Below, piece after piece: positions 1-64,000 of a stretch of 64,000 bases of DNA. Every line of letters begins with the position of its first letter. The first letter of the stretch is position 1. Under the pieces are notes generated by a model. It had not been told where the DNA came from and did no database searches. It saw only the letters and a program-made list of their open reading frames with translations. The position numbers and the translations under genes were made by a program. The DNA is from a bacterium (lineage in GTDB: Bacteria; Patescibacteriota; Dojkabacteria; JAKAPS01; JAJZLI01): NCBI GenBank assembly GCA_021846685.1, contig JAJZWL010000004.1, forward strand, positions 7,899 to 71,898, in the 5' to 3' direction.

Positions 1-82
1 CTCCCAAAAATACCTTGTTATCTAAATCTCTTTTTAACATAATATAAAGATTTTAAATGAAAAATCTTTATATTGCAACCTT

Positions 83-1762
83 TCATTTATTTTCTAATAT
101 GAAAGATATTTCTCTTTCTTTTCTGCCAAGCGATCTTAAAAGAATTTCCACCATAGTTTTTGCAGCTTCATTTTCAGGTTCTATCACAAATTCTACTCCT
201 GAATCAATTAGAATTTCTTTATGCTTAGGAAGGTGTGATCTTGCTATTACTTTAATCTTATTATTTATTTTTTTTGAAATTGTAGTGATCTTATAATTAA
301 TTTCTATATCAGGAGTCGTAATAATAATGATTTCTGCTTCTTCTATTCCTGCTATTTTAAGTATTTCTAGAGATTCTCCATTTCCATATATGAACTCAAT
401 ATTTTTATTTTTTTGTGCCTCTATAATAGATTTATTAAAATCAATAATATTCAATTTTACTCCATTTGTAGATAGTATATTTGCAATTGTTCTTCCTAAT
501 CTCCCATATCCTACTAATATAATTTTATCTTTTTTCATTAATTCGTGAGATACAATTACTCTTCTTTCTAATTGTTTCTTTTTTGTTATTTTATAAAAGA
601 TATCTACTATATAATTATATATTTTTATATCATTTTTAATTATAAATGGAGAAATAAGCATTGTAATTATCGTTACAGATAAAAGTAGATGATAGTTATT
701 AAATGTTATAAGTTTATATGAAAAAGCAGTTGCTGCTATGATAAACGAGAATTCTCCTGCTTGAAACATATTTATTGAGATTATAAATGATTCTAAATAG
801 TGAAACTTTGACTGTTTAAGTATAATAAATGTAAATAAAGTTTTTATCACTATTAAAAATATAACAACTCCTATTATTGTGAAAAAATTCTCTAATATAA
901 ATGATAGTGGAGTTAAAGTCCCTATAAGTACAAAGAAAAATACAGAGAATATATCCTTCAAAGGCCGGATTTCTGAAGATATTTCATGATTCATCATTCC
1001 TTTTGAAATTATTAATCCTGCAATAAATGCTCCAATTGCAGGTGATATACCTATGACATATGATACAGTTATCATAATAAAAAGAATTGCTATAACTGCA
1101 ATAATTAAAAGTTCTCTCACCTCTGTTTTTGCAATCTCTTTTAATATATATGGAATTGTTATTGAGCCGAGGTAATAGATTATAATCAAGAGTAATATAC
1201 TTTTAAGGACTAATGATATTATGGATATTATAATTGTATTTCCAATTAATTTTTGAGAGAGATCCTCTATAAGGATTATAATAGGTATAGATATTAAATC
1301 TTGTAACATTAGCCATGCTATTGTTATTTCTCCTTCATTTGAATAATTTCGTTCTAAATCTTTAAGTATTTTACTTACTATGATAGTAGAGCTAAATGAT
1401 AGTGCTGATGCTATTATAAAGCTCTGTACTACACCTATTTTTAAAAATATTAATAAGAAAGATACAATTACTGTATTTAATATAAATTGTATAATTATTC
1501 CTCTAATAATTATACCTTTATATTTAATTATTTTTTCTAGTGAAAACTCAGTTCCTGTATAAAATATTAATAAGGCAACTCCTATATAGGATAAACTTTG
1601 AATATATACTGTTGAAGATTTATTGTAAGACAGTATAGTTCCTACAAGTACTCCTATTAGTATGTAACCAACTACAGTATATTGCTTTAATCTTACTGAT
1701 AAGTATCCTCCTATTAAAGCTAAAGTTAATATAACTGTTGTGTATATTATAAGTGCATTCAT
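83..1762 (-). CDS. Monovalent cation:proton antiporter (CPA2/Kef-like) with C-terminal TrkA-N/RCK domain
   Basis: 559-aa ORF; long multi-TM hydrophobic N-terminal region; C-terminal Rossmann motif 'ILVGYGRLGRTIANIL' (GxGxxG) typical of TrkA-N/RCK regulatory domains. Confidence 0.65.
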   Translation of the reverse strand: MNALIIYTTVILTLALIGGYLSVRLKQYTVVGYILIGVLVGTILSYNKSSTVYIQSLSYIGVALLIFYTGTEFSLEKIIKYKGIIIRGIIIQFILNTVIVSFLLIFLKIGVVQSFIIASALSFSSTIIVSKILKDLERNYSNEGEITIAWLMLQDLISIPIIILIEDLSQKLIGNTIIISIISLVLKSILLLIIIYYLGSITIPYILKEIAKTEVRELLIIAVIAILFIMITVSYVIGISPAIGAFIAGLIISKGMMNHEISSEIRPLKDIFSVFFFVLIGTLTPLSFILENFFTIIGVVIFLIVIKTLFTFIILKQSKFHYLESFIISINMFQAGEFSFIIAATAFSYKLITFNNYHLLLSVTIITMLISPFIIKNDIKIYNYIVDIFYKITKKKQLERRVIVSHELMKKDKIILVGYGRLGRTIANILSTNGVKLNIIDFNKSIIEAQKNKNIEFIYGNGESLEILKIAGIEEAEIIIITTPDIEINYKITTISKKINNKIKVIARSHLPKHKEILIDSGVEFVIEPENEAAKTMVEILLRSLGRKEREISFILENK

Positions 1763-2118
1763 TATATTATTCTCTTGACTTCTTCGACTATCTGAGAAGG
1801 GAGTAGTTCGGCTTTAATTAAATAAGCACTTACTCCTAAACTATATGCTTGATTAATGATTGCAGGAACTTCTAAATTTGAAATTATTATAACTTTTTTA
1901 TCCTTATTTCTTTCTTTGATTTTTCTTAATACTTCTAAACCTTGTATATCAGGAAGCATAATATCTAAAAGTATAACATCATACTCAAATGTAGAATCCT
2001 TATCAATCGCATCTTTTCCTGTTTCAGCAATATCATACTCAATCCCAGAAAACTTTAATTCTTCCTGGTATATATTTAATAAATCTTTGTCATCTTCTAC
2101 TAATAATATCTTTGTCAT
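1762..2118 (-). CDS. Single-domain response regulator (CheY-like receiver)
   Basis: 118 aa; 'KILLVEDD' acidic pocket and 'DVILLDIMLPD' phospho-acceptor Asp context; no output domain; stop/start overlap with upstream kinase gene. Confidence 0.75.
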   Translation of the reverse strand: MTKILLVEDDKDLLNIYQEELKFSGIEYDIAETGKDAIDKDSTFEYDVILLDIMLPDIQGLEVLRKIKERNKDKKVIIISNLEVPAIINQAYSLGVSAYLIKAELLPSQIVEEVKRII

Positions 2119-3359
2119 AATGGAATTTTGATTTTAAATGTAGTTCCTACACCTTCTATTGATATGATTTCAAAAATACCTCTATGAGATTCTATGATGA
2201 GGTGAGAAATATATAGATTTAAACCCTTATCTCCTAAATCTCTAATAGTATTAAATATATCTTCTTTGTTTGATAAGATTCTTTTAACTTCATTTTTATT
2301 TATACCTATACTATCATCTTTTACCTCAATAAACCAAAATTTATCATCAATATATGAATTTAAAGATACTTCAGATCTAGATTTTCCAAATGAATAAGAT
2401 AATATGTTAACTATTGCTATTTTCATTTTATCGCTATCAAATACACCTAATTTCTTTTCACCTATATTTATTTGATGAACGTATTTTATTTTTGTAATTT
2501 TTTCTTGAGCCTTAAATTCCGTAGTTATATTTTCTAAAAATGTATATATATAATTTTCAGAAGGAGTTATCATAATTTTATTATTTTGAAGTGTTAATAT
2601 ACTTAATAGATCTGCGAGAAGCATTTCTAACTTTCTTGTGTTAGAATCTATTTTTTCTAAATATTCTTTCTGCGGTTGATTTAATTTCCCTACTCTTTGA
2701 TTTAGAAGTAATTCTATATATCCTTCAATTACTGAAATAGGGGTCTTAACTTTATGAGCACTTATTCCTATAAATTCATTTTTCATCAAATTTAATTTCT
2801 CACTTTCCTTACTTTTTATAATTGTATTATTTAATAGTTTTTCACTTTTTTTTAATTTTTCACTTAACCAGCCTGTAATTACACCTATAAATATTATGAT
2901 AAAAGCAGTACTTAAAATTTCAGGATAATTTGTATTAAAAAATGATTCTATAAAGGCATATGATATTGCAGCAACCAAACTTTCAGCCAATGCTGCACTT
3001 AATCCATATTCTATTGTATCAAATGCTATTGAAAGAATGATAAACAGGAATAAATATGTTCCTAATAAGTTAGTATAAAATAAAAGAAGTATTATCATAG
3101 CACCATCTACTGCAGATACTACAGCTCCTATGGCTTCTGTAGGGAATTTTTTCGATACTGATAATATCGTACCAATATTTCTATATACTTCAGATATTAA
3201 AAATATAAATATTATGATAAACAATGATGCGTAGGAAAGCTTGAAATATACAGCAGACAAGAATAGCAATATTTTAATAAATATTCTTAGAAATATCACT
3301 GAAGCTACAGGAGTAGATAACCTAGAATCCTCTGCAAACTTAATTACTTTTTTATACAT
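2115..3359 (-). CDS. Membrane sensor histidine kinase
   Basis: 414 aa; N-terminal TM segments; H-box-like 'ISAHKVKTPISVIEGY'; C-terminal G-box-like 'DDSIGINKNEVKRI' and 'GLNLYISHLIIESHRG'. Confidence 0.7.
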   Translation of the reverse strand: MYKKVIKFAEDSRLSTPVASVIFLRIFIKILLFLSAVYFKLSYASLFIIIFIFLISEVYRNIGTILSVSKKFPTEAIGAVVSAVDGAMIILLLFYTNLLGTYLFLFIILSIAFDTIEYGLSAALAESLVAAISYAFIESFFNTNYPEILSTAFIIIFIGVITGWLSEKLKKSEKLLNNTIIKSKESEKLNLMKNEFIGISAHKVKTPISVIEGYIELLLNQRVGKLNQPQKEYLEKIDSNTRKLEMLLADLLSILTLQNNKIMITPSENYIYTFLENITTEFKAQEKITKIKYVHQINIGEKKLGVFDSDKMKIAIVNILSYSFGKSRSEVSLNSYIDDKFWFIEVKDDSIGINKNEVKRILSNKEDIFNTIRDLGDKGLNLYISHLIIESHRGIFEIISIEGVGTTFKIKIPL

Positions 3360-3371
3360 GTATATATATTA

Positions 3372-4574
3372 TTACAAAGGAAATACTAATTCAACTTTTG
3401 TACCTTTATCCTGTTCTGATTTTACGGATATAGTTCCTTTTTCAATTTCAACTAAACTTTTAACAATATAGAGACCTAATCCTAGTCCTTGAAAATTTGA
3501 ACTTAATACATTTGATGACTTATTATACTTACTAAAAATTTCTCCTATTTTGCTTTTATCTATTCCTATTCCATAATCCTGTATACTTATAGTGATAGAA
3601 TTCTCATCCATGACACTTATATTAATATCTATTTTTGAATTTAAATGAGAATATTTAATAGCATTATCAAGTATATTACTAAATATAATTTTGAGTCTAT
3701 TCTCATTGATTGTAGATTCTATTAATTGAGAGGTTGAATTTACTATTATCTCAATTCTTTTAGACTTAATATCATCATTGAATCTTTCTATGATTTCTCC
3801 TATTACGAGATTAACATTAACTTTTTGATCTTTATTAGAGCTTTTTTTGTCTAAATTAATAGATCCTAATACTTCTTCTATCAATTCATGTAGTTTATCT
3901 ACATTAGATTTTAAAAGATTAAAGTAATTTTTTTTTATCTCTTCGTCATTTGAGTACTCAATTAATTGCAAGTAACCTCTTAATGCAGCAAGGGGAGTTC
4001 TTAAGTTATGAGAAACTATTATTGTAAATTCATCTTTAACATCTACTATTTCATTACTGATATTCTCTGTGTCTGTAGTATCTTCGGTATTTGATTCTGT
4101 TTTAGTTTCTTTATTGTTTAAAAATAACATTATTAAACCAATAATAATAAGGCTGAATGCCAAAACTGGGAATATGAGCATTGAACTATATACTAATCCT
4201 ATAACTAGAAAAAATATTCCTGATATTAAAATTTCTAAAGTTACAGTCTCTATACCATATAGTAAAAAATTTATAACTAAAGATAGTAGTAATAATGCTA
4301 TTATAAGTATAATATTATTTGAAATTAAGATAATAAAGATTATAAATATAGAATCTAATGGTGGAATAAATAAATTGAAATTTTTAATTACTCTTTCTTT
4401 GAAATAATTTTCATAGAAGTAAACTATTTTAATTATTTCTAAAATTACTAGGACAGGAGCTAATATTGTAAATGCTTTTTTATTTAAAACAAAGATTATA
4501 CTAATTATCAATAATATAAATATAAATCTTAAGAATTGGTAAAAAATAATTTTTTTAGAAAGTTTTTTTCCCAT
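3372..4574 (-). CDS. Membrane sensor histidine kinase
   Basis: 400 aa; multi-TM N-terminus; H-box 'VSHNLRTPLAALRGY'; HATPase motifs 'DYGIGIDKSKIGEIF' and 'GLGLGLYIVKSLVE'. Confidence 0.75.
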   Translation of the reverse strand: MGKKLSKKIIFYQFLRFIFILLIISIIFVLNKKAFTILAPVLVILEIIKIVYFYENYFKERVIKNFNLFIPPLDSIFIIFIILISNNIILIIALLLLSLVINFLLYGIETVTLEILISGIFFLVIGLVYSSMLIFPVLAFSLIIIGLIMLFLNNKETKTESNTEDTTDTENISNEIVDVKDEFTIIVSHNLRTPLAALRGYLQLIEYSNDEEIKKNYFNLLKSNVDKLHELIEEVLGSINLDKKSSNKDQKVNVNLVIGEIIERFNDDIKSKRIEIIVNSTSQLIESTINENRLKIIFSNILDNAIKYSHLNSKIDINISVMDENSITISIQDYGIGIDKSKIGEIFSKYNKSSNVLSSNFQGLGLGLYIVKSLVEIEKGTISVKSEQDKGTKVELVFPL

Positions 4575-4576
4575 AA

Positions 4577-5659
4577 CTATTTAATGTATTTTAATACTCT
4601 TTTTGCAGTCTTTTTCCAACTATATTTTTGTATATTAAGCAGAGCTTCTTCTATTAAAGCTTTTCTTAAATTTTCATTTTTATATATCATATCCATTGAA
4701 TCAACAATTTCTTCGATATTTACATTATTTACAAATATTGCTCCATCATCACCAACTACTTCTCTTAATACGGGTATATCTGAACATATAATAGGTACTT
4801 TTGAATAAGCAGCCTCTATACATGGGAGTGAAAACCCTTCGTCGAAGGTCAAAGTTATAAATAGTAATGCTTTTTTTAGTATTTCAAATTTTTCTGTATT
4901 ATTAACATTTTCTAGTATAATAATATTTTTATTTGCGCTTTTAATATCTTCTTTATTTACCCCTAATAATACTAAATTTACTGGAGTTTTATATTTCTTT
5001 TTATATTCTAAAAATGATTTTACTAATGTATCAATATTTTTATGAGGACGACTATTTCCTATATATATAAAGAATTCCTTTGATATATTATATTTTCCCA
5101 GTATATCTTCTCCTTCATAATAGGTAGTAGGGATACTAACACCTTCTCCTGTAAATTTGATTTTTTTGGTATTTTTAATTTTAAGGTATTTTATAATATC
5201 ATCTTTTACTGCTTGTGTCGGCACAAATATTTTATTAGCACCTTTTAATGTCCATTTTAAATGTAATGCATTGTATATCCTGTATTTAAAACTTACAAAA
5301 TGGGGATTTCTAACTCCTATAATATCATGTAATGTTATTATATAAGGGGTTTTCATAAAATAAATACTTCCCCATATATGAGTCCAGAATATATCTAATT
5401 TAAATTTGTCTAATTCTTTTTGTAAAGTAAATTCAGAAAATATATTTTTAGTTTTAGATTTTATAGCAACTACTTTAATATTTTTATTTTTGCTATATAT
5501 AGTTTTGTATTTGTAATATATGGGATTTCTATTGAAAATAAAGTAATAGATATTACTTTTGTCTTGTTTTACTAATTCACTAGCTATACTTTTAGTATAG
5601 TTTCCTATCCCTGTTTCCTTCTCTTCTATTTCTCGAAAATCAATTCCTATATATTTCAT
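4577..5659 (-). CDS. Glycosyltransferase family 1 (GT4-like)
   Basis: 360 aa; C-terminal 'EGFSLPCIEAAYSKVPIICSD' matches the GT1 E-x7-E donor-binding motif. Confidence 0.75.
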   Translation of the reverse strand: MKYIGIDFREIEEKETGIGNYTKSIASELVKQDKSNIYYFIFNRNPIYYKYKTIYSKNKNIKVVAIKSKTKNIFSEFTLQKELDKFKLDIFWTHIWGSIYFMKTPYIITLHDIIGVRNPHFVSFKYRIYNALHLKWTLKGANKIFVPTQAVKDDIIKYLKIKNTKKIKFTGEGVSIPTTYYEGEDILGKYNISKEFFIYIGNSRPHKNIDTLVKSFLEYKKKYKTPVNLVLLGVNKEDIKSANKNIIILENVNNTEKFEILKKALLFITLTFDEGFSLPCIEAAYSKVPIICSDIPVLREVVGDDGAIFVNNVNIEEIVDSMDMIYKNENLRKALIEEALLNIQKYSWKKTAKRVLKYIK

Positions 5660-5832
5660 AAATAATTAAAACTCCAAAGGATTATTATTTCTCCAATCAG
5701 ACCTATATTGTATACATTCTAATAAATCTACTATATGGCACCTTATATCTCTTATCTCTTTAGAATCTAAAACATTCTTTTTTATCTGCATAATTCTTTT
5801 TAATAATGTATTTTTAATGATATAATCATATT

Positions 5833-6936
5833 ATGAAATATGCAATAGTACATGATGATTTTATGCAAAAATTTGGAGGAGCAGAGAAAGTTGTTTATTT
5901 GCTATCTAAAATTTTTAAAGAATCAGATGTAGTAACATCTATATCTACTCAGGATAATCTTGATAAATTTGAAAGGTTGAAAACCTCTCGATTTCAGAAA
6001 TATAAATTTATAAAAAAGCATTCAAAAAAGCTTTTTTTCTTATATCCTGTAATATTTGAGGGTTTGAATTTTGATGAATATGATATAGTGATATCCTCTT
6101 CCTCTCGGTTTGCACATGGTATTATTACTTCTCCTAGTACATTACATATTTGTTATATGCATTCTCCCTCTAGATATATTTGGGATTATGCAGATTATAT
6201 GAAAATGCAAAAATTATCTTTTTTACAAAAAGGTCTTTTACCTTTTATGGTATCTTATTTAAGAGTATGGGATTATATAGCTGCTCAAAGAGTAGACTAT
6301 TTTATAGCAAATTCTAATTATACAAAAGCAAGAATTAAAAAATTTTACGGACGAGATAGTATAGTAATTTATCCTCCTGTAGAAATTGAAAAATATTTGA
6401 AATTAAAAAATTTGCAATATAAATATTATTTATATGCGGGTAGAATTGTAGAATGGAAAAGATTAGATATACTTATAGCTTCATTTAATAAATCTGGAAA
6501 GGAATTGCATATTGTAGGTAACGGAGAAGCATCATATACAAATTCTCTTAAAAAAACTGCTTTAAAAAACATTAAATTTTTTGAGAATTTAAATGATGAG
6601 GAACTCTTGAATAAATATAGAGATTGTAAAGCTGTGATTTATCCTCAAAAAGAAGATTTTGGAATTATTCCTGTTGAAGCTCAAGCTTGTGGAAAACCAG
6701 TTATAGCATATTCCAAGGGAGGGGTTTTAGAGACTATAGAGGATTTAAAAACAGGGATTTTTTTTAATGATCAGACTGAAAAATCTTTAACAGATGCAAT
6801 TGTTAGATTCGAAAAAATAGATTTTAAAAAAGAAGATTGTAGGAAATCTGCAAGGAGATTTTCAGAAGAAGTATTTAGTAAGAGTATTGTAAAGATCACA
6901 CAAGAATTATGGATAAAAAATACAAAATTGCAATAG
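5833..6936 (+). CDS. Glycosyltransferase family 1
   Basis: 367 aa; 'EDFGIIPVEAQACGKPVIAYSKGG' GT1 motif; paralogous to the next gene. Confidence 0.8.
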   Translation: MKYAIVHDDFMQKFGGAEKVVYLLSKIFKESDVVTSISTQDNLDKFERLKTSRFQKYKFIKKHSKKLFFLYPVIFEGLNFDEYDIVISSSSRFAHGIITSPSTLHICYMHSPSRYIWDYADYMKMQKLSFLQKGLLPFMVSYLRVWDYIAAQRVDYFIANSNYTKARIKKFYGRDSIVIYPPVEIEKYLKLKNLQYKYYLYAGRIVEWKRLDILIASFNKSGKELHIVGNGEASYTNSLKKTALKNIKFFENLNDEELLNKYRDCKAVIYPQKEDFGIIPVEAQACGKPVIAYSKGGVLETIEDLKTGIFFNDQTEKSLTDAIVRFEKIDFKKEDCRKSARRFSEEVFSKSIVKITQELWIKNTKLQ

Positions 6937-7982
6937 TTACTGATTTTCTGAAAGTATATGGGGGTTTAGAAAGACAGTTGGAAGGGATTATGGATTTATT
7001 CCCAAATGCTGATATATATACTACTTTCTATGTGCCTGAAAATTTGCCAAGAAGATTTAAAGATTTTAATATTATAGAATCAAAATATAAAAATATATTT
7101 AAAATTTTATCATCTTTTGCAGTTCCTTTGTATCCAATAGCTTTTGAAGCTTTTGTATTTGAAAAATATGATGTAGTATTATCTATTAGTACCGGATTTG
7201 GAAAGGATGTTAATACAGGTGATATTAAGCATATCTCATATATACTAACTCCTCCTAGATTTCTTTGGAACCTTCCTAATTCTACTCAAGATAAATTGAA
7301 AGTAAAATTCCCAATAGAGATTTTGAATAATTATTTAAGATTGAAAGACTTTACTGCAGCTCAAGGACCTCAAAAATTAATAGCAAATTCAAAAACTGTT
7401 CAATCAAGAATAAAAAAATATTATAGAAGAGATAGTGATGTTGTATATCCATTTGTGGATACCAATAAATTTAATATCACAAAGGATTTTTCTTCTGGAC
7501 ATAGTTTTTTGATAATTTCAAGGTTAGAAAAATATAAGAATCTAGATCTTGCTATTCGGGTATTTAATAAATTAAAATTACGATTAAATATAGTTGGGAT
7601 TGGATCATATAGAAAGTACTTAGAGAGTATATCAGAAAGTAAATATATCAAATTTTATGGATATGTCTCTGATATAGAAATGGTTAGAATGCTAAATCAA
7701 ACAAAAGCATTAATATTCCCTGGTGCAGAAGATTTTGGATTAACTCCAATTGAAGCTCAAGCTTGCGGAAAACCAGTTATAGCTTTAAAAAAAGATGGGG
7801 TTTTAGAGACTGTTATAGAGGGAAAAACTGGATATTTTTTTAAAGATGAAATAGAATTAGAAGAAATTATAAAGAATTTTGATTCTACGAGTATAGATAA
7901 AATGGAATGTAGAGAAAATAGTTTACTTTTTTCTAAAGAAAGTTTTAGTATTAATTTAGAAAAAAGTTTATTTCATAAATAA
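6909..7982 (+). CDS. Glycosyltransferase family 1 (tandem paralog)
   Basis: 357 aa; 'EDFGLTPIEAQACGKPVIALKKDG'; similar length and motifs to 5833-6936; 28-nt overlap with it. Confidence 0.8.
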   Translation: MDKKYKIAIVTDFLKVYGGLERQLEGIMDLFPNADIYTTFYVPENLPRRFKDFNIIESKYKNIFKILSSFAVPLYPIAFEAFVFEKYDVVLSISTGFGKDVNTGDIKHISYILTPPRFLWNLPNSTQDKLKVKFPIEILNNYLRLKDFTAAQGPQKLIANSKTVQSRIKKYYRRDSDVVYPFVDTNKFNITKDFSSGHSFLIISRLEKYKNLDLAIRVFNKLKLRLNIVGIGSYRKYLESISESKYIKFYGYVSDIEMVRMLNQTKALIFPGAEDFGLTPIEAQACGKPVIALKKDGVLETVIEGKTGYFFKDEIELEEIIKNFDSTSIDKMECRENSLLFSKESFSINLEKSLFHK

Positions 7983-7989
7983 TTAATAT

Positions 7990-8628
7990 ATGTTGTATAA
8001 GATATTAACAAGATTCTTTGATATAGTGGGTTCTTTAGTAGCAATATTATTATTTTCTTGGTTAATGATTATTATCAGTATTTTAATTAAGTTAGATTCT
8101 GTAGGTCCTATTTTAGCAGATACCCCTGAAAGAGTAGGCAAAAATTATAAACCTTTCAAATTTTATAAATTTAGATCTATGATTCAAAATGCTCATGAAT
8201 TATTAAAAACTGATAAAAGATTTAAAAAAATATATATGGAGTACAAACAAAATAATTATAAGCTTAAAAATGACCCGAGAATTACAAAGGTAGGAAAGTT
8301 AATCCGTAAGTACAGTTTAGATGAATTACCTCAATTTTTTAATGTTCTTAAGGGAGATATGAGTCTTGTAGGTCCAAGAGCTTATTATTTTGATGAATTG
8401 GAGTATTATATTTCAAAAGATAAGAATTTTAAAAAAGATATAGAAATTATAACTTCTATAAAGCCTGGAATTACAGGTATATGGCAAGTATCTGGGAGAT
8501 CTGAAATCCCCTTTGACAAAAGAATCAAAATTGATTTAGAATATGCAAGTAGTCATTCTATCTGGAACTATTTTTTAATATTATTAAAAACCCCATTTGC
8601 GGTGTTTTCTAAGAGAGGTGCTTACTGA
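7990..8628 (+). CDS. Polyprenyl-phosphate sugar phosphotransferase (WbaP/CpsE-type bacterial sugar transferase catalytic domain)
   Basis: 212 aa; one N-terminal TM; hallmark 'DELPQFFNVLKGDMSLVGPRA' of phosphoglycosyl transferases; ends with TGA overlapping next start (ATGA). Confidence 0.8.
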   Translation: MLYKILTRFFDIVGSLVAILLFSWLMIIISILIKLDSVGPILADTPERVGKNYKPFKFYKFRSMIQNAHELLKTDKRFKKIYMEYKQNNYKLKNDPRITKVGKLIRKYSLDELPQFFNVLKGDMSLVGPRAYYFDELEYYISKDKNFKKDIEIITSIKPGITGIWQVSGRSEIPFDKRIKIDLEYASSHSIWNYFLILLKTPFAVFSKRGAY

Positions 8629-10496
8629 TGTCTGTAATAAGTCTTGATAATTATAAAAAAAATGAATCTAAAAAACCTTTTTTTAAAAAAACTTGGTTTA
8701 AAATAACTATTGTATCTGTCGTCTTTGTTCTTATTTTAGGATATTTTTTCTTATTATCCCCTTTATTGAGTTTGAAAAATAACTATGACAAGGCAAAATC
8801 TTCTATTACCTTACTAAATTATTATAAAAGTAAGAAGAATTTATCTGGAATGGAGGCTCAATTGCCTGTTTTATCCCAAAGTTTTTCTAATATGAGGGGA
8901 GAAATAGCATCATTAGGTTATTTTAATTATGTCCCATTTTTAAATAATTATTATTCTTTAGGATATAATGCTGTTTATGCAGGTTATTATTCTATTCAAG
9001 GATTTAGTAAAATCGAAAGTGGAATAAATGGAGTTGCACCTCTTTTTGGTTATAGTACTAGTAATGCTAAGACTGCTCATCCTATTACTGGAAAACAGAA
9101 AATCTATGATGTTGTGAAATCGTTACCTATATTAGCTCCTCTATTAAAAAAATCAGATCCTTATTTTATAAAAGCAAATCACTATATACAAAAAGTAAAT
9201 GTAAATTATATTCCTTCATCTTTGAATAAAAAATATAATATATCTTCTTTAAAGAAAACTTTTGCAGGTATAGTTACAGCTTTGCCTACGATTTATAATT
9301 CAACTTCGGTTTTAGAGGATGTATTAGGAGTACCTACTCCTAAAAAGTATTTATTAATGTTTGAAAATAGTGGTGAAATGAGACCTACTGGTGGGTTTAT
9401 GACAGCCTTTGGATTCGTCAATTTTAATAATGGTAATTTAGGTTCAATTACGGCTCAAAACATATATAACATATCCAATGTAATACATTATAAGCCAGTT
9501 GCTCCAAAACCTTTGTATGTATATAACGGGACTTATTATTGGCACTTAAGAGATGCTAATACATCTCCAGATGTTCCTGAGTCAGTAGCTAATATATATA
9601 AATTTTATAACTCTATATATAATGCTCCTCATATTAATGGTGTTATATTTATAGATACTTGGTTTGTAGATAATCTTATTAAAGCTGTTGGTGGAATCAC
9701 CATGCCATCTGTGTATGGAAATAATTTAGTTTTAACATCAAAAAATGCCAATTATTATATGGAATATATGGCTGAAAAATCAGGATTACCTCAGCAAGAA
9801 AGAAAAGATTTTATATCTATTATGATGCATAAACTTATATCTAAGGTATTTCATTCTACAGGTAATCAAGTATTTAAGGTATTGAATGTTGTAATTACAG
9901 ATCTTAATCAAAGACAAGTTCTCTTGTATTTTAATAATTCTAATGCAGAAAATTTAGTAAAACAATATGGTTGGGGTGGAGTAATTCCTAAAACTAATAA
10001 GTATGATTATTTACAAGTTGTAGAAGCTAATCTTGCAGGCGCAAAAGATAATTATTTTATGGGTGAAACTGTAAATGTTAATATACAAAAAACAAGTAAA
10101 GGTTATAAGCAATCAGTATCAGTTACTTGGGTAAATCCTGCAATTTATGATAATTGGTTGGTAGGACCATATTTATCATGGGTAAGAATGTATACTCCAA
10201 AAGGATCTAAATTATTAAATATGTCAGGTACGAATGGGTTTACTCAATCTTATCTTAATACTACTGTAAATAAGACTGTATTTGGAAATCATATTACGAT
10301 AAAACCTCGACTTTCTAAATCAAATCCTCCTGCAAAAGGAACATTAACATATACATATTTATTGCCTAAAAATATATCTTTGAAAAAACTTATATTTCAA
10401 AAAGAAGCGGGACTAAAAGGAGAATGGTTGAATGTACGATTTGGTAATTTTTATAAATCTCAATATATTACTTCAAATACGACTGTAAATCTATAA
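8628..10496 (+). CDS. Hypothetical membrane-anchored extracytoplasmic protein (polysaccharide-cluster associated)
   Basis: 622 aa; K-rich N-terminus then a single TM 'ITIVSVVFVLILGYFFLL'; large S/N/Y-rich soluble region; no catalytic motif recognised; resembles DUF4012-type proteins by context only. Confidence 0.4.
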   Translation: MSVISLDNYKKNESKKPFFKKTWFKITIVSVVFVLILGYFFLLSPLLSLKNNYDKAKSSITLLNYYKSKKNLSGMEAQLPVLSQSFSNMRGEIASLGYFNYVPFLNNYYSLGYNAVYAGYYSIQGFSKIESGINGVAPLFGYSTSNAKTAHPITGKQKIYDVVKSLPILAPLLKKSDPYFIKANHYIQKVNVNYIPSSLNKKYNISSLKKTFAGIVTALPTIYNSTSVLEDVLGVPTPKKYLLMFENSGEMRPTGGFMTAFGFVNFNNGNLGSITAQNIYNISNVIHYKPVAPKPLYVYNGTYYWHLRDANTSPDVPESVANIYKFYNSIYNAPHINGVIFIDTWFVDNLIKAVGGITMPSVYGNNLVLTSKNANYYMEYMAEKSGLPQQERKDFISIMMHKLISKVFHSTGNQVFKVLNVVITDLNQRQVLLYFNNSNAENLVKQYGWGGVIPKTNKYDYLQVVEANLAGAKDNYFMGETVNVNIQKTSKGYKQSVSVTWVNPAIYDNWLVGPYLSWVRMYTPKGSKLLNMSGTNGFTQSYLNTTVNKTVFGNHITIKPRLSKSNPPAKGTLTYTYLLPKNISLKKLIFQKEAGLKGEWLNVRFGNFYKSQYITSNTTVNL

Positions 10497-10500
10497 ATAA

Positions 10501-11208
10501 ATGCAAAATTTATATGAAGGTATAATTTTAAAATATGTAGATTATAAAGATAATGATAAAATTCTTACTATTTTTACTAAGAATGGATTACAGTCATTAA
10601 TAGCTAAAGGAGTAAAGACTGGGAAAAGAGCTAATCTTTTGGATACTGGGAATTTAATATCATATGATATTGTAAAAACTAAAGGGCTTCCTATTCTAAC
10701 TACTGTTATATTAAAAAATTCTTTTGCAGAAGATAAACCTCAATATTCATTTTATATACTTTTTCTATTGGAGGTAATTCTAAAAATACAAAGAGAAGGG
10801 GAAGATGAGAGTTTAATGTATTATATACTTTTATATTGTCTACAGAATCTATCTGGTAATTCAAATTTATATCTATCTTTATTTTTAGTTAAAGTACTTT
10901 ATTATGAAGGTGTTTTTATTGATCTGTATAGCTGTCTCGTGTGTGGAAAAGAATTTAATGAAAATAGTAATATTATTGTGTCTTCAGAAGGTGTTACCCA
11001 TTTATCATGTAGTAATTTAAAAGAGAAAAATATTAATAACGATACCATAAAACTTTTGAGGTATCTTTTAAATTTTGATATAAGGAAAAATAAATTCAAT
11101 TTTTCAATAGATGATCTAATAATAAAAGAGAGTCTTTTTTATTTAATTTCTTTTACAGAAAATTTTTTCTCATCAAGTATAAAATCAAAGGAATATATTA
11201 CTGTTTAA
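10501..11208 (+). CDS. recO: DNA repair protein RecO
   Basis: 235 aa; N-terminal OB-fold-like 'EGIILKYVDYKDNDKILTIFTKNGLQSLIAKGVKTGKR'; C-x2-C...C-x-C zinc-finger-like 'CLVCGKEF...HLSCSN'. Confidence 0.6.
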   Translation: MQNLYEGIILKYVDYKDNDKILTIFTKNGLQSLIAKGVKTGKRANLLDTGNLISYDIVKTKGLPILTTVILKNSFAEDKPQYSFYILFLLEVILKIQREGEDESLMYYILLYCLQNLSGNSNLYLSLFLVKVLYYEGVFIDLYSCLVCGKEFNENSNIIVSSEGVTHLSCSNLKEKNINNDTIKLLRYLLNFDIRKNKFNFSIDDLIIKESLFYLISFTENFFSSSIKSKEYITV

Positions 11209-14179
11209 CTCTTTTAAGTAAAGAGTAAATTACTGGTACTATAAACAATGTTAGAATGGTAGATGTAAATAGTCCTCCTATAACTGTTATAGCCAAAGAT
11301 TGTCCTATTAAAGTTGAAGAAGAAGCAAATATTGCCAATGGGAGTAATGCAAACATAGTAGTAATTGCTGTCATAAGAATTGGTCGTAGTCTTATTTTTC
11401 CTCCCTGTATAATAGCTTCTTTTACTTCATACCCTTCTTTTATATTTTGTTTGATTTTAGTTAAAAGAACTATTGCATTAGTGACAACTATTCCTATAAG
11501 CATTAATACCCCTATTAGTGCTGGAAGATTTAGTGTTGATTTTGTTATAAATAAAGCTACTAAAACTCCTATTATAGTCACTGGTAAAGATGCAAGGATA
11601 GCAATAGGCTCTATAATTGAGGAGAAGGTGGCAATCATAATTATTAATACTATTGCAATTGATATCCCCATAGCTTCATATAATGAATTAAATGAATTTG
11701 CTTGTTCAGAAGAAGCTCCTTGATTAATAACTGAAACTCCATATTTTGAAATAGCGTCACTTATATCTGTATGTATTGTATTATTAACTTTTTCAGTATT
11801 ATTAGCAGTAATTAGAGCATTGATGTCAGAAGCTCTTTGTCCATTTTCATATGTAATACTAGAGTTGTATGGCACTTGAGATATATTAGATATCTTTGAT
11901 AGTGGAATTTTGCTGCCTAGTGAATTTGTTATTAATATATTATTAAGATTAGGTAAATTTTTCACATAAATATAGACATTATAACTTCCTCCATTAAGAT
12001 TATAATTTGAAATTTCACTTGGAGTAAAATATTGAGATATTTGGGATAGAACATTATATGAAGACACACTATATTTCGAAAGTTTAGTGTTATTTAATAT
12101 TATCTCTTTTTGATAGGTATCTTTTGAAAGATTAGATGTAAGATTACTTATTCCTTTTAAATTTTTTAATTTATTATATAAATAGTTATTAGCATTATAC
12201 AGTTTATTTTGATTATTAGAATTTATTATAATATTTACTGAATTAAGATTACCTACTGAAGATAGAAGATTAACTTGAGCTTTCAGGCCATTTATTTTAT
12301 TTGAAAAATTTTGAATATTGTATATTTCATTATTTATATTCTTATTATTATTAAAATCAACTAATATTTGAAATTTATTTTTCACTTGAGATGAGGTGGT
12401 TTTAATACCATGGCTTTGAGCTGATCCCACAGATATTGAATAAAATTGCACATTCTTTATAGTTTTAATATAGTTAGAAATTTGAATAGCTTTGTTATAT
12501 GTTAGTGTTTTGGAAGACCCTGTAGGTGTAGATCCTGATATTAAAGCAGAAGGTTGTGTTGGGGATGGTATGAATCCAGTCTGGATATGCGGAATTAATA
12601 ACAGTGAAGAGAGTATTAGAATTAAAGTAACTAAAATAGTAGAAATTTTGTGATTTATTGTAAAACGAACAGCACGTTCATAATATTTAGCCAGGAAAAA
12701 CTCTTTTTCTTTTAATTTGACATTCTTTTTTAATAAAAATGTTTTACTAAATAAAGGTATAACTATAATTGCAGTAAAAAGTGATGCTATTAAAGCAGAG
12801 GAAGCCGTAAATGCAAATGGAATAAAGAATGAAGATGTAATTCCTCCTACAAATGCAATTGGTAAGAATACCCCAATTGTTGTAAGAGTAGAAGATGTAA
12901 TTGCTCCTCCCACTTCTTTTACTGAGTTTATTATTAACTTTTCGTCTTTTACTTTATCTTGAGATAAGTGTCTGAAAGTATTTTCTATAACCACAATACT
13001 GTCATCAACAATTCTTCCAAGTGCCACAGAAAGTCCAGATAAAGACATTATGTTAAAGGTAATATTTTGGGCATTCATCAATGTTAATGTGAAGAATATT
13101 GATATTGGAATGGATATTGAAGCTATTAGAGTTGTATTTCCACTTTTTAAGAATGCAAAAATTATAATAACTGCTAAAAGTATACCAAGTATAGTTTCTT
13201 TTAGAATGCTATTTATAGTTGAGTTAATAGTATTTGTATCATTTGAAAGTATTGTATAACTGATTCCTTTTGGTAAAACACTTTTAACATTAGATAAAAT
13301 ATTTTGAATAGTACTAATAGTATTAATATTAGTTTTTCCAAATATATCTACTACATCAGAATTCTTTCCATTTGTTTGTACTATTTCATTGTTAAAGACT
13401 TTAGATATATTAACAGTAGCTATATTTTGAAGTTTTATCGTGTGTCCCTTATAAATAGCTAACGGAATATTCTCTAATTGTTTAATATTAGATATATTAG
13501 AATGAATTGTTATTGGTATAGATAGATTATTATTTTTAATCTTTCCAATAGGGGAATTGATATTATATGATTTAATTATATTTATAATATTTGAGTATTG
13601 TATATTATACTCATTTAATTTTTGATAATTCAGGTTTATATTTATTTCTTCTGTTTTATTCCCATAGTAACTTACGCTGCTTACTCCTGAAACATTATTT
13701 ATATTATTAAGTAATTTATTTTTTATAAAACTATCTCTATTTTTCCCAGAAAAAGAAAGCTCCAATATAGGAATATTAGAAAAATTAAATTTAGACATAG
13801 TTGGTCTTGTCGCACCATTAGGAAGTTTTACAGATCCTAAATCCTGATTTATTTGTTGTTCAAGAGTATTGAGATTAACTCCATAATGAGAAGTTATTAT
13901 TAAAGTTGTATAACCATTATTTGCATTTTCTTGTATTGATTTTATTCCACTAATTGATTTTATTGAGTTATAAATTGGTTGAGTAAGAGTTGTATATACT
14001 TCATTCGCGTTTGCAGAAGGATAATTAGACTCAACTATTACTGTAGAAAGATTTACATTAGGAAAAACCTCTCTATCAGCTACTATATAAGAGTATGTTC
14101 CAAACAAAATTAGAAATATTAATACTATAAATATTAAAGATTTATTTTTAAAAGAGTAAGAAACTATTTTTTCTATCAT
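11198..14179 (-). CDS. RND superfamily transporter permease (12-TM, two large periplasmic loops)
   Basis: 993 aa; N-terminal 'FPNVNLSTVIVESNYPSANANEVYTTLTQPI'; hallmark 'ALGRIVDDSIVVIENTFRHL' in the TM4 region; second-half 'RLRPILMTAITTMFALLPLAIF'. Confidence 0.8.
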   Translation of the reverse strand: MIEKIVSYSFKNKSLIFIVLIFLILFGTYSYIVADREVFPNVNLSTVIVESNYPSANANEVYTTLTQPIYNSIKSISGIKSIQENANNGYTTLIITSHYGVNLNTLEQQINQDLGSVKLPNGATRPTMSKFNFSNIPILELSFSGKNRDSFIKNKLLNNINNVSGVSSVSYYGNKTEEININLNYQKLNEYNIQYSNIINIIKSYNINSPIGKIKNNNLSIPITIHSNISNIKQLENIPLAIYKGHTIKLQNIATVNISKVFNNEIVQTNGKNSDVVDIFGKTNINTISTIQNILSNVKSVLPKGISYTILSNDTNTINSTINSILKETILGILLAVIIIFAFLKSGNTTLIASISIPISIFFTLTLMNAQNITFNIMSLSGLSVALGRIVDDSIVVIENTFRHLSQDKVKDEKLIINSVKEVGGAITSSTLTTIGVFLPIAFVGGITSSFFIPFAFTASSALIASLFTAIIVIPLFSKTFLLKKNVKLKEKEFFLAKYYERAVRFTINHKISTILVTLILILSSLLLIPHIQTGFIPSPTQPSALISGSTPTGSSKTLTYNKAIQISNYIKTIKNVQFYSISVGSAQSHGIKTTSSQVKNKFQILVDFNNNKNINNEIYNIQNFSNKINGLKAQVNLLSSVGNLNSVNIIINSNNQNKLYNANNYLYNKLKNLKGISNLTSNLSKDTYQKEIILNNTKLSKYSVSSYNVLSQISQYFTPSEISNYNLNGGSYNVYIYVKNLPNLNNILITNSLGSKIPLSKISNISQVPYNSSITYENGQRASDINALITANNTEKVNNTIHTDISDAISKYGVSVINQGASSEQANSFNSLYEAMGISIAIVLIIMIATFSSIIEPIAILASLPVTIIGVLVALFITKSTLNLPALIGVLMLIGIVVTNAIVLLTKIKQNIKEGYEVKEAIIQGGKIRLRPILMTAITTMFALLPLAIFASSSTLIGQSLAITVIGGLFTSTILTLFIVPVIYSLLKRVKQ

Positions 14180-14211
14180 ATCAATTCAATTTAATATCAG
14201 AATTTTAATCA

Positions 14212-14242
14212 CAATGATTAGTTAACCTAATGATTAGGGTTA
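14212..14242. promoter_or_regulatory. Direct-repeat/hairpin motif in the divergent RND-glyQS intergenic region
   Basis: AATGATTAG-TTAACC-T-AATGATTAG-GGTTAA: 9-bp direct repeat twice, flanked by inverted TTAACC/GGTTAA. Confidence 0.25.
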
Positions 14243-14312
14243 ATATAGTAACATACATATATATTTTTTCCAATAGCTATTTAAATTTGTTTTTAAAAGA
14301 GTTTCTGTTAAA

Positions 14313-15677
14313 ATGAAATATATGGATAATATTGTTTCACTTGCAAAAAGAAGAGGTTTTGTATATCCGGCTTCTGATATATATGGAGGTTTAGCTAATT
14401 CATGGGATTATGGACCTATGGGGGCTTTAATGAAGGAAAATATTAAAAATGAATGGATCAAAGAGTTTGTTTCTTCTAGAGATGATATGATCTTAATTGA
14501 TAGTGCTATTATTCAGAATTCCAGTGTATGGGATGCTTCCGGACATTTAGAAAAATTTACAGATCCTATGTTAGAGTGTTCTAAATGTCATAAAAGATTT
14601 AGAGCGGATAACCTTATTGAAGATGTTCTGGGTATAGATGTAGATGGTAGGACTTCTTTAGAAATCGATACAATAATTCAAAATAATAATATTAAATGTC
14701 CTGTATGTGGGGGGAAATTGTCTGAAGTTAAAAATTTTAATTTAATGTTTAATACAAAATTAGGTCCAGTAGATGTATCTTCAGACACAGTATATCTTAG
14801 ACCTGAAACTTGTCAGGGAATTTTTACTAATTTTGACAATATACTCAAAAGTACAAGATTACACTTGCCTTTTGGTGTTGCTCAAATAGGAAAATCTTTC
14901 AGAAATGAAATAACTCCAGGAAATTTTATATTTAGAACGTTGGAGTTTGAACAAATGGAAATTGAATATTTTACAAAAGAAGAAAATGCTGATGAAAATT
15001 TTAATTATTGGTTAGATTTATTTAAGAAATGGTATATAAAAATAGGAATAAAGAAAGAAAATTTGAAAGAAGTTGAATTAACTAAGGAGCAAAGAGCTCA
15101 TTATTCAAAAAGAACAGTTGATTTATATTTTAATTTTCCTTTTGGATTCAAAGAATTACAGTCTTTTGCCAATAGAGCAGATTATGATTTAAAATCTCAT
15201 TCTGAAAAATCAAAGAAAAAACTTCATTATTTCGATACAGATACTAATAAAAATATAGTACCATTTGTGATTGAACCTTCTGTAGGATTAGGAAGATTAT
15301 TCTTAGCACTTCTTTCAAATGGATATAGGGAAGAAAAAGTCCTAAATGATACAAGAGTTGTACTTTCTCTCTCTTCCAGAATTGCTCCATATCAATTAGC
15401 AATTTTTCCCCTAGTATCTAAGGATAAAGATATGAAAGATATATCATATAATTTATATACAGATTTAAGAAAGGACTATAGATGTTCCTATGATGATATT
15501 GGCGCTATTGGAAAAAGATATAGAAGACAAGATGAAATTGGAACACCTCTTTGTATTACCGTTGATAATGATTCCCTGAAAGACAATGCTGTTACAGTAA
15601 GAGATAGGGATACTATGGAACAAAAGAGAGTGTCAATAGATAATATTAGAGATTATGTCGATAAATGTTTTTTGTAA
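14313..15677 (+). CDS. glyQS: Glycine--tRNA ligase (dimeric alpha2 type)
   Basis: 454 aa; N-terminus 'LAKRRGFVYPASDIYGGLANSWDYGPMGALMKENIKNEW' is the conserved GlyRS alpha2-type opening; class II synthetase length. Confidence 0.85.
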   Translation: MKYMDNIVSLAKRRGFVYPASDIYGGLANSWDYGPMGALMKENIKNEWIKEFVSSRDDMILIDSAIIQNSSVWDASGHLEKFTDPMLECSKCHKRFRADNLIEDVLGIDVDGRTSLEIDTIIQNNNIKCPVCGGKLSEVKNFNLMFNTKLGPVDVSSDTVYLRPETCQGIFTNFDNILKSTRLHLPFGVAQIGKSFRNEITPGNFIFRTLEFEQMEIEYFTKEENADENFNYWLDLFKKWYIKIGIKKENLKEVELTKEQRAHYSKRTVDLYFNFPFGFKELQSFANRADYDLKSHSEKSKKKLHYFDTDTNKNIVPFVIEPSVGLGRLFLALLSNGYREEKVLNDTRVVLSLSSRIAPYQLAIFPLVSKDKDMKDISYNLYTDLRKDYRCSYDDIGAIGKRYRRQDEIGTPLCITVDNDSLKDNAVTVRDRDTMEQKRVSIDNIRDYVDKCFL

Positions 15678-16330
15678 TTCCTACTCCAATTGGTAATTTA
15701 GAAGATATTACTCCTAGAGCAATCAATACAATAAAATCCTTAGATATACTTTTTTGTGAAAATACTCAAAATACTAATAATTTACTTTTAAAATTTAATA
15801 TAAAAGGGGTAACTTTAAAAAAGTATGTGGATTATAATGAACAGAAAATTATTCCGGAAATATTATCATTATTGTCCGAAAATAAAAAAATAGGACTTGT
15901 ATCAGATGCAGGATATCCTACAATTTCAGATCCCGGATATAAACTTTTAAGAGCTATAAAGAATAACGGAATAAACTATACTGTACTTCCTGGAGCTACT
16001 AGTATATTACCTACACTTATTTATTCTGCGCTACCTTCAAATAATTTTGTTTTTATAGGATTTTTATCTAAAAAACAGGGGAAAGTAAAACAAGAGTTAT
16101 TGAAATTTTCAGGAATGACTACTATATTCTTTGAATCTCCTCATAGAATTATTAAAACTTTAAAACTTTTAAATGATGAATTTCCAGATTCTCAAATTAC
16201 TATCTGTCGAGAAATTAGTAAATTACATGAAGAAGTAATTTCAGGGAATATATCTGATGTATACACTCAATTTGCTAAAAGGGAAAGTATAAAAGGAGAG
16301 ATGTCTATTGCAATTTTAATAAATAATTGA
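15665..16330 (+). CDS. rsmI: 16S rRNA (cytidine1402-2'-O)-methyltransferase RsmI (tetrapyrrole methylase fold)
   Basis: 221 aa; 'FVIPTPIGNLEDITPRAINTIKSLDILFCENT' matches the RsmI N-terminal motif. Confidence 0.75.
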   Translation: MFFVIPTPIGNLEDITPRAINTIKSLDILFCENTQNTNNLLLKFNIKGVTLKKYVDYNEQKIIPEILSLLSENKKIGLVSDAGYPTISDPGYKLLRAIKNNGINYTVLPGATSILPTLIYSALPSNNFVFIGFLSKKQGKVKQELLKFSGMTTIFFESPHRIIKTLKLLNDEFPDSQITICREISKLHEEVISGNISDVYTQFAKRESIKGEMSIAILINN

Positions 16331-16346
16331 TAGGATACCTAATTGT

Positions 16347-17102
16347 ATGTCAGTTATAGAAGTTAAAGATATAAAGAAGAAATATGGTGAAGTTGTTGCT
16401 GTTTCTGGTGTGAGTTTTTCTGTAGAGAAAGGAGAAGTATTTGGACTTTTAGGTCCCAATGGAGCAGGAAAAACTACAACGGTAGAGATGCTTGAAGGAA
16501 TTACGAAAATTGATGAAGGTGAAGCATTTATAGAGGGAATCAAAGTAAGTCAAAACAACCATACATTACAAAATATTATAGGTGTGTCACTGCAGAGTAA
16601 TAATTTTTTTGATGATTTAAGTCTTGCAGAAATATTATCTCTTTTTGCAAGTTTTTTTAATATTAAAATTAATCCAAAAGAATATTTAGAGGAAGTTACA
16701 CTAGTTGAAAAATCAAAAACAAAATTCAAAGAGATATCAGGGGGGCAGAAACAAAGATTTACTATAGCTTTAGCTTTAGTTAATAATCCAAAGGTTTTAT
16801 TTCTAGATGAACCAACAACTGGTTTAGATCCTCAATCAAGGAGACATTTATGGGATATAGTAGAAGGGTTAAAGGAGAAAGGTAAGACGATAATCCTTAC
16901 AACTCATTTCATGGATGAAGCAGAACGTCTTGCAGACAGAGTTGCTGTTATGGATTCGGGAAAGATATTAAAAATGGGTACACCTACAGAGTTAATACAA
17001 GATCTTATTAAGACAGGTTTTAAGAAAAAAATTGTTGCAGATGAAAGAGCAAATCTTGAAGATGTATTTATAGATTTAACTGGGAAAAATTTAAGAGATT
17101 AA
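16347..17102 (+). CDS. ABC transporter ATP-binding protein (ABC-2 exporter type)
   Basis: Walker A 'GPNGAGKTT', signature 'SGGQKQR', Walker B 'LFLDEPTTGLD'. Confidence 0.85.
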   Translation: MSVIEVKDIKKKYGEVVAVSGVSFSVEKGEVFGLLGPNGAGKTTTVEMLEGITKIDEGEAFIEGIKVSQNNHTLQNIIGVSLQSNNFFDDLSLAEILSLFASFFNIKINPKEYLEEVTLVEKSKTKFKEISGGQKQRFTIALALVNNPKVLFLDEPTTGLDPQSRRHLWDIVEGLKEKGKTIILTTHFMDEAERLADRVAVMDSGKILKMGTPTELIQDLIKTGFKKKIVADERANLEDVFIDLTGKNLRD

Positions 17103-17106
17103 GATT

Positions 17107-18273
17107 ATGATTAAAAGAATATATAGCTTTACAATTGCAAGTTTGAAAATGACATTTAGAAATAGATTCGCATTAATGATGTCATTCTTTTTCCCTATTG
17201 CACTTATACTTGCTTTTGGTTTTTTTAATAATTCTTCTGCACCAAAACTTAATATAGATATTTTAGGTAGTAAAAATACATCAACTATACAAAATAATAT
17301 TGTAACTGAATTAAAAAAGTCTGGCAATGTAAATATAAAGAAAATATCTACATTGTCGTATGGTAAAAATAAAATTAAAAATAATAGTATAGATCTATTA
17401 ATGTATATAACTCCATCAGCTTCTTCTTTTAGTCGTATATTTACTAAGTGTAATGTTGGAAAAGCATGTCCTCAGTTGGTTGGGATAAAATCAATTCCTA
17501 ATTATAAGATATCTTTTTATGTAAATAAATTTTCTACTAATCTTACTTATGCAGAATTATTTATATCTGGATTTAAGTATAATGCACTAAAATCAGTTGT
17601 GTCTGTAAATCATATCTCTTTACCATTCACATACTCTCAGACTTTTCTTACAAGTGGAAAGGAAGAAAATAGTTATATAGATTTTCTAATACCTGGTGTC
17701 CTAGCTCTAGCTTTAATGCAAGGAATTATCTTTGCTGTTATAAACATAATAGTTAACTACAAAGAATTGGGAGTATTGAGAAGATTGGCAGTCACACCTT
17801 TAACCAAATCTGATTTTATAGCCTCATTGACAATCACCAGATTAATTTTTGGTTTAATTCAAATAGCAATTTTAATTGTAATAGCTGCAGTATTTTTAAA
17901 TGTTATTCCAGTAGGAGGAGTTTTCGGGTTTGCTAATCTTACTGTGGTAATTATTCTTGGAGCTTTAATGTTTGTAACTCTGGCTCTTATAATTTCAACA
18001 ATTTCAAATAAAACAGCAACCGTCTTTCCAATCGCGAATCTTATAACTTTGCCTATGTTATTTTTATCAGGAATATTTTTCCCTGTAAAAAATCTTCCTT
18101 CTTGGTTAAGATCTATTGTTAATTTATTACCTTTAACTTATCTTGCTAATGCTCTTAGGGGTATTTATGATCATGGATACTCTCTTTTAACAATTCATAA
18201 TGACCTGATTGGAATGGCTGTCTGGATTATTATATTCTTTCTTCTAAATATTTTGTTTTTTAAATGGGAATAA
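17107..18273 (+). CDS. ABC-2 family transporter permease
   Basis: 388 aa; N-terminal TM, extracytoplasmic segment, then a 5-6 TM bundle; directly follows the ATPase. Confidence 0.6.
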   Translation: MIKRIYSFTIASLKMTFRNRFALMMSFFFPIALILAFGFFNNSSAPKLNIDILGSKNTSTIQNNIVTELKKSGNVNIKKISTLSYGKNKIKNNSIDLLMYITPSASSFSRIFTKCNVGKACPQLVGIKSIPNYKISFYVNKFSTNLTYAELFISGFKYNALKSVVSVNHISLPFTYSQTFLTSGKEENSYIDFLIPGVLALALMQGIIFAVINIIVNYKELGVLRRLAVTPLTKSDFIASLTITRLIFGLIQIAILIVIAAVFLNVIPVGGVFGFANLTVVIILGALMFVTLALIISTISNKTATVFPIANLITLPMLFLSGIFFPVKNLPSWLRSIVNLLPLTYLANALRGIYDHGYSLLTIHNDLIGMAVWIIIFFLLNILFFKWE

Positions 18274-18681
18274 CACAAGTATTATAAATAATATTACAAA
18301 TCCTATTGCTATAAATAAATCATTTAATTCTCCTGCAATTAATATGAAAGGAGTTATCAATATAAGTGTGAAATTATCAGATCCATCATAAGATATTGCC
18401 TCTGTTATAGATAATATTAAAGATAATAACATTGTAGTTACAAATTCTATTGAAGATGATAGAAATATAAAACTAGAAACTATAAAAAATGTAAATGTAC
18501 CCATATATGATTTATTGTCATTTAATATATTATATTCCTGAATTGGAACATTCATGCCTACTAAAGCTGCAAATGAATCTGAAATTCCGGTAATAAGTAA
18601 AGCTTCTCTTATTAAAAATAATTTATCATAAAAAATCAGAGCTATAATGATTAAAGCTATAGCATAAAATATACCTCCCAA
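18244..18681 (-). CDS. Small polytopic membrane protein, possible CTP-transferase-superfamily (dolichol/polyprenol kinase-like) fragment
   Basis: 145 aa, 4-5 TM; 'GISDSFAALVG' resembles the D-x-x-A-x-x-G motif of the CTP-transferase family; an upstream out-of-frame ORF piece (about 18790-18960, minus) suggests a possible frameshift. Confidence 0.3.
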   Translation of the reverse strand: MGGIFYAIALIIIALIFYDKLFLIREALLITGISDSFAALVGMNVPIQEYNILNDNKSYMGTFTFFIVSSFIFLSSSIEFVTTMLLSLILSITEAISYDGSDNFTLILITPFILIAGELNDLFIAIGFVILFIILVLFPFKKQNI

Positions 18682-19030
18682 ATTTGATTTCTTTGTTCTA
18701 CTATTATTAAGTGAGTGAAAAAGATGAAGATATTTAGATGCAATTACAGAAATTAGAGATTCTGCAACTAGTATAATGAAAAAAGTTTGGCTTAAAAGAA
18801 AGGTTGCAACGATAAATAATATAGATGTTTCAATGTGAACAAGTTTTCTTAAATATTCCTTACTTTTATTTTTGTCTAATTTTTTGAAAATATATTCGGA
18901 GGTTATTAGAACAACTATAAAAAGTAGATTTAATATTATAATATAAGCTATATTTTTATTTATGATATTATTATATATAAAATATTATAGCTTATAATAC
19001 ACTAACTTCAGAGAAAAAAAAAGTTTGTAA

Positions 19031-19504
19031 TTGCTAATATATTATTATACAATGCTCAATATGTCTTTAGAATTTTCTAAACAAAAATTTTTTGTAGTGT
19101 ATCTAGTTATTTCCTTGGCTTTATTTGGATTACAATTTATTTCTAATAATAAATTATTTTTAAGTATTATTGTTTTTTTAGATTTCTTTTTCTTTATAGG
19201 ATTTTTTATATATTCTGGGTTGAAAATGAAAGAACAATCCTTTAATTTTAAAAATATTGCAGCTTTTTCTGCATTTACATCTGGTGTAACAATGGTAGTC
19301 TCAGAGATCATATCTTTCTTTGTATTCAAGTTATATACAGAACATCAAGTACATAATGTTAAATTATTACCTCATAATGAATATTTAATAATATTATTAA
19401 TTTCAATTATTTTTGGAATAATTTTTAATATTCTAGTTGCTATTTTATTAGCATATTTAGGAACAAAGTTATATAAAGCTGATATTAATAAGACTGATAT
19501 ATGA
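19031..19504 (+). CDS. Hypothetical small membrane protein
   Basis: 157 aa, about 4 predicted TM helices; no recognisable motif. Confidence 0.35.
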   Translation: MLIYYYTMLNMSLEFSKQKFFVVYLVISLALFGLQFISNNKLFLSIIVFLDFFFFIGFFIYSGLKMKEQSFNFKNIAAFSAFTSGVTMVVSEIISFFVFKLYTEHQVHNVKLLPHNEYLIILLISIIFGIIFNILVAILLAYLGTKLYKADINKTDI

Positions 19505-21480
19505 TTAAAATAGAAAATCTTTCAAGAGATTATAAATTGGGAGATGGTACTGATTTTTTTGCACTTAAAGATATTAGTATAGAAATCCCAAAAGGTATAT
19601 TTATAGGAGTACTAGGTCCGTCAGGGTCTGGAAAAAGTACTTTTATGCATCTTATTGGAGGTATGGATAGGCCTTCAAGTGGAAAAATATTAATAGATTC
19701 AGTGGATATCTCTACTCTTAGTGCTAATGAATTATCCTATTTCAGAAGAAATAATATAGGTTTTGTTTTTCAATCATTCTATTTAATAGAATCTCTTAGT
19801 GTTATAGAGAATGTTATGACTCCAGCTATTTTTTCTGGAATGTCTACTAGGGATGCAAGGCAAAAGGCAAAGGAAATTCTTTCTGAGTTGAATATAACAG
19901 ATAAATTAGACTTAAAAGTATCTAATTTATCTGGCGGTCAAAAACAAAGAGTTGCAATAGCCAGAGCCTTAATGAATGATCCAGATATAATTCTTGCTGA
20001 TGAACCTACTGGAAACCTAGATTCTAAAAATGGAGAAGAGGTTATGTCTATCCTCAAAAATCTTGTTAAAAAAGGAAAAACTGTTATTATGGTTACTCAT
20101 AATAAAGATTTAATTTCTGAATCTCCATTTATAATATCTTTTATGGATGGAAAAATTGTAGATATTAATAAAAATAAAATTGATATACCACAGAATCCTA
20201 ATAATTCTAAGCATAAAAATAGAAGTATTAATTTTGTAGAACTTTTTAAACTTGCAAAAAATAATATTTTTCAGAATAAATTGAGAAATTTACTCACAGC
20301 AATAGGTATTTCCATTGGAGTCGCTATGTTGATTATTCTTCTGTCTTTTGGATTTGGACTTAAGGCAAATTTAGAAAAAGGGCTTTCCTCTATAATATCT
20401 ACTAATACTATTACTGTATCTCCTAGTAAAAATTCAGGATTCTCATTTTCCCCCGTTACTGCTGTATCAAAAGGAAAATTAAAAATTTTGGATTTATCAA
20501 CTATTAAAACTTTGTCTAAGATAAAAAATGTTAAAGAAGATTGGGGGCAAAATGCTTTTTTCGGAAATATGTCTTTTAAACATACTAAAGGGGCAATATA
20601 TATAGAATCATTATCCCCTCATCAATATATAAATAGTTCTATATATAGTTCAATAGCAGTAGGTAAAATTCCTCAAGGTGATAAAGGAGGAATATTATTA
20701 CAAAGAACAGTAGCTAAGGAGTTTAGTAAAAATATCAATAGTTTGGTGGGTAAAAATATAAAAATATCAATTGGATCAGGTGCTTCTGTTCTAAGTCCTA
20801 CTAGTTTGTATACAAAAGCTCAAACATTCTCAATTAAAATTGTAGGAATAACTTCTGGACACTTATCATATATATCATATAATCAATCTATTTTATGGAG
20901 TAAACTTTTAGAAAATACAAAAAATCCTAAATTTTCAAATATAGAGGTTTTATCAAATAGCACTTCTAATGTTAAAACTATTGCATCTATAATCTCTAGT
21001 AAAGGTTATGGAACTCAAACACTGGAGAGTGTTATTTCAGAACTGAATACTCCATTTTTAATAGTAGATAGTATTCTTGGTATTATTGGTGGGATATCAT
21101 TAGTTGTATCTGCAATCATGATATTAGTTATAATGTTGATGGAAATTTTAGAAAGAACAAGGGAGGTAGGTATACTTAAAGCAATTGGGGCAAAAAGGTC
21201 AGATATTCGTAATTTATTTATATTAGAAACTATTATTATAGGATCTATTGGGGGAATTTTTGGTCTCGTTATTGGTATTATAGTTATAGATATTCTTAAT
21301 TATTTTATTAATATATTTATTAAATCATCAGGGGGGGCTGCTACTACTCTTTTTTCTTCACCTTTATACTTTTACTTGCTTGTTTTCTTATTTGGAATTT
21401 TTATTGCTGTTATAGCTGGACTATATCCTTCTTCAAAGGCTTCGAAAATGAATCCTATTGATGCATTACGATATGAGTAA
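19501..21480 (+). CDS. MacB-like ABC transporter, fused ATPase + FtsX-type permease
   Basis: 659 aa; N-terminal Walker A 'GPSGSGKST', signature 'LSGGQKQRVAIARAL', Walker B 'ILADEPTGNLD'; then TM, large extracytoplasmic domain and a C-terminal 3-TM FtsX-like bundle. Confidence 0.8.
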   Translation: MIKIENLSRDYKLGDGTDFFALKDISIEIPKGIFIGVLGPSGSGKSTFMHLIGGMDRPSSGKILIDSVDISTLSANELSYFRRNNIGFVFQSFYLIESLSVIENVMTPAIFSGMSTRDARQKAKEILSELNITDKLDLKVSNLSGGQKQRVAIARALMNDPDIILADEPTGNLDSKNGEEVMSILKNLVKKGKTVIMVTHNKDLISESPFIISFMDGKIVDINKNKIDIPQNPNNSKHKNRSINFVELFKLAKNNIFQNKLRNLLTAIGISIGVAMLIILLSFGFGLKANLEKGLSSIISTNTITVSPSKNSGFSFSPVTAVSKGKLKILDLSTIKTLSKIKNVKEDWGQNAFFGNMSFKHTKGAIYIESLSPHQYINSSIYSSIAVGKIPQGDKGGILLQRTVAKEFSKNINSLVGKNIKISIGSGASVLSPTSLYTKAQTFSIKIVGITSGHLSYISYNQSILWSKLLENTKNPKFSNIEVLSNSTSNVKTIASIISSKGYGTQTLESVISELNTPFLIVDSILGIIGGISLVVSAIMILVIMLMEILERTREVGILKAIGAKRSDIRNLFILETIIIGSIGGIFGLVIGIIVIDILNYFINIFIKSSGGAATTLFSSPLYFYLLVFLFGIFIAVIAGLYPSSKASKMNPIDALRYE

Positions 21481-22059
21481 ATTCTCTGGAACTGGATATC
21501 CTCTATAATCTTCTAATATATTTTTACCATATATTAATCTGTAAAATGCCTCAGTTTCCATTAATGCTCCTGTTAGAGCATTATGAGGGTTCGGTTCACT
21601 TGGCATTCCTAGTATTTCATATATTCTATTAGTATTTAATCTCGATATTTTAAAATCTAGATTATTTTTTATAACGTAATTGACACAAAGTGTATTTAAA
21701 TCTACAGTTCTGAATGTCATAGGAAATGTCATCTGGTTTCTTTCAAACGCCTTGATGAGGAAATCCCTATCAAATGAAGGATTTTGCCCTGCTATGATTT
21801 TTTCTGTATTTTGATTATTTAACCATTTTAAAAAATTTACAATAATCTCTCTTTCGGAATGTTTATCTTTATTATCTATAATTTCTTTTTTAGAAAAGCC
21901 ATTTATTTTTAAAGATTCTAAATTGATTTCTGCATTATCAAAAACATTACATTCATCATAAAAAGTTTGTTTTGTATTTATAAAGTTTACAGCTCCTATA
22001 CTGACAATGGAATTTGTGGAAGGATCAATACCAGTAGTTTCTACATCTACAACAATCAT
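21466..22059 (-). CDS. DEDD-family 3'-5' exonuclease (DnaQ/PolIII epsilon-like)
   Basis: 197 aa; Exo I motif 'MIVVDVETTGID' at the N-terminus; overall DnaQ-like size. Confidence 0.7.
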   Translation of the reverse strand: MIVVDVETTGIDPSTNSIVSIGAVNFINTKQTFYDECNVFDNAEINLESLKINGFSKKEIIDNKDKHSEREIIVNFLKWLNNQNTEKIIAGQNPSFDRDFLIKAFERNQMTFPMTFRTVDLNTLCVNYVIKNNLDFKISRLNTNRIYEILGMPSEPNPHNALTGALMETEAFYRLIYGKNILEDYRGYPVPENLLIS

Positions 22060-22061
22060 TA

Positions 22062-22424
22062 TTATATTTTTTCAACTACTACTGCAGTACCATAACATAA
22101 TACTTCTGAGATACCTGGAGCAACCTCATTTGTATCATATCTAACTGCAATTATTGCATTAGATCCAAATGCTTGAGCATGCTGACACATTAGATTGTAT
22201 GCCTCATCTCTGGCTCTTTCACACATTTGGGTATATATAGTAATATTTCCTCCAAAAATAGTTTGTATACTTGCTCCAATATTCCCGACTATACTTCTAG
22301 ATCTTACTATTATTCCCTTTACTAATCCTTTATTCTGTATTATCTTATAGCCATCAAGTATGAATGCTGTAGTTACCATAGATTTATCAAAGTTATTAAC
22401 TGCATTTTCTTGATTATTATTCAT
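22062..22424 (-). CDS. YbjQ/UPF0145 family protein (DUF74)
   Basis: 120 aa; 'GLVKGIIVRSRSIVGNIGASIQTIFGG...CYGTAVVVEKI' matches the UPF0145 fold signature. Confidence 0.65.
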   Translation of the reverse strand: MNNNQENAVNNFDKSMVTTAFILDGYKIIQNKGLVKGIIVRSRSIVGNIGASIQTIFGGNITIYTQMCERARDEAYNLMCQHAQAFGSNAIIAVRYDTNEVAPGISEVLCYGTAVVVEKI

Positions 22425-22487
22425 ACTATGTTAAAATGTCTGAAGTTATACCTGATTATATAGTGTATTTTATCAAAAATCTAGCTT

Positions 22488-23396
22488 ATGAAAATCTGTA
22501 TTTTTTCTAGATCAAATACTATCGAGGATGAAGCAATTAAGAGAGAATCTGAAAAAAGAGGTCATGAGTGTAGTATTATAAATCCAAAATCATTAATATT
22601 TAATTTTAGTGGTGATTTAAAAATTACTACCAATGAGGGTATAGATCTTACATATTTTGATGTTTTTGTACCTAGAGTATTTTCTATAACAGAAACAATA
22701 GAAGGAAAAAAATATAAAAGAAATTCCAAGAACCTTATTATTAAATATTTATTGGATCACGACAAGATATTTTTAGATAAAAATTATGACCACAAAAGGG
22801 AAACTCAGGGAAAAATATATCAGTTATCTAGATTTAACAACTTTCATATTCCTATATTTCCTACTGTTTTTTTATATAGAACAGATAAAAAATATATAGA
22901 AAGTTCATTATTACAAGCTAAAATAAATCCTCCATATATTATCAAAGATGTAGCTGGTTCAAAGGGAGAGAATATATTTAAATGTGATAGTGTAGATGAA
23001 ATTAAAGACAAGATTGAACAATATAATAATGTTTATTTTATGATTCAAGCATTTCATAAAATAGATCATGATTTGAGAATTTTAGTATTAGGCAATAGGG
23101 TATTAGGTGCAATAGAAAAAATTCATAAAAGTGGAGATTTTAAAGGTAATATTTCTCAAGGAGCAGATTCAAAAATTTTCAAGTTATCAAATGAATTAGA
23201 AACTCTAGCTTTAATGACAAATAATATTTTGCAATATGATTTTACTGGTGTAGATATTGCAATTGTGGGGAATAAAAATTATATTTTAGAAGTTAATGAG
23301 GTTCCTCAATTTAGAGGTTTTGTTGAAACTACTGGATTGAATGTAGCTTTAGAAATAGTTAAATATTTAGAATATTTATATAACACATCTTTATGA
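22488..23396 (+). CDS. RimK-like ATP-grasp ligase (alpha-L-glutamate ligase family), paralog 1
   Basis: 302 aa; 'GDFKGNISQGADSKIF' matches RimK 'DFRANLHRGG'; ATP-grasp 'ILEVNEVPQFRG' (E-x-N). Confidence 0.65.
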   Translation: MKICIFSRSNTIEDEAIKRESEKRGHECSIINPKSLIFNFSGDLKITTNEGIDLTYFDVFVPRVFSITETIEGKKYKRNSKNLIIKYLLDHDKIFLDKNYDHKRETQGKIYQLSRFNNFHIPIFPTVFLYRTDKKYIESSLLQAKINPPYIIKDVAGSKGENIFKCDSVDEIKDKIEQYNNVYFMIQAFHKIDHDLRILVLGNRVLGAIEKIHKSGDFKGNISQGADSKIFKLSNELETLALMTNNILQYDFTGVDIAIVGNKNYILEVNEVPQFRGFVETTGLNVALEIVKYLEYLYNTSL

Positions 23397-24313
23397 AAAT
23401 ATGTATAATTAATCACAATAATAAAAAGAATGATATTTCAAAAGGTCATAGAACAAAGTCTATATCAGCAGAGGCCTTTAAAAAAGGATATTCTGTAGAC
23501 ATTATTGATAGTTATGATTTAGTTTTTAGTTTTGATGAGAATTCTTCATTATCAATATCTACAATACAAGGAAATTCTCTATTAGATTATGATGCATATA
23601 TAATATATTCAGTAGGTATCATAGAAGATAAAAAGGCTAATATTGAAAAAGTCGTTATTGCAGATTATTTAATATTTCATAATAAATTAGTATTTAACTA
23701 TTCAGCTGTTATCTCTTCTGTATATAAGAGTAAGCTTTTAGATTTTTATAAAATGCAAAAGCTTGGAGTTCCTATTATAAAGACCTTTTACGTAGAAGAT
23801 CACAAAGATATTGAAAGTATTAAAAAAATCATAAAAGATAATGATTATATGTTCCCATTAATCCTTAAACCAGTTAATGGTACTCAAGGGCGGGATATAT
23901 ATAAAGTTCAAAATATAGATGAAATTGAAAATCTTATAATATCTCAAAAAAATAAGAGTTTTATGATTCAGGAATATATCCCAATAATCCATGATTTAAG
24001 AACTATTGTATTTTCTGGGGAAATATTAGGATCTATAGATAAAATTCCAATGAATGGCGATTTTAGGGGTAATATTTCACAAGGAGCTAAGGCAGTGGAA
24101 TATAAGCTTTCAGATGAACTAAAAGCTATATCATTAATGGTTGCAAATTCTTCAGGATCAGTTATATCGGGTGTGGATATATGTATTTCTAATAATAGTT
24201 ATTTTATTCTTGAAGTGAATGATAATCCAGAATTCAAAGGGTTTGCTAATTGCCTAAATATAAATGTTCCTCAAATTATTCTAAATTATCTAGAAAAATT
24301 TCAAATTAATTAA
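23393..24313 (+). CDS. RimK-like ATP-grasp ligase, paralog 2 (tandem duplicate)
   Basis: 306 aa; 'GDFRGNISQGAKAVEYKL', 'ILEVNDNPEFKG'; both paralogs start MKICI; 4-nt overlap. Confidence 0.65.
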   Translation: MKICIINHNNKKNDISKGHRTKSISAEAFKKGYSVDIIDSYDLVFSFDENSSLSISTIQGNSLLDYDAYIIYSVGIIEDKKANIEKVVIADYLIFHNKLVFNYSAVISSVYKSKLLDFYKMQKLGVPIIKTFYVEDHKDIESIKKIIKDNDYMFPLILKPVNGTQGRDIYKVQNIDEIENLIISQKNKSFMIQEYIPIIHDLRTIVFSGEILGSIDKIPMNGDFRGNISQGAKAVEYKLSDELKAISLMVANSSGSVISGVDICISNNSYFILEVNDNPEFKGFANCLNINVPQIILNYLEKFQIN

Positions 24314-24362
24314 TTTAATACTCTAAATTAAACTTTATTTAAAGCTTATAATCTATGTTCCT

Positions 24363-24391
24363 TGACAGAATAAATATGAAGTATTATATTA
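24363..24391 (+). promoter_or_regulatory. Sigma70-like promoter of the mraZ/dcw operon
   Basis: TTGACA (24363-24368), 17-nt spacer, TATATT (24386-24391). Confidence 0.5.
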
Positions 24392-24400
24392 AATTCAGTT

Positions 24401-24430
24401 GTGGTGATAAGTGGTGATAAGTGGTGATAG
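24401..24430 (+). promoter_or_regulatory. Candidate MraZ operator: three tandem 10-bp direct repeats GTGGTGATAA/GTGGTGATAA/GTGGTGATAG
   Basis: Perfect 10-bp periodicity of GTGGT + 5-nt spacer just downstream of the -10 box and upstream of mraZ; matches the known MraZ architecture of GTGGG-like direct repeats with 5-nt spacers. Confidence 0.6.
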
Positions 24431-24446
24431 TTTATACAATAAGTTT

Positions 24447-24881
24447 ATGTTAATAGGAGAATATACATCTAAATTACAAGATAAAAATAGGATAGCAATG
24501 CCTAAGAAATTTAGATCTGAGATTGGGGATAAGATAATCATCACTAAAGGGTATGAGAATTGTTTAATAGTAGTGCCTGAAAATAAATGGGATTTGATGG
24601 TTAAAGATATAGTATCAAGACCTTTTACAATAACAAATGCACGGGATACTTCGAGGTTTATATTAGGATCTGCAGCTGAAGCATATTTAGATGATCAAGG
24701 ACGATTTGTAATTCCTCAAACATTAATATCGCATGCAGAATTGGATGGAGAAGTTTCATTTTTAGGATTAGTCTCTTGGATTGAAATTTGGAGCAGCATA
24801 AAGTGGAAAGAGAGAGAAAGTTATTTAAGAGATAATGGTGCAAATATAGCAGATGAGTTGTCAAAATTAGATGTATCATGA
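24447..24881 (+). CDS. mraZ: Transcriptional regulator MraZ
   Basis: 'MLIGEYTSKLQDKNRIAMPKKFR' and second repeat 'YLDDQGRFVIPQTL' (two DXXXR-type SpoVT/AbrB-like halves); the track ORF starts at 24411 inside the operator repeats, so the start is moved to the MLIGEY Met. Confidence 0.8.
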   Translation: MLIGEYTSKLQDKNRIAMPKKFRSEIGDKIIITKGYENCLIVVPENKWDLMVKDIVSRPFTITNARDTSRFILGSAAEAYLDDQGRFVIPQTLISHAELDGEVSFLGLVSWIEIWSSIKWKERESYLRDNGANIADELSKLDVS

Positions 24882-25782
24882 CACAGTTCTTTTACAAAAT
24901 ATAATAAATGAGCTTGAAATCAAAGAAAAGGGGGTATATGTAGATACTACTTTAGGAGGAGGAAGTGTAAGTTTTGAAATACTTAATAGGCTTAAAGGTG
25001 GAAATCTCATTAGTCTTGATATAGATACAGATGCTATTAATAATTTTAAATTAGAATTTGAAAAGAAATATAGCAAAAAATTTATATCAAATAGTATGAC
25101 TTTAGAAAGCAATACTATAACTCTAGTAAATGAGAATTTTTCAAAGCTAAAAGAGATTATACTCAATTTAGGTAAGGAAAAGTTAAAGATAAATGGAATA
25201 ATTTATGATTTAGGGGTTTCATCCTTTCAAATAGATAATCCTAAAAAAGGATTTAGCTATATGTCAGATTCTGATTTAGATATGAGAATGGACAAAAGAT
25301 TGAAAGTTACTGCCCGAGACCTCTTAAATGGAATGTATGAAAAAGAATTGAGTAGTATGTTTGAGAGATATTCTGAAGAACCCTTTTCAAAAGACATAGC
25401 AAGAAATATTGTAAAGTTCAGAAAAACAAAAAGTATAGAGAGGTCTAGTGATTTGGTATCAATAGTAAAGAGAAGTATTAGAGGTCAAGCTTATCTCTAT
25501 CACCATGTATCAAGAATATTTCAGGCATTAAGAATCAAAGTTAACAATGAGTTGGGCGTTTTGAGTGATTCTCTGCTTCTTTTGCCTGATATTCTTGAGA
25601 GTGGTGGTAGAGTAGTATTTTTAACTTATCATTCTGGAGAGGATAGAATTATAAAACACTATTTTCTCCACAATGATAACTTTATATCTTTGTATAAAAA
25701 ACCTGTGACTCCTAGTGATGAAGAAATTTCAAAAAATAGGAGAGCTAGGTCAGCTAAAATGAGAGTATATGAAAAAAAATAA
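24871..25782 (+). CDS. rsmH: 16S rRNA m4C1402 methyltransferase RsmH (MraW)
   Basis: 'YHDTVLLQNIINEL', 'VYVDTTLGGGSVSFEIL', 'FLTYHSGEDRIIK' (RsmH FHSLEDR motif). Confidence 0.85.
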   Translation: MYHDTVLLQNIINELEIKEKGVYVDTTLGGGSVSFEILNRLKGGNLISLDIDTDAINNFKLEFEKKYSKKFISNSMTLESNTITLVNENFSKLKEIILNLGKEKLKINGIIYDLGVSSFQIDNPKKGFSYMSDSDLDMRMDKRLKVTARDLLNGMYEKELSSMFERYSEEPFSKDIARNIVKFRKTKSIERSSDLVSIVKRSIRGQAYLYHHVSRIFQALRIKVNNELGVLSDSLLLLPDILESGGRVVFLTYHSGEDRIIKHYFLHNDNFISLYKKPVTPSDEEISKNRRARSAKMRVYEKK

Positions 25783-26071
25783 AAAATCTAACAAAATATT
25801 ATTAACACTTATATTTACGCTATTTTTAATAGTTGTAGGTCAATTGTATCTAATGAATAATATAGATTCATATAATTATACTGTAGAAAGATTAATATCT
25901 CAGTATAATACATATAATGTAAAGAATCAGAATCTTCAAGGAGAAATCTCTTCAAATCAATCATTAATTAGTATTAAAAATAATCTTTTGAAAAAGGGAT
26001 ATAAAAATGTAAATAACGTTAACTATACTCCTTCTAATGCATATAGTTTTAATGTATCATCATCCAAATGA
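25769..26071 (+). CDS. FtsL-like small bitopic cell-division protein
   Basis: 100 aa, one TM 'ILLTLIFTLFLIVVGQLYL'; positioned between rsmH and ftsI. Confidence 0.4.
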   Translation: MKKNKKSNKILLTLIFTLFLIVVGQLYLMNNIDSYNYTVERLISQYNTYNVKNQNLQGEISSNQSLISIKNNLLKKGYKNVNNVNYTPSNAYSFNVSSSK

Positions 26072-27789
26072 ATAGTGATTTATTTAAGAAAAAGGCATTT
26101 TTCTTAATTTTAATAGTGTTTATTGCATTTTTGATTTTAATAGTAAAATTATTTGATCTTCAAGTATTAAATAATGCACAGTACTCTATTGAAGCATCTG
26201 CGGAAAATTCTTTTTTAACTAGTATGCCTGCATTACGAGGTATTATCGAGAGTTCAACTGGAAGTATACTTGCAGATAATACTCCAGTATATAAAGTATA
26301 TGTTTCTTTAAATAATGTAGTAAACAAAAAAAGTTTTGAAAATGAAGTATATTCTGTTTTAGGAATAAAAAAAAGCTATATGCAATCACTATTTAATAGT
26401 AAATTAGTTTGGGTAAAATTATCTTCAGATATAAGTATTTCTCAAAAAAATAAATTATCGAATCTTCCATCTTTAACATTTGTGCAATATGAAAGTCGTT
26501 ATTATCCAAATAAACAATTATTTGCACATGTATTAGGATTTTTGGGTAGAGATTATAAAGGTCAAGTGAGTGGTTTTTATGGAGTAGAAGGTTATTTTAA
26601 TGGAGCTCTTGTTGGAAAAGCAGGATATACAAAAGGTATTCAATCTGCTTCTGGTATTCCTTTACTTTCTCAAAATTATCAATTTGTTCCTGCTCAAAAT
26701 GGAGATACTATTAAATTAACTGTAAATCCAGCAATTCAAAATATTGTGTCTTCTAGTGTAAATTATTGGTCTAAAAAAGAGAATGCAACTTCAGGTGCTG
26801 CTATTGTAATGAATCCTAAAACAGGTGCAATTTTGGCAATGGCCAGTTACCCTAGTTTTAATCCAAATACATATTGGAAATATAAATATTCTAATTTTCA
26901 AAATAATGCAATTTCTTTTATTTATGAACCAGGTTCTGTTGGTAAATTAATTACTGTGTCTGCTGCTTTACAAACAGGAGCAATGACTCCAAGTACAACA
27001 GTAAATGATAAAACTGGAGTATTTTCAGTTGGAGGGCAAAATATATATAACTGGAATAAAGCCCCTGATGGAGTAATGAATTTAGGAAGGATACTTCTTT
27101 TATCTTCTAATGTGGGAGCTAGTATGGTGGCAACTCAATATCTTTCTTCAAAGTTGATGTATGAATTTTCAAAAAAATATGGATTTGGAAATTTAACAGG
27201 AATAACTTTACAGGGAGAAGAAACTGCTAACATCCCACCATATAAGACTTGGAACAAATCTAATCTTGCTACTGATTCATTTGGACAATTTGTATCAGTA
27301 TCTCCATTACAGATATTAGATGCTTATGATGCTCCTGCAAATGGAGGTAAAATTATGCAACCTTATATAGTACAAAGTATTACTAATTCAAAAGGATCTA
27401 CTGTAAATTTTAAACCTAAAGTTCTATATAATCCTATCTCTCCTACTGTTGCTTCAGAAATTAATACTATGCTTGTAGGTACTACCCAAGGAGAACCAAA
27501 TTGGGCTTTACATAAAGAAGGTGTTGGGCAATATATGCCTATTATTGCAGGTAAAACGGGTTCTGCCCAAATGCCATCTAAAAAACATCCAGGACAGTAT
27601 AGTACTACTAATTATGTTATGACATATGTGGCCTATGCTCCAGCCAATAATCCTAAATTTATACTTTTAACAATGATGAATTCTCCCCATAAACCATTAT
27701 TGAATCAATACTATGCAGCAACTACTGCTTGTGTAGAGTGGGGACAGATAGCTTCAAAATTATTCCCATATTTTGGGATTGCTCCTTAA
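26068..27789 (+). CDS. ftsI: Class B penicillin-binding protein (FtsI/PBP2-type transpeptidase)
   Basis: 573 aa; N-terminal TM; SxxK 'GSVGKLITVS', SxN 'LLLSSNVGA', KTG 'AGKTGSAQ'. Confidence 0.85.
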   Translation: MNSDLFKKKAFFLILIVFIAFLILIVKLFDLQVLNNAQYSIEASAENSFLTSMPALRGIIESSTGSILADNTPVYKVYVSLNNVVNKKSFENEVYSVLGIKKSYMQSLFNSKLVWVKLSSDISISQKNKLSNLPSLTFVQYESRYYPNKQLFAHVLGFLGRDYKGQVSGFYGVEGYFNGALVGKAGYTKGIQSASGIPLLSQNYQFVPAQNGDTIKLTVNPAIQNIVSSSVNYWSKKENATSGAAIVMNPKTGAILAMASYPSFNPNTYWKYKYSNFQNNAISFIYEPGSVGKLITVSAALQTGAMTPSTTVNDKTGVFSVGGQNIYNWNKAPDGVMNLGRILLLSSNVGASMVATQYLSSKLMYEFSKKYGFGNLTGITLQGEETANIPPYKTWNKSNLATDSFGQFVSVSPLQILDAYDAPANGGKIMQPYIVQSITNSKGSTVNFKPKVLYNPISPTVASEINTMLVGTTQGEPNWALHKEGVGQYMPIIAGKTGSAQMPSKKHPGQYSTTNYVMTYVAYAPANNPKFILLTMMNSPHKPLLNQYYAATTACVEWGQIASKLFPYFGIAP

Positions 27790-27830
27790 AACTTGATAAA
27801 TAGTTCTTTTTTTGCAATAATTTTCTCTAT

Positions 27831-29123
27831 ATGTATAAATTTGAAATAGAAGGACAACATCCTTTGTCTGGGGAAGTAAGTTTATTAGGTGGAAAAAATA
27901 ACGTCATTCCTATAATTTGTGCTACATTATTAACAGATCAACCTTGTATTATTAAAAATATTCCCAAAATATCTGATGTTAGAGTTTTAATAAAAATATT
28001 AAGAATTCTCGGATCAGACATAAAGTATATTACTCCTTCAGAACTTAAGATTGTTAATAAAAATTTATCTATAGATAAAGATAAAGAAAAATTAATATTT
28101 GAAAATATTCAAAAAATGAGAGGTTCTATATTATTAATAGCACCATTACTTTATAGATTTAAAAATATCTCATTTATACATCCAGGAGGGGATAAAATAG
28201 GAGGAAGAGATCTCTCTGCTCATTTTTCTGGATTCAAAAAACTTGGTGTAAATATTGAATTTACAAATACTAATTTTTCTCTTTCTGGTAATCTAAAACC
28301 TAATTATATCTTCTTATATGAACCATCAGTTACTGCAACAGAAAATCTTCTAATGCTAAGCGCTATTATAAAAGGAGAATCAATTATTGAAAATGCAGCC
28401 TGTGAACCTCATGTAAAAGATTTATGTATAATGCTAACCAAAATGGGTGTGCAGATTGAAGGAATCGGTACAAATATTTTAAAAATTAAAGGAGATCAAA
28501 ATCTATCTGGAGTAGACTTTACAGTATCTTCAGATGAAATTGAGGCTGCAACCTATATTATATTTGCGTTAATGTCTAAAGGTGAGATAAAAATACAAAA
28601 TATAGATACATTTGTTATGAAATCAATTTTTTATGTATTTGATATGTTTAATATAAAATATACAATTGGAGATAATTATATTTATATTAAAAATAAACAA
28701 GATTTATATTATAAAGGTAGTTTAGGATTTGGTAATTTAGGTATATATACCCATCCATATCCTGGGTTCCCTACAGATCTTCTGTCATTAGTGATATCAT
28801 TAGCTACGCAAGTTAAAGGTGAAGTAATATTTTTTGAAAAAATGTATGAGAATAGAATAGATTTTGCACTAGAACTGAAAAAAATGGGTGCAACATTTAA
28901 TATACTAGATACTCATAGAATTTTAGTAAAAGGCCCAGTAAAACTTCACTCAGCTAATATTTTTTCTAGAGATATAAGATCAGGAGTTGCTTATCTTTCT
29001 GCTATGTTATCTGCATCTGGTATAAGCACTTTAACTGGTATAGAAAATATAGATAGAGGATATCCTAATATTGAAAAAACATTAGATAGTCTAAATGCTA
29101 AAGTTAAAAGAATAAAGATATGA
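27831..29123 (+). CDS. murA: UDP-N-acetylglucosamine 1-carboxyvinyltransferase MurA
   Basis: 430 aa; 'FEIEGQHPLSGEVSLLGGKNNVIPIICATLL' matches the MurA N-terminal signature; EPSP-synthase fold length. Confidence 0.85.
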   Translation: MYKFEIEGQHPLSGEVSLLGGKNNVIPIICATLLTDQPCIIKNIPKISDVRVLIKILRILGSDIKYITPSELKIVNKNLSIDKDKEKLIFENIQKMRGSILLIAPLLYRFKNISFIHPGGDKIGGRDLSAHFSGFKKLGVNIEFTNTNFSLSGNLKPNYIFLYEPSVTATENLLMLSAIIKGESIIENAACEPHVKDLCIMLTKMGVQIEGIGTNILKIKGDQNLSGVDFTVSSDEIEAATYIIFALMSKGEIKIQNIDTFVMKSIFYVFDMFNIKYTIGDNYIYIKNKQDLYYKGSLGFGNLGIYTHPYPGFPTDLLSLVISLATQVKGEVIFFEKMYENRIDFALELKKMGATFNILDTHRILVKGPVKLHSANIFSRDIRSGVAYLSAMLSASGISTLTGIENIDRGYPNIEKTLDSLNAKVKRIKI

Positions 29124-29896
29124 AAAAAAGTTTAAGAAAAGTTATAAAAACTATTTTATCTAAATATTCAAAATTATTAATCCTAAAACATAGAATAAAA
29201 TTTATTACTATTTTTGGAAATTATAATCAAGATGTTGCAGTGGAGGGTATCTACTCAATACTTAAAGATAATGGAGTTAAGACGAGCCGTAATTATGTAG
29301 ATTTTGAAAAAGATATTGATGTTTCTTATTTTATTATAACTGATAAAGAAAATTTTACTTTTTTCGGATTCTTATATCTTTTAATAAAATATCCCATTAC
29401 TCTCTTTTCTAAGAAATATGATGATAAAGTAATAATATTAAATTTATCTACTTTTAATCCAGGAGTTGTTAAATATTATTCTGAATTTATACATTCTGAT
29501 ATCTTTTTACTCTTAGATGTTACTAAAAAATCTGTAATTTATGAAGATCAAATAATGAAAGATTCTCAAAAAGAAGCAATTGTTATAATCGATGGAGATA
29601 CTTCTTCTAGAAAAATGATAACCTTTGATTTTAATAAAAAAATATTAAGTTTTGGTACAAATCCTAGTAATGACATAATGTATAAAACATCTGCTTCAAA
29701 AATAGATATTACGTATAATGAGAACCATATAGAAATTCAGAATAATTTTAAAAATATAGATCCTAGAATACTTATAGCTTGTTTACTTACTAGTATTTCA
29801 TATGGAATTAGTTTTCATAATGCTGTTTCAAGTCTAGAAAAATTTTATATGCCAAATAGAGACTTTCAAAAAGTTTTTGAAAAATTCATGAAATAA
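29120..29896 (+). CDS. Hypothetical protein, possibly a degenerate Mur-ligase-like domain with a lost P-loop
   Basis: 258 aa; 'ITIFGNYNQD' sits where Mur ligases have GTNGKTT; a C-terminal A/S/G-rich helix resembles the Mur ligase middle-domain end; no intact ATP-binding motif. Confidence 0.25.
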   Translation: MKKSLRKVIKTILSKYSKLLILKHRIKFITIFGNYNQDVAVEGIYSILKDNGVKTSRNYVDFEKDIDVSYFIITDKENFTFFGFLYLLIKYPITLFSKKYDDKVIILNLSTFNPGVVKYYSEFIHSDIFLLLDVTKKSVIYEDQIMKDSQKEAIVIIDGDTSSRKMITFDFNKKILSFGTNPSNDIMYKTSASKIDITYNENHIEIQNNFKNIDPRILIACLLTSISYGISFHNAVSSLEKFYMPNRDFQKVFEKFMK

Positions 29897-29921
29897 GTAT
29901 ATTGTAGTATAGTATTAATAT

Positions 29922-31154
29922 ATGAAAAAGATATATCATTATTTGAAATCTAATGTATTGAGAGTGCCATTTATATTTGATAGATATAAATGTAAATTTA
30001 TAGCAGTTACAGGTACTGATGGGAAGACGACTGTATCAACATTATTGTATGATATGATGAAGAATGAAGGATTAAAAGTGGCATGTTTTACTACAATAGG
30101 TATAACTTATCCTGAAGGATTTATAGATACTGGGCTTCATACCACAACATTAGATACTCTTGAATTAAGAAAAAATCTTAAAAAATTTAAAAATTATGAT
30201 TTTGTAATCTTAGAAACAACTTCTCATGCTATTGATCAAAATAGAATTGCTGGATTAAAATTTAGTGCTATTTTATATACTAATATAACAGAAGATCATC
30301 TAGATTATCATAAAACTTGGGATAGATATGCATATGCCAAATCTAAATTAAAAAATTATTTAACTCATTCTGGTTTTGCTGTCATTAATATGGATGATGA
30401 AAAATCATTTAAATACCTAACAAATAGATTTACAAATATAAATTGCTATACATATTCTGTATATAAAAAAAATGCAACAATTAAAGCATTTAATGTGACA
30501 GAAAACAGTTTTGATGTTAAATTGGAAAATAAGACTTACTCTTTTAAAACTAAACTTTTTGGTGAATATAACATACAAAATTCATTACTATGTATATTTA
30601 CTGCATTAAAATTTGATATAAATGAATCTAGTATTCAAAAAAGTTTGCTATATCCTCCTTCAATAGAAGGTAGATTTGATGTTGTATCAAAAAAACCACT
30701 TATTATAGTAGATTTTGCACATACTGCTAATGCAATATATAATATCTTAGAAAATTTATCTGTTCTTAAAAAAAATGGTAAAAATAGATTAATTACAATT
30801 TTTGGTGCACCAGGAGATAGAGATAAATTTAAAAGACCTGATATGGGTAAAAATGCCTCTCTTTTTTCAGATATCATAATTATAACTGAAGATGATCCTC
30901 GTTTTGATAACCCAAAAGATATCTATACAGATATTGTACAGAATATAGATACTAAACTCTTTAAAAAAAATATTAATTTATATCAAATCGACAAGAGGGC
31001 AGATGCAATTAATTTTGCTTTAAAAATAGCACGAAAAAATGATATTATTGCAGTTTTAGGAAAGGGTCATGAAAAATCATTAGCAATCAAGGGAAAAGAA
31101 ATTCCTTGGTCAGATAAAGAATTTATTTTAAAAAAAATAAAAAATGGAAAATAA
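29922..31154 (+). CDS. murE: Mur ligase, MurE-like central + C-terminal domains (no recognisable N-terminal domain)
   Basis: 410 aa; P-loop 'AVTGTDGKTT' at residue ~30; 'GLHTTTLDT', 'ETTSHAIDQNR', 'TNITEDHLDYHKTWDRYAYAKSKL', 'DFAHTANA'. Confidence 0.6.
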   Translation: MKKIYHYLKSNVLRVPFIFDRYKCKFIAVTGTDGKTTVSTLLYDMMKNEGLKVACFTTIGITYPEGFIDTGLHTTTLDTLELRKNLKKFKNYDFVILETTSHAIDQNRIAGLKFSAILYTNITEDHLDYHKTWDRYAYAKSKLKNYLTHSGFAVINMDDEKSFKYLTNRFTNINCYTYSVYKKNATIKAFNVTENSFDVKLENKTYSFKTKLFGEYNIQNSLLCIFTALKFDINESSIQKSLLYPPSIEGRFDVVSKKPLIIVDFAHTANAIYNILENLSVLKKNGKNRLITIFGAPGDRDKFKRPDMGKNASLFSDIIIITEDDPRFDNPKDIYTDIVQNIDTKLFKKNINLYQIDKRADAINFALKIARKNDIIAVLGKGHEKSLAIKGKEIPWSDKEFILKKIKNGK

Positions 31155-32541
31155 AAGAATACATTTTATAGGTATATGCGGAAGTGCTATGGCTCCTATT
31201 GCCGTAGAAATGAAAAATAAAGGATTTAATGTTTCAGGTTCAGATAAAGGATTTTTCCCTCCTATATCTTTATATCTTGAAAAACACAATATGGGGATCC
31301 AACTCGGATATAAAAAAGAGCATATCACAGATGATATTAGTTTTGTTATTTTAGGAAATACTGTAGGAGAAAAGAATCCAGAATTTCTTGAAGCTAAGGA
31401 GAAAAATATACCAATATTGTCATATCCAGAACTTTTAGAACAATATCTTGTAAAAGAAAATTCAATTGTAATTACAGGTGAATATGGAAAGACAACTATA
31501 ACGTCATTTTTAGCTTTTGTATTTTCTAAGTTGAATATAAATCCTTCATATATGTATGGTGGAATATCTTTGAATCTTGATGATAGCGTAAAAATAAATG
31601 ATTCTAATTATTCAATTATTGAAGGAGATGAATATAATGCATCTCCAATAGATAAAAATTCCAAATTTCTATATTATCATCCCAAATATTTAATATTAAC
31701 ATCACTTTTGTGGGATCATGTAGATTTATTCCCAAAAGAATCTGATTATATTGATTCATTTAAAAAACTTATCTTAAAATTGCCAGAAGATGGTATTCTT
31801 TTTATTAATAAAGATGATATCAGTACTAATAAAATCTATCCTATATCTAATAAAAATATAAAAATCATAAATTATTCTGTTAAAGATAAAAGTACAGAAT
31901 ATTATGGTGAAATTGTAGAATATAAAGATGGTGTAATCAAATTTTTGGTTAATAATACCTATAAATTTGAAACACCTCTCTTGGGAGAACATAATATATC
32001 TAATCTTGTTGCAGGAATATCTCTGTGTCTTACACTTGGTATTGAATACAATAATTTATATTCAGTAGTCAAAGAATTTTTAGGAGCAAAAAGAAGATTG
32101 GAAATAAGATATAGATCAGATAAACTAATTGTTATTGATGATTTTGCTCATTCTCCTTATAAAATCAAAGCTTCAATCCAAGCTGTAAAAAAAAGTTTTC
32201 CAAATTCTAATATTATCTCAATTTTCGAACCACATTCTATGAGTTCAAGAGATAAAAAAACAATACAGTGGTATGAAAATATTTTTAATAATTCAGATAA
32301 AGTTATAATTACTGATATATATAAAAAAGAAGCTTTATCAGAAATCACAAGATTAAATAGTGAAGATATAGTTAAAGTAGTAAGAAATAATGTTCAAAAC
32401 ACTATATATACAAAGAATATAGATCTTATTGATTCAATAGAATCATCATTAACAGGGAATGATATAGTTTTATTTATGTCTTCTGGAAGTTTTCAAGGTA
32501 TGTTAGAGAAATATGTAAATAAACTAATTAGTTCTAAATAA
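31144..32541 (+). CDS. murC: UDP-N-acetylmuramate--L-alanine ligase MurC (or Mpl-type murein peptide ligase)
   Basis: 465 aa; 'IHFIGICGSAMAPIAVEMKNKGFNVSGSD' MurC N-terminal Rossmann; 'ITGEYGKTTITS' P-loop. Confidence 0.75.
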   Translation: MENKRIHFIGICGSAMAPIAVEMKNKGFNVSGSDKGFFPPISLYLEKHNMGIQLGYKKEHITDDISFVILGNTVGEKNPEFLEAKEKNIPILSYPELLEQYLVKENSIVITGEYGKTTITSFLAFVFSKLNINPSYMYGGISLNLDDSVKINDSNYSIIEGDEYNASPIDKNSKFLYYHPKYLILTSLLWDHVDLFPKESDYIDSFKKLILKLPEDGILFINKDDISTNKIYPISNKNIKIINYSVKDKSTEYYGEIVEYKDGVIKFLVNNTYKFETPLLGEHNISNLVAGISLCLTLGIEYNNLYSVVKEFLGAKRRLEIRYRSDKLIVIDDFAHSPYKIKASIQAVKKSFPNSNIISIFEPHSMSSRDKKTIQWYENIFNNSDKVIITDIYKKEALSEITRLNSEDIVKVVRNNVQNTIYTKNIDLIDSIESSLTGNDIVLFMSSGSFQGMLEKYVNKLISSK

Positions 32542-32557
32542 GTATTGTATATTAACA

Positions 32558-33454
32558 TTAAAGACTAGATTTAAAATAGGTCATTGTTTTATCAATTCCT
32601 TTTGATATAGAAATTTCAGGAGACCAAGACAATACATTTTTTATATTAGTAATATCATTTACATGTATTTCATATACTGTGTTATTTTTAACTGCATATG
32701 AAATATTTAATTTGAATGCTATATATCTTGCTATATTGATATTTTCGAATCCTTGCCCAGATCCTATATTGATTATCCCTGTATAAAGTGTATCAAATGA
32801 AAGTATTATTGCTCTTATAAAATCAGTAATATATAAATAATCATAAATATTGTTATTTAATATCTCTATATACTTATTTGTATATGCAGATTTTATATAT
32901 GATGAAATTATATCAGAATTTTTCCTATCATATGGTCCATATATACTGGATGCTCTAAAAATAATTATAGGGAACCCAAATTGATTAATATATTTAGTAC
33001 ATACTTTTTCTGCTTCATATTTAGTTTTTAAATAATTATTATTAGTTTGGATATCTGAATGTTCTGTAAAGGGTAGGGGATCTGTATATAATTTATAATC
33101 AGATACATATATAAATTTTTTTAAATTTTCATAATCAATTAATTCTTGTAAAATATACTCTAATCCGGTCACATTAATTTTATAAGCCAAGTCAAAATTA
33201 TCAGATTCAGTTTCATTTAAAGATGCTAGATATATTATATAATCTGGGGCAAATTTTCTAATCTCTGATAATATAGGAAATTTCAAATCTATATATATAG
33301 TTTTTATTCCTAATCCAGAAATCTCTTTATCCATATTGATCAGTTTTCCTATATGATATTCAGTGAATTTAATAATAGAATTTCTCCCTATAAATCCAGA
33401 ACCTCCTATTATTAATATTTTTTTTTCATTTCTATTTTTTGAATTAGTTGACAT
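32558..33454 (-). CDS. NAD-dependent epimerase/dehydratase (extended SDR)
   Basis: 298 aa; N-terminal '[13 protein letters not shown]' Rossmann; '[10 protein letters not shown]' (YxxxK). Confidence 0.65.
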
Positions 33455-33503
33455 TTTTTATTTGCATAGAGATATCTTTTTTGATAATATTACTATTATT
33501 ATT

Positions 33504-34346
33504 ATGGCTAAAAACAAGAAAGAAATAAATAGGGGGAATTTAATCTTTGTTATCATTGTAGTGGTAGTGATTTTGGTAATGGGGGGAATAATATATTTTG
33601 CAAATAACTCTGTTACAACAGTTTCCAATCATACAAAAAAGATAATAAGTTCAGATAATAAGACTGTATCTCAAAGTGTGATAAATAAGTTGGAGAATGT
33701 TTCATTAATTAGTATAAAGAAGTCTTTATCTAGTAAATCTGCTATAAAACCAATTACTCCAGTAACAGGAGAAGCAACTCTTACTAAAAATGGACTACCA
33801 AGGGTATTATATATAGGAGCTGATTTTTGTCCTTTCTGTGCAGCAGAAAGATGGGCATTAGTAGTTGCTTTGTCAAAATTTGGTACATTTACAACTCTTC
33901 ATTATATGACATCTTCCGCAAGTGATGTATATCCTTCTACTCCAACATTTACGTTTTATAAATCTGCATATACATCAAAATATATTTCATTTACACCAGT
34001 AGAGACAGCTACTAATATTCCTTCAGCAGGAGGGTATAAACCGTTAGAGTCTCCCACAAAGAATGAAAATAGTATTTTCAATAAACTAGATGCCCCTCCA
34101 TATGTAACACAGTCATCTGCAGGATCTATACCATTTGTAGATATAGGTAATACAGGATTAATAGTAGGAGCACAATATTCACCTGCAGTGTTAAAAGGTA
34201 TGAATTGGACAAATATAGTTAGTTCAATTTATAGTACAAATGATAATATAGTATCTATAAAGATTCTTTCTTCAGCAGCAAGAGTAATTCAAGATATTTG
34301 TAAACTAACCAATGAAAAACCTCAAAACGTATGTTCTGAAATATAG
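33504..34346 (+). CDS. Membrane-anchored thioredoxin-fold protein with CxxC (DsbA-like/DUF929-like)
   Basis: Start moved to '[11 protein letters not shown]' (the track ORF begins at 33363 and overlaps the convergent epimerase); TM '[20 protein letters not shown]'; '[14 protein letters not shown]' CxxC. Confidence 0.5.
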
Positions 34347-34740
34347 CATTCCTATATTTTCAACAATAGCTATAATTATTTGTATATATCTTTTATATGT
34401 ACATTATACTGCTATCATTGTAGCTTGCCCAGATGTTGGTATTATAAATTGTGGTAGAGTATTAACTAGTAATTATTCTGAAATTTTTAATATACCATTA
34501 CCAGTTTTTGGTATAATCTATTTTGTATTCCTTCTTGTATTATCATTTCTAAAAAAAACTGAAAATATTATTTTCATCCTATCTATAATATCCCTTTTTG
34601 TAGTTGCTTTATTAGTATATATAGAATTCGGAATATTACATTCTGTATGTCTTTATTGCAGTACAATACATTTAATAGCTATAATAATCTTTTTTATAAG
34701 TCTGTATAAATATCTCTTTAGAAAAGAATTAAAGCTTTAA
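34312..34740 (+). CDS. VKOR-family (vitamin K epoxide reductase-like) disulfide oxidoreductase
   Basis: 142 aa, 4-TM; loop Cys pair 'CPDVGIINC', '[19 protein letters not shown]', TM CxxC 'CLYC'. Confidence 0.65.
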
Positions 34741-34745
34741 TATAG

Positions 34746-35447
34746 TTGATTTATATGAATAAGTTATTCGATATCTCTATTGTCAATTCTATTGTCGATA
34801 AATTTTACAATATTGATGGCAATGCACTGGATTCGAATAAAAATATATATACTCTAGATGAATTATTCGCAAAATTAAATGAAAATGAATGTAATCTTAT
34901 ATATTCTTTTTTATCTATTAATCCTTATGATTATGGATTTAAAGGTAAATTCTTGGGGATATTTCCAGTTCCAAAAAAGCTTGTCATCATAAAAGATCAA
35001 AAATATATAATAGATGGGGAAGAAATGCAAATTGTACCCCAATATTGTCCAAAAGAGGTTTATATTCATTTCGTTAAAATGATTGATGAAATGGATAAAG
35101 ATATAGGAAAAACATTACTGGTAGATTCTTGTTATAGGTCCCCTGCTAGTCAGATATTAACATTCTTATTTTTTTTGAAGTATCATGATTTCGATTTTAC
35201 TCATACTATTTCGTTAGTAGCATTTCCTGGATATAGTGAACATGGAGATCCTGTGCATCAGGCAATAGATGTAATAACTACTGAAGGTTTACCTAAGAGA
35301 GAAAATCCACAAGATTTTGAAAATACAATTGAATATAAGTGGTTAATGAATCATGCTAACAAATTTAATTTTTATTTATCTTATCCTAAAAATAATAAAG
35401 AGGGTATAGCTTTTGAACCTTGGCATTGGAAATATGTTATAAAGTAA
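34746..35447 (+). CDS. VanY-like D-alanyl-D-alanine carboxypeptidase (peptidase M15)
   Basis: 233 aa; 'SEHGDPVHQAIDV' and C-terminal 'FEPWHWKYV' (M15 zinc-binding EPWHW). Confidence 0.7.
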   Translation: MIYMNKLFDISIVNSIVDKFYNIDGNALDSNKNIYTLDELFAKLNENECNLIYSFLSINPYDYGFKGKFLGIFPVPKKLVIIKDQKYIIDGEEMQIVPQYCPKEVYIHFVKMIDEMDKDIGKTLLVDSCYRSPASQILTFLFFLKYHDFDFTHTISLVAFPGYSEHGDPVHQAIDVITTEGLPKRENPQDFENTIEYKWLMNHANKFNFYLSYPKNNKEGIAFEPWHWKYVIK

Positions 35448-35453
35448 AATTTT

Positions 35454-36776
35454 TTATTTATACATTCCTTGAGATCTTAATTTTCTATGAAATGTGATAG
35501 CAAATCGATGAGATTCATCCCTAATTCTTCTTATCAAAAGATGTGATTTTTCTCTATATCCTATTAATATAGGTTCTTTTTCTCCATATTTAAATATAGC
35601 TTCCTTTTTTTTGGCAAGTCCAACAATAGGAATATCAGAGTGAAGAGTTTTTAATACTTTTTCTGCTGCATTAAGCTGGGTTTTCCCTCCATCTACAATT
35701 ATTAAATCTGGTATTTCAGAAAAACTTTTATCATTATCTGAATGAGTAAGCCTTCGTTGTAATGTTTCTGCTATCATCAATGGATCATTTGGTGTCTCTT
35801 GGCTTCTTATTTTAAATTTTCTGTAATAAGATGTATCCATATCTCCTTGTCTAAAAACAACCATAGAGGAAACAGGATATTTCCCTTGGATATTAGATAT
35901 ATCATAGCATTCAACTCTCCCTGTGTTATATTTAATTCCTAAGATATTAAATAATTCTTTTAATGATTTAGTGTTATCTATCTTCTTGTTTTTTTTAAAA
36001 ATATTTTCATCATCTCCAAAATCAACTTTAATATTTTGGGTCACATAATTTATTTGATCAATTTTCTTTTTTAACTCTCCTGCTTTTTCAAAATTTTCTT
36101 TTTTACTTTCCAAATACATTTCTTTTTCTATTTTTTTTATCATGGAATGTTTATTCCCAGATAAGAAAATCTTTATATTATTAATATTTTTCATATATTG
36201 TTTTTTATCGATAAGGCTATCACATGGGCCTGTGCATAAATTTATATCATAAAAAATACATAATCTTGATTTAGTAATATTCTGATTTTCATAAATTTTA
36301 AGGTTACAAGTTCTATATGGGAAAATCTTTCTTAAATTAGATAATAGAGCTAGTATGGTTTTTCCAGAAGGATATGGCCCATAATAAATTCCTCCATCAT
36401 TAATCTTTTCTCTGACCCTTTCTATTTTTGGGAATATATCATTTGTGATCTTTATCCAAGCATATCGTTTATCATCCTTGAGTAAAATATTGTATTTTGG
36501 TTTGTATTTTTTTATTAAATTACTTTCTAAGATTAATGCTTCTACTTCATTTGAAGTCTCTATATATGATAAATATATGGCATTAGATATTAATTTATAT
36601 GTTTTTAAATTTAAATCTTTTTTATTTAAAAAATATTGTGAAACTCTTTTTCTTATTATTTTCGCCTTTCCTATATATATTATTTTTTTATTAATATCTT
36701 TATACAGGTAACATCCAGGAGAAAATGGTAAACTTTTTAAAAAATCATTATCTAGGATTTTAATATCATCACTCAT
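35454..36776 (-). CDS. uvrC: UvrC-like excinuclease (GIY-YIG + UvrC RNase-H-like endonuclease, short form without C-terminal HhH)
   Basis: 440 aa; N-terminal GIY-YIG 'GCYLYKDINKKIIYIGKAKIIRKRVSQYF'; C-terminal 'IVDGGKTQLNAAEKVL...IPIVGLAKK'. Confidence 0.7.
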   Translation of the reverse strand: MSDDIKILDNDFLKSLPFSPGCYLYKDINKKIIYIGKAKIIRKRVSQYFLNKKDLNLKTYKLISNAIYLSYIETSNEVEALILESNLIKKYKPKYNILLKDDKRYAWIKITNDIFPKIERVREKINDGGIYYGPYPSGKTILALLSNLRKIFPYRTCNLKIYENQNITKSRLCIFYDINLCTGPCDSLIDKKQYMKNINNIKIFLSGNKHSMIKKIEKEMYLESKKENFEKAGELKKKIDQINYVTQNIKVDFGDDENIFKKNKKIDNTKSLKELFNILGIKYNTGRVECYDISNIQGKYPVSSMVVFRQGDMDTSYYRKFKIRSQETPNDPLMIAETLQRRLTHSDNDKSFSEIPDLIIVDGGKTQLNAAEKVLKTLHSDIPIVGLAKKKEAIFKYGEKEPILIGYREKSHLLIRRIRDESHRFAITFHRKLRSQGMYK

Positions 36777-38247
36777 GATTCTTGAAATTTAGAACGGTAG
36801 TTTTTATTCTAGTTAAAGAATCTATTAAATATTTTGCTCCCTGTATATTCCCGATTCCTGAACTTTTAGTTCCATTAAAAGGAAAATTATCTGGACCTCG
36901 AGAGTCCTTTCCATTAATTTGAACATTTCCAACATCTAATTGAGATGCTATATAAAATGCATCATCTATATTTTTCGTAAAAATACTTGATTGAAGCCCA
37001 TATTCAGATTTATTTGCAATTGTGATTGCCTCATTGATATTATTTACCCTTATTATAGGTAGTATCGGAGAAAAAGGCTCTTCCCATGCTAGTCTCATAT
37101 CTTCTGTAATATGATCTAATACAATAGGGTAAATATATCTCCCGTTATCTTCTCCAGATACAACTAATTGAGCTCCCTTTTTTAAAGCATCTTCCTTTAA
37201 TGTGTGGAGATAATTAACAGTAATATCATTGATAACAGGACCAATTGTATTTTCTTTATTTCTAGGATCTCCTAGTATGAATTTCTTTTTAATTACTTCT
37301 TTCAATTTATCTATGAACTCATCTGCAATCGTATTGTCTATCAAGACTCTTTTAATAGCAGTACATCTTTGTCCTGAAAAAGAAAATGCCCCAATAGCTA
37401 TTTGTTCTGCCGCAAGATTTAAGTCTGCATCGGGTAAAACAATAGATGCATCTTTACCTCCTAGCCCTAGTAGTATTGTAGGTAGTACAGTATTTCTTTG
37501 AGATAAAACCTTTTGTATATGGACTGCAGTTTTTGTACTTCCTGTGAAATTTAAAGCATTAATCTTTTTTGATTGTAGTAGATAGTCTCCAGCTATATCA
37601 TTATCTCCTGATACTATATTTAAGACTCCATTATCAAGACCTGCCTTTCTAAAGATTTCTCCTATTACCATACATGTTATTCCTCCTTGATTAGGAGCTT
37701 TTAGTATTGTTGTATTCCCAGTTACAATAGCGCCAATAATTTTAGGAATTGTTTCATTTAAAGGATAATTAAAAGGTGGGATAGAAACAACTATTCCTAA
37801 TGGAACTTTTTGTGTAATAGCCATTTTTTCTTTTCCAAAACCTGGAAATGATTCTGAGTAGAGGACTTCTCCTAATATTCTTTGTGCTTCTGTTGCGTAA
37901 AAAGTAATTATATCTGCAGTTCTAACAACTTCATCAGAAGCTTCTTTATAAGATTTCCCGACTTCTTCTGTAATGAGTAATGTAAGATCCTCTTTTTCTT
38001 CTTTTATAATATCAGAAACCTTATATAATATATTTACCCTATAATTTTTTGAAGTGTCTCTCCACTTCAAAAAAGCATTATATGAAGATTCTATACACTC
38101 ATCAATTTGTTTAGTATTCATTAGAGGAAGTTTTCCTACTAAAGAATCATCTATAGGAGAAAAAACTTCTTTGTAATTCTCTGTGTATACCCAAGTATTA
38201 TCTACTAGATATCCATATTTTTTGTTTTTAATAAATTCTTTAATCAT
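36769..38247 (-). CDS. NAD(P)+-dependent aldehyde dehydrogenase
   Basis: 492 aa; 'NFTGSTKTA', catalytic Cys 'GQRCTAIKR', 'EEPFSPILPI'. Confidence 0.85.
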   Translation of the reverse strand: MIKEFIKNKKYGYLVDNTWVYTENYKEVFSPIDDSLVGKLPLMNTKQIDECIESSYNAFLKWRDTSKNYRVNILYKVSDIIKEEKEDLTLLITEEVGKSYKEASDEVVRTADIITFYATEAQRILGEVLYSESFPGFGKEKMAITQKVPLGIVVSIPPFNYPLNETIPKIIGAIVTGNTTILKAPNQGGITCMVIGEIFRKAGLDNGVLNIVSGDNDIAGDYLLQSKKINALNFTGSTKTAVHIQKVLSQRNTVLPTILLGLGGKDASIVLPDADLNLAAEQIAIGAFSFSGQRCTAIKRVLIDNTIADEFIDKLKEVIKKKFILGDPRNKENTIGPVINDITVNYLHTLKEDALKKGAQLVVSGEDNGRYIYPIVLDHITEDMRLAWEEPFSPILPIIRVNNINEAITIANKSEYGLQSSIFTKNIDDAFYIASQLDVGNVQINGKDSRGPDNFPFNGTKSSGIGNIQGAKYLIDSLTRIKTTVLNFKNHE

Positions 38248-38499
38248 GTCTCTGTAGTCATTTTGTAAATTTAATTTTTATATTTTAATATATTATACCT
38301 TTTTTTAATTTTTATGTATTGTATCTAATAAATCACTTAATGTCATATATAATACAAGATTTTTATTTAAATACATTTAATATTTTAATATAACTATATG
38401 CCTATATGAAGTAGATTATTATTAGGTTAAATTAATCAACTTGCTTTTTCTATAGGATTGTGTTAGGATGTCGTTAATTAGTTTTATAAGTAAATCAAA

Positions 38500-40791
38500 A
38501 TGTTTAAAAATTTCAAATTAAAATATGGTCATTTAATAATAACTGTATTCGTAACGTTAAATATAATTTTTTTAGCTATTGTAGCTTCAAGTCCCTTTTT
38601 TGCAAACAAGTCAAATGTGCAATTGCATGCAGCTCCTGTATGTAATTTAAGTGGGAATCATGCATATTTTGCATCAGTTGCTGTTGTAGTAAAGTCATCT
38701 AATCCATCAGTAGCTTTACCTGCGAATATGGGTTTATCTCTTAAGACAGGTCAATGTACTAATGGTTGGGATAATGGTCTTCCTTGGGCATCAGGTTATA
38801 ATAATAATTATCAAGATCCTTTTCTATATGCTCCTCAAATAGCTTCAGGTCCAGTTTCTCCTGAACAGATTAGTGCATATCATTCTAGAACTGGAAATGC
38901 TCCTATAACTTATCAACAGATTAATTCAATAAATGTTGGTGGTAGTGGTCCAAATGGAACTACTACTCCTTATAACTGTTCATCTATTACAGCTTGTTCT
39001 CATGTGGGTGGAAATATAACTAGAATTGAAACTGGCTCCAGTCAGGTAACTTTGAAATATTATCAAATTATTGATTGTGCATTTTCTCCAGTAACATATA
39101 GTCTTGCAGGACTTCCTCAAGGATGGTCTGCTAATCCTAGTACTAATACTGTAAATGTAGTCAATGGTACATCTTTACCAACTTATACAATAACTGTTAC
39201 TCCACCAACACCTACAATTAGTGTTGCTCTGAACTGTAATGGTGCTCAATGGTCTACTTCAAATACAAATTCTAATGCAGCTATTACAGGGACTATAGTA
39301 AATACACAAAATAATCAAGTAGTAGCAAATATCAATACTCAAACAAACCCTGATTCTGGTTTTGTATCAAGTCTTTTGACCAGTAATCAAAATTATATAG
39401 CATCAATGCAAGTGACTGATAACGGGGCATCGGATACTGCTAAGTCGACTCCTTTCAATTTTTATAGTTGTGCTAATCATACTCCGGTATTGACAGTAGC
39501 TTTGTCTTGTCAAGGTGTTTCATGGAATACGTCCAATGTATCTTCTCCTACTGTTTCTGGAAATATATTAAATTCTCAAAATCAGGTAGTTGCAAGTATT
39601 AATACTCAAAATCAAGCAAATGGTTCAAGTAATTCTTTTGTAAATGGATTAGAGTATGGTCAAACAGGTGCTAGTTATACTGCACAAATGACTGTGGCAA
39701 GTGAAGGTCAATCAACAAAGGCTACATCTAATAGTGTTATATATTCAAATTGTCTAAGTTTTAAACCTACTTTATCTGTATCTTTGAGTTGTAATGGAGC
39801 TACTTGGGAAGGAACAAATCTTAACGGAGGAAGTACTTTAACTGGGAATGTAACAGATACAACAACTAATCAAAGTGTATATACTATTCCTCAGGAAAGT
39901 ATAGGTTCTTATAAATCTCAATTTAATGGTTCTGAAAATTCATTTGTATCAGGTTTGGTAAATAGTCAAAATAGTTATACAGCATTAATAACACTTACTA
40001 ATAATGGAAGCGTTGTTTCTCAAAAATCTTCAGCTGTAAGTTTTTATAACTGTGTAACTCATATGAAAACTCCAGTACTTAATACTGTTACTCTAAGTTG
40101 TATTACAAATTCTAGTAATTTAGGAATTAATTGGACTTATGATAATACAACTACAAATAGTACTGATTTATTCTATGGATCAATAGAAGATGCTTCAACT
40201 AATAATAATGTTGTTGCTACATTCTCTTCTCCTTTAACAACAGGTTATACCTGGAATGGAGCTAATACAAAGGATTCTTATATAATTGTAGGTTATATAA
40301 AAGGTGTAAATGGACAAAGTAATAATATAACTTCTTCTTCCTCTAGTGTTTCAGATTGTCTTACACCTCAAGTTCCAGTAATGTCATCGATCTCACTTGC
40401 TTGTGAAAATAATACTACAAACAATTTAACTATCGCATGGCAGGCTAATAATGTAACTAGTTCAGATAGTTTTAATGGGGTTATAACTGATACAACTACT
40501 GGTCAACAAGTATATGATATCCCTAATACTCCAGCACAATTAGGTGAATATATTTGGCAAGGTGCTAATGGTAAAGATAGTTATACAATTACAGGTTGGT
40601 TAGTTAACTCTTCTGGACAAAAATTCAATGTAACTACAAGTGTTGCAGTTTCAAGCAATTGTATTCCCCAGAAAGCAGTAGCTCCTATAGTACAAACTTT
40701 ACCTCAAACTTCAGGAGGTGCTCCTATAAATGTATTTGTAGTAGCTGGATTGATAATACTATCAATTGGTGTATCTGTAATGATATTCTAA
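38500..40791 (+). CDS. Large S/T/N-rich surface protein with five tandem ~95-aa Cys-pair modules and a C-terminal LPQTS + hydrophobic anchor
   Basis: 763 aa; N-terminal signal/TM; modules start 'L(S/N/A)C(N/Q)G..W' and end 'FY(S/N)C'/'SNC'; C-terminus 'LPQTSGGAPINVFVVAGLIILSIGVSVMIF'. Confidence 0.6.
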   Translation: MFKNFKLKYGHLIITVFVTLNIIFLAIVASSPFFANKSNVQLHAAPVCNLSGNHAYFASVAVVVKSSNPSVALPANMGLSLKTGQCTNGWDNGLPWASGYNNNYQDPFLYAPQIASGPVSPEQISAYHSRTGNAPITYQQINSINVGGSGPNGTTTPYNCSSITACSHVGGNITRIETGSSQVTLKYYQIIDCAFSPVTYSLAGLPQGWSANPSTNTVNVVNGTSLPTYTITVTPPTPTISVALNCNGAQWSTSNTNSNAAITGTIVNTQNNQVVANINTQTNPDSGFVSSLLTSNQNYIASMQVTDNGASDTAKSTPFNFYSCANHTPVLTVALSCQGVSWNTSNVSSPTVSGNILNSQNQVVASINTQNQANGSSNSFVNGLEYGQTGASYTAQMTVASEGQSTKATSNSVIYSNCLSFKPTLSVSLSCNGATWEGTNLNGGSTLTGNVTDTTTNQSVYTIPQESIGSYKSQFNGSENSFVSGLVNSQNSYTALITLTNNGSVVSQKSSAVSFYNCVTHMKTPVLNTVTLSCITNSSNLGINWTYDNTTTNSTDLFYGSIEDASTNNNVVATFSSPLTTGYTWNGANTKDSYIIVGYIKGVNGQSNNITSSSSSVSDCLTPQVPVMSSISLACENNTTNNLTIAWQANNVTSSDSFNGVITDTTTGQQVYDIPNTPAQLGEYIWQGANGKDSYTITGWLVNSSGQKFNVTTSVAVSSNCIPQKAVAPIVQTLPQTSGGAPINVFVVAGLIILSIGVSVMIF

Positions 40792-40814
40792 TAAGCATTA
40801 TTATTAAATAATTA

Positions 40815-40845
40815 AAAGGGAAGGTTATTATGCCTTCCCTTTTCT
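40815..40845 (+). terminator. Rho-independent terminator after the surface-protein gene
   Basis: AAGGGAAGG-ttattatg-CCTTCCCTT stem-loop followed by a TTTTCT run. Confidence 0.6.
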
Positions 40846-40884
40846 GTACTTGATCAAATATATAAAAAGATATATTATATTTAT

Positions 40885-41412
40885 ATGAAGTCAAAGGTTT
40901 TATTCATAATTTTATTCTCTTTAATAATAATTGGTGTATTGTATGTTACTACAATATATGCCCAAGAATTACAGACTGTAGGTAATAAAAATGCTAATAC
41001 ATATGTTAAAAATATTGTTCCTCAAGACAATAGTGTAATCATTCCATATTCAAAATTTAATGGTACATTTGGGCCTAGTCAATCTTTTAGTTTTGATTAT
41101 CCATCTGGATGGAAGTCTATTAACGTAAATGAAATGACTAATTCTGAAATTGCTTCATTTGGACTAAATAATTCTAGTATAACTGTTAATGTATATTTAT
41201 CTTGTAATAATAATACGAAAATTAAAGGCAAAAATATTACTATGAATGGATATCAAGGAATAGAAACTATTACTAATAAATCTATTGGTTTATATGGAAA
41301 AAATTTTAATGTAGTTTTGAATTCTAGTAATTCAGATAGAGTTCAAATCTTTGATCATATAGTAAAATCTCTTAATCTTTATAATAAATTTTCTGTTTCT
41401 TCTTGTGGCTGA
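40885..41412 (+). CDS. Hypothetical secreted/anchored small protein
   Basis: 175 aa; N-terminal signal/TM 'VLFIILFSLIIIGVLYV'; N/S-rich, two Cys. Confidence 0.4.
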   Translation: MKSKVLFIILFSLIIIGVLYVTTIYAQELQTVGNKNANTYVKNIVPQDNSVIIPYSKFNGTFGPSQSFSFDYPSGWKSINVNEMTNSEIASFGLNNSSITVNVYLSCNNNTKIKGKNITMNGYQGIETITNKSIGLYGKNFNVVLNSSNSDRVQIFDHIVKSLNLYNKFSVSSCG

Positions 41413-41452
41413 TTTTTTATAATTAAAAAAATTTGATATAATATATATTATC

Positions 41453-41525
41453 GCAGAAGTAACTCAGTTGGCAGAGTACTAGTTTTCCAAACTAGGTGTC
41501 GCGGGTTCGATCCCCGTCTTCTGCT
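41453..41525 (+). tRNA. tRNA-Gly (anticodon UCC)
   Basis: Cloverleaf: acceptor GCAGAAG/CTTCTGC, D-arm ACTC-AGTTGGCA-GAGT, anticodon stem CTAGT/ACTAG with loop TTTCCAA (UCC), T-arm GCGGG-TTCGATC-CCCGT, discriminator U. Confidence 0.8.
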
Positions 41526-41541
41526 AATCTTATAATTAAAT

Positions 41542-43002
41542 ATGTATTTTAATAAAGTTCAATATAGAAAATATGCACAATTATTTTTGCAGTCTATCAA
41601 GGCTCAAAAAGTAGATTTTTGTGAGATACGATTTCAGGAAAATTTAATAGAAGATATTTCTTTTAAAAATTTAAATATAGAGAATATATATAATATAGAT
41701 AGGAGAGGAGTCTCAATAAGGGTTTTGTATAATGGAAATTGGGGATTTTCAGCATCTAGTGATATAAGTCAAAAAACTATAGAAGATATTTTTAATGAAG
41801 CTTTTGGTATGGTCGAGCACCTTAGTGAAGGTACTGTTAAAATTACATCTGAAGAAGTTTATCAGGATGAAGATATACAGGAGGTTTTAATTAATCCTTT
41901 TGAAGTCCCTATTTCAGAAAAAATAGAATATATCTCTTCTATTCAAAATGATATTCTTAAAGAGAAAAATATAGATTTTGCAGATGCTTCATTAATACAG
42001 GTATATGAAAAAAAACTTTATCTTAACTCTTCAGGTTCAGATATATATCAAGAAAGATGTAGGTTATTTCCATCTTTTATGATGTATAGAGTAAATCCTG
42101 AATTAACCACATTAAAATTTTATACTAGACCAGTTAGTGAAGGTTATGAATATTTTAAGAATTTTCCATTTAAAGAAGAAATATTAAGAGCCAATGAAAA
42201 TATATATCAAAAATCTAAGGCTAAGGAAGTAATATCAGGAAAATATAATTTATTAATAGATCCTTCAAACTTATGGTTAACTATTCATGAATCTATAGGA
42301 CATTCAACTGAAATGGATAGAGTGCTTCTGTATGAAGCTAATTATGCAGGTTCTTCATTTGCTTCTGTAGATGGGATAGGGGAGTTAGTATATGGGTCTG
42401 AAAAGGTTAATATTGTAGGAGACAGAACTCAAAAAAATGGACTTGCTAGTGTTAAATATGATGATGAAGGAGTAAAAACTTCTAAATTTGATATCATAAA
42501 AAATGGACTATTAGAAGATTTACAAACAAACAGAGAAATAGCAGCTTTCTCTGGAAGAGAAAATTCTAATGGATGTTCTTTTGCAAATTCATATTCCTCA
42601 TTTCCTTTGCAAAGAATGCCTAATGTATCTCTATTACCTAATCAAACTAAAGATCTTGGTTTTAAAGATATGTTGAATATTATGGGAGATGGGATATATA
42701 TAAAAGGTGATGGAAGTTGGAGTATTGATATGCAGAGATATAATTTTCAATTTACAGGAGATCTTTTTTATGAAGTTAAAGCTGGTAAAATAGTAGGTAT
42801 GGTTAAAGATCTTTCTTATCAGTCTAATACACAAGATTTTTGGAAAAGTTGTGTAGAAGTAGGAGGACAGAGCACTTATTCGTTAGAAGGTGCATTTAAC
42901 TGCGGAAAAGGGCAACCTTCTCAAGTGGCACCAGTATCTCATGGAGCTCCAGTATCTCTATTTAAAGATATTAAGGTTTTAAATACAAAAAATGAAAATT
43001 AA
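41542..43002 (+). CDS. tldD: TldD-family metalloprotease (peptidase U62)
   Basis: 486 aa; 'IHESIGHSTEMDRVL' HExxxH-type motif. Confidence 0.75.
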   Translation: MYFNKVQYRKYAQLFLQSIKAQKVDFCEIRFQENLIEDISFKNLNIENIYNIDRRGVSIRVLYNGNWGFSASSDISQKTIEDIFNEAFGMVEHLSEGTVKITSEEVYQDEDIQEVLINPFEVPISEKIEYISSIQNDILKEKNIDFADASLIQVYEKKLYLNSSGSDIYQERCRLFPSFMMYRVNPELTTLKFYTRPVSEGYEYFKNFPFKEEILRANENIYQKSKAKEVISGKYNLLIDPSNLWLTIHESIGHSTEMDRVLLYEANYAGSSFASVDGIGELVYGSEKVNIVGDRTQKNGLASVKYDDEGVKTSKFDIIKNGLLEDLQTNREIAAFSGRENSNGCSFANSYSSFPLQRMPNVSLLPNQTKDLGFKDMLNIMGDGIYIKGDGSWSIDMQRYNFQFTGDLFYEVKAGKIVGMVKDLSYQSNTQDFWKSCVEVGGQSTYSLEGAFNCGKGQPSQVAPVSHGAPVSLFKDIKVLNTKNEN

Positions 43003-44332
43003 TAAACTAAAACAAATAATAAATGATAATATAGATTCTAAAGAATATTATGTAGTAATGCATGAAACTAGTGAGTATAATATTAGATTTTCTAACAATA
43101 GAGTAATCTCAAATAGAATATTAAAAGCTTCTAGTATAGAAATTATAACTATTATTGATAAAAAAACAGGTATAGCAACTACAGATGATTTGTCTGAACA
43201 ATCAATCATTAATTGTATTAAGAAATCACATAATATTGCTCTTCAATCTGAAGTTAATTCAGAATATATGCCTTTAATAGAAAATGAGCAGTATGATGAT
43301 AGTGATAATACGAAAATAGATTTTAAAAAAGATGTTTCAGATATAGAAACCTTCCTTTATTCCGTATTTAATAAAGATCCAGAATTAAGAATATTTGGAT
43401 TTATAACAGGAGAAATTTCAAATATATCTGTATTTAATTCTAGTAAATTATTTAAAAGAACTACTTTGCCTAGATTCTCTTACTCTATGAATATTAAAAA
43501 TGAGAAACTCACTCGATCTGTTTGGAGAGGAGCTGTTTCTTCTGTAAATAATATTCAAATTTTAAAAGATTTATATGAGGAACTTTTAAAAGATTATTCA
43601 TATACTTCAATAAGGAAAAAAGTAGATGCAGGAAGATATAATGTTGTACTTTCTCCATCTGCGTTGGGAGATCTACTTTTATATATGTTATTTTTTCTTT
43701 CTGCAGTAGATGCTGATGATAAAAAATCACCATTTACAGGATTACTTGGAACTAAGGTTTTTCCTGATAATATTAATCTTTATACAGACCCTAATACTGA
43801 ATATATAAAATCATTACCTTTTCTAGTCGCTAATTTCTCAGATGTAAACCCTATATTTGATATAGGTGCATCTCTAAGTAAAAAAAGTATTATAGAGAAA
43901 GGTATCTTAAAAGGATTAATATCTACTAGATACTATGATAATAAAATGAATTATAAAAATAATATTTTCCCTGTATCAAACTTAATATTGGAAGGTTCTG
44001 ATATTGAGTATAATGATTTTATTAAAAATATAGATAATGCCATATATATTAATAATTTATGGTATATAAGAGGAGTAGATCCTATTACAGGTCTTTTGAC
44101 AGGGGTTACTAGAGATGGGGTATATAAGATAGAGCATGGTAAAATTGTGTATAGTATGAATAATTTTAGGTTTAATCAGTCTCCTTTAAAAGTTTTGGCA
44201 AATATAGAAGCAATGTCAATGTCGTATCTTTCTTGTCCTCGAGAATTTGGAGACAGTATAGTATCTAACGTTATTTGTCCATATACCCTTGTCAAAGATT
44301 TCAATTTGTCCTCTGTATCAAAAGCTATTTGA
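42992..44332 (+). CDS. PmbA/TldE-family protein (TldD partner)
   Basis: 446 aa; same fold family and length; adjacent, with an 11-nt overlap with tldD. Confidence 0.6.
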   Translation: MKINKLKQIINDNIDSKEYYVVMHETSEYNIRFSNNRVISNRILKASSIEIITIIDKKTGIATTDDLSEQSIINCIKKSHNIALQSEVNSEYMPLIENEQYDDSDNTKIDFKKDVSDIETFLYSVFNKDPELRIFGFITGEISNISVFNSSKLFKRTTLPRFSYSMNIKNEKLTRSVWRGAVSSVNNIQILKDLYEELLKDYSYTSIRKKVDAGRYNVVLSPSALGDLLLYMLFFLSAVDADDKKSPFTGLLGTKVFPDNINLYTDPNTEYIKSLPFLVANFSDVNPIFDIGASLSKKSIIEKGILKGLISTRYYDNKMNYKNNIFPVSNLILEGSDIEYNDFIKNIDNAIYINNLWYIRGVDPITGLLTGVTRDGVYKIEHGKIVYSMNNFRFNQSPLKVLANIEAMSMSYLSCPREFGDSIVSNVICPYTLVKDFNLSSVSKAI

Positions 44333-44367
44333 TTTTTGTTGTAAAACTATATAATATATATACATAT

Positions 44368-45132
44368 ATGAACTTTTTGAATAATTCTGATAAACTTTCG
44401 TCTTATACTTCAAACCTAAAGAAAGATAACGCAACAAATTCTAAAGGTTTTAATAGAAACTTTGTTTATTTTTTTATATCCTTATTTACTATTGTTATAG
44501 TATTTTCTTTCTTTATATTTAAAAAACCTCTCACTATAATTTCAGATGCAGCTAGTAATACATTCTCTCAAAAGTTAGTTATGGCTGAAAATGTAACAAC
44601 TATTAAAAATAATAGTCAAGCTAATCTTGATAGAATTGCAGGTGTGAAATTAATGAATCCTAAAATTGATCATGCTAGGATTTTGGCAGCTGTTATACCT
44701 TCAAAAAATGCTGAAATCACTGGGAATATTAGCTCTACTTCAAATGCTAATGTATTAGTTTTGACTAATTTTCTGGTCTCTCATGGATCTCCTATGGCAC
44801 CATATGCTGCTGATTTCATTAAATATGGAGATCTATATGGTGTAAATTGGAGAACTTTAGTGGGGATATCTGGTGTAGAGTCAGGATTTGGTAGAGTAAT
44901 TCCTGAAAGTAATTCTGGTGCATTATCATATAATGCTTGGGGATGGACTGGAGGGGGAAGTGAATTTAGTGGATTTTCAGGGTTTTCTTCATGGCCTAAT
45001 GCAATACAATCAATTGCTCGCGGAATATCATCTGCTTATGGAAATGAATCTCCTTATATTATGCAACCAGCATATGATCCCCCTAATCCATCATGGGCCC
45101 CAAATGTTCAAAGTTATATTAATCAACTATAA
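44368..45132 (+). CDS. Secreted protein with glucosaminidase/FlgJ-like peptidoglycan hydrolase motif (putative)
   Basis: Start moved to 'MNFLNN' (the track ORF starts at 44275, overlapping pmbA); TM anchor; 'GVESGFGRVIPESNSGALSYNAWGW' resembles the E-S-G-W-G...N-x-F-G glucosaminidase motif. Confidence 0.4.
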   Translation: MNFLNNSDKLSSYTSNLKKDNATNSKGFNRNFVYFFISLFTIVIVFSFFIFKKPLTIISDAASNTFSQKLVMAENVTTIKNNSQANLDRIAGVKLMNPKIDHARILAAVIPSKNAEITGNISSTSNANVLVLTNFLVSHGSPMAPYAADFIKYGDLYGVNWRTLVGISGVESGFGRVIPESNSGALSYNAWGWTGGGSEFSGFSGFSSWPNAIQSIARGISSAYGNESPYIMQPAYDPPNPSWAPNVQSYINQL

Positions 45133-45167
45133 ATTTTTATTAACGTAATATATATAATTTCCCCCAA

Positions 45168-45205
45168 ATAGCATTGTCAGTATTGACAATGCTATAGGTT
45201 TTTTG
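45168..45205 (+). terminator. Rho-independent terminator
   Basis: Perfect 12-bp stem ATAGCATTGTCA-gtat-TGACAATGCTAT followed by AGGTTTTTTG. Confidence 0.65.
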
Positions 45206-45254
45206 CTATTATATCTTTTTTAGCAAGTTTAGGTCAAATTGGATTTATGTTATT

Positions 45255-45701
45255 ATGACAGAAACTGATATAGGTGAAAAAGAATCTTTTACTGATATTT
45301 CGTCAGAGTTATTTGATTTTTCAAAGAAAGTAATAAGTAAACATTCTGCAACTGTAGTAAGTGAATTTGGCATTGAATCTTTAGATTTACATTATAATAC
45401 TGATCCTGAAAATTCAGAAGGGATACTCCTCTCATTAATAAATGATAATAATCTATCTATTTCCCTATATAGTAGGGAAGACTTGGATGGTGCTATTAGA
45501 GACAGAAATCATCAATATAATTTAACTAGAGATACTAAAAGTTTAAAAATAAAAATAGAAAGTGAAGTATTAGGATATAATATTAGTACTTGTGGTAATT
45601 GTGAAAGAGTTAGGGAATTTATTGAGCTTAATACAGATGACGTTTTTAAAATACTTCAATTAATAAAGATATATTCTTGTTTTTCCGATTTAAATGCTTA
45701 A
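45255..45701 (+). CDS. Hypothetical acidic protein
   Basis: 148 aa; no recognisable motif; 8-nt overlap with the next ORF. Confidence 0.35.
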   Translation: MTETDIGEKESFTDISSELFDFSKKVISKHSATVVSEFGIESLDLHYNTDPENSEGILLSLINDNNLSISLYSREDLDGAIRDRNHQYNLTRDTKSLKIKIESEVLGYNISTCGNCERVREFIELNTDDVFKILQLIKIYSCFSDLNA

Positions 45702-46128
45702 AATTATGGAAGAATATCAAGGACTTAAAAATGGAAATTTTCCTGATATTCTAAAAAAATTATCTTTATTAAGATTAATAGTAATGAATCATGAACCAAG
45801 AGATTTAGATTCATATTTTAAAAAACCCGGTTTGGATAGTTATTTAAAGCTTGATTATAATGGACTTGATGAAGATGATACAGTTAGTATTTCTTTATTA
45901 TTTTCTAAAGAGGGTAATATTGTTATAAGTGAAAAAAAGAAACCAAATAATCCTCATTTCTCTGAAATATCTAATAATTATTATATTAGTAGTAATAATG
46001 ATATAACCACTATATATCATGAAGTTTCTGAAGATGGTATTGATTATAACCCAACTTATGTAGAATTCAGAGAATTATTAATTCTTTTGGAAAAAATAGA
46101 ATCTCATCAAGATATTATTAATTTATAG
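45694..46128 (+). CDS. Hypothetical acidic protein
   Basis: 144 aa; no recognisable motif. Confidence 0.35.
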   Translation: MLKIMEEYQGLKNGNFPDILKKLSLLRLIVMNHEPRDLDSYFKKPGLDSYLKLDYNGLDEDDTVSISLLFSKEGNIVISEKKKPNNPHFSEISNNYYISSNNDITTIYHEVSEDGIDYNPTYVEFRELLILLEKIESHQDIINL

Positions 46129-46203
46129 ATTTGAATTCATAATATTATATTAAGTGAGTATTGTTGATAAGGTGTAAATTAGTTATAATAAGTAAGTTTT
46201 AAT

Positions 46204-46287
46204 GCCTGGGTGGTGAAATGGTAGACACGCTAGCCTTAGGAGCTAGTGCTAATTCTTAGCATGAAGGTTCAAGTCCTTTCCCAGGCA
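46204..46287 (+). tRNA. tRNA-Leu (anticodon UAG), class II with long variable arm
   Basis: Acceptor GCCTGGG/CCCAGGC, D-arm GTG-AAATGGTAGA-CAC, anticodon stem CTAGC/GCTAG with loop CTTAGGA (UAG), variable-arm stem GCTAA/TTAGC, T-arm GAAGG-TTCAAGT-CCTTT, discriminator A. Confidence 0.85.
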
Positions 46288-46288
46288 A

Positions 46289-47122
46289 TTATGCAAATTG
46301 TTCCCAATTTATGGAATCAGGATCATTTATCCAAGAATAATTCTTGGGATTATTAATGAAATTTAAATAGCTAGATCCTTTTTTATTATCCATTATATTA
46401 TTATATGACCACTTCTTTTGTTTTTTTATTTTAGGAACATTCTTATAATTGGGATTTTGCACAAATACCTGCTTGGCATTCTTTTTAATTATGTAATATG
46501 AAGCTCCTTTATAGTCATAAATTCCTTTATATATAGTTTTTGCTTTTGCTGATATTAAAGTAGAAAATACTAATGCTGTAGATTTTTGATTTATTATTGT
46601 ATGACCATAATAAGGAGGTACTATAAAAAGATCTCCAGGTTTAAGTTTAAATAAAGATACTTCTGTAATGTTTCCGAAGTCTAATACATCTGCAATTGTT
46701 TTAACCCCCGGCTTATCTGATACTAATCTTTCAGGTTTTTGCAATAAAATTATAGCGTTTCCATGTAGTATCTCTATTACTTCAGGAGCTGCATGATTAG
46801 TTCCTTCTAATATCTCATGATAATGACCATAAGTTTTCATAAACTCTATTCCTGCTAAATTCCCAGACATTATAGTTATATCATGTCTAATATTTTCATT
46901 TTTAAAAATAGATGCATGTTCATTTTTACATAAGTGAAAATATTCTGTGTAAAAAAGTTTTGGATAAACAAGCTGGTCATTTAGAATAACACTTCTCATC
47001 TGATTTAATTCTCTATCTATAATTTTTGATATAGATATATCTTCATTTATCGAGAGTAGTTTATTCTCATTTTCACTACATTGTATTTTTACTCCATTAA
47101 TTGTTTTTAAGTGTATTATCAT
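46289..47122 (-). CDS. Cupin-fold protein, possibly cupin-type sugar-phosphate isomerase
   Basis: 277 aa; 'TYGHYHEILEGTNHAAPEVIEILHGN' His/Glu metal-ligand pattern typical of cupins (resembles cupin-type PGI T-x-GHxH...E). Confidence 0.4.
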   Translation of the reverse strand: MIIHLKTINGVKIQCSENENKLLSINEDISISKIIDRELNQMRSVILNDQLVYPKLFYTEYFHLCKNEHASIFKNENIRHDITIMSGNLAGIEFMKTYGHYHEILEGTNHAAPEVIEILHGNAIILLQKPERLVSDKPGVKTIADVLDFGNITEVSLFKLKPGDLFIVPPYYGHTIINQKSTALVFSTLISAKAKTIYKGIYDYKGASYYIIKKNAKQVFVQNPNYKNVPKIKKQKKWSYNNIMDNKKGSSYLNFINNPKNYSWINDPDSINWEQFA

Positions 47123-48164
47123 GATGATTATTTTCTAAAAGATCATACTGAAGTATGTCATATATAACTAATTGTATTACAGTAACTATTGGTATAGCTA
47201 TTAAAGCCCCTAATAATCCATATAATGTTGCTCCTATAAATATTGCTATAATAAGTATTAAAGGATTGATCCCTATAACTTTTTTCATAATTTGAGGGGC
47301 TATAATGTTTGCTTCTAGTTGTTGAATTAATGCTGTTAAAATTACTGCTAAAATAAATAAATTAGGAGATACAAATAACACTATTACACAAGCTACAATC
47401 CCTGATATTATTGGGCCTACAAAAGGAATTATTTCTGCAAATGCTGCGAATATAGCTATTGGAAATGCATAAGGTATTCCTAATATTGTCAAGAAAAGCC
47501 AAAATAAAAATCCAATTGCTAAACTAATAATAACTTGTCCTATCAACCATGCTCCCAATTGATTTTCAACTTCATAAATAATTCTCAATATTTTTTTTCT
47601 ATACTCTTTAGGGATAATTTGTAATGTAGTATTATAAAAATGATCTTTATAAATAAGCATATATGCTGCCATAACAAAAACTAAAATCAGGTACCCTATT
47701 GTGATAAATATAGATATTGTAGTTGAGGTGATATTGTTTACACTAGATATAAAGATATTATTAATATTTTGGGAAAAATAATTTGAAATATGTAATCTTA
47801 AAGTATTCGCATTTAGATGAAATTGAGATTTTAAGAAAGGAAATAAACTTATTATTCTTACTGGTAGATTTTCTATTGATATAGCAATTTTATTAAGTTG
47901 AGAAGTTATTGGTGTTATTGTAATAAAAAATATTAATATTAATATTAGTATTAGGATTAGTATTGCTATAAATACTGAGAACCCCTTTGGAATTGCCTTC
48001 TTTTCTAACCACACTACTATTGGATTTATAGCAGACATTAATATGAAAGATATAAATATTAGTACGAAAATAGTTGCAATCTTTAAAAGTAAGAATAAGA
48101 GAATAAATATACCAATAACTGTAAGTATTGTTTTTATTGAAATTTCTATTGTTTGATTTTTCAT
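47097..48164 (-). CDS. AI-2E family transporter (PerM/UPF0118)
   Basis: 355 aa; 7-8 TM; C-terminal 'GLLGALIAIPIVTV' resembles the AI-2E G-x-x-G-x-x-x-x-P motif. Confidence 0.55.
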   Translation of the reverse strand: MKNQTIEISIKTILTVIGIFILLFLLLKIATIFVLIFISFILMSAINPIVVWLEKKAIPKGFSVFIAILILILILILIFFITITPITSQLNKIAISIENLPVRIISLFPFLKSQFHLNANTLRLHISNYFSQNINNIFISSVNNITSTTISIFITIGYLILVFVMAAYMLIYKDHFYNTTLQIIPKEYRKKILRIIYEVENQLGAWLIGQVIISLAIGFLFWLFLTILGIPYAFPIAIFAAFAEIIPFVGPIISGIVACVIVLFVSPNLFILAVILTALIQQLEANIIAPQIMKKVIGINPLILIIAIFIGATLYGLLGALIAIPIVTVIQLVIYDILQYDLLENNHHDNTLKNN

Positions 48165-48346
48165 TTCTATTTAATCTTTTTATGAAGAACTTTAGCTTAT
48201 TGTATACTAATTTACCTCGAAACTCAATTCATATCTTTTGCTTTAATATCAAAGTATATGGGTAATTAGTCCTATACTTAAAAACTATTTACATATTTTA
48301 TTGATTGCAATAATATATTTTATTTGTTATATTCTTTTATTATATT

Positions 48347-48420
48347 GGCCCTGTCGTCTAGTGGCCTAGGACATCAGGTTTTCATCCTGGAAATCGCGGG
48401 TTCGAATCCCGCCAGGGTCA
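48347..48420 (+). tRNA. tRNA-Glu (anticodon UUC)
   Basis: Acceptor GGCCCTG/CAGGGTC (one G-U), D-arm GTC-TAGTGGCCTAG-GAC, anticodon stem TCAGG/CCTGG with loop TTTTCAT (UUC), T-arm GCGGG-TTCGAAT-CCCGC; near-identical in architecture to canonical bacterial tRNA-Glu. Confidence 0.85.
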
Positions 48421-48499
48421 ATTAACGCGACACCCCCACTTGAAACATCCCGAATGTATTGATAGAACCTGCCTACAAGTGCGGTTCATTATCGAAAGT
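48421..48499 (+). repeat. Island repeat copy A: the tRNA-Glu downstream flank supplies the 3' module of the repeat unit
   Basis: 'attaacgcgacaccccc-acttgaaacatcccgaatgtattgatagaacctgcctacaagtgcggttcattatcgaaag'; about 85% identical to the 3' part of copy D (58985-59058). Confidence 0.7.
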
Positions 48500-48550
48500 T
48501 TTACTATTTTAAATCAGTTATTTTATAATTAATAATTAAGTTTATTTATA

Positions 48551-49120
48551 TTAATTCAAATTAGTAAATAGTTTTAAAAATCTTTTTTTATCCCAATCGA
48601 ATATAGCATAATCAGGCATTTTAATTTTTGATTGTATTTCTTTTGTAGGCATATCTAAATAAGAAGAGGTAAATGTTGCTAGCATATTACCATGTGATAC
48701 AATTCCAATGTTTTGAAATTTATTCTCATTCTTTACAATTTCTTCAAGTGCTGTATTAAATCTTCCTAAGGCTTCTTCAAAACTTTCACCTCCATCCATT
48801 CTTTGAACCTTCCCACTATACATTGCTTCTTGTTTTTTTTCATATTCAGTCTTTCCTGAAGTAAATTTTAATGTAAATGAGGTAATTTCTGTTAATCTAT
48901 TATCTGTTTTTACAGGAATAATATTTTTAGAAGCTAAAATCAATGTAGTTTCTAAAGCTTTTGTTTGTAGACTTGTATAAATTATATCTATATCTTTTAT
49001 ATCCTTATTATTCGATAAATCATATGCTCTTTCTATACCTTCTTCAGTAAGATTCCAAAGTACAATAGGAATATTCGGTTCTTGTTGAGTTTTTGAATGC
49101 CTAATAAATGTTATTTTCAT
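48551..49120 (-). CDS. Histidine phosphatase family protein (PGM/SixA branch)
   Basis: 189 aa; 'ITFIRHSKT' (RH-x-x-T catalytic His) and 'VSHGNML' second His. Confidence 0.6.
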   Translation of the reverse strand: MKITFIRHSKTQQEPNIPIVLWNLTEEGIERAYDLSNNKDIKDIDIIYTSLQTKALETTLILASKNIIPVKTDNRLTEITSFTLKFTSGKTEYEKKQEAMYSGKVQRMDGGESFEEALGRFNTALEEIVKNENKFQNIGIVSHGNMLATFTSSYLDMPTKEIQSKIKMPDYAIFDWDKKRFLKLFTNLN

Positions 49121-49137
49121 ATGATATAGACTTACTA

Positions 49138-50557
49138 AGTCTTTTCTAATTGAATAATAACCCTGAAATTAAATTGAGAAATATGAGTTTAGTCTTGTAA
49201 AAAGTATATCATTTTCTTTATTAATTTTCTAATTTATCAAATACTTTTTTTAGTGAGTATATATCTTTTAATATTTCATGTTTTTGAATTTGAACTAGCT
49301 TCATGTATTGATTGTGAGAATATCTAAGTTCTATGTTATCCATTTCTTTAAAAGAAAATTCTTTTTTTAAACTTTTACCTTTAGGATCTATGAATTTTAA
49401 TCTTTGGTATGGGGTCATGTAATCAGACTGTTTATATTTTTTCCTTATTCTTCCTTTATCATCTATTTTAATTTCAGGAAACCCACATGGATGATGATAA
49501 TTTAGATATTCATCATAATAATCTTTAAAAAATGTATCTAGTTGAGGTATATATTTAGAATCTATTGGTGTATATCCCATTTCTTTCCTTATTATTGTGT
49601 TTTTTGTTTCTACCTGGCCATTATCTTCTGATCTAAAGGATCGTGATTTTAACTGTTTTACATGCATTCTATTTAATATATTTGATATTACCTTGTTGAT
49701 GAATTCAGATCCGTTATCTGAATGGAATTCTGTTATTTTAAATGGGAAATATTTTAATATATCTTTTAATACTGGAGCAAGGTATCTTTGAGAGATAGCA
49801 GTTACTATATATATTCTCTGCCACTGTGTATGGTAATCTACTACGTTTATGTAATAGAGCTCTTTATCTTCGTTATTTTCTTTTTGATGTACGCTATCTA
49901 TACTGATGTGTCCAGGTAATCCATCTTTACTGAGAGCTTGTCTTATTCCTATAGCTGCGTTTATCGATGCAGTACCTCTAAGATTGTGAGAATTCTTACC
50001 AAGTAATACATATATGTAGCTAACAGATATATCTTTAATGTTTATATAGCTGGTATCTCTATATATTATATACTCATCAACCAAGATCTTTTTTATTGCA
50101 TTTCCATTTGTCTGATGCAGATCTCTTGTTTCATACACTAAGGCTATATCCTCTCTTGTATATTTATTATGGGAATGTGTTCTTTTATACTTTTGCCTTT
50201 CTATTCTACCTGTATTATGCCAAATAGAGCATAGTTTTTTCACTCTATCTTGGGATAGACACAAAACTATGGATGCATAATCTATGATAGTTCCTTTCTC
50301 TTTCTTTGAAAGCTTAAAGTAATTGTGAAATCTTAAAAGTTTTTCCAGCCACTTGCGTCCTTCAGACTTATCTCTAATCTGAAACTCTAACCCTACTTTT
50401 AAAAGATCATCTATTTGAGCTATACTTAACTTGTGTGAGTTTTTCATAATTATGTTCATTCTAAGCTTATTATGACTACTCACACATCTGTTTGCAATTT
50501 TCAGGGTTACTTTCTAATTATTTATCATCCTCTTTCAGGGTTGTTTTACTGTGGACA
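49138..50557 (-). mobile_element. IS481-like insertion sequence with a 10-bp target-site duplication
   Basis: Exact direct repeat AGACTTACTA at 49128-49137 and 50558-50567 brackets a ~1.4-kb unit; imperfect terminal inverted repeats contain AACCCTGAAA (left) / TTTCAGGGTT (right); single rve-type transposase inside. Confidence 0.6.
49221..50483 (-). CDS. DDE transposase, rve (integrase core) family, IS481-like
   Basis: 420 aa; N-terminal HTH region; core 'EFHSDNGSEF' (the H-x-D-N-G-x-E-F signature of IS3/IS481/retroviral integrase cores). Confidence 0.8.
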   Translation of the reverse strand: MSSHNKLRMNIIMKNSHKLSIAQIDDLLKVGLEFQIRDKSEGRKWLEKLLRFHNYFKLSKKEKGTIIDYASIVLCLSQDRVKKLCSIWHNTGRIERQKYKRTHSHNKYTREDIALVYETRDLHQTNGNAIKKILVDEYIIYRDTSYINIKDISVSYIYVLLGKNSHNLRGTASINAAIGIRQALSKDGLPGHISIDSVHQKENNEDKELYYINVVDYHTQWQRIYIVTAISQRYLAPVLKDILKYFPFKITEFHSDNGSEFINKVISNILNRMHVKQLKSRSFRSEDNGQVETKNTIIRKEMGYTPIDSKYIPQLDTFFKDYYDEYLNYHHPCGFPEIKIDDKGRIRKKYKQSDYMTPYQRLKFIDPKGKSLKKEFSFKEMDNIELRYSHNQYMKLVQIQKHEILKDIYSLKKVFDKLEN

Positions 50558-50631
50558 AGACTTACTATATACAAAATTAACAAAAAATGCTATGATTAAT
50601 TTAATTAAATTAATATTATATATAATAAATT

Positions 50632-51423
50632 ATGGGAGGAATTAATCATCAACCAACTAGTAATATTAGTCTTGCTTTAACTGTAGATGCGGCGCAATCT
50701 CTTACTGAAGGTATGTCTAATCTAATGAGGTCAAATGTTGAAATAGAAAATGTAGTGAAATTAACTGGTTCTAATAGAATTGGAAATGGAAGGTTACACC
50801 TTAAACAGTCCTTACTCTTTATGAGAGCAAGTTTAAATGATTTAGAGTTGGTTCATGATGGAGTTAACCTTATTATTGAAACTCTTTCTAGGGGTGATTA
50901 CAGTCCATTTTCTCCATCTATTATTAATGTGGACGAATTTGTATCAAGGGCTCAAAAAGAAAGTATGTTACCAAAGAGTGATGTGGTTATATGTGCTAGA
51001 GAAGACTGTATAAAAGGTGGTTATGAAGCTATGTTTTCGCATATCATAGAAATGATTGATAGTGCAATATTATCTACCAATTCTTTGATAAATTTGACTA
51101 ATACTATGATTGATGGACCTGAAGGAAAACAAGGTTATTTTTGGTTTACAGTTGAAACTAATAAAAAGCCTTGGAGACAAATTTTTTCTCATACTGTTAC
51201 TATGTGGCAAGATCTCCTTTCATATTGGATGACAAGTGCTCTTATATGCACTGAAGTTCATAATAAAGGGGCTAATATTCCTAGTTTATTTGAAAACATT
51301 TCTAATTTTCTAGATTTCCCAAAATATGATTTTAATAGATTATCTAGGAAAAAAGATATTCAAAAATTAAAATCTAGTTTTAATAGAGATATTACTTACT
51401 CAATAAGTAGAGATATAAAATAA
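50632..51423 (+). CDS. Hypothetical protein (compositionally GC-shifted)
   Basis: 263 aa; no recognisable motif; visibly less AT-rich codon usage than neighbouring core genes. Confidence 0.4.
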   Translation: MGGINHQPTSNISLALTVDAAQSLTEGMSNLMRSNVEIENVVKLTGSNRIGNGRLHLKQSLLFMRASLNDLELVHDGVNLIIETLSRGDYSPFSPSIINVDEFVSRAQKESMLPKSDVVICAREDCIKGGYEAMFSHIIEMIDSAILSTNSLINLTNTMIDGPEGKQGYFWFTVETNKKPWRQIFSHTVTMWQDLLSYWMTSALICTEVHNKGANIPSLFENISNFLDFPKYDFNRLSRKKDIQKLKSSFNRDITYSISRDIK

Positions 51424-51447
51424 GTAATAATATATAAAATATGATCT

Positions 51448-53082
51448 CTATTTGATACTTATTGTTTGTTCTATACTTAGATTTTGAATAAATTCTCTAT
51501 CATGAGAAACAACAAGTAAGGCTCCCCTGTACGATGAAATTGCAGTTTCTAGAGCATCAGTAGTTGTTATATCTAAATTATTTGTAGGCTCATCCAGTAT
51601 TATAATATTAGATTGATTTGCTACTATTCCTGCCAGTATAATTTTTGCTCTTTCTCCTCCACTCAATTTATATGCAGGAGTATATGTAATAGATTGTCTC
51701 TCAATATTGAATTTTACTAATAAATGCATTATTTCATTTTGTGGTATATTGGGGCATAAAGTTCTTAGATTGTCTAGTGCATTGGAGTTCATTAGCGGTA
51801 ATGATTGATTTTGATCAATATATCCTATACGTATGGAAGGGCTTAACCTTATTTGTCCTTCTTTAATAAATTTATTACTTCCAAGAACAGCATTAATAAT
51901 TGAAGTTTTGCCACTGCCATTATTACCAATTAATGCAATTCTTTCTTTTCCATATATATTAAAACTTATTGGCCCAATAGTTGATATAGAATTATTATGA
52001 GTATATTCAATAACTAAATTTTCAACACTAATTAATCTATTGCTAGAATCTAATTTTTCAGGCTCTGTAAATGTGAAATTAAGACTAATTGGTTCTTCAG
52101 GAGGATCTACTCTTTTCACTTGTTCAGATTTAGTTTTTAAAGAAGTTAACCTACTCGATATACTATTGCTAGCCTTTTCCTTACGAAAATTTGTATTTAA
52201 TTTATCATTGTCAGTTCTTGATCTGTTAGAACTTACTGATACAACATTACTATTCATCTTCTTTATTTGCTTTTCAATTTGTTTGCATTTTTTTACATAT
52301 TGATCGTGATGATGGGTGTCAGATTCGTACCTATTTTTTTTAGCCTCGACATATTCATCATATCCAAGAGTATATTCTTGAACACCATTATTTCCTCCAA
52401 GCAACTCAATTATTTTTTTTGATGCATTTCTCAAAAAACGTCTATCATGTGATACTAATACAAAACTTGCACTAGAGTGTTCTATATATGTTTCTAGTAC
52501 TATAATTCCTTCCTGGTCTAAATTATTAGTAGGTTCATCTAATAATAATAAATCATGTTTATCTGCAAAAATAGCAGCGAGCGCAATTTTAGTACGTTGT
52601 CCGCCTGAAATTTCTCCAAGACGAAGATTAGTATCAATTTCTCCCACACCAGCCTTTTTTAATGATTTTTTTAATCTCTGATGAAAATTATATACTTCTA
52701 GTTGAGTATATTTATCTTGAGCTTCTTGATAAATAAGTAGTACATTATCGTCCTCTTTTTCTGTAGATAGTTTATTACAAGCTTCCTCAAATTTATTTCT
52801 AGCTTCTTGTACCCCAGTGGTTTCTTCTATAAAATCATATACGGTATGGTCTAGCCAAGTACTAAAATCTTGTGGCATTAATCCAATTCGTAATCTCTCT
52901 GGATTAATAATTTCTCCACTTGTTGGTTGTATGTCTCCAACTAAAATTTTTAGTAATAAACTTTTTCCTACTCCGTTATCTCCAATCAATCCTATACGAT
53001 CTTTTGGATTAATATTAAAGTCTATATTAGAGAATATTTCTTTTCCATCAGTTTCATAACCGACCTCATGTACATTTAACAT
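51448..53082 (-). CDS. ABC-F family ATPase (tandem ABC domains, no TMD)
   Basis: 544 aa; domain 1 Walker A 'GDNGVGKS', signature 'ISGGQRTKIALA', Walker B 'LLLLDEPTNNLD'; domain 2 Walker A 'GNNGSGKTS', signature 'LSGGERAKIILA', Walker B 'IIILDEPTNNLD'; about 70-aa K/S/R-rich interdomain linker. Confidence 0.8.
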   Translation of the reverse strand: MLNVHEVGYETDGKEIFSNIDFNINPKDRIGLIGDNGVGKSLLLKILVGDIQPTSGEIINPERLRIGLMPQDFSTWLDHTVYDFIEETTGVQEARNKFEEACNKLSTEKEDDNVLLIYQEAQDKYTQLEVYNFHQRLKKSLKKAGVGEIDTNLRLGEISGGQRTKIALAAIFADKHDLLLLDEPTNNLDQEGIIVLETYIEHSSASFVLVSHDRRFLRNASKKIIELLGGNNGVQEYTLGYDEYVEAKKNRYESDTHHHDQYVKKCKQIEKQIKKMNSNVVSVSSNRSRTDNDKLNTNFRKEKASNSISSRLTSLKTKSEQVKRVDPPEEPISLNFTFTEPEKLDSSNRLISVENLVIEYTHNNSISTIGPISFNIYGKERIALIGNNGSGKTSIINAVLGSNKFIKEGQIRLSPSIRIGYIDQNQSLPLMNSNALDNLRTLCPNIPQNEIMHLLVKFNIERQSITYTPAYKLSGGERAKIILAGIVANQSNIIILDEPTNNLDITTTDALETAISSYRGALLVVSHDREFIQNLSIEQTISIK

Positions 53083-53199
53083 AATGTCATAATTATATCA
53101 TATAATACGGTTAAATATCAGCGATTGTACGAGGTAAATAGTTTTAAAGCTTAGAAAGGAAGGTGTTTATATGGGATACTCATATTTTTTGATATTTAT

Positions 53200-53313
53200 A
53201 ATCCAGACTAAAAGCGGTTCGATCTGAGGCATCTTAAGGTCAATTAACAAGGTATCCCCTATGAAAACATCTCAAATGTATTGATATACTAGGAAACATG
53301 CGCGGTTCGAAAT
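53200..53313 (+). repeat. Island repeat copy B (full unit)
   Basis: 'aatccagactaaaagcggttcgatctgaggcatcttaaggtcaattaacaaggtatcccctatgaaaacatctcaaatgtattgatatactaggaaacatgcgcggttcgaaat'. Confidence 0.75.
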
Positions 53314-53372
53314 AGCAACATGACCAATACTTGCAATTAGTCGTATTATGTAGTATAGTCGAGTATAGTTAA

Positions 53373-54452
53373 TTGTACTACATTATGGATAATCACGGAA
53401 GATTTAATAAGAGACTAGAAAGCATTACATCAGATATATATCTAAAGATATCTAAAACCGATGAGCTCAAAGGTATGTGGATTGGAGGCATGAAATTAAG
53501 TCCTCAAACACTTGGTAGACTTAAACAGTCGGCCCTAATAACCTCAACAGGAGCTTCAACCAGAATTGAAGGATCAGGACTATCTGATGAAGAGATTGAG
53601 AAAGTTATTAAAGGCATAAAAATTCAAAATTTTAGAAATAGAGATGAGCAAGAAGTGAAAGGATACTTCGAGCTTCTAGAAAATGTATTTAATAATTTTA
53701 ATACTTTAACTTTCAATGAAAACTGTATTAAATCTTTTCACAATGAACTTCTAAAATATGTAGAAAAGGATCAATCACATAAAGGAGAATATAAAAATCT
53801 ACCTAACCATGTTGAGCTAATAGATGAACCTAATAATATTGTAGAGGTGATTTTTGAAACTACACCTCCATATTTAGTTTCTCACCAAATGCATTCTCTT
53901 GTAGAATGGACTCAAAATGCTTTACTCGCGAAGAAATATCACCCATTATTAGTGATTGGAAATTTTATTGTTGAATTTTTGAAGATTCATCCGTTTCAGG
54001 ATGGAAATGGTAGGTTATCAAGAATATTAACTAGTTTTTTATTATTAAAGGAGGGATATAAATATGCAGAATATAGCTCTCACGAAAAGTTGATAGAAGA
54101 AAATAAACAAGAATATTACCTCTCTTTGATGAAAAGTCAAAAAACTTTCAACAAAAAAATGGAAAATATTCTACCTTGGATGAATTTTTTTATAGATATT
54201 ATGATTAAGCAAGCTCAATATGCTGTTGATTTTGGATCAAATGATAACATAGAATCTTTACTTACTAAGATACAGTTGAAAGTTTGGGAATATATATCTA
54301 AAGTAGGGGAAGCAAGTCCTAAAGATATATCTCAAAACACTGATATAGGAAGGGATACGCTAAGGCAGGTATTAAATAAATTAATTAAGTTAAAGAAAGT
54401 TGAAAAATTGGGACAAGGAGTGGGAACTTACTATAGAATAATAAAAGATTGA
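53373..54452 (+). CDS. Fic-family AMPylase (class II, N-terminal inhibitory helix) with C-terminal winged-HTH
   Basis: 359 aa; canonical Fic motif 'HPFQDGNGRLSR'; upstream 'STRIEG' fits the S/T-x-x-x-E-G inhibitory-helix motif; C-terminal HTH-like 'DISQNTDIGRDTLRQVLNKLIKLKKV'; ends with TGA. Confidence 0.85.
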   Translation: MYYIMDNHGRFNKRLESITSDIYLKISKTDELKGMWIGGMKLSPQTLGRLKQSALITSTGASTRIEGSGLSDEEIEKVIKGIKIQNFRNRDEQEVKGYFELLENVFNNFNTLTFNENCIKSFHNELLKYVEKDQSHKGEYKNLPNHVELIDEPNNIVEVIFETTPPYLVSHQMHSLVEWTQNALLAKKYHPLLVIGNFIVEFLKIHPFQDGNGRLSRILTSFLLLKEGYKYAEYSSHEKLIEENKQEYYLSLMKSQKTFNKKMENILPWMNFFIDIMIKQAQYAVDFGSNDNIESLLTKIQLKVWEYISKVGEASPKDISQNTDIGRDTLRQVLNKLIKLKKVEKLGQGVGTYYRIIKD

Positions 54453-54491
54453 AAAAATTCATCATTTTAAATATACTTTTATCAATTTAAT

Positions 54492-54546
54492 AATCCAAAC
54501 TAAAAGCGGTTCGATCTGAGGCACCTTAAGGTCAATTAACGCGACA
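54492..54546 (+). repeat. Island repeat copy C (5' module plus start of 3' module)
   Basis: 'aatccaaactaaaagcggttcgatctgaggcaccttaaggtcaattaacgcgaca'; contains the 10-bp palindrome ACCTTAAGGT (54523-54532). Confidence 0.75.
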
Positions 54547-54817
54547 AATTCACTAAAATCATATATGACAATAAAAACAAATCGTATTTAATTCACATAG
54601 AGTATTTATAATTTCATGATTGTTTTACAATTATTTTTTAATACCATATATTGGTCAGACAAGACTTTTTGTATAAGTCCACATATATTTATTGTTGTCA
54701 AACCATCAAGATTGAGAATGAAAATTAACAAAAACAGGAGAGTTTTCTATAGTCTTTATTGGTATTCTCATATATGTAAGTTTCTCTGGTTTTATGGTAT
54801 AATTCAGATTAATAATT

Positions 54818-55873
54818 ATGGAAACACAAGAGTCATTAGTATATCATCAAAATGAATTAAAAATTTATGAACCCTCTGTTCTTCAAGATTTACAGATGAG
54901 GGTGTTAGATAGCCCGAGTGAGGATACTTCTGTTTGGTTTCCAATTCCTAGAGAAGGGGAGGTTTCTTATGAATCTAGAATTGATATAGATAGTATAGAT
55001 ATTACCACAGAATATGTCGATGCACTAAATAATTATTTAGATAGGGCATTAGATGATTTTACTGGATTTAGCAAACCTAAATGTGATGGTTTTGTTGTCG
55101 CACTGTCTGGTGGTTTAGATTCAGCAGTTTCAACAGAATTACTTAACAAATATTGTAAAGCCAAGGGGTGTAATTTAAAAATATTGGTAATGGGGGAAGG
55201 AGACCATAATGAATATATCGATAGATATTTAGGAACTCCTGCAGAATGGATAGATATCCAGTATGCAAAATTAATGTGTCAAGAAAATAATTTAGATTTT
55301 GAATATTTAGATATAACTAGAGACATTAAAGCATTAAGAGATAGATATACAAAAAAATGGGCTATAAGTGGACAATTACCAAGATTGAGAGCAAATCATT
55401 TATACGCAATGGCTGAGGAACATGATTTAATATCTGTTGGAACTACTAATGGATCAGAATACATTTTGGCTGCATTTTCTACAGGTGGTCCAGCCGGAAA
55501 TATTGCACCATTATTAGATTTATATAAAACTGAAGTATATGCCATAGCTCGTGATATTGGAATTCCTAAATATATTCAGGAGAGAATGCCTTTAATAAAT
55601 GAATTAAATCTACCAGACAATAGTTTTTATGGCAGAACAGTAGATTCAACTATTTTAGATCCAATAATTAGAAGACTATGGTTTCATAAACAAAACCCAA
55701 TTAAGGTAGCAAAAGAATTAGGTCATTCCGAAAGATGGGTTCGAGATATTGATGAAAAGAGAATAAAGGGAGAATCCTGCAGAAGAAATTACAAAGGTCT
55801 TTTAATTAATAGAGGTTTTCATTTTGAAGATTTATCCCCAGATTTGTTTGTTGATAGGTCATATTTTATATAG
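54818..55873 (+). CDS. NAD+ synthetase (NadE)-like PP-loop ATP pyrophosphatase
   Basis: 351 aa; PP-loop 'VVALSGGLDSAVS'; NadE-like 'ISGQLPRLRANHLYAMAEEHDLISVGTTNGSEYILAAFSTGGPAGNIAPLLDLYKTEVYAIARDIG'; ~60-aa N-terminal extension. Confidence 0.65.
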   Translation: METQESLVYHQNELKIYEPSVLQDLQMRVLDSPSEDTSVWFPIPREGEVSYESRIDIDSIDITTEYVDALNNYLDRALDDFTGFSKPKCDGFVVALSGGLDSAVSTELLNKYCKAKGCNLKILVMGEGDHNEYIDRYLGTPAEWIDIQYAKLMCQENNLDFEYLDITRDIKALRDRYTKKWAISGQLPRLRANHLYAMAEEHDLISVGTTNGSEYILAAFSTGGPAGNIAPLLDLYKTEVYAIARDIGIPKYIQERMPLINELNLPDNSFYGRTVDSTILDPIIRRLWFHKQNPIKVAKELGHSERWVRDIDEKRIKGESCRRNYKGLLINRGFHFEDLSPDLFVDRSYFI

Positions 55874-55879
55874 ATTATA

Positions 55880-56728
55880 ATGAAAATATCATTCTTCCAA
55901 TACTTACCAGAATTTAATAATTTACAAGAGAATATAGCAAATATAGTATCTTTAATTCAAAAGAATAAAGAAAATATACTTAAAACTGATATATTAGTTT
56001 TTCCAGAATATTCTTTTTCTGGACCATTAAATTTAGATAATTTTGAGAATTATAAAAAACAAATAACTGATATGTCAGTTATTTCTATTTTAGAGAAAAT
56101 ATCCAAAGAATTAAAAGGTGTTACCATAATATTTGGTTCAATGATTTTGCCCATGAAAAATAAAACATTCGCAAATACATCTATGGTATTTAAAAATGGT
56201 AAGATTGTTGGAACATATGACAAAAAAGCATTGATATACAATGAAAATTATATTTGTACTGCATCTAAAAAATACTTAAAGTTCAATGTGGGTAAATATA
56301 AAATTGGGTTAGCTATATGTTGGGATCTAATTCTTCCAGAAGTGTTTAGAAATTATGTAAATGAAATTGATCTTATTATAATTCCAAGTTTTTGGGGGAT
56401 AGGAGGTAATTTATTGCAATCAAAGTATAAGTTTTCATTAGAAAAAAAATATTATAGACAATTGTGTGTATCTAGAGCATATGAGAATGCATTTGCTTTA
56501 TTATTTGTAAATTCAGTAGGAGAATATAAATCTTCTTTTTATACAGATAGAATGATGGGCGGAAGTTTAGCTATTATGCCTCCGTTGGGTGAGGTATATT
56601 TTTCGAATGACAAGAATCCCAATAATATTCATATTATTGAAATGGATTTTAAATTTTTAAAAGAATATAGAGAATATTATGCAACTGATAAAGACTTTAA
56701 ATATTATAAATCTAAAAATATTTTCTAA
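55880..56728 (+). CDS. Carbon-nitrogen hydrolase (nitrilase superfamily; glutaminase-type)
   Basis: 282 aa; catalytic triad context 'VFPEYSF' (Glu), 'TYDKKALIY' (Lys), 'GLAICWDLILPE' (Cys). Confidence 0.7.
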   Translation: MKISFFQYLPEFNNLQENIANIVSLIQKNKENILKTDILVFPEYSFSGPLNLDNFENYKKQITDMSVISILEKISKELKGVTIIFGSMILPMKNKTFANTSMVFKNGKIVGTYDKKALIYNENYICTASKKYLKFNVGKYKIGLAICWDLILPEVFRNYVNEIDLIIIPSFWGIGGNLLQSKYKFSLEKKYYRQLCVSRAYENAFALLFVNSVGEYKSSFYTDRMMGGSLAIMPPLGEVYFSNDKNPNNIHIIEMDFKFLKEYREYYATDKDFKYYKSKNIF

Positions 56729-57790
56729 ATGGCTAAATATATTTTTTATAAACAAAAATTAATTGATAATATAAATATGCTAAAAGATGCTTATAAATCT
56801 AAAGGTATAAATTTTAAGATTTATTATTCAGTAAAAACCAATCCTTCTGATTGTGTTTTAGAAATTATTAACAATGAAAATTGTAATTTTGAAGTTGTAT
56901 CTTATGATGAATGGCTTTCAGTAAAAAAATATAATCCTACAACTTTAGTACTTAATGGACCTTCTAAAGATATAAAAATACTTAAAAATATATTTGACTG
57001 TAATGTGAAAGAGCTATATTTTAATATAGATAATGATACAGATTTTGACATTATAGATAGTATTGATAATATATATACCGATAAATTAAAACTTGGTGTA
57101 AGAGTATATCTTGATAAAACTGGCATATGGAATAGATTTGGATTTGATATTGATTCTCCTAGATTAGTTCAAATTATAAAAAAATATCGAGATAAGATTA
57201 ATGGTTTCCATTTTCATTTTTCAACAAACAATTTTAATTTTGAAAATTATCTTCAGATTATGACTAAAATAAATAATTTAATAGATAAATACCAATTAAA
57301 CTTAGAATATATAGATATTGGAGGAGGGTTTCCTGGTGCAAGTGAAGAGATGTATTCTAATATTATATACAATAAATTACCTGATTTAATAAAAACAATG
57401 ATGCCTGATAATATTACAATTATATCTGAGGTAGGTAGAAATCTAATTGAAGATACTTTTAATATGAAAACGAGTGTTATTTCTAAGAAGAAAATATCTG
57501 AAGACAAATTTGATATAGTTATTGATACAAATATACTACATTTTCCATGTTATTGGGAGAAAAAATTTGGTATTGACTATATAGTTAAAAATGCTAATAA
57601 AGATCAAAAGCCTATAAATATAAATATTTTTGGAAACTCTTGTATGCAAATTGATAAAATAGCAGATAATTTTTTGATAGCTTGTGAACCAAATATAAAT
57701 GATAATGTTATAATATCTAAAATAGGAGCATATTCTGTCTCGCAGGCTTCTAATTTTATTACAAAAATACCAAATATAGTAATTTCATAA
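56729..57790 (+). CDS. PLP-dependent decarboxylase, fold III (Orn/DAP/Arg decarboxylase family)
   Basis: 353 aa; 'YYSVKTNP' PLP-Lys motif, 'GFHFHFSTN', 'IDIGGGFPGA' Gly-rich motif, 'EVGRNLIED', conserved C-terminal Cys 'GNSCMQID'. Confidence 0.7.
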   Translation: MAKYIFYKQKLIDNINMLKDAYKSKGINFKIYYSVKTNPSDCVLEIINNENCNFEVVSYDEWLSVKKYNPTTLVLNGPSKDIKILKNIFDCNVKELYFNIDNDTDFDIIDSIDNIYTDKLKLGVRVYLDKTGIWNRFGFDIDSPRLVQIIKKYRDKINGFHFHFSTNNFNFENYLQIMTKINNLIDKYQLNLEYIDIGGGFPGASEEMYSNIIYNKLPDLIKTMMPDNITIISEVGRNLIEDTFNMKTSVISKKKISEDKFDIVIDTNILHFPCYWEKKFGIDYIVKNANKDQKPININIFGNSCMQIDKIADNFLIACEPNINDNVIISKIGAYSVSQASNFITKIPNIVIS

Positions 57791-57799
57791 ATTAATAAA

Positions 57800-58879
57800 A
57801 TGTCAAATTTTTTAGTAACAGATATAAAAGTCATAGATAGTCCTCAGGCTGGAATAGGCGTAGCTAGGTGTTTAAAAACTTTGGGTCATAAAGTATATGG
57901 GATTGACGATACTCCATTTGTAACAAACTCAGATTTATTTGAAGCTGTTTTTGTTATAGAAGAGATTAGAACTCTTAATTTAGATAATTTAGTAAAAAAA
58001 TTAATTAATATAAAAAATTTATATCATATTGATTACATTATTCCTTGTTATGATGAAACATCAATCCTTCTTTCTTATATAAAAGATAAATTGAATTATA
58101 TTGGAATACAACTTATTGCTCCAGATATTGAAGTGATAAAGAGATTAAAAAAAGAAAATTTGGTAAATACATTTTCTGGTATTAATAATAAGCAATTATT
58201 GATACCAGAAACAAAAGTAATATCTTCTATTAAAGAAGCTGAAAATTATGCTATGCAAATTAATTATCCCCTTGTTGTTAAAGGAATGACTAAAGGTGTA
58301 AAAATTGTAGAAAATAGCACAGAATTGCCTAGTGCAATAAAATATATATGTAATATTTGGAATAATGGTGAAATTCATTGTATTATTCAAAAGTTTATAC
58401 AAGGGAAATCAATAAATGCATTATTATCCTATAAAGATGAAAGAATAGTTTCTTATTTAGAAATGGAAAAGATAGCATTAGATTCTAATGGTGCAACTTG
58501 GTTTGGGAAGCTCACTTCAGATAAAAATATATTTAATGTTATAGCTGATTTTTGCAAGTATATAAAATTAAATAATTCTATAATTGAAATAGAAACGATT
58601 TTAACAGAACAAGGAAAGTATTATGTTTATGAAATTAATTATAGACCACCGGCTTGGATCTATTCCCCAGCATTAAATGGACAAAATTTCTTAGATATAT
58701 TCTTAAATCCACAAAAAACAGTAATATTTAATAATATAAATGCCTTTTTTGGTAGAGAATCTAATGACTTTGTGAAACCTTTAGAAGATATCTCTCAATA
58801 TGAAGATTTACAATTTTATGCTAAAGGAGCTGCATATAAAAATGATAATCAAAAGTATCCTTCTGAAATTATGATTTGA
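57800..58879 (+). CDS. ATP-grasp family ligase
   Basis: 359 aa; 'YPLVVKGMTKGVKIV', 'IIQKFIQGKSINAL', 'YYVYEINYRPP' (E-x-N Mg-binding motif). Confidence 0.55.
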   Translation: MSNFLVTDIKVIDSPQAGIGVARCLKTLGHKVYGIDDTPFVTNSDLFEAVFVIEEIRTLNLDNLVKKLINIKNLYHIDYIIPCYDETSILLSYIKDKLNYIGIQLIAPDIEVIKRLKKENLVNTFSGINNKQLLIPETKVISSIKEAENYAMQINYPLVVKGMTKGVKIVENSTELPSAIKYICNIWNNGEIHCIIQKFIQGKSINALLSYKDERIVSYLEMEKIALDSNGATWFGKLTSDKNIFNVIADFCKYIKLNNSIIEIETILTEQGKYYVYEINYRPPAWIYSPALNGQNFLDIFLNPQKTVIFNNINAFFGRESNDFVKPLEDISQYEDLQFYAKGAAYKNDNQKYPSEIMI

Positions 58880-58942
58880 ATAAGAATATTAAATTAGTGT
58901 AATAATTGGTGGTTGATTGTCAAATATTTTTACTAATTTCAC

Positions 58943-59058
58943 AATCCAAACCAAAAGCGGTTCGATCTGAGGCACCTTAAGGTCAATTAACGCGACACCC
59001 TCTGTAGAAACATCTCGAATGTATTGATGGAACTTGCTTACAAGTGAGATTTGAAATG
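58943..59058 (+). repeat. Island repeat copy D (full unit)
   Basis: 'aatccaaaccaaaagcggttcgatctgaggcaccttaaggtcaattaacgcgacaccctctgtagaaacatctcgaatgtattgatggaacttgcttacaagtgagatttgaaatg'. Confidence 0.8.
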
Positions 59059-59072
59059 CTAATGGAAAATTA

Positions 59073-59366
59073 TTAATTATAAACTTTTTTGTTTCCTGAG
59101 TGTCCACCTATGGTCAAAGCTATGATAGTAGTTCTGTTATCAAAAAAATCCCAAATAATCCGTAGATCTCCAGTTACTCTTGAACTATATCTTATACCAT
59201 AATTTCTTGTATTTACTTTATGTGTTTTTAGGTTACTAGAGAAAGGGTTTTCTGTAAGTATTATGATTTTTTGATCAATTATTTTTTTTAAATTTGTATT
59301 TCCTTTTACATATTTTCTATAAGATCTTTCAAATTCTTTTGTTATAGTAAAATCATATATTTTCAT
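59073..59366 (-). CDS. RelE/ParE-superfamily type II toxin (mRNA interferase-like)
   Basis: 97 aa; 'TGDLRIIWDFFDNRTTIIALTIGGHS' matches the RelE/YafQ C-terminal pattern; 6 nt downstream of the putative antitoxin gene on the same strand. Confidence 0.55.
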   Translation of the reverse strand: MKIYDFTITKEFERSYRKYVKGNTNLKKIIDQKIIILTENPFSSNLKTHKVNTRNYGIRYSSRVTGDLRIIWDFFDNRTTIIALTIGGHSGNKKVYN

Positions 59367-59372
59367 ATAGTC

Positions 59373-59663
59373 TTATTTACTTATTTTGTTAAGATGATCT
59401 TTGATCTGGCTTGTAGATTTCAATCTTGTTACTCTTCCTGTTTCAATATCATCTAATGCTCTTCCAATACTTTCTTCGGTTTCTAAGTCAACCATAGGAA
59501 TATCTTTATATAATGGTTTAATATCTTCAATTACTAGGTGCCTTACATATTCAGGAGTAGAGATGCCTAACTGTTCAAGTCTGATCTTTATTAATTCAAA
59601 TAAAGGTTGTGGAAATCCCACTTGTCTTACAACTGTATTTTGTGTTTGATTATTTTTACTCAT
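59373..59663 (-). CDS. Putative antitoxin of the RelE-like toxin
   Basis: About 97 aa from 'MSKNNQT' (the track ORF is extended to 59702); small, upstream of and co-oriented with the toxin. Confidence 0.4.
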   Translation of the reverse strand: MSKNNQTQNTVVRQVGFPQPLFELIKIRLEQLGISTPEYVRHLVIEDIKPLYKDIPMVDLETEESIGRALDDIETGRVTRLKSTSQIKDHLNKISK

Positions 59664-59746
59664 AATTATATAAATGTATTGTAGCACATGTGTAACAAGC
59701 ATTCAACATACATCTATAACTATTTGTATATTTCTATTACTTTAGT

Positions 59747-59839
59747 GATCCAAACTAAAAGCGGTTCGATCTGAGGCAACTTAAGGTCAATTAACTCGAT
59801 ATCACATGTTTGAAACGTTCCAAATATATTGATGAAATC
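59747..59839 (+). repeat. Island repeat copy E
   Basis: 'gatccaaactaaaagcggttcgatctgaggcaacttaaggtcaattaactcgatatcacatgtttgaaacgttccaaatatattgatgaaatc'. Confidence 0.75.
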
Positions 59840-59989
59840 TTATTTTCATAGGTATATTCTGATATTTTTCTTTATTTTTACTAATTATCCTTATCAATTA
59901 TTGATGAAGAATTTAGAGTGTCATATCACTATCGTCAACCTGAATTCTCCGATATTGACAATTATTGGATAATATATCATAATTAGTAC

Positions 59990-61243
59990 ATGGAAGAAAC
60001 ATTATATATGCAAAATCCTTGGTGGATGAATAGAGAATTTAATATAGGGATAATAAGAAAACAATCTCTTGATAAATTAAAAAGTATGGCTTTAAATAAT
60101 AAAGTTACAATGTTACTTGGAGGGAGACGTGTAGGAAAAACTTTTTTGATATATCAATATATAGATTATCTTTTAAAATCAAGAATAAAAGAAAAAAATA
60201 TACTATATTTACTTTTAGATACAAGGGCATTTGAAGATATAACAATTGTTAATTTACTAAGAGAATATAGAAAAATTCATAATCTTAGTATAGATGAGAA
60301 AATATATATTTTCTTAGATGAGATTCAATATAAAGATTCATGGGAGCAAGAAGTAAAGAATCTTTATGATACTGAGCCAAATATACAAATAGTTTTATCT
60401 GGATCTGCAAGTTTTAAAATTCATACAAAAACATCTTTTCTAACAGGTAGATATGAAATTATGAATTTATATCCTTTAAATTTTTTAGAATGGATAGGCA
60501 TTAGAGGTATTAAAATTCTTCCATCTGAGAGTTATAAATATCAAAATGAATTAAATGAATATTTATTTAAAGGAGGATATCCAGAATATGTTATTAAAGA
60601 GGATCCACAATATTTTCCTAATCTTGTAGACAGTATTGTATATAAAGATTTTGTAGAATATTTTAATATTAAAAATTTAGATATTGTTAAAGACTTATTT
60701 AAATTACTTTCAGATAGGACAGGGTCTCATTCAAGTCTTTCAAAAATAGGAAATATTCTGTCTATAAGCAAAGAAACAGTGAGGGAATATATATATGCTT
60801 TAAAGGGAAGTTTTTCTGTATATGAATTACAACGTTATTCTTCAAGCAGGAATGAGAGAATATATTTTGCTAAAAAATACTATTTAAATGATAATGGATT
60901 ACAATTTAATCAATCTGGTAAATTTAATAAAGGTCAATCTGCAGAGAGAACTTTATTTGATTATTTATATAAAAAATATTCAGATTCAATTTATTTCTAT
61001 TATGATAATAAAGTAGAAGTAGATTTTATATTGAAATATCATGATAGATTAGAACTGATAGAGTCTAAATACATAAATGATATTTCTGATTTTAATCCAA
61101 AATCTCTTCTAAAGGCAATGAAATCATTAGATGTAACTAATGCTACTGTTATCACAGAATCTATTGAAGAAGAATTAGTATTTGATGAAAAAAAGATAAT
61201 ATTTATTCCTTTATGGAAAGTTTTGGTAAAGCAAATTATATAA
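59990..61243 (+). CDS. AAA+ ATPase of the AAA_14/DUF4143 type
   Basis: 417 aa; Walker A 'LLGGRRVGKTFL', Walker B 'IFLDEIQY'; C-terminal domain of DUF4143-like length. Confidence 0.7.
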   Translation: MEETLYMQNPWWMNREFNIGIIRKQSLDKLKSMALNNKVTMLLGGRRVGKTFLIYQYIDYLLKSRIKEKNILYLLLDTRAFEDITIVNLLREYRKIHNLSIDEKIYIFLDEIQYKDSWEQEVKNLYDTEPNIQIVLSGSASFKIHTKTSFLTGRYEIMNLYPLNFLEWIGIRGIKILPSESYKYQNELNEYLFKGGYPEYVIKEDPQYFPNLVDSIVYKDFVEYFNIKNLDIVKDLFKLLSDRTGSHSSLSKIGNILSISKETVREYIYALKGSFSVYELQRYSSSRNERIYFAKKYYLNDNGLQFNQSGKFNKGQSAERTLFDYLYKKYSDSIYFYYDNKVEVDFILKYHDRLELIESKYINDISDFNPKSLLKAMKSLDVTNATVITESIEEELVFDEKKIIFIPLWKVLVKQII

Positions 61244-61303
61244 ATTATTCATAATTTTTTAATTAGATATAGTAAAAATCTAGATTACTTTTATCATTTT
61301 AAT

Positions 61304-61350
61304 AATCCAAACTAAAGGGGTTAGATCTATGGCACACCAAGGTCAAGTGA
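61304..61350 (+). repeat. Island repeat copy F (degenerate)
   Basis: 'aatccaaactaaaggggttagatctatggcacaccaaggtcaagtga'; shares the extended left context 'cttttatca-ttt-aataatcc' with copy C. Confidence 0.55.
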
Positions 61351-61475
61351 TGCTACAATTCTGGATCAAATAGTATGTTATTAAATGGTGCTCAAAGACA
61401 AACTATTGGAGCTTTTGAAAAAAGGTATTTGAAAAATAGGGATTGATCAATAATTCTATCTTTGGAATAGGAGTT

Positions 61476-62171
61476 TTATCTTCTAGCTAATTTGGATGCC
61501 ACATCCAACATTCTTCTTCCATATCTTTTATTTTTATTATCTCTACAAACAATATCAACTGCGCTCTTATAAGGAATTACGACTCTTCTTCGAAGTGACG
61601 CTATATAAGTTCTGTTGTTAGGATAAAATATACTATGTTTTCCTAATATACTAAAAACTTTTTCACCTGTATCTAATAGTTTATAACTTCTTTCAGATTT
61701 TATATCATCCTCACATGATGATATATAATGTTCTATTTTAGAGCGTGAATACTCATCCATTGCTTCAAATTTTTCAGTATCTCGGTACTCGCCCAATATT
61801 TCTCTGGGCTTATCTACTCTCACATCTCCAGACATATCTTTACCTTCACTTTTGAAAAAAGATAACAATTTTTTAACCCTCTCTTTATTGTGGAAAGCCA
61901 CTATTTGTATTCTACTATCTTCTCCATTTTTAAACCTAGATAGATATAATCTTCTTAACAGTCTTAACTCGATATTGGTGTCAAATGCCCAGTCTCTAAA
62001 AATGAAATATTGTGGGTTTATGCCTAGATCTAAAAGAACAGAAGCTAAAACTTCCGAATATTCTTGACACTTAGGATTATCGCTATCTTCTATATTTGCT
62101 GCAGTTGATAGTATGTATGGTTTTCTTGAATCTGGTGCTAAATGCCATAAGAGTGCAACAGATCCTGCCAT
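61476..62171 (-). CDS. Hypothetical protein (GC-shifted, Arg-rich C-terminus)
   Basis: 231 aa; start at ATG 62171 with an in-frame stop 30 nt upstream; uses CGA/AGG/GCC-type codons rare elsewhere in the window. Confidence 0.4.
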   Translation of the reverse strand: MAGSVALLWHLAPDSRKPYILSTAANIEDSDNPKCQEYSEVLASVLLDLGINPQYFIFRDWAFDTNIELRLLRRLYLSRFKNGEDSRIQIVAFHNKERVKKLLSFFKSEGKDMSGDVRVDKPREILGEYRDTEKFEAMDEYSRSKIEHYISSCEDDIKSERSYKLLDTGEKVFSILGKHSIFYPNNRTYIASLRRRVVIPYKSAVDIVCRDNKNKRYGRRMLDVASKLARR

Positions 62172-62562
62172 TGATCTTAAAATGCATCCATACCAGCTTC
62201 ATCCTTCCAAGGATCTCCTTTCCCAAGAACCATTATTGCATCAGGTAATGATTCTTGCAAAGGTTCGTTGTTGTAGACTTGTTCTATTTCCATGGGGGAA
62301 ATTATATCATGTCATATAGTTCTTAACAAAATAATTACTAAAAATTTTGTTATTCATTAGAGCTTAATATTCTATAGCTACAATATTATTAGTTTATATA
62401 AATAAAAAATGCACGAATTTCGCTATAATAAAGATTAAAGATTCAAGATCCTTTCAAAATACTTAAAGGTGTTGGATTAAAGGGTAGTGATACTTTTATA
62501 GATAAGGTTAATTTAATTACCTATTTGATTTTAATATTAAAAATATCTAGAATATTGTATAT

Positions 62563-63510
62563 ATGGGAGTTAAATATATAGATCATAGGAATCCTGATAT
62601 ATTGAATCTTAAAGAAATTGAAGCATATTTTAACTATCTTGATTTTACTGTTATATCATCTTCTCAATCATGGAGATATGTAACTGGGTTTTTAGAAAAT
62701 GATAATAAAGAGTATTTTTTTAAAGTTTCAACTAATTCAGCCTTAAGTGAACGTTTAAAAACTGAAATTGAATGGGAAGAGATAAGAGATAGAGAAGATA
62801 TAAAACTATCTTGTGATTTTCCACAAATATATAAAACTGGATTTTATAAAGATATACTACTTTATATTGTTTTTGAGAAGGTAAATGGAGTTCCTCTTGC
62901 AAACTCTACTAAAAATGATGACAAAAGTATGCAGATATTTATAAGTCATATAAAAGATGTTGTCAAAATAATACATTCTATTATGAGTATTAATTCAGAT
63001 TCATTACTTCCTAAGGATAGGAAGATGAATATGAGTATAGCCGATTTTATAGTTGGATCCTATAAAAAATATCTTAATGAGATGCATAATAGAATTGATG
63101 TGAAATCTTTAGAAAAAATCATAGAAGCTGGGATTCAATATACTACAGTTGCTCCAGCTCATTGTGATTTTGTTCCAGAGCATCTCTTAATTGAAAATAA
63201 TACTAAACTGTATGTTGTTGATAATGAAGCATTTTCATTACACCATGTAAAATTTTATGATTTAGCATATATGTATCATAGATTATATACAAAATACTGT
63301 AGACCTGATATTGCAAATAAATTACTAAATCTATATGAATCAGAATATCCTCTTTCTAAGCAAGAGATTCTTGCATTTAGGGCTATCTTGGGTGTTAGAC
63401 TTATAGGTGGATTTTTAGATGCAGAAAATGATAAGGGTTTTTCTGGAGGTACAAAAATTGAAATGCAATTATCTATGCGAGAAAATTTGGAGAAAGGAAA
63501 AATTATATAG
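62563..63510 (+). CDS. Protein-kinase-like phosphotransferase (APH/choline-kinase fold)
   Basis: 315 aa; 'VAPAHCDFVPEHLLIE' (H-x-D catalytic loop) followed by 'YVVDNEAFS' (DFG-equivalent Asp). Confidence 0.5.
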   Translation: MGVKYIDHRNPDILNLKEIEAYFNYLDFTVISSSQSWRYVTGFLENDNKEYFFKVSTNSALSERLKTEIEWEEIRDREDIKLSCDFPQIYKTGFYKDILLYIVFEKVNGVPLANSTKNDDKSMQIFISHIKDVVKIIHSIMSINSDSLLPKDRKMNMSIADFIVGSYKKYLNEMHNRIDVKSLEKIIEAGIQYTTVAPAHCDFVPEHLLIENNTKLYVVDNEAFSLHHVKFYDLAYMYHRLYTKYCRPDIANKLLNLYESEYPLSKQEILAFRAILGVRLIGGFLDAENDKGFSGGTKIEMQLSMRENLEKGKII

Positions 63511-63547
63511 TTTGTAATATTTTTTTATCAACTTCTGCTTAATTAAA

Positions 63548-63772
63548 CTATTTTGAATGATTAGGATCTAATTGATTTTTTAATCTCCTAATATGTTCTA
63601 TTATTTCACGCCTAATCCTTTCTTCTTGTAATTTTTCAAGTGCATCTATTTCTTCCGGTTTTTGATATCCAAGATCTCCAGCAACTTTTGGAGATACACC
63701 ATCCACGACTCCTCCGAATTGATTCGCCATTACATTATCCCAATATACTCTTTTTAAATCTTCATTTCCCAT
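63548..63772 (-). CDS. Hypothetical small protein
   Basis: 74 aa; 'LEKLQEERIRREIIEHIRRLKNQ' charged helix; no motif. Confidence 0.3.
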   Translation of the reverse strand: MGNEDLKRVYWDNVMANQFGGVVDGVSPKVAGDLGYQKPEEIDALEKLQEERIRREIIEHIRRLKNQLDPNHSK

Positions 63773-64000
63773 AGTATTTTATGATTATATTATACTATAT
63801 TTAAAGAAAAATAACTATACTATAAGATGCCTTCTGTTATGAGTAAACTTTAAAAAAGATGACAGTATTCAAAATATAACTTGAAAGAAAAATTAGAAAA
63901 TTTAGAGAAAAACAATGATATACCTTAATTGTCGAATCTCAGATAAACTATTGGCTTCATCACCTTTTCAGTAATCTGATGATAAGAAAAAATCTGATAA

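Follow-up and report, generated by a model that had tools for sequence, protein, structure and literature searches.

What does a compact operon that combines a NadE-like enzyme, a nitrilase-type hydrolase, a PLP decarboxylase and an ATP-grasp ligase make, and does it belong to NAD metabolism at all? In the window, by which we mean the whole 64,000-nucleotide stretch of DNA that was analysed, the four genes occupy positions 54818-58879 as co-directional open reading frames on the + strand, with successive gaps of 6, 0 and 9 nt, bearing out the tight operon described in the initial annotation. The reading that we favour, with a probability of roughly 0.55, is that they make up a self-contained operon, mobile by horizontal transfer, whose NRPS-independent pathway would build a small molecule by ligation, then decarboxylation and finally amidation.

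54818..55873, + strand: NadE-like PP-loop adenylating enzyme with a remodelled acceptor site, 351 aa
55880..56728, + strand: CN hydrolase of the nitrilase superfamily, putative glutaminase (ammonia-supplying) subunit, 282 aa
56729..57790, + strand: PLP decarboxylase of the alanine-racemase fold, FigC/FslC-like, 353 aa
57800..58879, + strand: ATP-grasp amide ligase, nearest folds 2pn1 and PylC, 359 aa

The motifs first quoted for the NadE-like protein, the CN hydrolase and the decarboxylase are all present and invariant across the respective families. Pfam profiles gave the same identities, with PF02540 over its cut-off, PF00795 matching the CN hydrolase at 77.6 bits and PF02784 the decarboxylase at 81.7 bits. 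The same four genes recur in the same order, at 39-65% identity, in 11 or more genomic contexts that are otherwise unrelated, carried by tiny uncultured bacteria, mostly Patescibacteria, with host GC of 27-51%. The set is present in this order in L010/L016, L011, L015, L018, L020, L021, L027/28, L029-31, L032/33 and L036/37; the order is also kept in L017, where the sequence ends inside the ATP-grasp gene, and in L012, where two additional genes are inserted. Because this order repeats in independent contigs, the arrangement is not due to chance. A lack of co-conservation had been named beforehand as a finding that would overturn the proposal, and the four genes proved to be strictly co-conserved elsewhere. 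Comparison of the contexts revealed no other gene common to the loci, and no transporter or regulator was co-conserved among them.

The surroundings of the operon in the window support its earlier description as a mobile cassette. Specifically, it is flanked on both sides by direct repeats of about 90 nt, inside a cassette-array-like island at a tRNA-Glu gene, and its flanks differ in every other genome.

48346..48486, + strand: tRNA-Glu(UUC) and the adjoining 65 nt, presumed anchor of the island (ARAGORN, Rfam; repeat D3; alignment)
53181..53310, + strand: repeat R1, between the ABC-F and Fic genes
54473..54562, + strand: left flanking direct repeat R2 (repeat family D1; alignment), with the core AATCCAAACTAAAAGCGGTTCGATCTGAGGCACCTTAAGGTCAATTAAC
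58924..59051, + strand: right flanking direct repeat R3 (families D1 and D3; alignment; core match)
59728..59860, + strand: repeat R4, between a YafQ-type toxin-antitoxin pair and an AAA_14/DUF4143 gene
61286..61380, + strand: degenerate repeat R5, following the AAA_14/DUF4143 gene (family D2; alignment)

The 37-mer core has four matches with at most one mismatch, against none expected. R2 and R3 agree at 86% of positions over 90 nt, the right half of R3 shows 86% identity to the stretch following tRNA-Glu, and the tRNA-Glu region and the repeats have GGTCAATTAACGCGACACCC...TACAAGTGNGNTT in common. Some neighbours in the window match defence-associated families and would suit a role in anti-phage defence or conflict, in which NAD or some other nucleotide would be depleted or modified; these include matches to SoFic (125 bits), PDC-S01 (226 bits) and a mad3-like ABC ATPase (148 bits) along with the YafQ toxin-antitoxin pair. 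Furthermore, ParE/MazE adjoin the cassette in L027, and it has HIT and NUDIX genes on its flanks in L036/37. Yet three of the four operon proteins had no match in PADLOC and the fourth had just a generic nitrilase-domain similarity (19.5 bits), so this comparison of the operon proteins yielded no evidence for the link to NAD depletion or phage defence that had been floated. Most other loci sit among housekeeping genes, no copies were found in viral contigs or plasmids, and all four enzymes are of biosynthetic types, making a defensive role extremely improbable.

A more conventional reading is that the first two genes encode a housekeeping two-subunit glutamine-dependent NAD synthetase that merely lies beside unrelated polyamine or ligase genes. 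The NadE-like protein passes the PF02540 cut-off and, barely, that of TIGR00552 (nadE, equivalog_domain; 67.2 bits versus 63.65), and its top structural matches are all NAD or NMN synthetases. It retains the ATP, PP-loop and Mg-I residues, including the family-invariant SGGLDS motif and, in the ATP site, S97, G98, G99, D101, S102, R191, E214 and K237. Among NaAD-site residues, R189, Y196, I205 and K/R88 are still matched, corresponding to R137, Y144, L153 and Y32/K20. There is also precedent for a synthetase-then-glutaminase operon, since TTC1538-TTC1539 of Thermus thermophilus, where a nitrilase-like gene comes after the synthetase gene, is a characterised enzyme of this kind (PMC3376133). 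The split, reversed gene order, which the initial annotation took to be unusual, is therefore not new.

A check of the NaAD-contacting residues that had been set beforehand nevertheless speaks against NAD synthesis. At eight positions with little or no variation in canonical NadE, seven of which line the NaAD site, the whole family carries other residues that are themselves conserved. In B. subtilis numbering for the canonical residues, N133 becomes G/S185, F/Y167 becomes A219, D173 becomes G224, T208 becomes L259, L211 becomes E262, E223 becomes L/F270, H257 becomes S/T320, and K258 becomes C/A321. The canonical NaAD site is thus lost, including the pyrophosphate ligands Asn133 and Lys258. 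The GD(G) motif was kept by all canonical NadE sequences in a comparison set without the Francisella enzyme 3fiu, and Asp173 is Asp in 11 of 11 NAD synthetases of Table S4 in PMC3376133. Full-length equivalog models score 77, far under their cut-off of 255. The family is also tiny and patchy, with only 9 of 1.84 billion representatives at E<=1e-30, and well separated, its E-values leaping from 2e-69 to 1.7e-11. The N-terminal extension of about 50-60 aa, put at about 60 aa in the initial annotation, is real and modelled with high confidence: 82-104 residues precede the PP-loop Ser in the family versus 28-59 in 22 of 23 canonical NadEs, the exception being P0036 with 107. The C-terminal tail is constant at 28-29 residues (29 here; 33 in P0027). 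The eight replacements make a housekeeping NAD synthetase very unlikely, and the reading sits poorly with four genes that travel as a unit among otherwise unshared neighbours and with a window copy that lies inside an accessory island.

The operon had also been proposed to encode an ammonia-channelling amidotransferase. What stands of this is the adjacency of the NadE-like and nitrilase genes; what does not is a hydrolase specifically like the glutaminase of NAD synthetases. Across 10 CN hydrolase orthologues, residues E43, K115/K116, E122 and C147 do not vary, and the top PDB profile match is PH0642 (1j31; 63.6 bits), whereas the glutamine-dependent NAD synthetase 5kha reaches just 40.7 bits. 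Glutaminase domains of NAD synthetases were no nearer than Nit/omega-amidase or carbamoylase types, and the PDB profile comparison revealed no specific affinity to them, so it is only the adjacency of the genes that suggests ammonia channelling. The CN hydrolase could instead act on a pathway intermediate. In L010/L016 and L012 its reading frame is disrupted, which may reflect sequencing error or a dispensable gene. In addition, the loss of the universal Asp173 makes the amidation chemistry itself uncertain, and the NadE-like enzyme might be an amine-accepting ligase instead.

The decarboxylase contains YSVKT, HFHF, GGG and C305, and its catalytic residues are invariant across the family. In ODC and DAPDC the loop at the catalytic Cys reads C-D and C-E-S, respectively, with an acidic residue after the Cys that binds the free distal amine; here the loop is C-M-Q-[I/V]-D, and the acidic residue after the Cys is absent. 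The family profile matched FigC (7kh2) at 146.4 bits and its next hit at 96.4, with diaminopimelate and ornithine decarboxylases at 96 bits or less, and the decarboxylase and FigC have YSVKT, NGPxK, W[NS]RFGF and SCMQxD in common. Judged by these profiles, FigC/FslC, an N-citrylornithine decarboxylase, is a far better match than any ornithine or diaminopimelate decarboxylase. FigC-type enzymes form a clade apart from polyamine synthesis and act on conjugated amino acids (PMC7857480). The initial assignment as an amino-acid decarboxylase therefore holds as to PLP chemistry and intact residues, with a FigC-like enzyme in place of a plain amino-acid type, which refines the proposed order by placing ligation ahead of decarboxylation.

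These features also weigh against a variant polyamine pathway, in which an ornithine/arginine decarboxylase and an N-carbamoylputrescine-amidase-like hydrolase would yield a diamine for ATP-grasp conjugation, giving products of the glutathionylspermidine-like or gamma-glutamyl-polyamine type. The CN hydrolase does weakly resemble N-carbamoylputrescine amidase (47.9 and 43 bits in two comparisons), an AdoMet decarboxylase gene lies about 0.5 kb downstream in L029-31, and L036 carries a spermidine-synthase-like gene 6 kb downstream of the cassette. Such neighbours occur in just two contexts, however, agmatine deiminase is absent, and the NadE-like enzyme would be left without a role, so we consider this pathway quite unlikely.

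The ATP-grasp protein has an intact fold with intact Lys and E-x-N motifs, and its nearest structures, 2pn1 and PylC, make small-molecule amide bonds. In the favoured ligate-decarboxylate-amidate pathway, this PylC-like ligase would take a diamino acid, for instance ornithine or lysine, and acylate its distal amine with a carboxylic acid that probably bears another anionic group. The FigC-like decarboxylase would then strip the alpha-carboxylate of the N-acyl amino acid to give an N-acyl-diamine. Finally, the NadE-derived PP-loop enzyme would adenylate a remaining carboxylate and convert it to a carboxamide; the neighbouring nitrilase-type hydrolase would serve as a stand-alone glutaminase subunit and probably release the ammonia from glutamine. 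The pathway would thus end in an N-acyl-diamine in amidated form, a conjugate of the amino-acid/polyamine amide type. We infer the substrates, the step order, the coupling to a glutaminase and the biological role, which could be that of an antimetabolite, a signal or an envelope modifier.

Alternatively, the enzymes could tailor peptidoglycan or envelope precursors, with UDP-MurNAc-peptide, a surface uronic acid or lipid II as the substrate. They might, for example, amidate D-Glu or mDAP carboxylates, turn mDAP into Lys by decarboxylation at its free D-centre, and add a side-chain residue by ATP-grasp ligation. Analogies exist in AsnB/LtsA-type PP-loop amidation of mDAP, LysA chemistry at a free D-centre and the ATP-grasp D-Asp ligase Aslfm. 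The host is a peptidoglycan producer, with MraW, FtsI, MurA and Mur ligases at 24.8-32.5 kb. The L010 cassette adjoins ftsA-murG-ftsW-mraY, L020 has a PBP1 gene 2.4 kb downstream, and in L032 a Glycos_transf_4 gene is close by. Such neighbourhoods are not conserved, though, and the loci have no Mur-type, flippase or glycosyltransferase partner in common. Given also a decarboxylase clearly nearer FigC than diaminopimelate decarboxylases and a rare, accessory distribution, we regard envelope tailoring as unlikely.

Among known systems, the dapdiamide pathway (DdaG/DdaH/DdaF) of Pantoea, a taxon different from the hosts here, is likewise NRPS-independent. It ligates a dicarboxylate to a diamino acid, turns the free carboxylate into a carboxamide with an ATP-dependent glutamine amidotransferase, and forms another amide bond by ATP-grasp chemistry. 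DdaH is AsnB-type rather than NadE-type, and the pathway is not known to include a decarboxylase or to be related in sequence to this operon beyond the superfamily level. Butirosin BtrJ/BtrK also pairs an ATP-grasp ligase with an alanine-racemase-fold decarboxylase acting on a conjugated amino acid, but it needs the carrier protein BtrI, whereas no carrier protein is co-conserved here, and BtrK (2j66, 7ru7) matches our family weakly (50.7 bits versus 146 for FigC). PylC of pyrrolysine biosynthesis (4ffl) and the structural-genomics protein 2pn1 share just 14-15% identity with the ligase, which lacks PylB/PylD partners beside it.

As in T. thermophilus, the operon has a single-domain NadE-type gene and, directly after it, a separate gene for the nitrilase-like protein, and the synthetase core falls on short NadE branches (P. 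horikoshii, H. pylori and Francisella types). Unlike that system, the family here has lost Asp173, Asn133, Lys258, aromatic 167, Thr208, Leu211 and Glu223, carries its N-terminal extension, is always found together with decarboxylase and ATP-grasp ligase genes, and has a hydrolase not specifically akin to NAD-synthetase glutaminase domains. The NMN synthetase of Francisella tularensis (3fiu) still acts on a nicotinate nucleotide, whereas the NadE-like family has other residues in place of the very contacts to nicotinate and ribose. Rhizoferrin synthesis by FigA/FigC (FslA/FslC; 7kh2, PMC7857480) differs in using an NIS synthetase rather than an ATP-grasp ligase; here an amidation module is added, siderophore export and uptake genes are absent, and the residues that bind citrate in FigC are not retained (H357 is I/V, R387 is Q and N389 is S/A). 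The logic of the two pathways would nonetheless be alike, with an acid joined to the distal amine of ornithine and decarboxylation following.

The four genes form a real, conserved and mobile operon. They lie co-directionally in a window of 27% GC, separated by intergenic gaps of 6, 0 and 9 nt:

54818-55873, + strand: NadE-like gene, 351-aa ORF
55880-56728, + strand: CN hydrolase gene, 282-aa ORF
56729-57790, + strand: decarboxylase gene, 353-aa ORF
57800-58879, + strand: ATP-grasp gene, 359-aa ORF

Besides identical copies on nine further contigs of the same organism, we found distant copies of the cassette whose proteins share 39-65% identity with those of the window. In all of these distant copies, which sit in otherwise unrelated contexts, the genes run in one order: NadE-like, CN hydrolase, decarboxylase, ATP-grasp. 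The motifs on which the initial annotation had relied are present and are invariant among orthologues. The Pfam-annotated flanking genes differ from locus to locus, an all-against-all ORF comparison of nine loci yielded no further common gene, and no transporter, carrier protein or regulator is co-conserved across the loci. The loci from other genomes or contigs (L numbers) are as follows:

L010/L016: cassette adjoining ftsA-murG-ftsW-mraY on a 494-kb MAG contig
L011: cassette locus of 51% GC with free-living-type neighbours
L012: cassette with a pentapeptide-repeat gene and one further gene before the ATP-grasp gene
L015, L018, L020, L021: cassette loci, order kept
L017: order kept; the locus ends inside the ATP-grasp gene
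L027/28: cassette adjoining a ParE/MazE pair
L029-31: cassette loci, order kept
L032/33: cassette loci, order kept
L036/37: cassette locus on a 276-kb contig

The families involved are small. Clustering at 90% identity gave about 90 ATP-grasp and at least 120 decarboxylase clusters of the cassette type, and when 1.84 billion representatives were searched exhaustively with the NadE-like profile, only 9 proteins reached E<=1e-30. Because the four-gene order recurs in unrelated contexts and within such small families, the earlier suggestion that these genes belong together holds beyond the organism in which it was made. Judging from record titles, the hosts are labelled mostly as Patescibacteria, including Levybacteria and Staskawiczbacteria, along with two cassette-bearing MAGs labelled 'uncultured Gammaproteobacteria'.

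Some copies depart from the common form. In L012, the pentapeptide-repeat gene and an unannotated 262-aa gene occupy the interval between the decarboxylase and ATP-grasp genes (L012:13128-15326). The CN hydrolase frame is broken at L010:11060-11904 (the same as L016) and at L012:11103-12060, which may reflect a frameshift, an assembly error or decay. A metagenomic protein of 499 aa (P0207) matches both the decarboxylase and ATP-grasp families, and could represent either a fusion or an artefact of a frameshift. In the window, a 79-aa ORF at 54616-54855 overlaps the start of the first cassette gene and is called as a gene on same-species contigs; it has no counterpart in any other locus and is probably spurious. 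No Rfam match to a riboswitch or leader was found 5' of the cassette in the window island or in eight other loci. At 27% GC, the scans for promoters (50 promoter-like sites versus 39.6 expected) and terminators (a single terminator-like site, inside a gene) were uninformative.

The first protein of the operon has the NadE fold, but it fits the family only in part. It passes the Pfam NAD_synthase model (PF02540, 77.4 bits, cut-off 21) and narrowly passes the nadE domain model TIGR00552 (67.2 bits versus 63.65), while it falls well below the cut-offs of the full-length NadE equivalogs NF010587 (77.3 versus 255), NF001979 (35.3 versus 250) and NF010588 (27.7 versus 479). Apart from TIGR00552, the cassette proteins match named NCBIfam enzymes only weakly, below cut-off. 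We compared 19 members of the NadE-like family with 23 canonical NadEs in a MAFFT alignment, taking residue roles from Table S4 of De Ingeniis et al. 2012 (PMC3376133) and using a HMMER alignment to P. horikoshii NadE (2e18). The machinery for ATP is retained: S97, G98, G99, D101, S102, R191, E214 and K237 are invariant in both groups, so that the PP-loop SGGxDS and the ATP, PPi and Mg-I ligands (Arg139, Glu162 and Lys186 in B. subtilis) are kept. At eight canonical NaAD-site or catalytic positions, in contrast, every residue is replaced by another that is conserved within the NadE-like family.

Canonical NaAD-site and catalytic positions (B. subtilis numbering), with their role, the residue in canonical NadEs and the residue in the NadE-like family
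Asn133: NaAD pyrophosphate; N in 23/23 canonical; G/S185 in the family
Phe/Tyr167: N-ribose; Y in 23/23 canonical; A219 in the family (19/19)
Asp173: listed under ATP ribose; D in 23/23 canonical; G224 in the family (19/19)
Thr208: Mg-II; S/T in canonical; L259 in the family
Leu211: nicotinic moiety; L in 23/23 canonical; E262 in the family (19/19)
Glu223: N-ribose; E/D in canonical; L/F270 in the family
His257: NaAD adenine; F/H in canonical; S/T320 in the family
Lys258: NaAD pyrophosphate; K in 23/23 canonical; C/A321 in the family

Asp173 is conserved in 11 of the 11 structures tabulated in Table S4 (PMC3376133). The family does keep R189 (Arg137), Y196 (Tyr144), I205 (Leu153) and a mostly basic residue at 88, and some of these kept NaAD-site residues also lie in the dimer interface. 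It is further marked by an ordered N-terminal extension of about 50-60 residues with an invariant W-x-P-x-P motif, and by a C-terminal tail after R322 of constant length, 28-29 residues (33 in the homologue P0027), versus 7-25 residues in the 23 canonical NadEs, a comparison set made up entirely of single-domain enzymes. Judged by these residues, the NadE-like protein falls outside the canonical NAD synthetases. The initial annotation had proposed a carboxylate substrate other than NaAD, and that proposal withstands the comparison since the eight positions are replaced family-wide. No second nadE was found within the 64-kb window. That the cassette simply carries out housekeeping NAD synthesis, as the domain-level matches might suggest, is highly improbable in view of the residue analysis, the four-gene linkage and the rarity of the NadE-like family.

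More distant relatives of this protein were also seen. Directly 5' of the cassette, at L029:2557-3555 (- strand) and also in L030 and L031, a divergently transcribed gene encodes another NadE-like paralogue. This protein of 332 aa (23% identity) is more divergent, has a degenerate PP-loop (S-G-I-D-S) and shares the pattern of the N-terminal extension. A broader set of NadE-like proteins of about 300-350 aa (P0349-P0365) scores 95-140 bits against the family profile; they have the extension at the N-terminus but not the canonical G-D-G Asp, which suggests a wider, so far uncharacterised set of non-NaAD NadE relatives.

The second protein is a CN hydrolase (PF00795, 77.6 bits versus a cut-off of 23.2) in which the triad E43, K115/K116 and C147, plus E122, is invariant in 10 orthologues. 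Its gene is adjacent to that of the NadE-like protein in every locus. The initial annotation saw a sign of repurposing in this split, synthetase-first arrangement, which has a precedent in the two-subunit glutamine-dependent NAD synthetase of Thermus thermophilus, where the synthetase gene is followed by a nitrilase-like gene (PMC3376133). An extended C-terminal loop is a named signature of glutaminase-partnered synthetases (PMC3376133), the gene order of the cassette fits the Thermus enzyme, and the C-terminal tail of the NadE-like family may do so too. At the level of profile scores, however, the CN hydrolase has no specific kinship with the glutaminase domains of NAD synthetases. Its family profile matches PH0642 (63.6 bits), a Pyrococcus nitrilase (59.9) and yeast Nit3 (50.0), as against only 40.7 bits for the glutamine-dependent NAD synthetase 5kha, and its NCBIfam scores are flat over the nitrilase branches (de_GSH_amidase 53.6, nitrilase_Arch 50.7, PRK13981 50.3). 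From adjacency and precedent, we judge that it probably serves as the glutaminase of the NadE-like enzyme.

The third protein matches Orn_Arg_deC_N (81.7 bits) and the C-terminal sheet domain (22.9 bits) in Pfam, and the alanine-racemase-fold set K36, H163, G198-200, E234, R237, C305 and Y335 is invariant in 12 orthologues. In a single-sequence search, the E. histolytica ornithine decarboxylase (ODC) and FigC, the N-citrylornithine decarboxylase of the rhizoferrin pathway, tie at about 80 bits. With a 12-member profile, FigC/FslC (7kh2) stands first at 146.4 bits (E 1e-41), followed by diaminopimelate decarboxylases (DAPDCs) at 96.4 bits and ODCs at about 88. The alignment with FigC has YSVKT, NGPxK, W[NS]RFGF and SCMQxD in common, with a catalytic-Cys loop of GNSCMQID in the window protein and GPSCMQHD in FigC; the stretch C-M-Q-[I/V]-D is invariant in the family. 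In ODC the corresponding loop is C-D and in DAPDC it is C-E-S. The protein does not match the pattern of a decarboxylase of ornithine, lysine, arginine or diaminopimelate: the C-M-Q loop has no acidic residue after the catalytic Cys, and the score against the lysA model TIGR01048 is 89.6 bits versus a cut-off of 297.9. These matches class the decarboxylase as FigC-like. FigC itself has been grouped with SbnH, AcsE, MccE and BtrK in a subfamily whose substrates are conjugated amino acids and which has no relation to polyamine synthesis (PMC7857480). The modelled citrate contacts of FigC are not kept (H357 becomes I/V308, R387 becomes Q339 and N389 becomes S/A341), and the score against NF041039 is 94 bits versus a cut-off of 500. 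Lysines K278 and K279, at the specificity-helix position of FigC Y331, are nearly invariant. We read the likely substrate as one acylated at its distal amine, maybe with an anionic group, and not citryl-ornithine.

A synthetase of the NRPS-independent siderophore (NIS) type is absent from every locus, and the ATP-grasp ligase stands as the decarboxylase's partner. Its Pfam match is sub-threshold (ATP-grasp_3, 21.3 bits), and the ATP-grasp fold, the phosphate-binding Lys and the Mg-binding E-x-N motif are all present. Amide formation on the side-chain amine of lysine is known from the ligase PylC.

Neighbouring genes were surveyed for hints of the chemistry involved. An AdoMet decarboxylase gene lies about 0.5 kb 3' of the cassette in one lineage (L029:8224-8541; L029-31), a spermidine-synthase-like gene lies 6 kb 3' in another (L036:17991-18605), and in L036/37 HIT and NUDIX hydrolase genes stand on either side of the cassette and share its strand (L036:7697-8071, 12181-12615). 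Dehydrogenase genes lie 5' of it in L011 and L032. The AdoMet decarboxylase, spermidine-synthase-like and HIT/NUDIX neighbours may point to polyamine or nucleotide-linked chemistry, or may be due to chance in dense genomes; none of the AdoMet decarboxylase, HIT/NUDIX or dehydrogenase neighbours recurs broadly. That the source organism makes peptidoglycan is evident from a cell-wall and division cluster at 24871-32541 of the window (MraW, FtsI/PBP2, MurA and two Mur ligases). Two alternatives draw on such surroundings. Tailoring of peptidoglycan or the envelope is unlikely and a variant polyamine pathway quite unlikely, as the argument for each is built on non-recurrent neighbours and analogy.

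The cassette occupies one module of an island that spans 48346-61380, downstream of a tRNA-Glu gene; its modules are each bracketed by a direct repeat. In order, the island reads [His_Phos, rve integrase, hypothetical, ABC-F] R1 [Fic] R2 [four-gene operon] R3 [YafQ toxin-antitoxin] R4 [AAA_14/DUF4143] R5:

51448-53082: ABC-F-like ATPase, resembling PADLOC mad3 (148 bits)
53181-53310, + strand: R1, direct repeat
53373-54452: Fic protein, resembling SoFic (125 bits)
54473-54562, + strand: R2, direct repeat
58924-59051, + strand: R3, direct repeat
59073-59702: YafQ-type toxin with an upstream antitoxin-sized ORF
59728-59860, + strand: R4, direct repeat
59990-61243: AAA_14/DUF4143 protein, matching PDC-S01 (226 bits)
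61286-61380, + strand: R5, degenerate direct repeat

The repeat unit is about 90-150 nt long and has a single orientation, with the core AATCCAAACTAAAAGCGGTTCGATCTGAGGCACCTTAAGGTCAATTAAC; the sequence of its right half also occurs at 48414-48486, immediately after the tRNA-Glu and overlapping its 3' end. The window contains exactly four matches to the 37-mer core, against 0 expected. The repeat is confined to contigs of the window's organism, with 0 matches in JGI metagenome contigs. The repeat has no Rfam match, and its folding gave no convincing hairpin, consensus fold, covariation or compensatory changes. The array resembles an integron or tandem-islet layout. An integron gene cassette was rejected, as the window holds no attC-type hairpin and no IntI tyrosine recombinase; no tyrosine recombinase of any kind was found there, only the rve DDE integrase. 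Transfer RNA genes also lie just 5' of the cassette in L015 and L032. The idea of a mobile cassette thus gains support, because repeats bracket the modules at tRNA-Glu and tRNAs lie near other cassettes. The cassette was absent from IMG/VR, apart from one unrelated weak ATP-grasp match, and from a plasmid collection, which held only distant decarboxylases of 23-25% identity.

Several of the operon's neighbours in this island match defence-associated models, so that a defence or NAD-depletion system might be imagined, and the initial annotation had raised an anti-phage link as speculation. That link found no direct support. Three of the four cassette proteins have no match in PADLOC-DB 2.0, and the sole match of the CN hydrolase, at 19.5 bits, is to the nitrilase portion of a DRT model; with no cassette protein matching a PADLOC defence system, we consider a role in defence or NAD depletion extremely improbable.

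We instead favor a biosynthetic role, with substrates, step order and biological function inferred. The ATP-grasp ligase would join a carboxylic acid to the side-chain amine of a diamino acid as an amide, and the FigC-like enzyme would decarboxylate the ligated product to an N-acyl-diamine. The NadE-derived enzyme would then adenylate a remaining carboxylate and amidate it with ammonia, drawn probably from glutamine via the CN hydrolase. Put together, a NadE branch outside NAD metabolism would act as the carboxamide module of a mobile pathway to a new amidated N-acyl-diamine made from scavenged amino acids, so far mostly in Patescibacteria/CPR MAGs. We hold this reading tentatively, at a probability of roughly 0.45. 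If true, it would represent rare specialised small-molecule biosynthesis in minimal-genome symbionts, with a product possibly directed against hosts or competitors or used for cell-surface modification.

To our knowledge, NadE-family enzymes amidate nicotinate nucleotides only, and a conserved subfamily whose acceptor pocket has been rebuilt would widen the chemistry of the family. It would also flag an annotation error: JGI records of some relatives name the NadE-like protein 'NAD+ synthase', an automatic label that would be applied systematically, since the scores of these proteins exceed both the TIGR00552 and the PF02540 cut-off. Patescibacteria are thought to be nearly devoid of biosynthetic capacity, and a mobile four-enzyme pathway that runs on amino acids, ATP and glutamine would amount to accessible, clonable specialised metabolism among them. 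All four enzymes fall into known superfamilies, and there are earlier descriptions of two-subunit NadE, of FigC-type decarboxylases and of PylC-type ligases. We found no paper describing this four-gene set, and neither the set nor such a NadE acceptor site appeared in the Pfam, NCBIfam and PADLOC models, solved structures and papers that we found. The logic of the proposed pathway resembles that of dapdiamide assembly, where a ligase and an amidotransferase work together with an ATP-grasp enzyme. Rhizoferrin shares with the proposed pathway the order of ligating and then decarboxylating, a logic known from NIS siderophores, of which the pairing of a FigC-like decarboxylase with an ATP-grasp ligase would be a new version.
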